Counted from the whole stretch's first letter, positions 1 through 62,889 are shown. The stretch: 62,889 nt of DNA, filler included, from Globobulimina sp. (GCA_003354225.1; 26 parts of 26 records of this genome joined end to end with filler, not necessarily neighbours in it), one strand, 5' to 3'. The notes: generated by a model not told the origin, from the letters alone. Program-made: numbers and translations.

Positions 1-141
1 AATGAATTGAAATTCAAAGAATATGTAACCAAAACATCATCAAAAAAACAGGAGAAAAAGAAACAAGAAACAAGCACTGCGGCTGCCACTGTGCACAGTG
101 AAGAGGATAGTGATAATGTGCGGGATGTAGGATTTTCTTAA
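1..141 (+). CDS. Probable 3' end of an unknown gene (partial)
   Basis: Frame 1 is open from the contig edge (NELKFKEYVTK...DVGFS) to TAA. Confidence 0.35.
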   Translation, partial: NELKFKEYVTKTSSKKQEKKKQETSTAAATVHSEEDSDNVRDVGFS

Positions 142-863
142 GCCATGACACATATTCATAATTATGCAGAAACATCTTGTTTGTACATGTATTTGTGGTT
201 TGTATATAATTTCGTATTTGCTATTGCGAGCACCACTACTTTGCAATTGTCGCTTTACTTACATTTAGAAATTTTGTCATTGATTTCTTAGTGTTTTGAA
301 GATTTTGAAGAAAACGATTTTTTTAAAAATTATAACGTTATGTGGCACAGTGTTAAGTATTTTTAAAATTTAAATTATTAATTTTTTATATATAAATATA
401 TTTTTATATATTCTTTAATATATATATTGCGGGATTGAATGAAATAATAATTATACATTGAATTTGCACTGTCAAAAAAAGTAACCGACACAAAAAAAAA
501 CAATAGAAATCAGTTACACAAAGATTTTGGGATCGAATATTTCTGATTTTAACGAAAAGCAACATAAAGTTTAGCTGACCTTTTATTTTTTAACCAAAGT
601 TTATGTTGTTTATCATTAATATTATCATATAAACGGATCCCATGCCTGGTTGCAAACAAACAAAAAATACAACACACGGATAAACGCAAAAACACACTGA
701 AAAAAACAATTAACAAATATTGAAGAGGACGGAGGACGGAGAGAGGTCAAATACAAAACGAACATGGAAATACAAATAAATATATTTAGAAATATAGAAA
801 TAGGCAATATTTAATCAATATATATAACATAAATGGCTGTCGTGACTCGTGATGTACTGTATT

Positions 864-2324
864 TTACTCATAATCTATCATATTTAGCTGATTATAAATG
901 TCAAGTGGAGTGTTTAACTTTTTCTCATTCACTTTGAGAACATTTATCTGTATGTTTAGAGATATATTACTTGACTTATCCTCATTGCTCAATTTCGAGT
1001 TACTAATTCTAAATAATTCGTTTGTTTCATGTCGCTTTAATTTCCATTTAAAGCTGTTGTTATATTTCGTGTCCATATGAACATCGCTGTGTTGACTCCA
1101 TACAATTTGTGTATTATTTTTTATTTGCATAAATGTGTGACAATCAATAGAGGCGATCTCTGATTGCAATCGCAATAAATTCAACAATAATATTAATTGG
1201 CCGTTATCGTGCTTATAACCGGAAAGACAAAAATGTTCATAATCAAAGTGATTTGAATAAAATCTTTGTTTGAATTTATCATTTTCCATAATGTCAAGAA
1301 CACGTTTATTCAAACACCATTCGTACGCGATATTTGTACTCATTTTCAACGATTTATTGTATGCCGGCACAATGCCATAATTCTCGTAACTTGGATCATA
1401 TTCGATATCTAAGACCGTCGCATTGATTTTAAACTGTAATTCCTTTAAATTCTCAATATCTCGCTGTGGAATTATCATTTTTAAACCGGACTTATTCAAC
1501 AAATTATAACTCAAATCATCGCCAATCAAATCAGTGCCAAACATAAACAGATCCATTTTCTGATACTTTATCTCATGGCAAATACATAACATATTGATCA
1601 AAACCATGCAATTATCGATTTTGATGGGCAATTCTTGACATTCCAACGACAATTCAATCTCATTTAAATTGTGCCGATCGATAATTTTGCGCGTCAACGT
1701 CGGCGACAATTTTATTTTATGGTCCATATTGAGATGGAATTTGAACGGATCCGTCTGCAATTTATGATTGTTAAAACCGTTTAATTTGCTAAAGAAATCG
1801 GTCACTTTTATGTTAAAATGCATGTAGCTGTCATCAAAAAACAATAATATCACTTGAATAATCGCGTGTGGGATGTACATTACTTTATGAATATTCACGC
1901 CGTGAGTCCGTAGATAGCCAGACAGCAAATATTCCTTTGCGGTCTGCAACATATACAACGAGGCCGTATGCGCTGTAGTTAGCGCTTTAATTTTCGGTTC
2001 ATAGTCATCCTCATCATACTGCTCAATCTCCTCAAAATACGCATAATATCCCTGTTCGCTCTGTGATTGCGAGTATTCCATCTCGTTTTTCTCCGCATCG
2101 TTGTCGTTCAAATTGCGATTAATAATATCCACGTTGTAGTCGTTCATAACAAAGGCATCATTGTCCGGTTCATCGTCATCGGACTCATTGGACATATTGT
2201 AATCGCGAATGGATTTATGTGAGGGCAGATTGAGTAACATCGGTCTACGGCCAACCGGGAATGACGGCGCATTGGATTTGTTGTAGGTATCTTCCACATG
2301 GCGCCAGGGACAGGCATTGCCTTT
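864..2324 (-). CDS. Hypothetical protein with LSGYLR...IPxAII motif and C-terminal MATH/TRAF-like domain (5'-partial)
   Basis: 477+ aa ORF; acidic N-terminus; YEWCL...FYSNHF...FCL beta-rich pattern resembling a MATH domain. Confidence 0.6.
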   Translation of the reverse strand, partial: KGNACPWRHVEDTYNKSNAPSFPVGRRPMLLNLPSHKSIRDYNMSNESDDDEPDNDAFVMNDYNVDIINRNLNDNDAEKNEMEYSQSQSEQGYYAYFEEIEQYDEDDYEPKIKALTTAHTASLYMLQTAKEYLLSGYLRTHGVNIHKVMYIPHAIIQVILLFFDDSYMHFNIKVTDFFSKLNGFNNHKLQTDPFKFHLNMDHKIKLSPTLTRKIIDRHNLNEIELSLECQELPIKIDNCMVLINMLCICHEIKYQKMDLFMFGTDLIGDDLSYNLLNKSGLKMIIPQRDIENLKELQFKINATVLDIEYDPSYENYGIVPAYNKSLKMSTNIAYEWCLNKRVLDIMENDKFKQRFYSNHFDYEHFCLSGYKHDNGQLILLLNLLRLQSEIASIDCHTFMQIKNNTQIVWSQHSDVHMDTKYNNSFKWKLKRHETNELFRISNSKLSNEDKSSNISLNIQINVLKVNEKKLNTPLDIYNQLNMIDYE

Positions 2325-2424
2325 NNNNNNNNNNNNNNNNNNNNNNNNNNNNNNNNNNNNNNNNNNNNTTAATTAATTAANNNNNNNNNNNNNNNNNNNN
2401 NNNNNNNNNNNNNNNNNNNNNNNN
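2325..2424. other. Artificial contig linker (first of 25 identical ones)
   Basis: 44 N + TTAATTAATTAA + 44 N recurring every ~2.42 kb (4749, 7173, 9597, 12021 ... 60469); contig lengths fall monotonically from 2324 to 2321 bp. Confidence 0.99.
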
Positions 2425-2783
2425 AGAATCGCAAAGTTCCAAAATCCCAAAAGTCTATGGATGCTAAAACATGAACGACAATGATTATGAAAATATGTAT
2501 AAATAAATCCGATATTTTTTGTATCATGTGGTATATTGATCATATTGTACCCCCCTACTACTACTAATTACTAATTTAGCTACGCTACTTACTTCATTCC
2601 TTAGTCACAGATTCAAGGAATACCACAATTGGTGTGTCGACCGTTCCTAATTGATCGAACGGAGAGAAAGAACCATAATATTAGCTATGAGTGATAAGAA
2701 TAAGAACAATAATTGGAATTTGAAAAGTTTTTGAAAATGTGTGCTGTATCACGTAAATATTGGAACTACTTAAAGTACTAACC

Positions 2784-4286
2784 ATGGCGGATAGAGATAG
2801 CACAAGTTTTTCAATGCCCAATGGCAACATTCACAAAAAATTACATACCAACCAAACCATGATCATTCATTCCAGTTATGATGAAAGCCAGGAATTAGGA
2901 TACGAAGAACAAGAGGAATTATATGGAGATGATATGGATGATATGTCTTATGATGATCAACAATATGATGAACAGCCATATGATGATGATGAGGAAGAAT
3001 GGGATGAAGATATTGACGGCAACAAACCCAATGGATACAAACCGCACAAAACAAACACAAAACAAAATAGCGCCACGTTATCAGGCCACGCATTGCAAGA
3101 TGACTGGGACGAAAACTATACGGATTATTACGAAGATAGCAATTACGCGCAAGCACCACCAAAAAAAAAGAAATACCGTGAATCCGATGCCAAAATAAAG
3201 CCATTATCGTATGATGACGCAAAGAAACAGAAAAGCAAAGAAAGCAAAGATAAATTTGAGAAACGATACAGCAAATATGACAGTATAATTTTATTGGACA
3301 CAGACGACAATGAATATGACTACGAGTTGCAACATAAAATCAAAAAAAAGAGGAAAAAACGGAAAAAAAAACGCACAAAGTCCACAAACAGCGGCATAGA
3401 ATTAAGCGTAACGCGCGAAATTGATGAGGACTCGGTTGAATCGAGGGAAGTTTCTATTTTTTATAACAAAAACACAAAAGATAAATATAATGAGTTTGAA
3501 ATGAATACATATTCTTCAGATTCGATGACTGATTCAGACCAAATAACGCATAAATATCTAAAAGCAAACCCTATGACACCGGCGCCGGATGTTATTGATA
3601 AGAAATATGAATCGCAAGTGAGTGAATTTGAAAACAGCGAAGAAAAACTACTGCCACTAAAACACTTGAAATTGCCCACAAAAGTTAAAGAAAAAAATTC
3701 AAGGTACCACATTTTTACATATATAACGTTTCTGAGTATGCACAAAGAATAATGTACGTAATTTAGGCATAAACACAAAAGCAAAAACAAGATGACATTG
3801 AAGGAGTTTATGAGTGTGAATCTGTCGAGTTTTGTGGAGGAGTACGACGGGGATAACTTCGATGTGGCAAAGGCAGTCTGTAAGTATTACGACAATAAAT
3901 GCGGCGACACGGATACTGTGACAATAGTAAGTGACAGCGGCCAGGGCCCAAATACAGCATATTGGAGCAAAGGCGATTATAATCGCGTTGAGACGGACTG
4001 TTTAGGGAAATATATTATGGTTTATAGAGCGTGCAAACATGTGGCGTGTGGCACAAAAGTGGCACAGGATGTATTTGAGTCATGTGTGAAGGGTTTGTGT
4101 ATGGACAATTTAGGACACTCGCAATTGATTGCGGATAAACTCGACTCTGTGTTTGGTGAAGGCTGCCATGTCTCACTTGCTTCACACGATCAATTTGAAG
4201 TATTTTGTAGATATTCGGATGGATATATTTGTGAAGTTGAAGTACCAGCTACCAATGGCCATTTTGTTGTGGCTTGGAGAAGATAG
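2784..4286 (+). CDS. Acidic/basic low-complexity protein with two divergent dynein-light-chain-like domains at the C-terminus
   Basis: ORFs 2760-3752 and 3792-4286 join in frame via GT-AG intron 3704-3766; IADKLDSVFGEGCHV resembles LC8 IKKEFDKKYNPTWHC. Confidence 0.6.
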
Positions 4287-4848
4287 CTACTTTTTTGCTC
4301 TTCTTTTCATTTGTTTTTAATGTTTTTGTACGTTTTTGTTGTTACGTTTCTCATGTTGACTTTAAATTGTTTTGATTTCAAGATTTTCAATCGATGATGG
4401 TAATATTTACTGCATTTTTGTATGATATCCATCACTGTCAATGGATCCAGATGTTTCTTGTTGCCATTGCACATTCAAAATCTATATTAACCAACTTACT
4501 AAGATCCAAACAAAAAGCACTGCCTTCAGTTGCACAATGCTCGACCAAACCACCTTAGACTAACTCGGACATAACTTGCGTCCCATTATGAATGTTAGTG
4601 TGAAAATGTGGGAAAATCCTTTTATAACATTTTATTTAAATTTGACTCAAGATTCAATAGACTCGAGATACGGATAATCCTCAGCATTTTGAAACTGATC
4701 ACTGTCTTTGTTATCAAGACCATCCCTTTCTTTTTGATCCAAATTAATNNNNNNNNNNNNNNNNNNNNNNNNNNNNNNNNNNNNNNNNNNNNTTAATTAA
4801 TTAANNNNNNNNNNNNNNNNNNNNNNNNNNNNNNNNNNNNNNNNNNNN

Positions 4849-4921
4849 AATGGTGACTATTTAGGCAACTATTTACGAAACCTATGCGACTATTTAGGCG
4901 ACTATTTATATAACTTGTGTA
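4849..4921 (+). mobile_element. Right end of an ACTATTTAG-repeat MITE family copy (cut by contig edge)
   Basis: Aligns with 62107-62184, including the GGCGACTATTTA...AACTTGTGTA terminus. Confidence 0.75.
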
Positions 4922-5564
4922 CGACAAAAAAAAGAACTTAAAAATATATCGTTTAGTGAAAATTAAAAATAATGGCTACACTGCTTTCACTTTGCGATCA
5001 ACATATGCAAAGTTTAGAGATCACAAATATATATCAGAAAGCAGTATTTATATCATTTCAAACGCACGTTAATGTCATAATAATAAGTTCAAACACTCTT
5101 TGTATGTATACTGAGCTACGTTATAGGTTGCGACATTTTGCGTGATGTCTTTGTATGTTGAAATTATGGTATACACAAACTTATGTTGACTACAGCTGAT
5201 TTGGATGTATTGATATGAGTTATTCTCTCATAAAATGGTAAATTGACTAGTCACAGTTGTGAAAAACCGCATATTTTGGGATTCATATTTGAACATAGTA
5301 ACAAGGCGTTCGTGTGATAAAAATCTAAAAATCCAACACCGCGTGACCCGTTTGAAACACATGTTTGAAACACCGCGTGTGCTAGGATAATGTATACAAT
5401 TTCAAGAGAAAAGTGTTCTAAACACGTTCAATTCTAAAGTATACCGCAATTTAAACTAGTTGCATGGTGAAACAACATAAGTACCGTAAAGTACATGTAC
5501 ACATTTAACTAGTTGTGATGAATGTTAATTATATTAATATTTAAATATGGTACAACACAAACAA

Positions 5565-6793
5565 TCAAATAGATTTTTGTTGTGGTTTCTTTGCAATCAC
5601 CAATAACATTGGTGTAAAGATTTGTTTTTGACCAGCTTTTACTAATCCGGTTCTGGCAACATTTAAAATTTCATGAGCCCGGAATGTTCCTTTGGGCGCT
5701 AACCATGCGGTCTCTAAAAACCAGGTTAAACACCGCGTAAATACAACACCAACGCATGTATGCTGTATATTTTCCATGCTACACTTGGCCATTAACGAAG
5801 CATGCCATGCTATCTGCCCTTTATCCCGGGCTTCTTGGTCTAAATCAACAGCAGAAACAACCTCAAATCCTGATTTCTTGAAACTCGCTAAACATTGCTT
5901 ATCTGTAATTAAGTCAGGCAAAGCATTTCCTTTTTCAATCTCATATTTTGTCTGCAAATCGTCCTTATTTTGCGGGTCAAATCTATCCGCATTCAACACC
6001 CATTCATATGACGCAAATAAACCGCCTGGCTTTAATACACGATGTATTTCGTCAAACACATCGCATCTATTTGGTGCATGGCACGTTGCTTCGATTGCAA
6101 ATATTTTATCAAATGTATTATCTTTAAAGTCTGATAAGTTACAAAAATCCCCCTGTTGCAATGAACATTGCCCACTGAGTCCTTGTTGTTTATTAATTTC
6201 ATTGCCGCGCTGGACCTGGTACTCATTAATCGTAACACCAACAATTTTGGCCCCGGTAAACTGTGCAATATTTCTCATTGGTCCACCAATACCGCATCTA
6301 TTATTTTATGAACAGCGCAGATTATGTCAACACAAGCAACATATTGAGTGTTTTCGCAAAATTACAAAATGTAAACATACCCTACATCCAATACCACATC
6401 ATCGGGTTTAATATTTAATTGCAATGCGATATAATGTTCATGTCTGATTATCGATTCGCTGAAGGTTTCGCTGCGGCCTCTTGGCGCAAAATGGAACGAT
6501 TGGCCCCAGCCACTCTCATAGAAATCTGTCACTGTTTGCATTTGTAAAATAAATGTGATGAATATATTAATCGGACATTTGTGAACAAACGTACCAATGT
6601 TATAAAAGCTATCAACAAACTTTTGTGCATTGGTCTTTCTGAGCTGAATATTTTCATCTCGAGAATCATACATTTCTTCTATGAATTTAGATTCGTCACT
6701 GAAATTTTTGGTATCAGATATTTTGCAGGAACCTTTACCACGGCCTGTAGCCGCTTTAAAAAGCTCTGGGAGCGATCCTTGTACCACGGACAT
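5565..6793 (-). CDS. SMT1: Sterol 24-C-methyltransferase
   Basis: Motifs TDFYESGWGQSFHFAP, VLDVGCGIGGPMR, IEATCHAP, YEW; introns 6532-6594 and 6298-6380. Confidence 0.96.
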
Positions 6794-6899
6794 GATGGAG
6801 TAAAGTAGTGAAGATTTTCGATCTAAAAATTAATATTATCTATTTATAATTATAAATGTCAAATAAGGTTGTTATGTCATATAATAATTTCTTTTTGGG

Positions 6900-7172
6900 T
6901 TATTCTGAGCGCGCAAACAACAACCAAATATTATACAATTTTTCGATGGTTCCTATACCATTTCCCGCAATGTTTTCTGCAGAATAAACATCAAATCGTG
7001 CCCAAAAATTTAATACAGAAACTGTATCGCCTTTAATCAACAAGGACTCATCCAATAATTTGCCATCTTTAAAATCCTGCTCAGTCAAACTATATATTAC
7101 TTGCGCCTTATTATCATATTCATCAATTACTACCGAGTCAAATGAGCCATACTCCGTAATTTTCAAAACCCC
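6900..7172 (-). CDS. 3' end of an unknown gene (partial)
   Basis: Open from the contig edge to a stop at 6900; protein-like composition. Confidence 0.55.
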   Translation of the reverse strand, partial: GVLKITEYGSFDSVVIDEYDNKAQVIYSLTEQDFKDGKLLDESLLIKGDTVSVLNFWARFDVYSAENIAGNGIGTIEKLYNIWLLFARSE

Positions 7173-7272
7173 NNNNNNNNNNNNNNNNNNNNNNNNNNNN
7201 NNNNNNNNNNNNNNNNTTAATTAATTAANNNNNNNNNNNNNNNNNNNNNNNNNNNNNNNNNNNNNNNNNNNN

Positions 7273-8494
7273 ATCCAATGACGAGAACACAGCAGGAGCT
7301 GGGTATAAAAATTCAAACCCGAATACAACGACATATGGTATAATTGCAGGCTTGGTCGCATTAGTAATCGTTATGTTTGCCGCCTGTTTGGTGTATCGCC
7401 ATTTCCTCCGCAAAAAAGAAGCTCAAATGGAGGTCTTATTTGGTTCTAAAGCAATGCCCCGGCAATTATCAGACATCGTAAATGAAACAAATGCAAAGGA
7501 AACCACATCGCCACCGGTACCCGAGACCACAATATCACCACCAATGGAAGGCGAAGGCGACGCCAATACGACGCAAATTAGATATTATGGCTATGATGAA
7601 CGTGTTCGATCTGCCACGGTCGCTACAAATCCATTGCATTTCACGCAAAATGCAAACAGCAGACGAGGCACTGATATTTCTCAACGCAGTCATCAGCCAT
7701 ATGTTAATTATGCAGCACATCAACAAATGTATCAGCATCCACAAAAAAATATGTATCCGGTCGCCTCGCATTCACAGCGAAGTTTCCATGCAGCGCAACA
7801 GCAAATGCATCAGCAAAATATGTATGCGCAATCCGGGCGAAACATGAATCAAAAGGTGCAACATGTTCAGAATAATAGTTATCCTACGCAGCCACACTTT
7901 GATGTGGCAGCGTATTATGCAAATTATGGAGGATCGCAACAGAATATGCAGCAGAATGCAGGGCACAATCAACAGCCAAGCGGTCAGAGCCAACATCCAC
8001 AGCAACAGTTAAGTGCTGAATGCCAAGTGATAAGCCCTATGGCCACAGAAGATGATACCGGTGCATTTCCTGCGGATATTCATCATTTTGTATTTGGTGA
8101 TGCTGATCAGGAAGAACGTGAGGAACATGATGAGGAGGAAAAACATGATGTATTACATGAGGAGGATGGTACTGAAGGTAGTGATGGCAGTGAGAGTGAG
8201 GAAAGCGGTGAGACTGAGAGTGACAGCGATAGTCATCATACACATACTAAATTTGAGAGGGCAAACACAATGTTGCCATACATACATAGTGAAAATACGT
8301 TACGTGGATTTATAAAAAATGATATTAAAATGCATACAGGTAATGACCAAGTTGAATTACAACCACTTGATGATATAAATGAAGATGGTGTAAATGAAGA
8401 CAATCATAATCGAGACATGACGATATTGAGTGATATTAGTGATATGAATTTAGAATTTACCACATTGTCAAATGTATTGTCGTTTAAGGAGTAA
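7273..8494 (+). CDS. Type I membrane protein, C-terminal part (TM helix, Q/H-rich and acidic cytoplasmic tail)
   Basis: TM helix GIIAGLVALVIVMFAACLVY followed by RHFLRKK; long ORF. Confidence 0.8.
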
Positions 8495-8778
8495 GTAATA
8501 TGTATATATTTTTTGCATGTTTGTATTATGTTTTTGTTTAATTAGTGTTTTTAATTAATTGTGATAAATTATTTTTGTTTGAATCATTTATCATTCGTTT
8601 TTATTATTTTGTTGCATTGTTTATAAATACAGATGAGATTAAAAACAATTTTAATTCATCGGACTTATCATTCGAATCTGAAATTTGTCAAATAATTCAA
8701 ATCCTTGCACTCAAATACTATTTTAAATACAAACAAAAAACATTGCACGCGATGTATGTGCAGCCAACATGAATATAA

Positions 8779-9381
8779 TTATTCCCAATCATCATCATCC
8801 CAATCCACGATTTGCACAATAAATTTTTCCCACTTATCACATTTTTCCCGATTTGCAATTAATTTGCCAGCAAACCATTGCGCAGATAAATATTTATTGT
8901 GACATGACTTAAAGGACCATGATTCTTTTCCATTTTTCTTATTTGTAAATTGTTGCACTGTGAATGTTTCCCATCCCCCAATATTATCTCTGTTGCATTG
9001 TATTAAACCATCTTTCTTTTGTACAGATACATATTTCCCATTAAATGTTTTCAATGCAATTCTAATCTCATTGTCTTTCATGTCATTGTCACTGTCATTC
9101 TTTATGGGAATACTTATAAATGTTTGTGAATTACTTCTTTTCTTTGCATTGCAATTTACAATCCCAGTTTTGGTACAACTTATAAATTTCCCATGGTCAC
9201 TTAAAATAGATATTGATGTTTGTTGTGTTGGATCGTATTTTAATTTGACATTGCTCGCTTGTTGATTTTTGCGTAACGCACTTTGTTTATGTTCGTGTTC
9301 AATGTACTTAGCTGCTCCTACAGCCGCTACTGCAGCAATTGCGCCAATTGCCACTCCAATAATTCCTTTTTTGTTTGCCAT
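8779..9381 (-). CDS. Fascin-like (actin-crosslinking beta-trefoil) domain protein with N-terminal hydrophobic anchor
   Basis: Repeats IALKTFNGKYVSV...NRDNIGGWETF and SFKSCHNKYLSA...NREKCDKWEKF. Confidence 0.85.
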   Translation of the reverse strand: MANKKGIIGVAIGAIAAVAAVGAAKYIEHEHKQSALRKNQQASNVKLKYDPTQQTSISILSDHGKFISCTKTGIVNCNAKKRSNSQTFISIPIKNDSDNDMKDNEIRIALKTFNGKYVSVQKKDGLIQCNRDNIGGWETFTVQQFTNKKNGKESWSFKSCHNKYLSAQWFAGKLIANREKCDKWEKFIVQIVDWDDDDWE

Positions 9382-9696
9382 GATTAAACCTGAAAGTTTC
9401 TGAAAACGTTTTGAATAAGAAAAAATGTACAATGTTCAGCTGCGAATATAATCGAATAATCGCAATGTTCAGATCTCAATGATATCTACAAAAAAATGTT
9501 TCATGCTATATAGTGTCACTAAGTATAGGACAGGCACCAGACGTATTTGGTGTATTATATCTGTTTGAAACAGATGCTTTATTTATGGCTATGAGTNNNN
9601 NNNNNNNNNNNNNNNNNNNNNNNNNNNNNNNNNNNNNNNNTTAATTAATTAANNNNNNNNNNNNNNNNNNNNNNNNNNNNNNNNNNNNNNNNNNNN

Positions 9697-10720
9697 ATAT
9701 GTAGCAGTGGCTAAAACCTTTGCAATAATCTCGTCAATCGCCATATCATTGGTTGCAATTTACCACATCTACACCACCCAAAAAAATGTGCTTGTGTGTT
9801 TTAGTCAATCTGTCTTTTTATCGATGACATTATTATTTTTCGCCGTGTTGGTAGTATTAAACCTCACATTGGAGATATTCGATGATTTCCATACCGCCGC
9901 ATTTTGTTCATATTCTAAATTTGTCTCCGTTCCATCGTACATTGCATTTAAATGTATGTTATATATCATTTTAGTGAACCGCAGTTATTTGGCATTTGGT
10001 GATTCACCGTATTCTGTTTGGTCTGCAAAAAAATTAAAAATCTGGGCCAGTACCTTAGTAATTTGGAGCGTATTAAACATTGTATTCAATATCGCGACGA
10101 CGACCACCCGATTTGATGCAGATGGATATCCAAAATGTTTTACTTTCGTGTTTCGACCGATGTTAATGTCCATGATGGCGTTGGATATCATCGCATGCGG
10201 CGTCAATTTGTATTTATTCATCAAACCTATAAAAGAATTAAATGCCGTCATTTCGCTGAATGCCGTAAGTGAGAATGAATTGGATGGTCAGATGAGCATT
10301 TTGCAATATATTGCGGTGAAACAATGCGTACTTTCAATAATCGCGATAATTACGTCCGTGTTCACCAATATGTTGATTGCCTTATTTAGTTTGGTTCAGG
10401 TCTTCATTGGTTTGGATGTGAATGTGTCCATAATTTGTGTCATATTAATGTATAAATGGAATGACAGCGTGGTGAAGAAATTGTGCTGTCTCTGCATCAA
10501 AGACAGAACAAACAAAGTCATTCCAAGTAAACGCAATTTAGACGCGACGGTACCAACCGGTACGACCACAGTCGGCATGTCAAATGCAGGCAAATCGCGC
10601 ACCGGGACGCCAACCGCGGGCACTTCGTCCGGCGCAGCTGTGACTATCTCATATGGAGGAGGTTCGAGTGCGAGTGCGGAGGTAACGGAAGCTTCGGGCA
10701 CCGGTCACTCAAATGTTTGA
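9697..10720 (+). CDS. Seven-transmembrane GPCR-like protein (5'-partial)
   Basis: About 7 hydrophobic segments, Cys before TM3 and in ECL2, CCLC after TM7, S/T/G-rich tail. Confidence 0.75.
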
Positions 10721-11325
10721 GTATACGTATATTTTTATAAATTTTTCAGATGTGTTTTGAATGTGTTTTGATTGTCTATGTTTTTTTTTGTTGTTCTTTC
10801 ATTTCAAACTATTTTACTGCAGTTTTTAATATAATATTATATTATAATTCAATTATACCATTTAATTTTTCTAAAATGTCAAATTAATTAATGTCATATT
10901 CGTCCGTTCGCTCAGTCATCTTTGTTGTGAATTAAATTTTTTCTGAATGTGTTTTGTTTTGTTTGTCTATGCTGATCTTTCGTCTCTTTTTTTTTGTTGT
11001 TGTTCAGTTTTTAATTTATATTTACAATTTACAATTTGTTTAATTTTAAATGTGACTATGTTGCCATCTGCACCAAATTTAAGGAGATGGGTACTTCTCA
11101 TAAAAGTGGATGAGAAGGGTCATTTGTATATGCATAGCAAACTAAGGAAATGTCGGTAAATGACGTAATTAAAATTGGACCCTAGGTCCATTTCGCTATG
11201 ATTCCTGTGACCTAATCAGAAGAGGCTGAGATTTAACTTAAATAACATCAATAATAAAGATATATATATTTAATTTATGTGACGCATATTATTCAATGCA
11301 GTCATTACTTTCTCAGTAACCAGAT

Positions 11326-12020
11326 TTACATTTTTTGATGGTTTTGTCCACGTTTAGCACGTGCTTCCACATCAACATTTTCTTCCATTTCAACGCCGGT
11401 ATTAAACTGTTGCGAGTACCTTCGATCCAGTTCAGGTCGAATATGAGATATATTATCCATTAATGATACAATGTCAGCCTTGTCGCACAAATCGTAAATA
11501 AAACATAAAAACTTATCTACAAACGCATGAACCGCAGCATTCGCATCAATATTACTTGGCAGTGCATTGGCTTCCACACTGCATTGATTACAGAAATAGC
11601 GAGCGTACGAATCCTCGTCTTCGTCATCGAAATATGCCACAATGTCTTGTGAGCTCAGTTGTATCTGCGATCCGGTGTGATATGGCATTGTTATTTCAAA
11701 CTTTAAGCTCCATGGCGGCATAAACAAGCTGGCCATTAAAAACACTGCGCCATGCACTCCAATAAAAATGCGAGTCTGTTTGAATAAGTTATATTGAGCA
11801 TAAAAACTAAGCAAACCCGGATTGCCATATATCACTACAAATTTATCATTGATGGAGCTGAAAAATTCCAAAAAAGCATCTTTTAATTGCAATCCATTGG
11901 CAATGCATCGATATCTACAAACATTGCCAACATAGCGAGTGGCGATAAACACCAACTTGCCGCCATCCATTATCTCTGTTAAAGCCCCATGAACAATCCA
12001 CTGCTTTTCAGAAATCTCCG
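11326..12020 (-). CDS. Glycosyltransferase family 61-like protein (5'-partial)
   Basis: LSFYAQYNLF...IFIGVHGA...LFMPP..LKFEI signature. Confidence 0.8.
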
Positions 12021-12120
12021 NNNNNNNNNNNNNNNNNNNNNNNNNNNNNNNNNNNNNNNNNNNNTTAATTAATTAANNNNNNNNNNNNNNNNNNNNNNNN
12101 NNNNNNNNNNNNNNNNNNNN

Positions 12121-12505
12121 AAAACTAAAAAATGCGAGAAACTTCGAGTTTTATTAAGAAAACCTCTTTTCGTTTCCGCATTTCGTAAATATAATTATAA
12201 AAACATTTGTTTGTCTAAAGAGAAACAGTGTTGTTTTTAATTTGTTTAGTTTGCCACAGTTAATTTGTTTAGATACAACACGGAAAAATGTAATCAGTCG
12301 GTGGTTGCGTTTAAGTGAATTAATTAAAGAGAATTCAAATGATTCTGCATTGAGTATTGTTACACTGCCTGTTCCATCCAAATTTATTGAGGCAATTCAA
12401 TATATTTCCATTTTAAATGTGTTATCCGATCAAAATGTATTGCCGCATCCTATGATATTAATGCGAGGGAATGGGAAACAAATATTAACTTTTGATTCGG
12501 AATAA
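12121..12505 (+). CDS. SLC12 cation-chloride cotransporter, C-terminus (partial)
   Basis: LRLSELIKENSNDSALSIVTLPVP...PMILMRGNGKQILTF; probable intron 12185-12272. Confidence 0.88.
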
Positions 12506-12648
12506 CTTGCTTTTTATAATATTAATATTGTTCATCGCAAATATATAATTATTAAGTTTCAATGATAATAACTGAACAGCAACGTGTTTCTGGCGCTTTT
12601 GTAAAAAAAACCTAGTTTGCAAACTTAACTAAGCCAGCACTGAATACC

Positions 12649-14444
12649 ATGCTCGTCTTAGCAAATATTTCATTGTTAGCCTTGACCGGCTATCTTTTGG
12701 TGTATATTGTGATTTTGATTGTAATCACACTTCGTGTTCAGTGCAAAGCAACAAAGGCGACACCAAACACCAATAATGATGGAGAGACAAACTATGATAC
12801 CGCCATAAATGTAGATGTAAATATGACAGATAACGACATGTTTTATAAAAACAAATTAAGCATTGAATTACAAAAATCATCCTATGGAACACAAAAAGTT
12901 CATTCAGCATCGGAAGCTGTTGCGACTGAAAGTATTTGTTCGAGCAGAGACACACAGACAAATAGCAACGCATTCATTGCAAATCAACATTATTATAATC
13001 CATCATTTTATCTTAAATACAGAGGCTTTTTGGAGTTATTATTGTATTTTATTGCTCAATCGACATGTTTTGGAGCAATGTTTGTATATATCTCACAAAG
13101 TAAATGTAAGTACATCACCACCAACATCAGCGATTTCGATTTTTATTATATCTTATTCTTACTCAGTGCACTAAGTTTCATATTTTATAAACTTATGTCA
13201 GCACTCTCCGTATTAATTATTACGCAGAAATGTAAGTATTTTACAATGCAAATGTGTGACATATTCATTATATCTCAATCTGTGAACGCAATGCAAACAC
13301 TAAGAAGAAAGTTGTGGATCCAGCAATATCTCCAATGTTTCCAGTCAATATTCGGAAGGTACAACCAAACACTTTGTTTTTTACAATTTTGTATCAAAAA
13401 ATGATTTGCATTTTGTTTTTAATTTGTTTAGTTTGCCACAGTTAATTATTGCATTTGTGTTCTTATCGAAGCAAATACATGAAAATGGCTTCCATGATAT
13501 TGTTATATGGGCATCCATTATATCTTCATTATATTCATTGATATATTTTAGTATTTGTAACTATAAAATTAGTGAAAATCACCCCTCTGGTATCTATTTG
13601 TGCAGATTCTTAGAGATTACATCGAGAATTGCATTAATTATATTAATATGGGGATATTTTGGGGCATTGTATCTACGCATTGTGCTATTTATAGAATTTG
13701 TTTATTTGATGATTTGTGTGATATCATCGCATAATCCATTATTATTTGCCAATATGTTATATATAATGATTGATGTTAATGGCTATAAAAAAAGTAAATG
13801 TTTTATTGTTTATCGAATCGTTTCCAACTATGTATATGGTATAATTATGGCATTATTATTATTTACCAATATTTTCGATTCTCTTCCAGTTGATATAAAT
13901 CTAAACAAATATAGTAATTTATGGATATTCCACACCATAAATTATAGCATTGTGAATGAGAAATATTTTCTTTATTTATTTGTTTACTGTTTCAGTGTGC
14001 AACCAATTTATGAGATATTTTTATTTTGTCGCTATTTAAAATACATAAAATCGATTGGTCAATGCTCCGATTTCAAACAATTATTAACTCAGAAATGTTT
14101 CCACCAAATCTATGAATTAATGAAATTAGGTACAAATTACAAACAATTCGAGAAACACAATGAGGAGAATCTATTATGTCAGGTTTGCAAAGAAAAACAA
14201 AATAATGTCCAATTTGTCCATTTACAAATAGCACAATTATATCTATCGCGACATCCGGACATATTTAGCAAAGAAATGCCATTTTATTTACCTTTTTTTA
14301 ATGCCATTCAATTCTCATCAAAACCAATGATAAATTTGTTAATTAATCGAGGCAGAGCCGCCATATTTCATCTATTTGAGAATTTAGATTGGTCCGATTC
14401 CTTACACTGCAGCATTTTATCTCCACATGCATACAAGAATCAGA
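12649..14444 (+). CDS. XK-related (scramblase-like) multipass membrane protein with ankyrin-like C-terminus (3'-partial)
   Basis: Intron 13359-13431 restores FQSIFGSLPQL (XK ESxPQL motif); RFLEITSRI motif. Confidence 0.7.
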
Positions 14445-14755
14445 NNNNNNNNNNNNNNNNNNNNNNNNNNNNNNNNNNNNNNNNNNNNTTAATTAATTAA
14501 NNNNNNNNNNNNNNNNNNNNNNNNNNNNNNNNNNNNNNNNNNNNGGATAACCGTTTCATTATCTCTTTGAACGAACAGCTGTAAATTATCAAGCAATAAA
14601 ACCAGTTTTTTCGGTTACAAAATAGATTTTTACGATAAAGCAAAAATGCCTATTGCATTTAACTAAAAAACATAAGAAAACCCAATGTACACATCTGCAT
14701 TGTTCTGCATTGTTTGTAAACAAAAAGAAAAAATGCAAGTAAGAAAAAATGTGGT

Positions 14756-16036
14756 TTATTCCATAACGGCCGATGTATTTATGATTTCTACAATTTCGCC
14801 GGCATCAAATCGTCCATATTTAAGGGTGCACATTTTTTGTACGATCTGATAATTTTGATACAAATATCTATCCCCAAAATGCTTGAGATTATCTGCATTG
14901 AGTGACTCAATATACTTGATTCTATTTAATACGAACACACATAATTTTGATTGTGGATCAACATACAGATCATCGGCATTTGTATAGCCCAAAATCAAAT
15001 TATATCCTTGTTTCATCATAAACTGCCTTATTTGCAGCGTTTTGGCACAATGAGCGTCTTTGCAGAGTCTATTTCTTGTTTCAATTTGTAAAATATCAAT
15101 ATTTGTTTGAGTAAAATTAATGGTTTGCAATACAAAATACTCTGAACCTTCAACATCCAAACTGAAATAATTAATAGTTTTAATTTTCAAATCGTGTAAA
15201 TATACTGATAGCGGTCCGCAATGGACAGTATTAACAAAGTTTGAGTTGCCAACAACGTCAGCAATACCGGCAGAAGTATACATATGTGCTGAAAAATTGA
15301 CTGTTTGGTTGTCATATTTGCAGCCAGGAACCAGCAATAACTTGTTTACAAACGGTCTGTTATCCATTAACCGCGTGTACACCATGGCGTTCCCTTCAAT
15401 TAATAGTCCATTCCAATTGAGACATACCTCCAAAGAATGGGTGTTGGAGGTCCAAATACCATCATAAGCTCCCAATTCGATGAAAAAAGGCGATGTATCA
15501 CGGGATGTTAATGCGTATAAATGATAATATATTAAAATGTATCGAAACAGGCGGATTGGATCAGCATATTTATATTCTGTTGCATTATGTTTGTGCAACT
15601 TGACTTTATTCCATCTTACTTCAGCTCCGGTTAATTGTGTGAATGCGACATTTAATGGATCGAAATTTATTAAACAATCCAACGATTTATTGTACAAATC
15701 CATACCGGAAGCGGTAGTGCTGTTAAATTGTACATACCAATCCACAGATTTGTGTCTATATAAGTATGCCAATGCGTTACTTCTATATTTGAAATGGCCG
15801 GAACTGAATTCGAAACTACCTTCGCAAGCAAACATTCTATTGATACATGATTTAGGTTGAATGTTATCATTACTGTTACTGCTCATTATCTCGTATCGGC
15901 CAATGATGTCATTGATGTGTGCTGGATTCGTAATGCTAATATAGTAAATATACAGATATATTGAGAGAACCATAACCAACACTAACAAAATAACACGTTG
16001 TTTTGTTAGCTGGTTTATGGTAAATTTAATGATCAT
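14756..16036 (-). CDS. FkbM-family methyltransferase, type II membrane protein
   Basis: FFIELGAYDG..SNT, WNGLLIEGN, YFSLDVEGSE; N-terminal signal anchor. Confidence 0.92.
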   Translation of the reverse strand: MIIKFTINQLTKQRVILLVLVMVLSIYLYIYYISITNPAHINDIIGRYEIMSSNSNDNIQPKSCINRMFACEGSFEFSSGHFKYRSNALAYLYRHKSVDWYVQFNSTTASGMDLYNKSLDCLINFDPLNVAFTQLTGAEVRWNKVKLHKHNATEYKYADPIRLFRYILIYYHLYALTSRDTSPFFIELGAYDGIWTSNTHSLEVCLNWNGLLIEGNAMVYTRLMDNRPFVNKLLLVPGCKYDNQTVNFSAHMYTSAGIADVVGNSNFVNTVHCGPLSVYLHDLKIKTINYFSLDVEGSEYFVLQTINFTQTNIDILQIETRNRLCKDAHCAKTLQIRQFMMKQGYNLILGYTNADDLYVDPQSKLCVFVLNRIKYIESLNADNLKHFGDRYLYQNYQIVQKMCTLKYGRFDAGEIVEIINTSAVME

Positions 16037-16043
16037 TGCGTTT

Positions 16044-16067
16044 GTATTTGTATTTGTATTTGTATTT
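16044..16067. repeat. (GTATTT)4 microsatellite in a bidirectional intergenic gap
   Basis: Direct reading. Confidence 0.85.
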
Positions 16068-16120
16068 TGATGCGAAAGTTATTTTTGAGTTACCTGGACC
16101 TAGTAAATTACTATAAAAGC

Positions 16121-16868
16121 ATGGGTGTCGAGAATCTGTATCCTTGTAAGCTGATTATATAATTAATATTTCTAAAATAACCTTTAATTAAATCTGTATT
16201 ATACTTTGTAAGATGTTCGATCCTCAATTCAAGAATCATTTGTGTTCAAAGAAGTTAATGCAGACATAGATGAGAACTTTAATTACCAAGAAATCATATT
16301 TGATGGTACTTGTTGGCTTTGGCGAAACATGCGAGGAAACTATTTAAGGGATTATAGTCAACTCCAGCAAACTTGTCAGGTCTTGAATACTTTTCATCTG
16401 CAATGCGAATTAAAATAAATTTAACTCAATTTGCATTGACAGCAAATGGTTGATAAGTTCAAACGATTTGGATTTAAATTAGTTGTCTTTATGGATGCAA
16501 ATATCTGTTATAATAAGCTCGATACGTGGCTAAATAGAAGAGCTTTACGCTCAAATTTAATATTTGAATTTAATGATTTGTTAAAAAAAAATAAGGGACA
16601 GTATCCAAATCAATATAAGAATCAAAGATATTGGTTTGCATCAAATGGGTGTTATTTTTTCATTGGACAATTATTCAAAGCTTGTGGGTGCAATGTTTAT
16701 TATGCACAGATTGATTGCGATCGAGAAATGATTGGATATTATAAATTGAATCAACACAAAGTGTTTGCTGTTTGTAGCATGGATTCAGATTTTCTCATCT
16801 TTGATGTTGCTATTTATTTGGAAATGGGAAGCATTCAGTTTGCAAATAATTGTTTACATATAAAAGGA
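16121..16868 (+). CDS. PIN/XPG-like nuclease domain protein (Asteroid/FAM120-like), 3'-partial
   Basis: MGVENL...IIFDG...VVFMD...DCDRE...SMDSDFLIFD after removing introns 16146-16212 and 16380-16442. Confidence 0.85.
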
Positions 16869-16968
16869 NNNNNNNNNNNNNNNNNNNNNNNNNNNNNNNN
16901 NNNNNNNNNNNNTTAATTAATTAANNNNNNNNNNNNNNNNNNNNNNNNNNNNNNNNNNNNNNNNNNNN

Positions 16969-17238
16969 GAAGCAATGTACAAACGGCCTATTTACATCAG
17001 ACCCGATGGCAGATCAATTTGTTCCCATTGTTTTGTGGCTGCAAACAAAAACAAATGCCAGTTAAGTTCTTCTTATTTTCATTGTAAAACTATAATACTA
17101 ATAATTGTTGTAAAATTAATGAACAGATGTAAATGTGGGAAACACATCGTAACAAGAAACAGAATATTAGAAGATATTATTGTGCAATGTTCAAAGTCCC
17201 CGGGTCGCAAAATGCATCTATTCAATGCATCCAACTGA
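16969..17238 (+). CDS. Small Cys-rich ORF, possibly a zinc-binding 3' gene end
   Basis: CSHC and CKCGK motifs; may contain an intron. Confidence 0.3.
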   Translation, partial: EAMYKRPIYIRPDGRSICSHCFVAANKNKCQLSSSYFHCKTIILIIVVKLMNRCKCGKHIVTRNRILEDIIVQCSKSPGRKMHLFNASN

Positions 17239-17279
17239 TCACCGATTTTGCATTTCTTTTGTACTGTAACTTGTTTATT

Positions 17280-18908
17280 TTAAAATTCACCAATATGAAA
17301 CTCATGATAATATTCTATTGAGTCAGGTCGATATTGGTTATGTTCAGATTTGTAATGTGTAAAATCATTATAAAGTATCAGTTGATAATGATTTATGAGA
17401 TTTTGTATCGTATCCTTTGAAATTGGCATTTTTTGAATCTTTTGATAGGCCATTTCTACGGCGATATCAATCGTCTCCTTTGCAATTTTTTTACCCATAT
17501 CGCACGCCCAATTTGTTTCATTATTATTAAAACTGCAATTTGTCGGAATCACAGATGTAATCGGAGCCTTTTGCACTTCTAATAATTTCAACTGCCCTCC
17601 ATCTGTCAATAGTAAATCCACTGCAAAGAAAGCATATTGGTATGAATGTGAATATGCATTTAATAATATATTATCATTGTAATTATGATTGTTATTTGTA
17701 TTTTTGATGGCAGATAAAAACGTGACATTAATAATATGCTTAATTTGTTTTTCAATATCATCGATATTTATGTTGTCAATGTGGTGGTTGTTGAGATATT
17801 CGTCAAATCGATCAAAGGACCAAGACCAATCAATATCGTTTCCATCAATATTTTTTTTACTCACTGCTCGATTTGTAATCGCATTTTGTTTATTTATATT
17901 ATTTTTATCATACTCGTTTCCAGCTAAAATAAGGAATCCTTTACCATAAAGTACAATGTATTCTGGATTTAGCGATGGAATCATTACAAAAACACGAATA
18001 TGGAATTTTCTATTATTGATCAAAAACGGATTTGTAATGAATTCTTGCGCAATCACATCCATTCTCGCAGCGTACGTGTATACTGAGTCAGAGTGTACAT
18101 TAAATCCAAATTCTTCCATAATATATCTAGCATCAAATCGTGAAATGTATTCATTATTGCAATTGTATTCAGAATTTGTAGCATGACCCATTGCATATTT
18201 AATGTCATTATCTCTCCAAAACAATCTCCTCATTGCCAATGGATTCTTAATTAAATGTATACCAGATCCGCCATGAAGATTTGTTTTAAATAGCCATAAA
18301 TGATTATCATTATCTTCACATGGCAAATTCTGAAAAAAATCTCTTCGTTCATATTTATTGTCTAAACGATATGTTTTGGGTAGAAATGCAGTGCTAATAT
18401 TATTTATTGATGTATATTGTGTGATTGTTGCGTGTAGAGACGATTTCTGATGGAGAGATATTAAATTTATATAAATATTTGATTGTTTTTGTGATTTTAC
18501 CATTGATGTAGAATCACTTTGTATTCGTAATCCAAAACATAAATGGTTTTTTATATCATTTACATTCGCAATTCGAGTAATTTTGATGTTTCGAACGATT
18601 TGAGATTTTGCAGAATATTTATACTGATGTTCGAACCCAATTTGATGTAAACGTTCAGAAAATAAATTATTTATACAACATTTGTTCCATATCTCATAAA
18701 TACTTTGCCTACATCTGATAGAGGTGATATTTTTGATATACTTATGATTTTGTTGCAATTGCCTGTTTGTAAATTGTTGCTGCAAAGTTGTGTCACTGAC
18801 ATTTGTATGCTGATGTTTCTCCGATTGATGATGATATAATAGCGCATATTGTATGGTGATTGCGACTATCCAAATTGGCATAAACTGAACTAATCGAATT
18901 AACCCCAT
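17280..18908 (-). CDS. Tubulin-tyrosine ligase-like ATP-grasp protein with N-terminal signal/anchor
   Basis: FLPKTYRL, WLFK..HGGSGI, AQEFITNPFLINNRKFHIRVFV, ITN, FAVDLLL..LLEV. Confidence 0.92.
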   Translation of the reverse strand: MGLIRLVQFMPIWIVAITIQYALLYHHQSEKHQHTNVSDTTLQQQFTNRQLQQNHKYIKNITSIRCRQSIYEIWNKCCINNLFSERLHQIGFEHQYKYSAKSQIVRNIKITRIANVNDIKNHLCFGLRIQSDSTSMVKSQKQSNIYINLISLHQKSSLHATITQYTSINNISTAFLPKTYRLDNKYERRDFFQNLPCEDNDNHLWLFKTNLHGGSGIHLIKNPLAMRRLFWRDNDIKYAMGHATNSEYNCNNEYISRFDARYIMEEFGFNVHSDSVYTYAARMDVIAQEFITNPFLINNRKFHIRVFVMIPSLNPEYIVLYGKGFLILAGNEYDKNNINKQNAITNRAVSKKNIDGNDIDWSWSFDRFDEYLNNHHIDNINIDDIEKQIKHIINVTFLSAIKNTNNNHNYNDNILLNAYSHSYQYAFFAVDLLLTDGGQLKLLEVQKAPITSVIPTNCSFNNNETNWACDMGKKIAKETIDIAVEMAYQKIQKMPISKDTIQNLINHYQLILYNDFTHYKSEHNQYRPDSIEYYHEFHIGEF

Positions 18909-19161
18909 CTAGATCTAGTTTATATGTTCGTATTATGCTACATTATGAGTTACATTGATTAATATGTGTTTAATAAAGCAGATTATACATCATTGCAAAT
19001 TATGTGTATGTCATCTTTGCAAATTATGAAATATTAAATATAATCAAATTATGATACCAACTGTTAACACGCTTCCAAAAATTTGTAACGAAAACAGTTT
19101 ATCTCCAAAACATCATGCCTCCGTAGAGAAAGCCTATCCCAACGTCGGTGTTCATCGTCGT

Positions 19162-19292
19162 TTATCGGATAAATGGTTTTGTATTTTCGGAAGCCATTAG
19201 TGCATTAACTATAAAGTTTGGATGGTTTTCAAGCATCGCTACAATTCGCTGACCAACAATCCCAGTTGCTCCAAGGATACCAATCCTTATCT
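19162..19292 (-). pseudogene. asd: Truncated aspartate-semialdehyde dehydrogenase N-terminus
   Basis: IRIGILGATGIVGQRIVAMLENHPNF..ALMAS then TAA; only ~250 bp remain before the next gene. Confidence 0.75.
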
Positions 19293-19499
19293 NNNNNNNN
19301 NNNNNNNNNNNNNNNNNNNNNNNNNNNNNNNNNNNNTTAATTAATTAANNNNNNNNNNNNNNNNNNNNNNNNNNNNNNNNNNNNNNNNNNNNAAAAAAAA
19401 AACTAAAAAAAAAACGCATGTACAGTGCGCACACTCAAACGTACAGATTTTGGTTTTGAACAATATAATTATTTACATTTTTTACTTTTTTAGCATGCA

Positions 19500-20245
19500 T
19501 CACCACGGTATTAAAGTTTTTCCATTGGAATCAGTTATATCATTCATACCAAACAAAATCACATCGTAAAACCACCAAAATGCAATGCCAATAAAGGCAC
19601 AAAATGAAATAAGTGTTACAACTCCGGTGATACCAATGAATGGTCCAAGTGTTGATGGATTTGTTGTTTCTGTTCCAACAATAATCTGATCAATCTCATC
19701 TTTATTTGATTTTGCAACTTTATACGCAAGATATGAACAAATACATATAACGAAAGATATAAACGTTGTGAAACACAGTTTCGTTGCACCAACAGCATTA
19801 TCACCAACATAAAAGCGCCCCGCACCAAAAACACCCATAAACAATGATAATGCAAATGCGGTTAGTTGGTCCTTATCTGAATATGATGCTCGATATCCAT
19901 AGTCCTCATCATCAATCATCGTCTTTGCTGAATAATAGTTCTGCTCTATCTCTCCCTCGTTATTTAATATATTCTCCTCGTAATTCATATATTCATCATA
20001 TTGGTCAAAAAACAACATATTAGCATCGTTCTCCTTTGCTGAATTTGAGTGATCAAAATCATATTTTGCATCTAAATTATGTAATTATTGTAATATATAT
20101 ATTTATCTGTATAATAGTGTATAATGTATATACCATGGATTTGCTTATTTTTTCGATTAACCAATGAAGTATGCTTTTTGTGAACAACAACACCATTACA
20201 TGTTGCTATAAAAAGGAAAAATTTGAATGACAGAAACAGCGCCAT
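19500..20245 (-). CDS. TM2 domain-containing protein with signal peptide
   Basis: TAFALSLFMGVFGAGRFYVG..GATKL..WWFYD..DSNG; intron 20072-20133; start MALFLSF. Confidence 0.9.
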
Positions 20246-20349
20246 CTAAGCCTAGCTTCGAATTGAGTTCCCGTTACTTACACTAAAAAACACAAAAAAA
20301 GAAAGAAAAAAGAATGACAGAAAGAAGTTCAAAGAACAGGTGTATATAA

Positions 20350-21716
20350 TTACTTTTTGTGTATAACCAAATATTTATCATTCTTTTTATCGAGTGTTTG
20401 TTTTATATTCCAATTCATTTCTTTAAATTGAGGATAATATTCATCAATCGCATCGCGTATAGACATTGCAGATTCCATTGGTTTTTTAATACTAATTTCA
20501 TTCAATTGACACCGACTATGCCTTGAAATAAACGATAATATTTGCTTGAACATAAACTGTGATAAATATAAATTGGAATGCCTGCTGGTTATAATTTTAA
20601 TTAGTGTCATGTGTGGAAATAAGTAATATAAAATCTCTAATTTTATCCATAAATATTGATTAGATTCTTGTCGTTGCGGATAACAAAATATATTTTGCAG
20701 AAACGCAAAACCATTCCAATTGTTATATTTTTTATGTTTTGCATGATTTAAAGATGTCCAATCAATGGTAATTTGACTAACATTTAAACAAAAAAATAAT
20801 AATATTTTAGCAATATACTTCGGAATTTTAGTATTTACATTTTTTGTTTGTTTTAATTGAAATAAAATTAAATGTTTAACCAATACTTTTAATGTATCAT
20901 TTATATCATTATGCGATTTATACCAATCACCGTTAATCATTGTGTGAATTATATTTAATGCTTTTAAAAATATATTATGTTTATAACCGACTTTATAATC
21001 AATTATATCGTCAAAAAGTAACAAACTATTTTCTTCCCCACCAAACAGAAATGATTCCTGTTCATTTACAAATTTTGACAGGAATGATGCATTAAAATAC
21101 CTCATATTATTACATGTGGTAAATTTTAAAATCATTCCATTTTCGTCATTTATTTCTATATTTTTGTTTAAAATGACATTATAATTTGTGGTTGCACTAA
21201 ATGGAATATTTATTTTTATTTTAACTGCATCAAATAATATATTTTCCGTATTGATAATATGATAAAATGTATTTTGTTCATTCATTTTATGGCCAAACCA
21301 TTGCACCGATTCAAGCAACAATCGACCAAATATTGCAAAGTTAGAATGTCTTGACTTCAACGATAAAGTGCTTTCATTTCCTTCTTTTTCCTCATTTTTG
21401 CGATAAAATGTCTCTAAAAAATGGTTTCTTAAAATATTGAAATTTGTGTATAATAACAAAGCAACAATATGTTGAATATGAATATGTGAGTTATACGAAC
21501 CCATTTTTTTACAAAATATAGACTGATGATAATGTTTTGCTTCTTGCATGATATCATTCCATTGATTGGGTGTTATATGATACACATTATTTGATAATAA
21601 CTCCTCTTTAATCGATGAATATTTTGCATAAATAAACCATTCGTTATTTGTATATTCAAACCAATAAACATACGCATAATCAATTAATCCATTCATTGCA
21701 TACTTAGTATAGTTAT
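20350..21716 (-). CDS. ADP-ribosyltransferase-fold protein of an expanded family (5'-partial)
   Basis: LLYTNF, RHSNF, FYH, PFSATT, GMILKF, SKFVNEQE; paralog at 29229-31408. Confidence 0.65.
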
Positions 21717-21816
21717 NNNNNNNNNNNNNNNNNNNNNNNNNNNNNNNNNNNNNNNNNNNNTTAATTAATTAANNNNNNNNNNNNNNNNNNNNNNNNNNNN
21801 NNNNNNNNNNNNNNNN

Positions 21817-22811
21817 ATAAAACTAAGTTCAGGTGATTCAATCAAAACTATTCATGAAATGGTCAAAGATAAAACTGGAATACCTATTGATCAACAACTA
21901 TTAATATATAATGGCCAACAATTAACAGATGACTGGCATCTAAGCAATGTATGGATGAAATATATACCATCCGGATCCACTATCAATTTGTACCAAGTTA
22001 GAAATATATTTTAATAATTTGCATTTTCCAATATATAATAATACAATTTTAAAGATCAATAATCATGGAAATAATGATGATAAGACAAATATATGTTTAA
22101 TATGCGTTGATAATGAAGCAAATGTATTTAATTATCCATGTGGTCATACATCATATTGTTCAGAATGCGCAGATATCGCAATACAAACAAATAATAAATG
22201 TCCAAATTGTAGAAAAGTGATTGTTGAACATTTAAAAATATTCAAAGGTGGATTTCAGGAGAATTCACAAAATAATATTCAACAAAAATATCAAGATGAA
22301 TGGTGTAAAACATATTTACATAAAGAATTTCAAATAATTAATAATAATATAATACAAAAAACGCAAAGAATTACTCAAAAGAGCAACAGCGTTTTTATCA
22401 AATGTAGTTATTAAAGGAAAACATCATTGGAAATTCAAATTCATGGGAGATAGTGTAAGTCCATTATGTATTGGGATGTGGTGTCATAATATGAATATAA
22501 ATGATAAACATTCATCAAATTATCTTGGTAAATTTGCAAATAGTTCATATGTATTCGATCTATGGGCAGCTGCTATAAACATTCATAACTCTGATGATCA
22601 ATGGACAAATAATAATTCATATGGTAAACGTGTGTGTTATGGTGATATTATTTCAATGTATGTTGATTTTGCTGCATTATCATTATCATTTGACATTAAT
22701 GGTATCAATTATGGCACATCACATAAGATTAAAAAAGGTAAATACAGAGCAGCAATTTCTTTATATTGCAAGGATAGTCACATTCAATTAATATCGTATC
22801 AACATAATTAA
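21817..22811 (+). CDS. Ubiquitin-like + C3HC4 RING + B30.2/SPRY protein, frameshifted near 22355-22385 (pseudogene or sequencing error)
   Basis: KTGIPIDQQLLIYNGQQLTD; intron 21997-22054; CLIC..PCGH..CSEC..CPNCR; AFLSNVVIKGKHHWKFK...GDIISMYVDF. Confidence 0.8.
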
Positions 22812-23182
22812 AATTATTAAAAACGATTAAGTGATTGTCATTTATTTCTAATTAAATCATATTTGCCAAGAATTAACTGAGTAGCATTATCAATGTAATC
22901 AATAGTAACATCCGCCGCATCACTCTCTTCTTCATCATGATCATTGAAACTGAATCCAAAATTACCTTGTGGTGTTCTTCGTAATCTGTTTGATGCTACT
23001 TTGGTTCGGTCTTGTCCTTCTTCGTTTTTTAATTGGCTAATTAATTTAGTGTTAAAAAACACTTAGTTTGGGTTTATTAAACGAGTCCAACCACTGTCAA
23101 AGCAGTATTAAATGAAGAAAAAAAATGAAAGCAATCAAATTCAACATATTGAAAGTTGTACGTTACAAATGAGTCAATAAGA

Positions 23183-24139
23183 TCAGGTTTCGCCAGATTT
23201 CCCTTTAAATTCAGGAAACTCTTTTGAAACTTGGGGGTAATCAATTTCACGAAATAATCTATTACTTCTTACATAATATGATGTTAAATGTTGTTGATTT
23301 CGTGTATATTTATCTAAATTGTCATAAATGTGTTCAATTGCTGTTCTAAATTGTTTTGCATTTGGTCTATGCTTTGGATTGTGTGCCAATGCACTTCTTA
23401 TAACCTCTTTCAATGCAAATGGCATATTTGACGGCATCCAGGGTCTCCTCACTGTGTCGTATATTAAATATTGTATATTATTATCATTATTCCTTACATT
23501 TTGAAACGGTCTTTCAATTGCAAATAAATTCCAAATTACAAAGGCTGCGGAATAAACATCAATACTTTCATCCAAATTTCTATTTATTTGCTCTTCCGGT
23601 GCTCGCATTGCACCATTACTGGAATGAGGACAAAAATTACATCTTTCAACCACGTTATTTTTATCATTTTTATGATAATCATATTCTGGAAAATAATATG
23701 GCTGAAATTTACCGCGATTAAAATCATTAATTAACACATTCCCATTAACATCAATCATAAATTGATCACCACGAATATCCGTATGATGATAAGGTCCGCC
23801 AGCAATATTATGCAATATTTCGATGCCTTTTGCAATATCTACTGACATACCAATTAATTGTGAGATATTCGCTTTTAATGCATGTCCATCGTTAACAAAA
23901 TCCTCAATTGTCATATCATAATGATGTGATACTGAAATGTAATGCGGATATAAACAATGTCCTAATTCATAAACATAGGGAAACGCGCGTTTTTCATTCA
24001 AATTACTCTCAAAAACGGCTCCATATTTATCCATATATGACAACTCTTCATTGCGTAAATAATATAAAAAAATAGATTCCCGCAAATGCCGCAATAAATC
24101 GCGAGGTGTTTCTGCCGAGGTTTGCTTCATCATTTTAAT
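23183..24139 (-). CDS. Protein kinase, atypical PKDCC-like (5'-partial)
   Basis: HTDIRGDQFMI..INDFN, RAPEE, DVYSAA, RP motifs. Confidence 0.9.
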   Translation of the reverse strand: MKMMKQTSAETPRDLLRHLRESIFLYYLRNEELSYMDKYGAVFESNLNEKRAFPYVYELGHCLYPHYISVSHHYDMTIEDFVNDGHALKANISQLIGMSVDIAKGIEILHNIAGGPYHHTDIRGDQFMIDVNGNVLINDFNRGKFQPYYFPEYDYHKNDKNNVVERCNFCPHSSNGAMRAPEEQINRNLDESIDVYSAAFVIWNLFAIERPFQNVRNNDNNIQYLIYDTVRRPWMPSNMPFALKEVIRSALAHNPKHRPNAKQFRTAIEHIYDNLDKYTRNQQHLTSYYVRSNRLFREIDYPQVSKEFPEFKGKSGET

Positions 24140-24239
24140 NNNNNNNNNNNNNNNNNNNNNNNNNNNNNNNNNNNNNNNNNNNNTTAATTAATTAANNNNN
24201 NNNNNNNNNNNNNNNNNNNNNNNNNNNNNNNNNNNNNNN

Positions 24240-25125
24240 GTGGCAGTCACTGTTCACGGAACAGGGTACTCTTTGCTCTGACGCCGATCAGTCTGACTTG
24301 ACCCATCATTCAATGAACACTCTGCGATAGCTTTTGATGGCTCAATTAATGCAGCTTTTGGTGGGAACAATACGTGGGGAGTTGGACTGTACGCACAACA
24401 AAGGGCTTTTTTGTAGATACCTATGGCTCGGAAAGAAGCAGAGCCATCGAAGCATCCGATGAAAGTGGTGATTATTATTACCGATTGATGCAATCTTGTG
24501 CCAGAGTGCTCAGATTATCATATATTAGTAACATGACATTGGATATTAATGTTGGAGTAGGAGTTGATACTAAAATCTGTAGTGTAAGCAACGAGATTTG
24601 TTGCAATCCATTGCAAAATTATGTAGATGTATGGAGTATGTATCATGCAGGAAATGGTGATCATATGGTTAGCAATAATCGAGTGGAAGTAGCTCGAGCG
24701 GAAAAGGAAGGATATAGTGAGATTTGTTCGCCATCGGTTTACTCCGATACCACCATATTTTGTACAAGTTCAAATCAGAATACTTTTGATGCTCATCGGG
24801 GACCATTTATAGTTTATGCGGATGGGACACCACCAGCTGATGGAGGTTATGCTTATGCCGATACACAAATCGCAAGAAGTCCATTATATCGTTGTCTTAG
24901 GACTGATGGAGCACATTTTATTGCAAAGAGTGAGAATTGTGATGTAATTGCAAATTCTAAGATGGAATATTTGATTGGATATGCTGCAGTGTCACCGTCT
25001 ACTGCCATGCCAAGAAGATTAGTTCGCTGTCAATCTGCGTCGAATAAACTTAATATCATGTTGTTGATGATACATGCCTTCCACAAGATATTGCATCGCC
25101 TGTTCTTGCATATGTATTTAGTTGA
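24240..25125 (+). pseudogene. Cys-rich, probably secreted-type protein C-terminus with frameshifts
   Basis: PLYRC..HF..C..EYLIGY..LVRC continues as YHVVDDTC..PVLAYVFS* only after a shift near 25051; the 5' part is also broken. Confidence 0.5.
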
Positions 25126-25170
25126 GTTACACGAGGAGATTAGAAGAAAAAAACTTAAGGCTTATATACC

Positions 25171-26562
25171 ATGTCAGCGTCCTACAGTCTATTCAAAACA
25201 CATTGTGGTGCTTCAGGAGTAGAACACAGCACCACAGGCAATTTTACATCACCAACTGATATCAACCTAATTGTTGCCAAAAACAATATCATTGAAATAT
25301 ACAAATTACCGGATGAGACACCAAAAAATGCGGACACCAAACTCTCATTGATTGCACGTTATAGTTTATTCGGAGAAGTGCAAGACATTAAAACGGCTCG
25401 TTTTGTGCCCAACCATTGTGATTCACTGTTAATCAGCTTTCCTGATGCAAAGCTATCCGTAATTGATTTTGATGCCTCACAACATAATATAATCACAGTG
25501 GCATTATTTAATTTTGATCCATTATACCGTCGCATAGGAAACATCACCTCCTGCGACGATTTCAATATCAGAGTAGACCCATTGCAAAGATGTGCGGCCA
25601 TTATGATATCGCATGACTTATTATTTATTTTGCCACTCTTTGTGAGCTATCTAAAAAAACACAAACAACGCAAAGGCAGCAATCCTATAAACATTGTATT
25701 TCATGATACATTGGCCAATGAACATCAACAAGAAATTGAAGAAGAGGAACAACGTTTAAATCCGACACAAAATCACAATAATAACACGCATATAAACGGC
25801 CATGGCCATGGCGGTGCCAATCGACATAATCGACATAACCGTAATAACCGTCGTAATCATAACAAATATATATCCCCGTTGCCACCACCATTGCCGCCAC
25901 CCAATGACCCGGCAAGCCGTATAAATGTAGATGAGGGCGGTGGCAATGAAGAGGAGGAACAGGAAGACATTGATTACATACAAAGCATGAAAGCAGGTCT
26001 GATTTTTGTGTTTTATTATTTGTTTTGGTGCGAGGATATAAATAATATGTGTAAAATAATCAGATGGCAGTATTAATGGCAAACAATTTGATGATGCTGA
26101 CGAATGGGACATTGCTTACCAAAAACAGACGTATTATCATTATAAATCCTTATGTGCGAAAAGCTATTTTATTATAAATTTGCGTGCGAAGTGTAAGAAA
26201 ATTGTGGATTTTATCTTTTTGGACGGCTATAATACGCCGCAAATATTAATGTTATTCGAGAAAACAGCTACATGGGGCGGCAGGATACCGGTCCGCAATA
26301 AAACCATTTCCTTATTATCCATGACCTTAAACGTAGTGAGCAAACAATATAATATCCCCTTTATACTCTGTGATATTTTATCGTATGATTTCAATAAATT
26401 ATACCCCATCTCCTCCAGCAGCAATATGTTGCATTCGAGTGTGATATTGCAACAAATAAACAATAACAACAAAAGTAAATATATCCAAACTAACGTAGGT
26501 GGCGCGTTTTTGATTGGCAGCAATGCCATCATTCATTTTGGACAAAATATTGATTTCGGTCT
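25171..26562 (+). CDS. CPSF1: Cleavage and polyadenylation specificity factor subunit 1 (CPSF160), 3'-partial
   Basis: DSLLISFPDAKLSV, IRVDPLQRCAA, IVDFIFLDGYNTP..LFE..TWGGRI; intron 25997-26063. Confidence 0.95.
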
Positions 26563-27062
26563 NNNNNNNNNNNNNNNNNNNNNNNNNNNNNNNNNNNNNN
26601 NNNNNNTTAATTAATTAANNNNNNNNNNNNNNNNNNNNNNNNNNNNNNNNNNNNNNNNNNNNAATCACCATTTCCCAACAAAAATATTTTCAGTGCAAGG
26701 ATAAAAATTAAAAAATAACTACGCAAATTCGCAAATTCTAACTACGTTTTCACTCAAAGAAACTGTTTTTCACTCAAATTTTAGATAATTTTTCGACATT
26801 TAAACAACCACCATCCTTTCGTGACTGGAAGTCAAATCATAATATCTCAACACACTCTTTGATATTACAAACTGATTGTAAGCTTCATCACCAACAATCT
26901 CCACTGAACATTGTAGACAGGTATTTAACTCATTTTCACGACTTTGCGTTTTTTTGTAAAAATGCATTTTTCGAATAAAACATCACAAAAGTTACTGTAA
27001 AACACACAGCGTTGTGTTGTGTTCAAAACAGTGAAAGGATAAAAAGTAATTTTTGAAAAAAG

Positions 27063-27112
27063 GAAAATTCTAGAAATTTCTGTAAAATTCTAGAAATTTC
27101 TGGAAATTTCTA
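27063..27112. repeat. ~20-bp tandem repeat built on the palindrome AGAAATTTCT
   Basis: AAAATTCTAGAAATTTCTG x2 plus a partial copy, inside probable intron 26921-27178. Confidence 0.8.
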
Positions 27113-27182
27113 TTTTTTATTTTCTAAAATTTAGCATATATTAAATATTTTTATTTAACTAACTAACTAACATATAAGCACG

Positions 27183-28985
27183 ATGCCATCACCACAACGT
27201 CAAACCAAAATAACATCATCATCATCACCTCCAACCAAAACAACACCATCATCACGTCCAACCAAACCTCCACTATCATACAATTCACATCATCGCAAAT
27301 CAACTAAAAAATCATCAAAAACAACAATATCATCAATTTCAACACATCCAACAAAACCTCCTATACCACAAAGTTCACATCGTAGCAAACCAAATAAAAA
27401 CAGAATTTCTCCTTCCAAAAAAAGACTCTCGCGTAGACAACAAAATATTCCAACACAATTTGATTTAACCAAAAAATATGTTCTGAATATTCCTATTGGT
27501 ATTAAAAGATTAGACCAAGAATGTTGGTTTATCTCTGTATTGCAAGCATTTACAAATATTTCTTGGAAACCTGTGTTTTTTGATTATTCTAAACAAAATA
27601 ATGATGTATTTTCCCATATTTATCATTTGTTGCAACAATTATCGTATGTTTCAACAAAATCATATAATTTTAAAAATTACAAACACATTAAAACTGTGCA
27701 GAGAGTAATTAAATATGTTAATGAAATTAAAAAACAAAATGGAGTAGAAAAACAATTTTTCTGGGACATAACACAACAACAAAATGTTGTTGAATTTATC
27801 GAGTATATTCTGAATATGCCTGGTACTTACTGTGCGGATTCAATGACAATTAATCAGCGGAATGCTGCAAAAATAAATCAAATTAGAAGTTCCATGGCTA
27901 ATAAATTCAGGTTCGAAACTGCATCACGAATTTTTTGCGAAAATGAAAAAGAATCATATGATTTATCCGCACATACACATATGTTATTAACGTTGTCTTT
28001 ACCTGATGCCAATCAAAAAACGAGCGTTCAAGAATTACTTTATGATTATTGTAAAAAAACGGAGGTTGAAGATCACATATGTAGCAAATGTACAAAACGG
28101 CATACCACAAACAAAACCATCAAATTTACTACTCTTAAAAATGATTATTTAATTATTGAATTAAAACGATTTGAACGATTACTTGAAGTTGGAATATCAA
28201 TAAAAAAACATAATATTGTAAAAATAGAGGAATCAATTGTTCTTTCAAGTGATCACGGTTATGTTGCATATGTTCCGTTAAGTGTAATTAAACACACCGG
28301 TGGTGAATCCATTGAAGGAGGGCATTTTATTACTGAAAAATATTCTAAAAAAATATTATATAAATGTGATGATAATGACATTAAAAAAATAACTCGATTT
28401 GATCAGAGAAATTGCTATGTTATTATTTATAAAAAAGCACAGCAATCAGAGCAACAAGTTTTTGTCTCAAAATATTTACAAGGAAAAAATGAACAAAAAC
28501 AAGTAACGAAACAAAATAATAAAAATAAAAAACAAATGAAACCAAATGTAACTGAAATAACAGCAATGTTAACAAGATACAATAATCTTATTTTCAAAAG
28601 ATTAATAAATGATTCCACAATTAAAGACACAATTATTAATTATATATGTGCAAATGGCTGGGATTATAATAAAATAATGTGTATGAGTGCCAACCAGTTT
28701 GCAGAAAGTATCTCTACACAATTACCAAATACAAATATTAAAAGTAAATTAAAATTATTATATGAGAGAATATTGGATCGCATTAAACTTAATAAAAAGA
28801 ACAATAAAAACAAACATAAAAAAAGAACGTACAATACAATGACTGGAGATATAAATATGGATAGTGACTCTGCAAAAAAACCGACTAAAAAACCAAAAAT
28901 AATTAGTAAATTAACTAAACAACAGAGATATAACCTCACACTTAAAGGTAAAGCTCGGAAAAAAAAATATGCCGCCACCAAAAAG
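27183..28985 (+). CDS. Peptidase C19 (USP) domain protein, 3'-partial; probable upstream exon before 26920
   Basis: Cys box GIKRLDQECWFISVLQ, QQNVVEF, CSKC, IELKRF, His box HTG..GGHF, CDD. Confidence 0.88.
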
Positions 28986-29228
28986 NNNNNNNNNNNNNNN
29001 NNNNNNNNNNNNNNNNNNNNNNNNNNNNNTTAATTAATTAANNNNNNNNNNNNNNNNNNNNNNNNNNNNNNNNNNNNNNNNNNNNTTTCTAATTCTGTGA
29101 GCAAAAACTGTAGTTTTCCAGTGATTTTCATGAAAACATTCTTTTGTATCCGACCATCAATCTTGTCGTCAGCGCGTTGAAATTATATTTTCATAGATAT
29201 CATATTCAGGGACATCTAATTGTCATCA

Positions 29229-31408
29229 ATGGGTTGCGATTGCAGTGCACCAACAGAGGACGAAGAAAAATTATTAGACGCAGCCACCAAATTAAAATTA
29301 AAAGGAGCTCAAAACACACAAAACACTCAAAAACGAACACCAACGAGTTTAGGATCCGGAGATTGTGGAGAGTCTGTCTCAAATACCGCTGCTGATCCAA
29401 CACCTACACCCGGACCCAGACCGAAACCCAAACCCAAACCCAAACGAGCGAATTTAAGCTGGTATGTAGCTCCAGCCACAGAGCAAAAAGACGCGGCTGA
29501 TATATTGGACCAATTATGTATACTCATTGGTGATCAAAACAGAAAAGAGATAGAAAGCGCAATATCCAATGTCAACAACAAAGATGATCTAAATGCAGTA
29601 TGCCAATATTTGTTAAATACAGCAATTGCTATGGATACAAATGAGAAACCAAAGCATGGTATGATATTTTCTACGGATTTCAATAGATATATTATTTGCA
29701 TTTTATCTATTTTCAGAATGCAAAGACAGCGTACTTTGCTGCACCTCATTCGTGCGAATAACAATGGTTTTCGAGGCATATATTAAATGGATAGAAACAG
29801 CGCAATGTGGCGACAGCAAAAGTTTATATGAGGCAATCAATGAAGCATTCGGCGATAAGCAAAGAATCGATGAGGTCGAGATATTGGATGGTTTTCATCA
29901 TTTGATGTTGAGCCATAACACAGATGAAGAGTTTGAGACAATTTATGCTGACTTAGTACAGAAACAATTAGTTGTTACCATCGATAAATCGGACATTATT
30001 TTAAGAAATTATCGGGATCGAAGCAAAATGGGTGCTGCACAACGCAAAGATTTATATTTTGGTTATACTGAGTCTAAAGACGTTACAATGATTAAATTAT
30101 TAGATCGAATTTATTGTTTTTATGTTTATTCATTTGATATTGGAATGAGACTACGCATTATGGAGAAATTGCGCATATTATACGCTATAAATGACGGCGA
30201 AGAAGAAGAGGCAGACAAAGATGTAAAATTAGTTTGTATGTCATCGCTTTTATTACGAAAACAGATCAATTTGTTAAACCTATCTGGCAAAAACAGGCTG
30301 GCAATGAATAAGTATTCGACGCAAAACAAGTCAACGGACGCTGTGATATTTTTGTATAAAGATTTTGAAGCGAAATCTGATGAAATTATAGTAAATCAAG
30401 GAAGAGAATATAGTGAAAAGGACTGGTTTGTGGCAGCAAAATATGCCAATTTAAAAGAAGAATTTGCAAATAATGCAACATATTACATAAACAAGACAGA
30501 ATTTGATGATTTGGTTATTTTATCTCAATTGCAAATTAAGTCAAATTATAACAATGTATTAAGTCAAACCGTCCATTCTTACGTGAATGTAGAGGCTGAT
30601 TCCGGAGCAGCGCCATCGTGGGGAATGCAGCAAGAACATGTGTTGGCTGCCATGCTTTATTGTAATTACACAGCGGTGGCGTATGAATTAAAGCAAACTT
30701 ATTTTCGGCTATCAGCGCAAGAAACGGATATGGAGTTAAAGCAACGGCATGCAATGTTTGCTAATTTGGCTCGGTTATTGGCGGAGATTGTGAATGAATA
30801 TGGTGCGGAATGTACGAATTCCAACACATTTTATCACTGTGTTGATGTCAAAACTGTATCAAAAACATTGATGAAATTACGAGCACCGACTTCTACGTCA
30901 AGCAGTAAAGTGGTACTATTCAATTATTGTGTGAGTGGCGGCATTATTATGGAGTTAAACTGTGGCTGTTTGGGTTTGCTTAGTGGTCATAAAACGAAAT
31001 ATTTCGATTGTGCATTGATTTCAGATTTTGCTGTTGAAGAAGAAAAGTTATTCGTTTCTCAAAAAGATTGCATGTTGGAGTTGTCGTCGATGATCAATAC
31101 ATATTCATATTATTGGTACTTTTTATCTGTTTCTGTGTTTAATGTAATTTGCACCGCGTTTGGCGATGTAAATGAAAGTTGGGGGCCTGATAAAAAAAAT
31201 TTATTTGAAAATGAAAAAATCAAAAAAAAGAAATTAAAACATTTAACAAAGAAAATATTAGAAAGTCGCGGGCAAAATGTCCAGCCGCATTTGTTTGGGA
31301 AAAAGAAAAAGAAATATAAATTGGATGAAGGCGAGAATGAAAGAATGACATTGCAATTATTGGAGCAGTTTGCCACTGCGAAGAAAGAGATGATTTTATT
31401 TTGGTTTT
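29229..31408 (+). CDS. N-acylated (MGCDCS) UBA-like + ADP-ribosyltransferase-fold protein, 3'-partial
   Basis: Intron 29659-29716 joins the two ORFs; LYCNY, RHAMF, FYH, PTSTSS, SDFAVEEE. Confidence 0.7.
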
Positions 31409-31508
31409 NNNNNNNNNNNNNNNNNNNNNNNNNNNNNNNNNNNNNNNNNNNNTTAATTAATTAANNNNNNNNNNNNNNNNNNNNNNNNNNNNNNNNNNNN
31501 NNNNNNNN

Positions 31509-33724
31509 GCATTGATAATACGTTTTAGGTGTTTTATGCTTTTTTGCTGCTTTAATTTTAAGTGTTTATTATTTGACGCATTTGCTGATGTTTTATATGT
31601 ATTTATACCTCGAGTATGCATAGCTTTATGTGAACCCAATGCCCGCTTGCTTTTAAATGGACCTTTTTGACATATATTACATATTAATCCCTGTCGTCTC
31701 ATATCAATATCCTCATCATTTGTGTTCTTATTTTCTTCTTTTATACATTGCATTATTTTCTCTTTTCTGATATAAGACAAAAAAATGTAGCAACAAAACA
31801 ACAAAAAAAAACGAAATTAAAATCCAAACTTAACTTTATTTTCCATAAAACTCTCTTTTCTCCGATTTTAACAGTATACAATACACTCATTGCAGTCACG
31901 TTATTTACATTGTTATCAAATGCAGCAAATAGCTCATCCATATTATGAATAATAATTCTTTTTATTTCATGATTTGCGGTTAATTTATTTTTCTGAATTA
32001 AATATAAAAGAAACAAATATGAATCAATTGAACCACAAATGTGATAAATTAAATTGTTTGCATCGATATCTGACTCGTTTTTATTCTCAAATCTATGCAT
32101 GAAGCAACAGCCAGATATTACCATATCACATATAAAGATCCAATCACTTTCTGTCAATTCATTTGGATTATAATTTAATAAAATATCTGCAAACAATGAG
32201 CATATTATTGAATCGGATGAGGCCATAAATTGAGTTAATAATACCAATAATTCTATCATTTTAAGAAAATACTTTTTTTTATTTGCTATATAATTTTCTT
32301 GTTTATATAAATATTGATGACAAATAATTGAATAAATGTGCTTATAATATGGGTAATATCTGTCCTTTACATTGTTTTGTAGAATATTTAATGCATTTTT
32401 ATACTTTGCCTCAATTATAAGATCTTCGACGAGTCGTTTTTTCCTATTTTCATGTGTAAAAAATGGAACGTTATACAATTGAAAATACCATTTTTGAGTG
32501 CATCCTTTAATATTTTTAATATATTTGGCTAATTTGTTGATATTATTTGCAATTTGAGAGTCTTTGATATATGTTACTAACAATGGTCTTTTTTCAACCC
32601 ATTTTTGCAATTTTAATTTGGTTGGCATTGAATAATTTATTTTATCAAAAGCCGACAAATTCGCCGCATAAAAATCACCGATCATATTATTCCAATGTGT
32701 ACAGTATTCTTCATTTAAATAAAAAAGTGTCATTGCTTTGATAATTTCTGTTTCATTTTCTTTCTTAAATTGTAATATGTCAATATTTTCATTATCACAT
32801 TTGATGTTTTTTAATTGGGATCCACCAATTTCTGAGCATGCGCAGCTTAATATGTTGTTTTCTTTGGTTTCTTCTGCAATTTCAAATAGTTGTACTTGTA
32901 CGTTATTGTATGACAATATATATTTATTATTGCTTGAATCGATACATCTCAATAAATAATATACACCCAATTTGATCGTGTTTGCTGTTTGTAACAGATT
33001 TAGTTCTTTGGCTTCTGTCAATGCCATTGTTATTAAACTTAGTTTTTCTGAAGATAAAAATCTAAAAACTGAGTCGTTTCGATTATAAGCAATCACAGAT
33101 TTGATATTCCCATAAACTCATCACAAAAAATCAACTGTACAATAGTACGAATGATAACTTAATTCTAGGTCTTCTTCAACTATTTTAACACAGATTGGAT
33201 TATTTTTGTTGTCGCCATTCGATCCCATCAAACCACTACAAGCATAGCATTGCAGACACAACTATTGAGCTAATTTTCATTGTGGTGATCGGACTTCAAC
33301 TTTTGGAGTTGATTGCTCACCACAATAAATTAGCTCAATAGTTGTGTCTGCAGTGTCCGATGTGGTGACCGCACACTCTTTGCACATCGGCCTTGATAAA
33401 CAAACACGTTTTTCATATTAAAATCCGACAACTCCGCAAATAAAATATAATCCTTTATCATATGATACAATTTACTTGTTTTGTTTGTTTATCATGGCCG
33501 ATATGCAAGATGCAGTGTATAAATAACAATATAAAGAAAAAGAGGAAGATGAATCTTTTTCCCGTTTGTCGATCACTAATCGTGTCTGCAGTGTTTGCGT
33601 TTGTGTGTCTGGGTTGATGTCTATGTGCAAGGTTAAATTCACAATACCTCAATATCTCATAAGTACTTTTCTTGGCTGCGATTCGGATGTATAGTGATAT
33701 CTGTTTTGTTGGAGGCTGGGCAAT
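31509..33724 (-). CDS. Multi-exon hypothetical protein with a C2H2 zinc finger (partial at both ends)
   Basis: Intron 31767-31834 links ORF 31753-33096 to CNICQKGPFKSKRALGSHKAMH; upstream exons 33159-33235 and 33648-33724 join in phase via intron 33236-33647; unresolved in-frame TGA TGA at 33118-33123. Confidence 0.6.
33248..33355. repeat. Long inverted repeat (~40-bp stem)
   Basis: TGCAGACACAACTATTGAGCTAATTT is a perfect reverse complement of AAATTAGCTCAATAGTTGTGTCTGCA; continues with ATTGTGGTGA/TCACCACAAT. Confidence 0.95.
33380..33508. repeat. Inverted repeat with 27-bp arms (2 mismatches)
   Basis: 33380-33406 pairs with 33482-33508. Confidence 0.92.
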
Positions 33725-33830
33725 CTAAATAGTTTCTAAAATAGTTTCTAAAATAGTAACTAAATAGTTGCTAAAGCGTTGCTGAATAGGCTAGGTTTCT
33801 AAATAGTTACTAAATAATTGCTAAATAGTT
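33725..33830 (-). repeat. ACTATTTAG-type repeat array related to the MITE at 61990
   Basis: Multiple CTAAATAGTT units; reverse complement AACTATTTAGAAACCTA matches the 4867-4885 region. Confidence 0.8.
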
Positions 33831-33930
33831 NNNNNNNNNNNNNNNNNNNNNNNNNNNNNNNNNNNNNNNNNNNNTTAATTAATTAANNNNNNNNNNNNNN
33901 NNNNNNNNNNNNNNNNNNNNNNNNNNNNNN

Positions 33931-36252
33931 AGCTGATGATATTAAAGAAATTGTCATTCCACAGTATCGAAAAGAAGAAACAAAGGTAGCAATGAATGAG
34001 AATAAAAATGATGAAGCTGCGATGGAAGACGTCGTGGCAACTTTATTAATACCTGAAGGCGATACTTATTCCATGGCGAAATTAAATTTATGCGGAAGAC
34101 TGTTTAACAGCAACTTGGCCAATACGCAGTCCTCAAAAAGGGCAATTATATTTGTGGTGGATAAATCTGGCTCGATGAGTGGTGGCAGGATCACCGCCGT
34201 ACAAACCGCACTGCTGCAGTTCGTAGAGGAAGTCTGTGATGCTCAGGACCCCAATGTCATTTTACATTTGATTTTGTTTAGAGGGCAAGCCACACATTAT
34301 CCAATTCCGAAGGACAGGAACGAAGCCACGCAATTAATTAAACAGCAAGTAACAGCTGGCGGTGGTACTGATTTTTACAATGCTTCTTTAGAATTAGTCA
34401 AAGTGTCAAAGAATATTATTGAGAAATATCCAGAGCATGAGGTAGGTCGATATGATATTATCTGTTTGTGATTTTGCTCACAAATCTATGTTTTTCTTAA
34501 TGCTTAATACAGATTACATTAATTATGTGTTCTGATGGCGAAGTCGGCAAAGACAATGCGCAAAAAGCGCATAACTGTTGGAAGGAGTTTATAAATGCAC
34601 AATATTTGAAGCAGCATTCGACAGTGCCCTATGTTGAGTGTATTGGTATTAGCAACGAACACGATGCTGACATTTTGGGTGGGTTTATTTGTGTGGATGA
34701 AAATGGAAATTATTCAAAATGTGTCGATGGTGATGCCATATTAGAATCATTTATGAGATCACAAAAAGAAGCGATGAGCAGAGTGTCCATCAAAATTATT
34801 GTCCAGTCTCCATTTAATATTCTAAATAACATTTATACCAAAGACAAAACCAAGAATAAAGTGTTTCTTTTAACAAATTCCGACTTTTTCAATGAGAATT
34901 TCTTTGTCGATAAAAGCGAATTAAATAAATTGATAAATAAAAAAAAAGGACAGCAATTACAATTGTGTTTGTTGTATAACAATGAATCAGAATTTGTGCC
35001 TATAACTATTCAAAAAGGGTCGACTCGTTTTAATCAAATATTGTCGTTGGAATATTACAATCAATATTTAAATGATATTATTCAATCATTAAAAAACATT
35101 AAAAAAGAAGCTGACTTGAAACAATTTGCAAAAACGATCGATGTGGAATTAAAGAATAACACCAATGTATTTGCTGCGATTTGCACCGAAGAAGACGATA
35201 AAATTAAAACCGAAAACGCATTAAAACTGTTATTTCAAAATGAAAATGCATTGCGATTACACAACGAAGGCGGCACAAACGACGCGAAAATAGCTTTGAT
35301 CCAGAAACGTAGAGCAGAATTGATGAAATACTATAAAAATAATAACCGAAATAAATGGAAAAAACTACGGAAATATATCACATCGTTCGAATCGACATTA
35401 TCGTCGTTAAAACACTTAATCAAAGAGATCTTGTCCGATGCCACTCGATTGCAAGAAATCAGGCAACATATTATGGAGCTACATTTCACCAAAAAACACT
35501 CGAAGAGAGTGGACAAATTGATATTAAGTGACGAAGAACTATTAAATCGGGACAAGTTTTACGAGAATGCAATGGATAAAATATCCAACATCAAAGCGGA
35601 GGATTATGAGCTTGTAACAGCGGAGTACGGCACTGGCTGTTTTTTGTCGACCTTGACATTGCAGGACATTGTGGAGGAAGGCGAGCCGCTGTGGCTCTGT
35701 GGCCGCGTCGACCAAAAAGGCGGCTTAGCAGTGTCCAATCCGGAAGCCATCAAAATTGAGTATATCAGTCCGGATTTGTGCTGTGACAGTTATTTCCGAA
35801 TGGCGTTGAAATCGAGCGACAACAAAGGATTTTGCGACTCGTCGCGACAGAATATTTGCGTGCGGATCTTCCCAATCTATGCGAATCAGTGCCATTATGA
35901 TATTACGCGCGTGTTCTTAAACGAAGCTCTTTCGCATTGTTTGAGCGGAAGGACCGATCTGAAAACCACAGAGTATGGCAGTTTGTTTGCAGTGATCGGA
36001 TACATGATTACAAGAATGAAATTGACGCATTTGAACATTGACCGGATATTCAATTATTTGTTGCCGTCGCTACAAATATTTGCACGGAACACCAAAAGCT
36101 TTCCCTTTGTCAACACGTACCAAAAAACCATCGATTTCAAAGCGGAGCAAAAAGATAAAATCACATTGAAGCAACAATCACTGATTCGACTGTCCAGTTA
36201 TTTGTCTTCGTTTGCGTCCAGAACGTCGTCGTGGATCAGTAATATCAATGTA
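33931..36252 (+). CDS. von Willebrand factor A domain protein (partial)
   Basis: MIDAS motif VVDKSGSM, GGGTDF, IMCSDG; intron 34442-34512. Confidence 0.9.
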
Positions 36253-36399
36253 NNNNNNNNNNNNNNNNNNNNNNNNNNNNNNNNNNNNNNNNNNNNTTAA
36301 TTAATTAANNNNNNNNNNNNNNNNNNNNNNNNNNNNNNNNNNNNNNNNNNNNTTATATATGAGGTTTTTTGTTATTGAGTGTTGTAAAAAACGTTTTAG

Positions 36400-38523
36400 A
36401 GCTGATACGATATCTGGATATTTCCAAAAATATCAATTGGGGGTTGGTGGCTGTTGTGACGTATTTACACCAAATGCAGGCTATTGGTGCGGTAATCATT
36501 CGCAAGGTGGCGGTGCTTTTACTTATAGAAGTTTGGTAGAATATGCATTCAAAGTTTTTTTCTTTTAATTAATACTGGTTTTGCTGTGTTTTACTTTTAC
36601 AGTTCCAGCTGGATTGACTTATAATGCTGCAACATTACCAAATGCACCGTATGCAAACCCAACCGGTGCAGTAATTGTTAAGTTATATATTTTCATGTAT
36701 AAATTTGCTAAAACCCACATCCATTATACAGCAATCATGGCGTCCAGGTGATTGTATCCATTTCATTTGCATATTCTTCTTTTTTAGTATTGCAAACAAA
36801 ACAAAAAAAGGTCATTGGTCAAGTTGGATGTTTGCAGTGAATGCAGCAAAATATAATCCATCCTCCAGGACCATAATGTTTGCAAAAGGTGGTTTTCAAG
36901 GTAGGAATCTATATTTTTATATATATTTATGTTTTTATGATCGGTGAACTAGGAGCACGAGGTAATAATAACGGGGATGAATTTTTTATTGAGAATGTGG
37001 CGGAAGAGTTAGATTTCCCAACCGAATGGTTTTACAATGAAACGACAAAAACATTATTTTACAATGCCAATGGCACTCAAAATCCAAATGATTTAACATT
37101 TGAAGCCACAAATTTAAAAGTATTGGTAAATTATACTGGCACTATGGCCAAACCAGTCGAGAATCAACAAATACGTGGTTTGACGTTGCGGGATACACAA
37201 ATTACCTATTTAGACCCGCATGGAATGCCATCAGTTAAGTCATTTATTCTCTACATGCAACCTTACAATCAATACTCAAAAAGGGCGGGGATTGGGGATT
37301 GGAGCGTAGTGGCGGCATTTATTTAGATGGCGTTAGAAATATACAAATCTCATCCAATGTATTAACGCGTTTAGACGGCAATGCAATATCAATAAATCGC
37401 TATGCTCGCGATGTTGTAATCGAGAGGAATGAGATTGTCTGGCAAGGCGATAACGCAGTGAGTAGCTGGGGCGATACAAAGGATATACCGTTCACTGATG
37501 GCACCAGTATGGGGTGGGATGGTACAAACGGTAACCAACCCCGCGGTGTACAATTCACACAGAATATTGTGCATGAAATCGTATGTACACAACACGGAAT
37601 ATTGTGCCAAATGAAATGCTGAGCACACAAATTATAAACAATTAAACAGGGCATTTGGGAGAAACAATCGAGTATGTGGTTCCAGGCCAAATCGTGTTCA
37701 AATTCGTTGGATTCCAATATTTTCTTCAATGGTATACTGCATTATACATATTTTTGTCACCACAAATCAAATGTAAATATATGAACAGGACCAAGAGCTG
37801 GCATTAATTTTAATGATGGTTTCGGTGGAAACTCTACGATAAGAAAGAATTTATTGTTCAACACATGCCGTATGTCTATGAATGTGTATATATATATATG
37901 CTGACATATAAGTTAATAATTATTGTAAAGGTGAATCAGGAGACCATGGTCCTTTTAATTCATGGGATCGCCAGGTATATGTTACCGGAGTCAAAAATGG
38001 CACAGCTTCTGTGATTAAAGAATGGGATGTTATTTCTAATAATTTTATGGTAGCAAACTATAACAGTCAGGAAGCCATTGACAATGATGATGGCAGTTGT
38101 TATTATCATACACATGATAACTTTTTTGTATATTCTGGGAATGGAATGAAGAATGATTTTGGCGGACATGACAATCATCATTATAACAATATTTATGGTT
38201 ATATTGGACACTGTTTTGGTGTAAATGGACAAATCCAAGGCCATCAAGATGCGTTTTATAATAATACCTGTGTCATTTCAAGTGCACAAACACAATATGG
38301 CACATTTGATTGTTCAGCACAAAATGCGGGTAATCAATGGCCAAAATTAGGTGATAATACCGTTTATATGGCCACTGGGGATCCCACAAAGGTCGGTTTA
38401 TGTGGACAAACAGAGGCAAACTTTCAGAGAGCACATCCTGGTGTCGATGATAGGACTGTTATTAAAGGACCGCCTAATAATGCGGATATTATTGCTGCTG
38501 CTAAACAATTATTACTTGGTTAG
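36400..38523 (+). CDS. Right-handed beta-helix (pectin-lyase-like) protein, multi-exon, 5'-partial
   Basis: Introns 36531-36602, 36677-36731, 36748-36810, 36901-36952, 37234-37283, 37581-37649, 37732-37788 and 37870-37930 give a continuous frame (GPRAGINFNDGFGG, RESGDHGPFNSWDR, AIDNDDGS); 16-nt microexon 36732-36747. Confidence 0.88.
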
Positions 38524-38774
38524 TAAAATAATGACATATTTGTAGAATATTTATTTTAATTCATAAATACTATTATATACCAATAAGATTATAGCCTTGC
38601 ACTCCTATTGTCATTATAGAAACACTTTGGTGTTAAAATGCAAATCGAGAAAAAAAAACAAAATGATACAATATNNNNNNNNNNNNNNNNNNNNNNNNNN
38701 NNNNNNNNNNNNNNNNNNTTAATTAATTAANNNNNNNNNNNNNNNNNNNNNNNNNNNNNNNNNNNNNNNNNNNN

Positions 38775-39032
38775 GAATATGCTCAACCCAAACATATACC
38801 CACAGATACAGACAACAATAGAAAGAACAATTACAATGGTTAAACATTTATTTTTTGATTTACCTGATATTGTTTTGGTAGCCCAAGTTGGAGAATATGA
38901 TATCAATTTATTCAACCATTTAAAATGTTTTTCAACTGCATTTTCTGAAGAAATACTATCCTCCTGATTTTCATCTTCATGCAAGTGATATTTTAAATCT
39001 AATTCAGATGATTGAACGTGCAAATGCTCCAT
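38775..39032 (-). CDS. 5' end of a membrane protein gene (partial)
   Basis: ATG at 39032; TM segment LTIVIVLSIVVCICGYMFGLSIF runs off the contig. Confidence 0.6.
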
Positions 39033-39077
39033 TTAAGTCACAATTTAAGGTTTTTTTTTGCGGAAAACTCATCAATA

Positions 39078-40733
39078 ATGGATTCACCGCAACATTTACT
39101 TGATAACACAATTGCGTTAACAAAGAATCTGAACCATGTCGCTCAAACAAGTGAAACAACCACAATGGAGGAATCTAAATATTCGTCAGAGAAAATACGC
39201 AGAATCTCCAAACCGAAAACACAAGAAAAAACAAAATCAATTACATTAAGTTCAATGAGCGATATCAATAATCCAAATTGGAAAACTCCCGGAGACCGAG
39301 AATTACGCAGAATTGTACACTTTGATGGCAATGAGGAAACATTATATTTTTCGCCCGACAAATACCATCACAAAAAAATATTCATATCCTTCACCATCGA
39401 CAATATCGCTGTGGATGAGGTCAATGAACAATTTCGCCTCAAATTCTACCTCCAATTCAATTGGATTCCGTCAGAAAAAGATTATAAATCGTTGCATAAA
39501 GCCGTCGTAGAATCACAGAAATTAAACAAACCTCAAATATTAACTGAGTGGGTTCCAGAGTGGTATCCGCATTTGGAATTTGATAATGTTGTACGAGAAC
39601 ATATTTGTGAATGGAGAGCTCATCCATTAATTCCTCAAAAAGGGCCGTTTCGTGTAGCGCAATATAAAAAATGGGGAAATGACCGGAATACGGAAACGAA
39701 TGCAATGTACAGAGAGTATGACTTTGAGCGTATAAAATGGTTTTGTGCGGAGATGGAATGCGATTTTACTTTTCGAGAGGAATTAGAACTGCAATCGTAT
39801 CCCTTTGATGTGCAGGATTTGTCCGTTTGTATGCGAATAACAGAGAAAGATACGATAACTTATTCTATTTTTGGTTTACCGAATTATTTCAATGCAGATG
39901 CGACGGCGCTGACTGATGCAAAATATGAGAAACAGTGTAAACATCCGGGTTTGGTGGGAACTATGGATCCGTCGTTGAGTCAGTTGGATCAGTGGGATGT
40001 CAAAAATTGTCTGATTGAATTTGAATTTACTAAAATTGTGTTAAGGTAATACTGCGTTTAAACAAGTGAATGTTATGCTGATGGTTTGGTAAAATTAAAT
40101 ATTGCAAGATAGCTTCGTCAATATTTAATTTATTGCTTCGTCAGCATAAAATTAAGCAATTATAGTTATACAACATTTGTTTACATTTTCAGTGTGAAGC
40201 TAGCCCGAAGGTGGAGACCGGTGGTAATCAATACGTTATTGATCGTATTTTTAGTGTCAATACTATCATTTACTGTGTTTACGGTAGATTTTGAAGATAC
40301 TGCCTCGAGATTAGAGCTCACAATGACGCTCATATTAACTGCGGTTCTTTTTGATATAAAGAGTTCACCGAAACCATACTTGACTTATTTGGATAAGTAT
40401 ATATTGACAAGTTATGGATATTTGACTGTGGTGATGATTGAAAATGCAGTTTGTGGATATTTTGATGAGGATTTTGATGGTGTAATGTTCTGGATTGTAG
40501 TGGTTTTATTTTCGATGCAACATATTGTATTTATAACGTATGCCATTGTTGTTCGACAAAGGGAAAACAGGAAAATATTTATGGGATATCAACAAGTGAA
40601 GAAATATAATAAACGTTATGAAATTGAAAGGCAAAAATTTGTCTTGTATGAAAAGAATATTAAACAAACGGGAATCAATAAATATCGTAAATGCTTGACA
40701 ATCAGTGGTATGGGTGGAGAAGATGCAAATTAA
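39078..40733 (+). CDS. Pentameric ligand-gated ion channel (Cys-less Pro-loop type)
   Basis: FREELELQSYPFDVQDL, LARRW, four TM helices with RLELTMTLILTAV and PYLTYLDKYI; intron 40046-40192. Confidence 0.88.
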
Positions 40734-40784
40734 AGCATTGAGTTTTTTTTTTTAGTAAGTGTAAATATAAAGTCAGTATAAGCC

Positions 40785-41096
40785 ATGTCAACTTCAATAT
40801 TGCGTCAACATTTACGGGATTATCATAACTTTCGATTTAAGGACGAGATCGCTAGCAATTCTCACTTTGGTGATTTTGATAACACACCAATCCAAAATCC
40901 ATCGCCACAACAGAAAAAGAAAAAAATTACGGGTAAAAAAATCAGGAGAAAACTAAACAAAGAACGTAGTAAAATAATATCATTCCAAAACGATGTTACC
41001 TCAAATGTCAAACATAATATCGCTATTTTAAAACGTTTGGAAATCCAAACACATCAAAATATTCCTCAATGGCAAGAAAGATGGGATATGATTAAG
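40785..41096 (+). CDS. 5' end of an unknown basic protein
   Basis: ATG-initiated ORF running off the contig; NLS-like KKKK. Confidence 0.55.
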
Positions 41097-41196
41097 NNNN
41101 NNNNNNNNNNNNNNNNNNNNNNNNNNNNNNNNNNNNNNNNTTAATTAATTAANNNNNNNNNNNNNNNNNNNNNNNNNNNNNNNNNNNNNNNNNNNN

Positions 41197-41537
41197 ATTT
41201 GGATAAAGTTGAAAAATGGGTGCAGCAGAGAGCAAACACTATTTATTCGATAATTGATGAATATCCACAGTTATACAAAAATGATATTGACAGACAATAT
41301 CGATCCGTTATGAATATACCATTTCGGATTTATGATTATGCGGAAAACCGAATTGATTCCGTTTTGGAATATAAATTTTTAAAACAAGCAGAAGAGGAAT
41401 GGTATTTGCATCAATTGCATGGACATAGTTCCGTTGGCGGGATGGCAGTTAGTTTACATACGGGAATTCCGGATGATTCAATTAAATCATGTGCAAAATT
41501 TATGAAATATTTTGCTGATTATCACGTTGGCAATTAA
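41197..41537 (+). CDS. Phosphoserine aminotransferase-like C-terminus, divergent (partial)
   Basis: YRSVMNIPFRI..FLKQAEE..LHGHSSVGG. Confidence 0.85.
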
Positions 41538-41676
41538 TGATTATACGTTAGAATGTATATTAATTGTGTATGTAACAACATCTTTAATTAATTATGAACG
41601 GTTCTTTGATATTTCTCATCCAAAGTCCGTAGAGTTTCGAAAACTTTTCTTTAACTTTAAAAACTTATCTTACGTA

Positions 41677-42663
41677 ATGTTTCGCAAATGTTTAGGGTTT
41701 AGAACGAAACCATATCAGTTGCAAACTGTGAATATTCAATCTTTTCAAACGAAAGCTAAAGTTCTGCCATTAACGGTGTTGCAGCGTAAAGATTTAGATC
41801 ACATTGATCATGACAGATTAATCGACATCGTTTGTAACGTTGGTTTTTTAAAATTAGAAATTGCCCCACATATTCGAGATATACTTGATGAGATTGACCA
41901 AGAATTAAAATTCTTTTATAAAGAAATAAATTATGGACAAACATTGCAAGACAAGCAAATGTTAAGTCATTGGTGGCCTCAACAATTATTATTTTTTGGA
42001 TATAGCAATCATATCAATGACCCGAAGCCGAGCCAATTCGAACAATTTCATGTGAATCCAACAATGATGCATCACGAATTAAATCCATTTAAAGAAATGG
42101 CGAATGTGATGACATTATTTGATTATCTCTGTACTGAGTCGTATGAAATATTTGAGAAAATATGGGTAAAATTAGGAATTTTTCCATTAAGTGATTTTGA
42201 AACAATGTTAGGTGGAAAAAAAGAATTAAATCAAACAATCACTGTAAACAATTTCGATCCGCGTACGTTGACAATGAACAGCGGCAATAAAGCAATGGAC
42301 GGCTTTCCCGGGCACAGCGATAGCGGATTACTCACCATTTTAAGGAGTGGAGGTCCTGGTTTTCAAGTATTTTATAATGGTGAATGGCATGATATTGATT
42401 ATCATGATAGAAATGAAAATTTTGTGTTGAATTTTGGCTGTTTAATGGCAGAAACAACAAAACATACAAAGATTCCTTTTACATCATGCCGTCATCGTGT
42501 TATACCAATCACAGATTTCCAACGATTAAGTATTGCCATTTTTAATGATGCTCCGTGGGATGGAATGTTATATCAATATGATGAAAATCAAAAACTTTCC
42601 CCATACAAAACATATAAATCGCATATTCAGTCCATTTACGATGCTATAGTTGGACGGGAATAA
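41677..42663 (+). CDS. 2OG-Fe(II) dioxygenase (isopenicillin N synthase-like)
   Basis: HSDSGLLTIL, HRV, RLS; likely start MFRKCLGFR. Confidence 0.92.
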   Translation: MFRKCLGFRTKPYQLQTVNIQSFQTKAKVLPLTVLQRKDLDHIDHDRLIDIVCNVGFLKLEIAPHIRDILDEIDQELKFFYKEINYGQTLQDKQMLSHWWPQQLLFFGYSNHINDPKPSQFEQFHVNPTMMHHELNPFKEMANVMTLFDYLCTESYEIFEKIWVKLGIFPLSDFETMLGGKKELNQTITVNNFDPRTLTMNSGNKAMDGFPGHSDSGLLTILRSGGPGFQVFYNGEWHDIDYHDRNENFVLNFGCLMAETTKHTKIPFTSCRHRVIPITDFQRLSIAIFNDAPWDGMLYQYDENQKLSPYKTYKSHIQSIYDAIVGRE

Positions 42664-42820
42664 TAATTAAATTATATGTACATTTTTCTTTGTATAATTT
42701 ATAAATAATATTTTTATAACAACAACTTTTTTTACACGGTGTGCCATCACATATGTCATAGTGACCTAAGTGTTCGAAGACATTTAAGTTCCAAACGGAA
42801 TTTACTTTCATAATTACAAG

Positions 42821-43518
42821 TTATTTACATTCATTTTTAACATATGTTTTTTCGTCAGACCAATAGCTTGGTAATGAATTATAGCGATCATCTTGGCAAA
42901 TAAATATAAATTTGGCATTTCTTTTCCTTGAAGTATCAATTACAGATTGCATTTGAGTTTGAGACTGAATGCCGTAAACCATATGAGATATATTGACTGG
43001 TATCGATGCATTTTGAGTCCATGACGGATTCCATGAATTATAATTATTGACACTCTGTTCATAAACAACAATGGTGTCTGCACAGCCTCTTTCATATCCA
43101 ATATTCGGTACAACTCCGGGATTAATAATAACATAATTATTTCGCGAAGATTTAGCTTTAACGTATTTATATAAATCTTGATAATATGGTATTTCTGCTG
43201 TTGTTTCAGCCGCCTCATCAAAAAATATTCCATTTACATTGTACCATTCATAGAATTTATCCACTTCGCTTTCCACTGCGGATGACGCTCGTTTACCATA
43301 CGATGTATGAACATAGCCAATCACTCCGGTTCCTGCAGATTGCGCCTTACTTGATACTGCTACCCATGCTATTTCAGACACTCACAAATATAAAATATAT
43401 CATGTACTCTTTGGGCTTATGGTATACCGCTGTTTGGATTTAATATTAAATATCCTTCAATTCCATAAAGTGCATTCCAAGAGTTGTCACCTTTAATAAT
43501 AAAATATTCATTCAAAAA
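42821..43518 (-). CDS. Spherulation-specific family 4 / GH135 protein (5'-partial)
   Basis: ILNPNS, VIGYVHTSYG, GIFFDE, IINPG, DTIVVYE, YNSLPSYW; short intron near 43371-43428. Confidence 0.9.
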
Positions 43519-43618
43519 NNNNNNNNNNNNNNNNNNNNNNNNNNNNNNNNNNNNNNNNNNNNTTAATTAATTAANNNNNNNNNNNNNNNNNNNNNNNNNN
43601 NNNNNNNNNNNNNNNNNN

Positions 43619-45510
43619 GTGTCGGAAGTAGGGGAATGGTTAATCGACAGACGGTTTAAAGGTAAATTCGATGAATATGTGGCAATATTTCGCCAACACG
43701 AGATTGACGGCGAAGCACTGCTATCATTGACGGATTCGAAATTGCAGGAAATGGGCATCAGCATAGTAGGTAGACGGACAAAACTATGCAACGCGATAAA
43801 GAAATTAAAAAAACGGACCGATGTAAACATTTCCAAAACATACCATCAAACCGCAAATAATAATAAATCCAACCAAGCAAAGGATGGAAGCACCAGTTAC
43901 AATGAACAAAATTTGCACTTAATGCAACACATTGATCCAATAAAATATATGCTCAAAAAACAAAGAGCAATTCAATCCGCTGGCGGTACGCAGCCAAATT
44001 CGATATATAGCTCTGTTATGTTGAGAAAAAAGAGAGAAACGGCACAGATTATTATCCATTCCATTGCAAATTCGAAAAGTAATTTAAATATAAGTGATAC
44101 GGCAATGGCGCAAGAACAGAAAAATAATGGCATTATAAAACGGATGAAATATGATTCGAAAATACCAAATTTCAACAATATCAAATCTGAAAACGCTATA
44201 AAATACGCATGGAATTCTGATCAAAAACGGTGGGTCAAATCATCGATAACCATCAAAATGGCTAAAAATCCGTTTGAAACTGGCTCGTTACGAATTGCAT
44301 ATTATTGCATTGTCATTTCCGATTCACAATCTGTGCCAAAGTAATATTTCACAGTCAAAACAAACGACAGATGTCAACAACAAAACGTACTCAAACAAAC
44401 GGAACAAACGGAACAGAAATCGTTGTTTGTTTGTTTGTTGTTCGTGTGCTGTTTTGACTGGACATGTTGCTCAACACTCAGCTATGATGACATTTGCACT
44501 CCAAAAGAGAAACACCATGAACGAGCGAGGTGTGTCATGATTTTCAGTAAAATGTTTTTTTGAGTGAGTAACATTTTCAATTGTTAAAAATCATTTTTTT
44601 AAAAACTGTAAGGCGTCAAAGTTATGACACATCCGACAAAGTAATGGCGTCTTTATTCGGCGTAGAAGATATTTTTGGTGGACAATTGTATGTGATCAAA
44701 AAGGGAAATTCGTTGATCGATTCACAACAAAACAGTTTAAATATATATTTCAACGACGTCAGAACGCAAATCGAATCCAAACGATTCGCAGACGAATATA
44801 ACAAATATAATCCGCCCAAAAAAATAACGTTTTTGGATTGCTCCGTCGTTCAATTAATTGATAAGAAACCAACCAAACGCGATTATGCCATCTATGAGAA
44901 TGCGCAAATAAATAAAATCGGAATCCATCAGTTTTATGGTTTGGAGCCGTATTTGTTTGGCAGATATACAAAGCATTCGAATAACATCGGGTGGGATGAA
45001 AATAAGAGGAACACTCCCGCAGCTTTCACGCATTTTACATTGGTGGCCTCCAATAACAGATTATGTGTCTGTGACATCCAAGGCGTCAATGACTTGTATA
45101 CAGATCCTCAGATTCATACATGTAATGGTTATGGATTTGGGTGTGGCAATCGAGGGAATCAAGGCATTTTGGATTTTATCAGCAACCACAAATGCAATGC
45201 GATCTGCGCGCATTTTAAACTCTTGCCGTACTCGAAAAATATTATACTTAATAACAAACAGAAAACAATCCCGCATACGCGTTATATGAAGGACTTGAAA
45301 ATTAATGTGATCAGTACTCAGTTTATCGACGATTTCCGATCGTTTGAGATTCCATATCATATTCTTTATAAACCGTTGCAAGAGTTTCCGCCGATTATGG
45401 ATTCGCAAAACAGTGATATAATCTCACCATTGTTGGGTCATGATCATATTATTCGGGATGGTGATGGCAATGACGAGTGTGATGGCTGCTGTTCTTGCGG
45501 TATTTTGTAA
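43619..45510 (+). CDS. SAM domain + alpha-type (eEF2K/MHCK-like) protein kinase with C-terminal CaaX (5'-partial)
   Basis: FRQHEIDGEALLSL, PFETGSLRIAY, AFTHFT, VCDIQGV..YTDPQIH, GxGN, HKCNAIC; intron 44341-44612; ends CCSCGIL. Confidence 0.93.
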
Positions 45511-46040
45511 GTGGTTGACTAGGTTTTTTAATTGACGTATTATTTAATGTTTTTAGCTCGCTATTAATTTTATGTTCGATTAAATCCATCAAATGTCTGT
45601 CATATATTACAAGTCCATCACAACAATAACACTTAAATCAAGCATAAGGATCAAACACAACAGGCTCCCAAAACTGATCCATATGACACACAAATCTTTG
45701 TATATTGGCATCTTTTTTCCTAACAAACCATAAATTATTCGAATCTTTCTTAAACCCATTTTGCTGAAACGATTTACAAATTGAATTATCAAATTCTTTT
45801 GATTCATTTATAAAAATACCCAAATAATTTACATTATTTATCCTTGAAACTGAATTATTTATTTTGACAATTGACTCTTTTGTGTCCTTTTTATTTTTAT
45901 TTTTATTTTTTTTATGATTTTTCGTATTTGGAGAATATAANNNNNNNNNNNNNNNNNNNNNNNNNNNNNNNNNNNNNNNNNNNNTTAATTAATTAANNNN
46001 NNNNNNNNNNNNNNNNNNNNNNNNNNNNNNNNNNNNNNNN

Positions 46041-48362
46041 CTATGTACGTGGCACCAGACGATGGATAATAATTTCCTGCCATATTTTACATGCATTAAC
46101 AACAAAAAAACATTATTTTATATATATTTATGTACAGCAAACCTGCAATGCGTTCATCCCAATATGGATAATAAACTCTTTTCACATATTCTAAGCCAGC
46201 TTGGTTGGTAAAATATTCATTGTTGGACGACAACTCCGTGGTGTATTTAGTAACAAATTCGGCGGCTTGGTCGATGGGGCCAATCTGGACGCGGTTATCA
46301 ATAAATCTTAAATCCGGGTCTTGGATATTAAATAACCGATAGGTTTGGCCATAGCCGGACCTAAATCTTTGTTGCACTTCGTCCATTAAAGGACCTGTAA
46401 TCAGCTTATTCGCGATGGCCGAATCACTCGCGACATTACCAAATAAAGTCATCCTCTCAAATGCAATATATTTCACACTTAATTGCACATTGCCAGAACC
46501 GGAAGGATTTACGGGGAAGAAATTCAAACTAAACGTTTTGTTGTTATTCATATAACTCGTCGTAGCATAGTGATATCTGGGCGTTGCGGGCGCGGTTTGT
46601 TGGATGGATACTAATATTATCGGCTCATTCACCACAAAATTATTATTCTTGTCATCCAAAGTTATGGTCAAATTGGTTACATCTCTTTTATTTGCGGTTA
46701 AAGTCACACTCTGTTGGCCGTAAATCAATAATTCAGACGCAACAATATCCGCAGTATCATACACCATGAAATCTAAAAATATATTCCCATTCCACGCAGC
46801 GTGGCGGTCAATGCGTTCAATTTCAACCACGGCGCCATTGGCTGTCATCGATGTGATGGAAGCCACAAACTGTGAGCCATCGCATTGTGTGTTGCGTACT
46901 GATGTCAGTAATACGGGAATGTTATTAAACCCTTTCGCAAAGGTAATAGTGACGGATTTCGTGGAGCTATCTGCTTTTGTCACTGCCACAGAACCGGTTT
47001 GTTGATTTTTTAATCCATCCAATTGCGAATAACTCGCATCGTTGTTGTCAAACACTAAGAAGTCGAACAATGGCTGTTGTCCCCAGTATTTATCATTGCC
47101 CAATCGATAATATTCATAATCAAAAGTAGGCGGCGATCGATTTAAATTCATGCCACATACAATCACGCTGAAAGTGTCTAGATATTGTCGCTGATTCGCA
47201 TGAGTCTGTACGATGAATCCAGGCGATGCGTTCTGGCCAAGTTGCTGTCGAAATACAACCGTTAGACGCTTGTCATTGTTCGCGCCGTTGTTATTGGTGC
47301 CTAATCTCTGTCGGTTATCCGTGGCCGGTCGGAATATATACGCTCCCGAAGCAATATAGCCGTCGTTGTAGATACCGCCGGATGGCTTGTATTGACTGAA
47401 TTGGTTTTCCACCGCGAAGGTTTTGCCTAAATTATTGTTGGTGATGGAGGACAATCGATTGGTGCTGCCGTCCATAGTGATGCTGTAATATCCCGTGCCG
47501 GCTTTGAAGGTTTGTCCAGATTTGATATCAACGGCTTGCCCCACAACAGCGGGATGCTCGTTGGTGGCGACGGCGATAAAAAAAGTTTCAAACGACAATG
47601 GTTTCATATTCTGGGCCAACACAAATAAGTTATATCGAGCGGGGTATTTACTATTTTGTTCCTCTGCGGCAACTTCGTTGATTTGAGAGGGGATTACTTT
47701 CTTAGAGGCATCGTATACGACTAAATCACTGCGATTCGACGGGATTTGCAGTATTTCTGTGATGTTCCAAGCGAGCGAGTTGTAGGCCACCATTACCACG
47801 AAATTGTTGTTGGTTAATCGAGAGATCAGATCGTCGCCACGCGTCAACACTGGTTGCTGTCCACCGGACCCTTTTAAGAATTGGCCCACTACGGACTCGT
47901 CAAAGTGGTCCACTCTTTTCGTGCCATTTGATAATTGCTCCATATATTCCTCAGCAACGGCGGTCTTTTCAGTGCCGGTCACCGCGTCGTGATGCTGGGT
48001 CACGTCGATGGCGTCGCGCAAGAATGTGATGTTAAACATTGCCGCCACATAATCTGCTTTAAAGTTCAAGTTTCGCGCAAATAAATACAGCTGCTCAGCT
48101 ACGCGCAAATCATTCATTCGCGAGCGAGTATATAATTTTAAGTATGCGCGAGATGTAAAATAGCCGCTCCTATTTATTTATTTATGTATTTATTGGAAGC
48201 AATGCCAGGCAATACATACCACCATGCATGCGGTGAATCGACATAGGTGAAAAAATCAGGCTGTTCCAAAGGCCACGTCAAGTTCAAGTCATTTACCGCA
48301 CCGATATAGTCCGCCAACGTCGAATATATTATGGTTGCATTGTAGGTGTCATTGCTGTTGAT
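46041..48362 (-). CDS. GH38 alpha-mannosidase with inserted H-type-lectin-like domains (partial)
   Basis: WSGYFTSR, QHHDAVTGT, YNSLAW, SGAYIFRP, IAGNYYP; introns 48170-48219 and 46077-46142. Confidence 0.93.
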
Positions 48363-48637
48363 NNNNNNNNNNNNNNNNNNNNNNNNNNNNNNNNNNNNNN
48401 NNNNNNTTAATTAATTAANNNNNNNNNNNNNNNNNNNNNNNNNNNNNNNNNNNNNNNNNNNNATGAAAAAAAAAAGTATGAAAGTATAATTAATTGGTAA
48501 CACGAAAACGAAAACGAAAACGAATAATTGAAGTGTAGTATTTCTAAGCCTTTTGTGTAAAAAAAAAGTCTTAGAAAGTGAGACATTCAATCATTTTTTT
48601 GTGTGTTACCAAACTGTCCGAAAGATATAAAGAATCA

Positions 48638-48722
48638 TTAAACCTCTTTATTAATATTTTTATCATCAGAACCTGTCTTTGATACAGTATAAGCAGTATC
48701 ACTTCCATCCTCCTCATTAGTT

Positions 48723-48753
<31 letters not shown>

Positions 48754-50515
48754 GTTGAGGACGTATTGCGAATCCATACGTATTATTTTCAGATATTGGC
48801 GTATTATCAGCATCCGATGGAGTCATAACTTGCATATACTTAGCAGATGCTGCATCTGATTCACTTCCATCATCATTACTATTATTACTGTTACTATTAT
48901 TACTATGCTGAGCCCTTATTCCGAATGAATCTTTAATGCCAGTTGTTTTATCATACGTATTTGGAGATATTGGCGTATCACCATCTACCTGCACATACTC
49001 AACAGGCGCTGTATTTGCATTTGCATTTAAATTTTCTAAATTAGCTAATTGATTCAATGCATCTTCCATTTCTTGTTCATATTCATCATCTTCATCCAAA
49101 TATGTAATTTCTTTTCCTAATACATTAACATTGGATACATCAATCTTAATACCTTTTGGTGATGGTGTAACCTCTGGAATATATGCAGATGATGGATGTA
49201 AGAAATTTCCTTCTCCAAACACATTACCCGCAGTGGTGGTTCTTTCCATCTCTAATGATTGTAATCCAGCGACATTGGTCACATTGCCAGCTCCCGCTGC
49301 GGTCCTGGATTTAAATGATTTTGGAGATAAAAAGTTATCGATTGTTCGATTGAGATGTCCGCGCATAGTTATTGGTGCAGCTTCAGGTAAATACTGTGGA
49401 AATATTTTTTTCATTGCAAATATATAAATAAATAATACAATCAGTCCAACCATAGGTAATAATTTTAATGTATTGTATACATTTAATACACGGTCTCGTT
49501 CATAGTCAGCTAAATGTACTAATAAACATAATAAACCTAAACAAAATGTTTCTAAATGGTTGATATTAAATGCTAATTCATGGATATATTTTTTCGAACT
49601 AAATGGGTGTAGCCAGATATGAATAATTAAGTAACTATAAATTAACCAACGGGTCAATACTAATCTGTATGCTTCCAACACCGGAATTGAGACCAATAAA
49701 ATAACAAATAATCGGCATGCCATTCGAAATACGTCATAATACCATGCCCTCCGTTTGTATCCTAGTGTCAATATGTGCCACCAAGGGGAGACTTTCAAAT
49801 TTTTACGCGCTCTGATTAAGAAATACAACGCAATGCCAGGCAGTATAATCGCTATAAAGGCACACAAAAATGCAAATGAATGCCACCATTGATAACATTC
49901 TATATCTGCACTATAATACATATAATTTTTACCTGCCAATTTTCGACAACTTAATAATGAAAATGATGTCCGAGTTAGCTGAGCATAAACCTGCAGGAAA
50001 AATTTAACAAAAGCTCTGAAAGTAAAAAATTTAAAAACTATCGTTCCAATTTTTTGACATTTACAATTTCTGGAACCACCTTGAACCGCTGCACAACATC
50101 CCACCCTCTTGAAAAACCAAAATAAAGTTATCCATAATATGCAAGTACACGGCGTCACAAATGTTAATAATAATTGTTGTAAATTGGTCAGATCCTCATA
50201 GGCGCAAACATTTTCTACCTGGGGATCAAAATTAAACAGTCCTTCAATTGTAGCAGAAATGTCGGTGGTTTCACTCTGATCGGGAATTAATAAATTTATT
50301 GACGGTAAAACTTGATAATAAAATGATAATGTTTTAAATGTATATATTTCCCAAGCCGCAAGATTACCGTCGAGAGGATCAGAATGTCCCCACCACCAAA
50401 TTAGCACTGCATAAATCAACCCCGGAACTACAAAATACCACACATTTGCACCTACACATTTAATACATTCGGTTGATAGCGGCGATACACTAAATCCATC
50501 ATTACATGTTGAACA
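48638..50515 (-). CDS. Cys-rich ectodomain + multipass membrane protein (5'-truncated)
   Basis: CSTCNDGFS..ECIKC, FYYQVL, FSLLSC, GYKRRAWYYD, PF, NHLE motifs; duplicated segment in the tail. Confidence 0.8.
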
Positions 50516-50544
50516 ACTTTATCTGTTTATTATGATCTAGAACT

Positions 50545-50784
50545 TTGTTTGAGCTTTCCGAAGGTATGCGAGGAATAAACACCACTTTCAATGAACAATC
50601 TCCTGCGATCCTTTCGGATAAAACACTCATGGCCTTTCATACAAACCGGAAAAATCCGGAAATGGGGCTGTTCGATCGTGATATTTTAGTAATCAATATG
50701 AATTTGCAAATACCGGAACACTACCCTGGACTTAATTCCGATTTTGATGAAATCAATCCGTGTTTCAACAAGGATGGGAGCCTC
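50545..50784 (+). CDS. Bacterial-type TolB/PD40 beta-propeller fragment
   Basis: INTTFNEQSPAILSDKTLMAFHTNR and GLNSDFDEINPCFNKDG match PD40 repeats. Confidence 0.75.
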
Positions 50785-50884
50785 NNNNNNNNNNNNNNNN
50801 NNNNNNNNNNNNNNNNNNNNNNNNNNNNTTAATTAATTAANNNNNNNNNNNNNNNNNNNNNNNNNNNNNNNNNNNNNNNNNNNN

Positions 50885-51798
50885 GTATTTGCCCGTCATT
50901 TTGTCCATTTCAATTATGACTGTGTACTACAAACAGTGACTTGGTTCTAATGGAATCCTGGCCAGACACAGATGGCGCAATCACAAAAATAAGCATGAAC
51001 AACCCAAAGAAACGTAACTGTTTATCAACAGATATGATGATTGCATTGACAGCAAACATAAAATTAGCAAACACACAACAAAACACTCAAGTCATTGTTT
51101 TAAATGGTAATGGACCAATATTGAGTGCTGGGCACGACTTAAAAGAGTTATTGACGGCATCACAAAACAATGATAAACAGGCATTGCAGAATATATTTAC
51201 TATTTGTACTGAATTGATGCTAACTGTTCGCCAGTCGCCGATACCAATTATCACTATGACACATGGCTGGGCCGCTGCTGCTGGATTGCAATTAGCCGCT
51301 GCTTCTGATATCGTAATTTCTACACAAAACTGTCAATTTGCAACGCCAGGTACTGTACTGCAAAATATATGTTTGACGGTCCTATCATACACAACACAAA
51401 CACATTAAGGAGTAAATATTGGTTTATTTTGTAGCACGCCCGCAGTTGAATTATCTCGTTGTGTCGGCAAGAAAATAGCAATGGAAATGTTACTGACTGG
51501 CGACCCAATAAACGCACAAAGAGCTTATCAAATTGGTTTGGTCAATCATGTCATTGATAATGATGATTTGATTGCATTGGAAAGCAAAACGCAAGAAATT
51601 GCAATGAAAATTGTCTCTAAATCCAAGCCAGTAATCGCTCTCGGAAAAGCTGGATTTTATAAACAAATTGAATTGGATTTGCAAGAGGCACACCACACTG
51701 CCGGGAGTTGTATGGTTGATAATTTATATCTCGACGATGGAAAGGAAGGTTTAACGTCTTTTATAGAGAAAAGAAATCCTACTTGGTCCCATAAATAA
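50885..51798 (+). CDS. ECHDC3: Enoyl-CoA hydratase domain-containing protein 3-like (5'-partial)
   Basis: KRNCLS, SAGHDLKE, AAAAGLQL, FATPGVNIGLFCSTP; intron 51350-51409. Confidence 0.92.
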
Positions 51799-51880
51799 AA
51801 TACTTCAACTAAAAAAACTTCACTGTAAATATTTTTATCAACTAATATTTTGTTTTTCGCCTCATCAGCTAACCACAACC

Positions 51881-52858
51881 ATGGGTTCCTTTAAACGCGC
51901 TCAGTCTAAAGCGTTAGCAGTACGCCGCGGTAAACGCGTAGTCCATATCAACGAAATCAAAAACAAATGTAAACGGCACCAAGTCTGGACTCAACGTAAA
52001 GGCGAAATCAATCGCATAAAACGCCGCGCATACTTCAAACGACGGCAATTGCGTAAAAAGTATGGCTTTGCTGCAGCACCGTACAAGATCCATACGCAAG
52101 AAAGCAAACGTGTTCCAGATGAGACTATCATCGAAGGATACGATGAGGAAATCGAAGGCGAGCATGCCATGGATGAATTTGCCGCTCATTTCACCGGCTT
52201 GGCCCAGCCCAAAATCTGTATAACGAGCTCGCAAAGGCCACTCAAAAAAACAAAGGAATTTATCAACGAGCTATTGGATGTGTTTCCCGATGCAAAATAT
52301 TTCTCGCGGAGGAAGTTCACCATCAAAAACATTGTGCAGCAGTCCATTGAGCGCAAATATACGGGTTTGATTGTGGTGCACGACGATAAAAACAACCGTG
52401 GATCAAAGGGATGGTGCAGAGGGCCGCACAAATTATTGCATGTGTCACTGCCCAATGGACCCACTGCATTCTACAGATTGACAACAATCAAAAAAAGAAC
52501 GCAGATTTATAGAGGGGCCGTGTCCACTGCGCATAGGCCTGAGCTGATTTTGTCGAATTTTGCGACTAGGTTAGGGGTGAGGTTAGGTCGAATGTGCGCC
52601 ACTTTGTTTGATCAAAGGGCCGAGTTTCGAGGTCGACAGGTGGTCACGTTACGGAACCAAAGGGATTTTGTATTCTTTAGGCGACACAGATATGTGTTTA
52701 AGGAGAATGGACAGGACTGCGCACTGCAAGAGTTAGGACCGAGGTTTACGTTGAAGTTGATATATTTGCACGAAGGGCTATTCGATCCCAGACAGGCGGA
52801 TTATGAATGGAAATGGCATGAGGATATGGGAAATCTCAGATTAAAATGGAATTTGTAA
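51881..52858 (+). CDS. RPF1: Ribosome production factor 1 (Brix domain)
   Basis: TQESKRVPDET, LPNGPTA, PELILSNFATRLG, NQRDFVFFRRHRY, LQELGPRFTLKL. Confidence 0.95.
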   Translation: MGSFKRAQSKALAVRRGKRVVHINEIKNKCKRHQVWTQRKGEINRIKRRAYFKRRQLRKKYGFAAAPYKIHTQESKRVPDETIIEGYDEEIEGEHAMDEFAAHFTGLAQPKICITSSQRPLKKTKEFINELLDVFPDAKYFSRRKFTIKNIVQQSIERKYTGLIVVHDDKNNRGSKGWCRGPHKLLHVSLPNGPTAFYRLTTIKKRTQIYRGAVSTAHRPELILSNFATRLGVRLGRMCATLFDQRAEFRGRQVVTLRNQRDFVFFRRHRYVFKENGQDCALQELGPRFTLKLIYLHEGLFDPRQADYEWKWHEDMGNLRLKWNL

Positions 52859-53099
52859 TGCAGATCACTGAAAACATGTGTTGTTGTTTATTTATACTTG
52901 ATTTATATTTTGATGAGTTTAATAGTTTGTAAATCCTTGCACTCGGAAGTTGTGTTACAGACTGCATTCGAAACATAAAATTGACAAATTAATATCACAA
53001 ATTCATGCACAATAATCTTAAAATTAAAATTTTCAGTAAAAAGTTATTATTTAATAAAAAAAAAATAGAGGTCAGAACAAGTGATTTTAGAGAAGATTA

Positions 53100-53205
53100 T
53101 TATGGATTTACTGCTTTAGCCTCAGTTACAATTTGTAGAATATCAATGACATCACCAACTTTTTTTGGTCCTTCCAAGACCGTCACATAAACATCTTTTC
53201 CGTTA
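53100..53205 (-). CDS. 3' gene end resembling the eIF5A C-terminus
   Basis: NGKDVYVTVLEGP...IVTEAKAVNP*. Confidence 0.45.
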
Positions 53206-53560
53206 NNNNNNNNNNNNNNNNNNNNNNNNNNNNNNNNNNNNNNNNNNNNTTAATTAATTAANNNNNNNNNNNNNNNNNNNNNNNNNNNNNNNNNNNNNNN
53301 NNNNNCATAAAATAATTGCCATTTTGAATTGTTACATTGAAAAAAAAAGTTATACGTTCTGTATAAATGATTTTCGGACATGTTATCGTTTCGGATCGTT
53401 CACAAACAGTGGTCAGAATATACAGATTGAACATTCAAAACATTGTTTTTATATGTTTCCATACAAAGTACAAAATGTTTAAAACTTCACTAAACCCTTA
53501 ACCAATAAAATCTAGCAGCAAAATAACTCCGTAAATCGATTGGTGACACCAGACTAATTC

Positions 53561-54240
53561 ATGTCCACTCTGGAGACTGGGCAATTGTCTGAACACGATC
53601 CGTTAACTGTCGTTACAATACCGGACATAGATGACTTTGATGTCGGCGTGAGAGGAATGCCAAAGATATTAAATTGCACCAAAAAGAAGATTGTCATTGC
53701 TGGTATTTCATTCATGGTTGTTGTCAGTATTATTATTTGCATTTTAACTCCATTGTTAATTGTAGGCGGAATACAAAACTATATAAAATTGGGAATTCAT
53801 ATAACATTGAACTTTTATGTGAATGTGCCGATGTTTCGGTCGACGAAGAAACAGAATGTTACACATCAAGAGGCGAACCACAGTCAAAACCAACAACTCA
53901 CTGCGATACAGAATATACTGCGCATTATATAGTATCATTAGTTCATTATTATGATAATCCCGATGCATGTTCTGATCCATTATCTGTTGCTAATATAACA
54001 TTTTCAGAAACTGTTGATAGCAGCTTAAAAAGTCAATTATTTTGTATTGAAGGTGAACAAATGGAATGTTTTACGAATGATGAATGTGATGAATTGTTTG
54101 TGGATGAAGATAATTCGTTTCATGCTCGAGCCAGATCCATGTATTTTCTTGCGTGTTTTTTGTGTTTCGTTGGATATTGTTGCGTCATTTGTGGTATTCC
54201 TATAATGCGTTGGTTTGATATCGATTTAAAAAATATGTGA
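53561..54240 (+). CDS. Two-TM protein with Cys-rich extracellular loop, frameshifted near 53791
   Basis: TM1 in ORF 53561; Cys-rich loop and TM2 in ORF 53674; no suitable short intron, one base apparently missing. Confidence 0.7.
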
Positions 54241-54313
54241 TTAATCAAATAACAAACAAATTAATTCGAATAACAAACAAATTAATCAAATAACAAACAA
54301 ATTTAATTCGAAT
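54241..54313. repeat. ~20-bp tandem repeat (TTAATCAAATAACAAACAAA) x3.5
   Basis: Direct reading immediately after the stop codon. Confidence 0.9.
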
Positions 54314-54595
54314 TGGTTGTCTTTTTTTCATTGTGATTGTTTTTTGTGTGTGTGTTTTTATTAGAATCTGTATTTTGAGTCCATTTCAGATAATTCTAAT
54401 TGCTGTAGTTGCTTCCTCACAAACATAAGATCAGTAATCGCTTTTATTCGCGTAATAAATAGGAAATTAAAGCAGGTAAATTAAGCTTCGTTTCAACAAG
54501 TAAACAACGAGAAATTAATTCAAGTAAACAACGGCCCGAGAAATAACAATAAAACAGACACGCACACAACAAAAAGAAAATGGTTATCATATTCA

Positions 54596-55626
54596 TCATT
54601 CTGCTGAGATGCGATAAGGTTCTTTTGTGGATAAAATGTCATTATCTCCGAAAAGATATCCACGTGTATCTGTTTTACCAATCTTGATTTCATTTGGCAT
54701 ATCCACATCGTTTTGCAATTCCAAAATGTATTGGAACATCCAATATTGCTTCAACTCTTTAATAGTGATTGAATTATTCTTTTCTACAAATAACGTCCTC
54801 TGACCATCTTTACCCCGACAACGAATCTGATCTTGATATATCCCAACACGCTGTGCGCTAAATTTGGACAGCAATTTTGAAACAGATACTGTAGCTTCCA
54901 AATCCAACTCAAATATCGCTTTCGTAACAATTTTACGTAAAAATAAATCCAAGGCAGCCGTGGGAAAAATAATAGGTGCGGCAGAAACACCATCTAATGC
55001 AGTATCATTGCTACGTAACTTAAGCAAACCCAAATTTCCAATTCTCGGGCCTGTACTTAATGGTCGCGATGGTTCAACTTCATCAGCACTGCTACTTAAT
55101 TCTGGCACAATAACCAAAGCAAAGTCATTTGTCTGCAGAGAGATGCCATCATTGACAGGGTCACCACGAGCGTCTGTAACAGATTCAATGCTAAACTCAG
55201 TCCGCTCACGCAAGCCATTTGAGTGATATTCGAAAGTAATGCGTTGTCCTGGCCGCAATGTTCTATATTGCGACTGCAAATTATTTGCATTCTGCAACAA
55301 TTCATGCTGTGTTGGTGTTGTGCCATTGAATACAGTTTTAAACGCATTCACATTCGTTGGACGAAAACGTACTGTCATCTCAGCGTCTCGATTACTGCGA
55401 CGTGGAGCTCCCAGACTTAACACAGAATGAGGATCGATGTCTAATTCGTGAGCCAATTGCGGTCTAATTCCAATAATTCTGTATGCATTAAAATTCACTC
55501 CAAACGCTATAGTTACGTACGCAATATCTGACTTTTCGCGTTTCCGCACAAAATCACTAGTCTGGACTTCATACTCCATGGCAGATATTGAGTGGATATA
55601 TAACCACGAGCCCATTCCACCGGCAT
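54596..55626 (-). CDS. Protein with a divergent UFD1-like domain (5'-partial)
   Basis: VRFRP..F...LQSQYRTLRPGQRITFEY..GISLQTNDFALVI resembles the UFD1 N-domain. Confidence 0.55.
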
Positions 55627-55726
55627 NNNNNNNNNNNNNNNNNNNNNNNNNNNNNNNNNNNNNNNNNNNNTTAATTAATTAANNNNNNNNNNNNNNNNNN
55701 NNNNNNNNNNNNNNNNNNNNNNNNNN

Positions 55727-55860
55727 AAATAAAATGGTGTTTCATCTTTTGCATATTGTTTAAAACAACAATTACATATTGTTTCTCCAGAAGGGAATCC
55801 GAATGATTTTAGTGGTTTTCCACAATAACAAACCGAATTGACATTTTCTTTATTATCCAT
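55727..55860 (-). CDS. 5' end of a Cys-rich (zinc-binding) protein
   Basis: ATG, CYCGKPL...CNCC; runs off the contig. Confidence 0.6.
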
Positions 55861-56001
55861 GGTTTAAATTTCTTTATTATCCAGATTTCAGGTCTGCATG
55901 GGCGGTATGGTACGAAGCTGTGAGTTTTTTTTTAAATAAAAGTAAAAGCAACTTTGCATAAAATTAGTTCCAAGGTCAATCAGACAATGATAATTATTTA
56001 A

Positions 56002-57622
56002 TTAATCGCAATATGATACAACATTAATTGCAATGTGAGAAACAGTGTATTTTTCGAGTATAGTTACAATGTGGAAACTTTTCATCATCCATTTATGAAA
56101 TTTTTCCACACCAAGAAACAAAGTATTGTCATTGATTAGCAGTGCACGTATAAAACCATAATAATATTCACATGTCGCTATTTTCACCGCACACCACCCC
56201 CAAATCACTGCAAAAAACATGTAAACAGACATCCCAAATAAAACCACAAAATGTTCATATTTATTTGTGTCATCCTTAAACCATTCATCCACTCCATGTT
56301 CCTGTATTTTCCCTCCATTAATAACATACAAATAAATATAAAACAATGAGAAAAACGGAAATGTCCCGCCTAGAATCCGTGCGAATATGTATCCGTACCA
56401 AAAAGTATTGAATTTGAGCTTTTGCGGCTTAAACCATGGCGATGAATATGGCGCAATTTCGCAAATGTAACTTATTTTTTGCTGTACTGATAATTTCATG
56501 AATGCGATCTGATACTGCAAGCAAAGAAATCTTCCTTCAAACTGGCTATGTTGAATGATCCCGTATTTAGAGGATGCGAAATTAGTCAATGCGATGTGCG
56601 TTGTGGTAGAAGCATCATATTCCCTGCCTAACAGCAATGGAATGGAGGGGCAGTTTATAGAGTACATAATGTCGTAGGAATTGGCGGAATGACAGGCAAC
56701 ATGAATGATGGCATATAATCTGTTCATTATAGCTTCTGTGCTGGCGCCGGTTAAAGTGAATCGATAGAATATGGACCATTTGGAAATGCCGGCATTGGCT
56801 GGATGGATGGAGCGATAATAGTAATTCTTATAAAAATAGGGGAAACTGAAGGGAATTGTGACAATCCAGCCCGCTGATTGGAAATATGTCTGTTATGTAT
56901 ACAATATATGTTACATGCAATGTATGTATACCTAGAAAGGTATAAAGCAAGACTTGGTTAACAGCGCCCAACTTATTGTTCCAGTCAATGTATAGAAACA
57001 TAAAAATAGCATATAGAATAATGAGTATTTCCATGCTCAAGGACAAGGCTAGAAAATGATCATGAAATACAGTGATATTATTGATGATATGTTTCATTCG
57101 AATATATGTCAAATCAAAGATGTATGACAATTGCATAAACAGCGCGAGAAGCAATGACCAACAATGTGAGGATGGGACATGGCAGCTCTTCTCTATTAAT
57201 ATCATCATAGACAGTATGAAGGATGGGATTAAATAAAATATTTGAGAAAACAGAGAATGGTGAAATAGATTGTCAACGTATTGATTGTTGAAAATACGAA
57301 CATTTAATACAAAAAATGGCGATGTGATGGCTATAAATAATGGAAAGCCATACCATGGAATGAATTGATATAATAAACGGGGCGGGAAACATTCGGGACA
57401 CATAAACAACAAATAAAGCCATAGAATGAATGACAAGACATTTAATAAAGGAAAGACGACTCGATTGTAATAAAACAGCCATTCGAAATAAAAACATCCG
57501 TCATAACCAGATTCGATAAGGCTCCAAAAAGTGTTCCCATTCGATTCATAAAACAATGAGAGTATATATTGTGACACAAATAGTGCACAAAGTAGTATTA
57601 AATGAAACCTTTTGTAAACCAT
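56002..57622 (-). CDS. Multipass membrane protein of unknown function
   Basis: Two ORFs join via 64-nt GT-AG intron 56890-56953 (GAVNQ/TYFQSAGW). Confidence 0.75.
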
Positions 57623-57684
57623 TATAATAATAAAGTTTTTCTATTATTAAACATCACCGAAGCCTGAAACAAGAGCAAACGACA

Positions 57685-58047
57685 ATGTTAACGCAACACA
57701 TGACCCAAGCTTTAAGGCAGCACACAATGCCTTTGTCTGAAGTTATAAAGCAACGCACTGCTACAATTCAGAAGAATGATCGCGTTGAAATCAGCGGCAT
57801 ATTCATTAGCCATAATTTTCGCAACAATAGATGTATAATTCAACTATTGGAGCCCAAAGAAAACGGTGCTGATCATGAACATTTTAATGGGCAGCATATT
57901 GAAGTCGATGAAAAATATATCAAATGCATTCCGCCGCCACCGTCCACAGCATCGCCGGAGGACTCTCCGTCAGCAGAAAAAAAAAGCGAGAACAAAAATG
58001 TCATCCAAGAGTTAACCAAAAGGCATCTCGAAGAAGAATGGAATAAT
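57685..58047 (+). CDS. 5' end of an unknown protein with SH3/KOW-like segment
   Basis: IQKNDRVEISG..RCIIQL..IEVDEKYI; open to the contig edge. Confidence 0.6.
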
Positions 58048-58188
58048 NNNNNNNNNNNNNNNNNNNNNNNNNNNNNNNNNNNNNNNNNNNNTTAATTAAT
58101 TAANNNNNNNNNNNNNNNNNNNNNNNNNNNNNNNNNNNNNNNNNNNNTCACAGATCCAGACAAACTCGGATTATTAATACAATTTAGA

Positions 58189-60171
58189 ATGAAAATGGAT
58201 AAATTAAATAATGATCAATTATATAATTACGCACATTCAACCATTAAATTACTATCCACGAAACAATTAAAAAAACTTTTATTTGTTGGATTTAATTCTA
58301 TTAAAAATGATATCGAATTCAATCAATTATTTAATATGAAATCATCACTTAACCAAATTATCGAAAATGCAAAAAAATTAAAAAAAAATAAATCAAAAAA
58401 AAAACCGAAAGCAACAGCTAACAAACCAACAATACCGATCATTCCAAAAAATGCATCATTAACAAAAACTATCCCATTTGATATTATCAGTAATAATATT
58501 TGCCCATTTCTTAAAATGTCATCCATTACAAATTTAGCTCGATGTGATAGAAAATTAGCAATAATTTGTCATACACCGACATCAATTAAAAATTTAATGC
58601 ATAGATACGATCCATACAGATATTCTCAATCAGCTGGTGTTGAAATTGACGGTTATTATACAAATATGGAAAATTGGACCGTTTCAAACATTCATAAATT
58701 TAAAAATATTGACCAATTATCCATTACATTCAACATTTTAGAACGTCCAGAATTATTTAATGTATTTCAGAAAGTTAAACATTTAACTTTTTATCCAGAT
58801 TATAGAGATGAGTGCCATTCATATTTGTATCTTGCGAATCAAATGAAAGTAATGCCACTGTTACAAACAATTTCTTTTGTGTCATATTATGGTTTAGCGT
58901 TTTTTTTAGATTTTCTGGATCCGGATGAAACAGGTAATTTCAATAAAAGTATTCGTCAGTTGACCTCGATTGTGTTTGTAGACACTGAATTTGACTCATT
59001 GCCGGATGAGGGTTTAGAACCTGATGATGATGCCGAAAAATATGAGCAATATAAAAATATAACAAATTTTCTATTGCCATCACAGTCAAATAATTTGGAA
59101 GTACTAAAATTCGAAAATTCATATTTTGCCAGAACTATTCATCCAAAGTGTACTGAGACAAACAATGAATTTGCAAATATTGAAAGAATTAAAACATCAT
59201 TATCCAATTTGAAAGGATTTGTTTTCGCACAATCAGCTGCTTCGGAATATGCTGTAGCTAACAATCGCGATTTATTTCTTAGTTTAGCAACAAATATTTT
59301 ATCAAATTTAGTGTTGTTTAGTAAATTAGAGTCGATACATACTCATTCATCAAAACATGATACCGCGCAACAGCTATTATTATTATATTTAAATAATAAT
59401 AATTTAAATGCATTACATAAAGTATCTGAATTATGTATTTCTGTTCGACTGAAAACAATGAATCAAACAATGCATTCACTCAAAACATTTGTACCCAATT
59501 TAGAGAAATTATGTTTAGTGATTAAGATATCGGATAAAGCTCATTTGACAGTTTTTGAAAGAGGGATTAGAGACATTTTGGTCAATTTGGGAAAATTAAA
59601 AGTATTACAAATTGTGGCTTTGGTTGAAGATGATGTGCGGAGTTGTCGTGATTCATCATTTTGTATTAAAAAAATACGTATTTTAACTGAGCTTACAAAA
59701 GAATTATTTAATGCGTTTATTTGGATACGGAATAATTCAAAAAGTAATGAAAAACAACAATTATTGTTCAAATTCCATATAAAATCAGCTCATATAGACT
59801 CTGCAGATTGTGTCTGTAGAACCGGCGCAGAATTGGGAGCCTTTGAAGATAGGATTCAAAGTATGATACTTAATTATTTGGTGACTTATCCGCTGGGAAA
59901 AATACAATTTAAATTAAGTTGGAATATTTTAGAACATTTTTGGTTGGCACGCAAATTAAGACGTTTTATGAAAGGATTGGACGGTTTGTTTACAGTTTGT
60001 GTGAAAGATGGTGGCTGTTTGCTTGATGACCAACGGGATTATCATGTAAATGATATGGATTATGTACAATATGCAGTGAGTGTTACCAAACAAAATGTGA
60101 ATAAAAAGGTTGATCATGAAAAGAGCTGGAAAGTAGATTGTCGATACTGTTGCAACACGCCGTGGGTTTAA
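58189..60171 (+). CDS. F-box-like / leucine-rich-repeat-like protein
   Basis: IPFDIISNNICPFL..LARCDR; repeated LxxLxI units; 660 aa without introns. Confidence 0.7.
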   Translation: MKMDKLNNDQLYNYAHSTIKLLSTKQLKKLLFVGFNSIKNDIEFNQLFNMKSSLNQIIENAKKLKKNKSKKKPKATANKPTIPIIPKNASLTKTIPFDIISNNICPFLKMSSITNLARCDRKLAIICHTPTSIKNLMHRYDPYRYSQSAGVEIDGYYTNMENWTVSNIHKFKNIDQLSITFNILERPELFNVFQKVKHLTFYPDYRDECHSYLYLANQMKVMPLLQTISFVSYYGLAFFLDFLDPDETGNFNKSIRQLTSIVFVDTEFDSLPDEGLEPDDDAEKYEQYKNITNFLLPSQSNNLEVLKFENSYFARTIHPKCTETNNEFANIERIKTSLSNLKGFVFAQSAASEYAVANNRDLFLSLATNILSNLVLFSKLESIHTHSSKHDTAQQLLLLYLNNNNLNALHKVSELCISVRLKTMNQTMHSLKTFVPNLEKLCLVIKISDKAHLTVFERGIRDILVNLGKLKVLQIVALVEDDVRSCRDSSFCIKKIRILTELTKELFNAFIWIRNNSKSNEKQQLLFKFHIKSAHIDSADCVCRTGAELGAFEDRIQSMILNYLVTYPLGKIQFKLSWNILEHFWLARKLRRFMKGLDGLFTVCVKDGGCLLDDQRDYHVNDMDYVQYAVSVTKQNVNKKVDHEKSWKVDCRYCCNTPWV

Positions 60172-60251
60172 TCATAATTGTATTTAATTATATCTTTAAT
60201 TATCACCACTAGAAAATAAATAAAACACCAAAGCAAAAAACTTAAAAGACG

Positions 60252-60468
60252 ATGCTGCAGTTTTTACTCTCTGCATTGTTTATAATTGAATCATTAAGCG
60301 AATCGCCAACAAAAAAATTAGGCGCATTTTTCTCAAACGCAAGAAATGAAGTGATTGAAAGGAATAAAAATTACAAAAAAACCAAGCCATCAAAACCTGA
60401 TAAAGAGCACATATTATTCAAACCAAAGAAATATAAAATGAATATGCAAGATTCAGTGGAGACTCGTT
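60252..60468 (+). CDS. 5' end of a possibly secreted protein
   Basis: Signal-like MLQFLLSALFIIESLS; runs off the contig. Confidence 0.5.
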
Positions 60469-60637
60469 NNNNNNNNNNNNNNNNNNNNNNNNNNNNNNNN
60501 NNNNNNNNNNNNTTAATTAATTAANNNNNNNNNNNNNNNNNNNNNNNNNNNNNNNNNNNNNNNNNNNNAAAACATTCAAAGAAAATTATAAAGCTGATAC
60601 TAATTGGAATGCTTTTGAAGAGGTCCAATTCATTAAT

Positions 60638-61717
60638 TTGCGTCGGAATATATTAAGTATTTTGAAAACTGATAAAAATTATAATATAAAAAAATTGCGT
60701 TACCCACCACCAGAAGCAACCTTGACAGATTTACAAAAAAAAGGATATAAAACAAAACATAATTATAAGAATACATCTTTACACAGACTCCGTACATTAA
60801 GAGAGAACAAACGAATATGTAAACGCGTTGAAATGACACAATATGACAGTGCTGCAGCAGCAGTTGAGCCCAAATCAAACACAAATAATCAAAATTTAGC
60901 TGTTCCTTGCAATACATTGAATCAATTTGCATATAAACCAAACGAAAATGTATCTCATTCTCATTCTAATTCAAATCAAAATATTTGGAATTTATCTCAT
61001 CAAAACAAAGCATTAAATCAATTTAAATTTCAACAAAATAATATTAATGTACCTAATCCAAGTTCAATTAAACAAAATCATTATTTATCTCATCCATATC
61101 AAGCAAACACAAATATCTCTCATTCCAATTCAAACAAAAACAATTATAATCATCAATATCAATCTAATAATATCAATGTACCTCATTTAAACTATTCAAA
61201 TAATTCTAACATTTATTCTTGTTCAATTAATGAACACTCAAATAATAATATTTTATCTCATGCAAATATTGGCATTCCGCCACCGTTACCAATGCCAATA
61301 CCAATCCCATTGGTCCCTGCTAATCAGACAGGTAATATCGCGGATATGGTTCGAAAACGAAGCCATGATGGTTTACAATTATTAGCTGCAAAAACTCAAG
61401 CATTTGGAAGTAAGCAAAGCTCGACATTTAAGAAAGCTGCATATAATACGGGTTCACAAGATCACAGACAAAGATTTGGCTATAAACAACCACAGATGAT
61501 TTATAATCCATTACTAAGTGGTAATATTAGAAATATTATGTCAACCAAACATAAACAAAATAAAAAAGCAAACAAAAGGAAAAGGAAGAAATATAATGAT
61601 GGATTGACAGATGTTACACCACAAACAATGAAAAATGCATTAAAAGAAGAGAATGATGATACCAATCCACTTAAAAAAAGGAAAAGAAACGGACGGAATA
61701 AATTAAAATCAAAATAA
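60638..61717 (+). CDS. N/H-rich low-complexity basic protein (5'-partial)
   Basis: 359-aa ORF with internal imperfect repeats and basic NLS-like tail. Confidence 0.65.
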   Translation: MRRNILSILKTDKNYNIKKLRYPPPEATLTDLQKKGYKTKHNYKNTSLHRLRTLRENKRICKRVEMTQYDSAAAAVEPKSNTNNQNLAVPCNTLNQFAYKPNENVSHSHSNSNQNIWNLSHQNKALNQFKFQQNNINVPNPSSIKQNHYLSHPYQANTNISHSNSNKNNYNHQYQSNNINVPHLNYSNNSNIYSCSINEHSNNNILSHANIGIPPPLPMPIPIPLVPANQTGNIADMVRKRSHDGLQLLAAKTQAFGSKQSSTFKKAAYNTGSQDHRQRFGYKQPQMIYNPLLSGNIRNIMSTKHKQNKKANKRKRKKYNDGLTDVTPQTMKNALKEENDDTNPLKKRKRNGRNKLKSK

Positions 61718-61989
61718 ATAGTTTATCTCATTACATTATCATTTTTTTGTTTTGTTTGTTTTGTTTTGTTTGAGTTGGTTTCTTTTTTGTCATTTATATC
61801 GTAAAGGGTTGGACTAAAAAATATATATATTATTATGTATGTGGGTGGGTGAAGCCTCTGACCAAAGATGTCATGTCCCCAAAGAGTATATGCCCAAAAA
61901 TGAAATAATAATATAATGTCCATAATGCCCAATTAATCCATGAAATAAATGCGAAATCCATGTCATGTGTTAATATTGGTTGATTTCCA

Positions 61990-62189
61990 GAGCCTACACA
62001 AGTTAATTAGTCACTATGTGACTATTTAGTGACTATTTGTGACTATTTAGTGACAAAAACGAAAATGGGCAACTATTTAGTGACTATTTCAATACAGAAA
62101 CGGAAAATGGTGACTATTTAGGTAACTATTTTTGTCTATTTAGGAAACATACGCAACTATTTAGGCGACTATTTAACTTGTGTAGGCTC
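61990..62189. mobile_element. 200-bp MITE with 25-bp TIRs and 8-bp target-site duplication
   Basis: GAGCCTACACAAGTTAA...TTAACTTGTGTAGGCTC (17 bp perfect, 25 bp with 2 mismatches); GATTTCCA at 61982-61989 and 62190-62197; internal RACTATTT repeats. Confidence 0.88.
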
Positions 62190-62259
62190 GATTTCCAACG
62201 CTCAAACCAAAGTAAAAGGCAAATTGAAGTTGTTGATGTTGTCACTAAAAACATCTTTT

Positions 62260-62485
62260 CATTTGCAAGTTACTGCACTCGCAATAATTGTAACGGGATG
62301 AGGCACACACAAATAACAAATTATTTAGTTCATTAGTTCATATCACAGATGATCTGATCATGGATGTTACGATGCCTTAACTCCCGCAGTATTAAATAGT
62401 ATCAAATTTATATTATGACTGGAAACGCATCGGTCAAGGAAACAGTACATCGGTCAGACAAACAGATCCGTTGGAATAGGTCAGA
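62260..62485 (+). mobile_element. Decayed GIY-YIG endonuclease, Penelope-like retroelement relic
   Basis: YCTRNNCNG, NNKLFSS, HGCYDALTPAV and RKQYIGQTNRSVG across broken frames. Confidence 0.55.
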
Positions 62486-62889
62486 TCAGGCAAACCGATC
62501 AGATTTGGTCCATTTAATTAAGCAATTATAAGATGACAGATCAGGTTATTTCACTGACCAGTCAGCTATCACAGTGACCGCACGTATCTGCAGAAAACAG
62601 TCAGAAAACGTTTTTCTAAGTCAGACTTTGAAAATGCTGCAGCTTTGGATACAAGTATTGATATAAACAGTATATAGAATATGGCATCAACTAAAATGAG
62701 ATACAACTAGGCAACTAGCCCCTGGTCCATTTTTTGTATATGATTTATGCAAAGTGTATCACTGTATATCTGCATTTGACTTTTTAGGTTCACACTTCTA
62801 CACACTTCTTTTGTGTTTTTTAAAGCTTTAAGCACCTACATTAGGCTACATTTAGGTGCAGCGGTCCGATCGCGCCCCTGCAAAAAAGT

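Follow-up and report, generated by a model that had tools for sequence, protein, structure and literature searches.

In yeast, a stem within the intron is an established means of shortening the effective length of long introns; in the sections of PMC2536676 and PMC12350175 that treat these zipper stems, long yeast introns are structured whereas short ones mostly are not. Two further systems involve introns that spread. Transposon-made introns, or introners, are documented in many protists (as described in PMC9860276), and fungi carry symmetrical proliferating introns bounded by terminal inverted repeats, of which the stwintrons of Hypoxylaceae could form double-stranded intron RNA (as described in PMC8469720); the defining trait of both is the presence of many sequence-similar introns at unrelated positions. 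MITEs, finally, are listed in PMC5172404 as short, non-coding, high-copy elements with terminal inverted repeats that lie near genes.

Here, we analysed a 62,889-nt stretch of Globobulimina sp. DNA (GCA_003354225.1, filler included; hereafter the window), which consists of 26 whole contigs of ~2.3 kb each from an AT-rich eukaryote. Its nearest named homologue is from the foraminiferan Reticulomyxa filosa, and a GH38-like ORF is present. An initial annotation had proposed that long introns in this DNA are filled with stem-loops that restore the modal length of the short ones (50–88 nt). The strongest of these stem-loops turned out to be an abundant palindromic repeat in DNA devoid of intron support, arguing for ordinary fold-back repeats rather than a special splicing system. 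We therefore consider it probable that the stem-loops represent fold-back (palindromic, MITE-like) repeats, together with local inverted repeats, that built up in the scarce non-coding parts of a protist genome that is compact and rich in AT.

Table 1 Positions and folding of the intervals, hairpins, repeats and reference introns in the window. Empty cells, no entry.
Feature	Position	Strand	Fold (kcal/mol)	z	Shuffles as good	Remarks
59-nt intron	31550–31608	−				One X3 spliced contig skips 59 nt; ends CT..AC
68-nt intron, short-intron reference	31767–31834	−				X3 and X6 contigs skip it, ends CT..AC; X1 contig reads through
Claimed 412-nt intron, unsupported	33236–33647	−		−8.9		Bordering open frames 25 and 12 codons long; no junction contig
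Hairpin A, 108-nt near-perfect palindrome	33248–33355		−61.4	−13.7	0/200	Termini CAYTGCAGACACAAC...GTTGTGTCTGCAGTG; copy of high-copy dispersed MITE-like repeat
Hairpin B, 129-nt imperfect fold-back	33380–33508		−45.4	−7.5	0/200	Single-copy at the likeness used
Third, solo copy of hairpin-A terminus	33573–33593					Right-end orientation; direct repeat of 33335–33356, 86%
Tandem 11–12-nt repeat, CTAAATAGTT-type	33724–33830					Reaches contig end; part of second dispersed repeat
Verified 147-nt phase-2 intron	40046–40192	+		−3.30		GTAATA...TTTCAG; three colinear homologues
Stem-loop in 147-nt intron	40073–40149	+	−26.9	−6.4	0/200	Perfect 9-bp outer and 13-bp inner inverted repeats, G-U-rich segment between
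Intervening sequence, SAM and alpha-kinase gene	44341–44612	+		−1.71	7/200	One 272-nt intron, or introns 44341–44481 and 44530–44612 around a 48-nt exon
First stem of 272-nt interval	44352–44460	+		−2.8	2/200	Arms mostly (CAAA)n/(GTTT)n low-complexity, closed by 11-bp perfect pair
Second, weak stem of 272-nt interval	44464–44574	+		−1.9	8/200	
Comparator, palindromic 10-nt microsatellite hairpin	27056–27117			−6.1		(GAAATTTCTA)n; TRF and inverted-repeat listings
Comparator, 200-nt element	61990–62189		−75.5			ACTATTTAG-type tandem units bounded by 23-nt terminal inverted repeats; arms 96% complementary

Intron evidence at the three long intervals

Read contigs from four runs, X1 (DNA) and the RNA-like X3, X6 and X8, were placed on the contig at 31509–33830 only. 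X3 and X6 act as RNA, because their contigs skip introns there. One X6 contig carries 22 loose letters at its 5′ end that match nowhere in the window at ≤3 mismatches, so that no upstream exon is placeable for it. The three RNA-like runs have zero cover at 33069–33224; from 33381 to the contig end cover is again zero in X3 and X6, and in X8 too except for a depth of 10.8 at 33693–33770, and these blank stretches carry no evidential weight.

An ORF-joining heuristic, meant to supply an independent intron catalogue and to reveal hairpin-free long introns, returned 531 and then 49 candidates, mostly spurious, and was abandoned. Long-intron candidates such as those at 8439–8545, 25647–25776, 6823–6958, 697–867 and 52855–53036 were rejected, their flanks looking non-coding or being gene ends. 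No candidate could be verified, and they therefore yield no counter-example and do not independently confirm the ~25 short introns reported initially. With zero verified long introns that lack a hairpin, the proposed pattern consequently meets no counter-example and rests on n = 1 or 2.

Extended inverted repeats are indeed present in all three intervals for which they had been described, with strong folds at 33236–33647 and 40073–40149. The assertion that all three are long introns in convincing phase held to a different degree at each. It is borne out at 40046–40192, within a gene for a membrane protein without Pfam family: homologues P0001–P0003 read ...EFEFxKxVLS/xKLxRRWRP... across the junction, colinear and gapless. 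The flanking exons of 344 and 179 codons are otherwise uninterrupted, making this the sole intron in ~1.6 kb of coding sequence. Its hairpin (arms 40092–40104/40119–40131, 100%, and 40069–40081/40141–40153, 92%) occupies the 6th-ranked of 2314 100-nt windows in an unbiased scan.

This intron offers an argument for structure-compensated splicing—that is, for a strict intron definition under which selected stems bring the splice signals of long introns to a distance of 50–88 nt, as the zipper and downstream stems of S. cerevisiae do. [quoted passage not shown] In addition, a cryptic in-frame acceptor at 40144 falls within the right arm, and the two introns with spliced contigs are both short (68 and 59 nt). 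A yeast-like zipper-stem effect is possible for this intron. However, it is one verified case, whereas the strongest stem in the window is a repeat outside any demonstrated intron, and we regard structure-compensated splicing as unlikely.

[quoted passage not shown] The otherwise uninterrupted exons would suit such an origin, as would the precedents from protists and fungi cited above, and the intron resembles introners and stwintrons in being nearly all fold-back. Yet whereas those families comprise many similar introns, a second copy of the 147-nt sequence is absent from the 26 contigs, and when metagenomes were scanned for both outer arms of the hairpin, a single locus (L001) came back, a chance match given its unrelated interior. 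Nor is a target-site duplication evident at the intron, and we find an introner-like insertion most improbable.

At 44341–44612, at least one intron must be present, as the interval divides the alpha-kinase domain, with SAM in exon 1 and Alpha_kinase profile positions 20–185 in exon 2; the tail of exon 1 and the head of exon 2 align to P0005–P0007, in which a hypervariable insert separates them. A two-intron model fits as well (the alternative donor at 44530 is in frame). Folding here is weak: although arms 44352–44362/44450–44460 are 100% complementary, both stems and the whole interval score poorly (Table 1), and the 45 top-ranked of the 2314 windows include none from this interval. The 272-nt sequence has no second copy in the 26 contigs.

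At 33236–33647, by contrast with the homologue-backed intron, the assertion found no support. Of the two flanking frames, the 12-codon one terminates in a stop, and contigs joining 33235 to 33648 are absent from the four runs. This region is most likely repeat-rich 5′-flanking or intergenic DNA upstream of the gene with its ATG at 33027. With its main stem a high-copy repeat, it lends no demonstrated intron to structure-compensated splicing.

A dispersed palindromic repeat at 33248–33355

Hairpin A (arms 33248–33276/33327–33355; 29 nt, 97% complementary) is a copy of a dispersed, high-copy, palindromic MITE-like repeat. In X1, the summed word depth over 33225–33380—which is no copy number—amounted to 7424 and 6436, as compared to 6.65 for the flanking single-copy DNA (the contig covering 31556–33280), and 449 X1 contigs match the contig at 31509–33830. 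At the X1 loose ends (33251 and 33355/33356), consensus agreement was only 0.45–0.52, so copies of the hairpin have differing flanks. The excess recurred in X3 (206–236 vs 39.4) and X6 (63 vs 17.8), and the hairpin was over-represented in X8 as well. An insertion bias of fold-back elements, raised initially as an alternative, is thereby supported for the strongest hairpin, hairpin A, which is dispersed with differing flanks in the DNA run and three RNA-like runs. The remark that the arms are mutually unrelated and do not form one transposon family was right as regards the arms of the different hairpins, but hairpin A is itself a member of a repeat family with many copies.

Several traits of MITEs are found in this element: it is small and non-coding (108 bp, nearly all stem), bears terminal inverted repeats with a 15-nt terminus motif at both ends, lies near genes, and is dispersed at high copy with unrelated flanks. 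Where it departs from MITEs is in the target-site duplication: the flanks at 33248/33355, ...AAGCATAG and TCCGATGT..., share no direct repeat in the one copy with both flanks. A further difference from introners and stwintrons is that hairpin-A copies persist in RNA-like contigs and are not cleanly removed. Searches with the 21-nt terminus gave 0 matches in genome_contigs and 0 in viral_contigs. Within the window, the terminus motif CACTGCAGACACAAC has three matches at ≤2 mismatches (0.03 expected), all inside 33248–33593.

The surroundings of hairpin A are rich in further repeats. Hairpin B (arms 33380–33406/33482–33508; 27 nt, 93% complementary) has an X1 depth of 11.5, from one contig spanning 33327–33738. 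The tandem repeat at the contig end (TRF period 11, 9 copies) lies in an area, 33693–33830, with X1 depths of 363 and 309 vs 6.65 for the flanking contig, and its unit is found again at 4856–4908 and 62018–62175, the latter within the 200-nt element at 61990–62189. An outer 12-bp pairing between 33248–33259 and 33582–33593, previously invoked to leave a residual of 66 nt, does not appear in the MFE fold, in which 33248–33259 pairs within hairpin A.

Long near-perfect hairpins of ~75–130 nt could also be precursors of small RNAs, either hairpin RNAs or MITE-derived miRNA-like or siRNA loci, of which some would be intron-hosted; copies of hairpin A do occur in the three RNA-like runs. Rfam miRNA-precursor families do match below threshold, e.g., MIR6140 at 33252–33351 (42.5 bits, E 1.4e-06). 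However, the threshold for this family is 140 bits, such matches occur on both strands and are expected of any long hairpin, 0 Rfam families reach their gathering score across the whole window, and 40000–40250 has zero Rfam matches. We deem a small-RNA origin very unlikely.

Gene-flank hairpins and residual intron lengths

Strong hairpins are not intron-specific and reach equal strength in gene flanks. Six of 456 non-coding 100-nt windows scored z < −4, and these come from just three places: hairpin A, a 5′ ORF flank (27013–27162) and the 3′ flank of another ORF (61994). The microsatellite hairpin of the former lies just upstream of a 620-codon ORF starting at 27171; the 200-nt element of the latter lies ~270 nt past the stop of ORF 60521–61717. 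The stem at 40073–40149 stands out against shuffles (z −6.4), but gene-flank hairpins are comparably strong and the 44341–44612 interval as a whole reaches only −1.71. Sense and antisense folding energies and G-U counts were also considered as a sign of RNA-level selection and rejected, the asymmetry being uninformative because flank controls are equally asymmetric.

The residual lengths ascribed to the three intervals (70, 52 and 66 nt) vary with the choice of stems. The exterior loop of the MFE folds measured 12 nt (40046–40192), 8 nt (44341–44612) and 38 nt (33236–33647), and shuffled sequences behaved alike, with median exterior loops of 15.5, 17 and 15 nt in 60, 150 and 150 shuffles, respectively; a fraction of 0.37, 0.13 and 0.97 of the shuffles had a loop no longer than the real one. 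End-to-end shortening beyond what composition predicts, as expected of a zipper stem, was seen in none of the three intervals. As shuffled introns fold with their ends equally close, a residual of 50–88 nt hinges on the stems chosen and emerges only when these are counted. Structure-compensated splicing that restores a modal length hence received no positive support, with one verified structured long intron and shuffles that are equally short.

Possible origin of the stem-loops

Fold-back repeats as the preferred source would account for hairpins occurring both within introns and beside genes. Hairpin A, which lies upstream of a start codon amid other repeat fragments, with the second dispersed repeat next to them where the contig ends, probably exemplifies the latter. 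An insertion that lands in an intron, as may have happened at 40046–40192, would make that intron long; a palindrome would self-pair in the pre-mRNA and be tolerated because it would hardly increase the effective spacing of the splice signals. Such tolerance would be a passive consequence of what inserts rather than the work of a dedicated length-restoring system. For the hairpins of 40046–40192 and 44341–44612, a mobile or repeat origin is suggested by analogy, given that no other copy was found in 26 contigs and one metagenome scan.

A stronger version would have introns held to ~50–90 nt by an intron-definition spliceosome, with only self-pairing palindromic insertions surviving, such that fold-back transposons and splicing are co-adapted and a MITE hairpin becomes 'invisible' to the measurement of intron length. 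We think this quite unlikely. Were structure-compensated splicing true genome-wide, the principle of the yeast zipper stem would apply in a distant lineage of protists as well, and the shape of transposons would be tied to the constraints of splicing. At present, the value of the ordinary-repeat reading is modest: it comes with the caution that hairpin-rich "long introns" called from sequence alone may turn out to be gene flanks filled with repeats, and it brings to light a palindromic repeat family of 108 bp, abundant and undescribed, alongside a second dispersed tandem-repeat element, which together fragment the assembly into 2-kb contigs.

Folding of the three candidate long introns

To assess the stem-loops that the initial annotation had placed in three long introns, we folded each interval whole and compared it with dinucleotide shuffles. 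Interval 33236–33647 (412 nt, minus strand) scored z −8.86 (0 of 100 shuffles as good), 40046–40192 (147 nt, plus strand) z −3.30 (0 of 200) and 44341–44612 (272 nt, plus strand) z −1.71 (7 of 200). The first of these contains two fold-backs, one with 29-nt arms (33248–33276/33327–33355; 97% complementary) and the other with 27-nt arms (33380–33406/33482–33508; 93% complementary). On their own, the corresponding hairpins A (33248–33355) and B (33380–33508) reached z −13.7 and −7.5, the hairpin of the 147-nt interval (40073–40149) z −6.4, and the stems of the 272-nt interval z −2.8 (equalled or bettered by 2 of 200 shuffles) and −1.9 (by 8 of 200). Because these hairpin coordinates had been picked after the fact, we added a blind scan of all contigs (2314 windows of 100 nt, 20 shuffles each). 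Hairpin A ranked first of the 2314 windows (z −11.2), a window over the 147-nt intron's hairpin ranked sixth (z −4.6), and no window of the 272-nt interval was among the best 45. Genuine structure is therefore present, by shuffles and blind scan alike, in 33236–33647 and 40046–40192, where the proposed stem-loops stand, and 44341–44612 is a marginal case.

Folding was further said to leave residual lengths of 70, 52 and 66 nt, values that vary with the choice of stems counted. An outer pairing in the 147-nt intron (40059–40068/40174–40183) would leave 22 nt, not 70, and in the 412-nt interval the 12-bp outer pairing would draw on bases of hairpin A and is missing from the MFE fold. Measured instead as the exterior loop of the MFE fold (counting unpaired exterior bases and two for each exterior stem), the real values were 12, 8 and 38 nt against shuffle medians of 15.5, 17 and 15 nt (60, 150 and 150 shuffles), with 0.37, 0.13 and 0.97 of the shuffles at or below the real value. 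All shuffles had exterior loops of at most 88 nt; the statistic is non-discriminating because any sequence of this kind is predicted to fold with its ends near each other.

For several hairpins the sense strand folded more stably than the antisense strand, which we rejected as a signal since flank controls were equally asymmetric. Searching the whole window against Rfam returned no match at gathering level. Below threshold, matches to miRNA-precursor models covered both strands of hairpin A—what any long hairpin gives—and known RNA families are not involved.

Hairpin A and the 412-nt interval

The reading of 33236–33647 as a 412-nt intron found no support. The supposed upstream exon amounts to 25 open codons, beyond which come a stop and then a tandem repeat, and the supposed downstream exon reaches a stop after 12 codons (both on the minus strand); frames of this size are the chance expectation in DNA this AT-rich. 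Moreover, no contig of any sequencing run placed on contig 31509–33830 (X1, X3, X6 and X8) joins across the interval. The real minus-strand gene there is a 454-codon frame with its ATG at 33027. Run X1 acts as genomic DNA on this contig, with one unbroken contig over 31556–33280, and X3 and X6 act as RNA, their contigs skipping introns (see table); the X3 contig and the window disagree at a single position of 1334. At the 5′ end of this gene, the genome match of the RNA-like contigs stops at 33010 (X3) and 33028 (X6). The 20–22 further letters of these transcripts have no match in the 26 contigs; a spliced leader, an exon far upstream and a divergent UTR are candidate sources.

Hairpin A is one of the many dispersed copies of a palindromic element of roughly 108 bp. 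In X1 the summed word depth over 33225–33380 reached 7424 and 6436, compared with 6.65 for the adjoining single-copy contig; such depths are not copy numbers and read only as "many". The excess recurred in X3 (206–236 versus 39.4), X6 (63 versus 17.8) and X8, and X6 also held a form whose loop is 32 nt shorter. Altogether, 449 X1 contigs were placed on contig 31509–33830 (117 at ≥99%, 168 at 95–99%, 149 at 90–95% and 15 at <90%). Their loose ends accumulate at 33251 and 33355/33356 with a consensus agreement of only 0.45–0.52, and the hairpin-A copies therefore have different neighbours. Hairpin B is single-copy (at 88% likeness). Since all three matches of the terminus motif CACTGCAGACACAAC in the window fall within 33248–33593, this region looks like a cluster of hairpin-A family fragments.

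The 147-nt and 272-nt intervening sequences

Judging by protein alignment, 40046–40192 is a real intron, and here the proposal of an intron with a hairpin was borne out. Three homologues (P0001–P0003; 511–540 residues) cross the junction (...EFEFxKxVLS / xKLxRRWRP...) colinearly, without gap or insertion. The encoded protein has relatives 57–65% identical in EukProt, JGI and ENA data, and some stretches, among them PDKYHHKK and LELTMTLILTAVLFD, are strongly conserved. Use of a cryptic in-frame acceptor (CAG, 40142–40144) would shorten the intron to 99 nt and add 16 residues that the homologues do not have; this acceptor is part of the hairpin's right arm, and base pairing there could hide it. 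In metagenome contigs, the 12+12-nt pattern of this hairpin's arms matched only once (8908–8976 of L001, an unrelated AT-rich 85-kb contig); the sequence between the arms there is unlike the hairpin's, and the match was dismissed as chance.

From the split of its domains, 44341–44612 must hold at least one intron: the SAM domain lies in exon 1 and Alpha_kinase profile positions 20–185 in exon 2, and the exon 1 tail (...NPFETGSLRIAYYC...) and exon 2 head (...GGQLYVIKK...) align to either side of the kinase domain of the homologues P0005–P0007. The junction coincides with a loop where these homologues carry 100–200 extra unalignable residues, and homology therefore leaves the splice sites unfixed. 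A single 272-nt intron, as first annotated, fits, and so does an in-frame alternative with two introns (44341–44481, 141 nt; 44530–44612, 83 nt) around a 48-nt exon (44482–44529). The segment encoded by this possible micro-exon would be hydrophilic and rich in His, Lys and Glu, and would fall in the loop with the long homologue insertions. The gene product ends in a Cys-rich tail (CxxC...SCGIL-type) that is also present in P0005 and P0007. The nearest named homologue of any searched protein was a Reticulomyxa filosa "myosin heavy chain kinase" (48% identity); the others were EukProt, MMETSP, JGI and ENA sequences (57–65% identity). The source is a protist, possibly a rhizarian.

Fold-back repeats in the non-coding DNA

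Strong hairpins are not special to introns. The 456 windows that avoid long open frames included six with z < −4, from three loci (see table), and a verified intron holds just one strong hairpin, that of the 147-nt intron. Most likely, fold-back repeats populate scarce non-coding DNA: in a compact genome, this DNA would be occupied by MITE-like elements, palindromic microsatellites and local inverted repeats, and a long spacer or intron would be long because a fold-back repeat sits inside it. One may reasonably infer that an intron would tolerate a self-pairing insertion since it adds little effective length. Two of the three claimed long intervening sequences were verified, and no verified long intron without a hairpin was found in the 26 contigs; structure compensation thus shrinks to one clear case (the 147-nt intron) and one marginal one, a pattern neither established nor refuted genome-wide.

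Features discussed in the text and their positions
Feature	Position	Strand	Details
Contigs bearing the claimed long introns	31509–33830; 38775–41096; 43619–45940
Intron, 59 nt	31550–31608		Skipped by X3 contig
Intron, 68 nt	31767–31834		Ends CT..AC; skipped by X3 and X6 contigs
Predicted membrane protein gene	39012–40730	+	Roughly 520 residues; without Pfam family
SAM + alpha-kinase gene	43619–45507	+	Architecture common to MMETSP transcript P0007
Hairpin A	33248–33355		Locus with z < −4
Palindromic microsatellite locus	27013–27162		Locus with z < −4 (−6.1 alone); just upstream of 620-codon frame
Self-complementary microsatellite (GAAATTTCTA)n of this locus	27056–27117		Hairpin, z −6.1
TIR element	61994		Locus with z < −4 (−4.5); ~270 nt past stop codon; whole element −75.5 kcal/mol
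Full extent of the TIR element (MITE-like, 200 nt)	61990–62189		23-nt terminal inverted repeats, 96% complementary, around ACTATTTAG-type tandem units
11–12-nt tandem unit (ACTATTTAG-type), three contigs	4856–4908 (contig start); 33724–33830 (contig end); 62018–62175

The compensation mechanism initially put forward is essentially the yeast zipper-stem/downstream-stem model. In vivo probing in yeast, as described in PMC12350175, placed zipper stems (42–85-nt linker definition) in 32 of 88 introns; structure was a feature of long introns and absent from most short ones. Introns made or dominated by inverted-repeat elements are described for introners (PMC9860276), and 45–55-nt terminal inverted repeats for symmetrical stwintrons (PMC8469720). 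With these cases in print, the concept of structure-assisted or inverted-repeat introns is not new, and the novelty here is at most a repeat family not described before, from a protist that has been little sampled.

The window is composed of 26 separate whole small contigs from a fragmented assembly, sorted by length from 2324 down to 2321 bases and separated by N44-TTAATTAATTAA-N44, with a G+C content of 25–42% in 2-kb bins. Several contigs start or finish in one common dispersed repeat, which probably broke the assembly there. The tandem repeat at 33724–33830 is multi-copy (X1 depth 363 versus 6.65 on the flank), and X1 depth over 33693–33830 is ~50x the flank. The microsatellite hairpin sits about 55–115 nt upstream of the 620-codon open frame, which starts at 27171.
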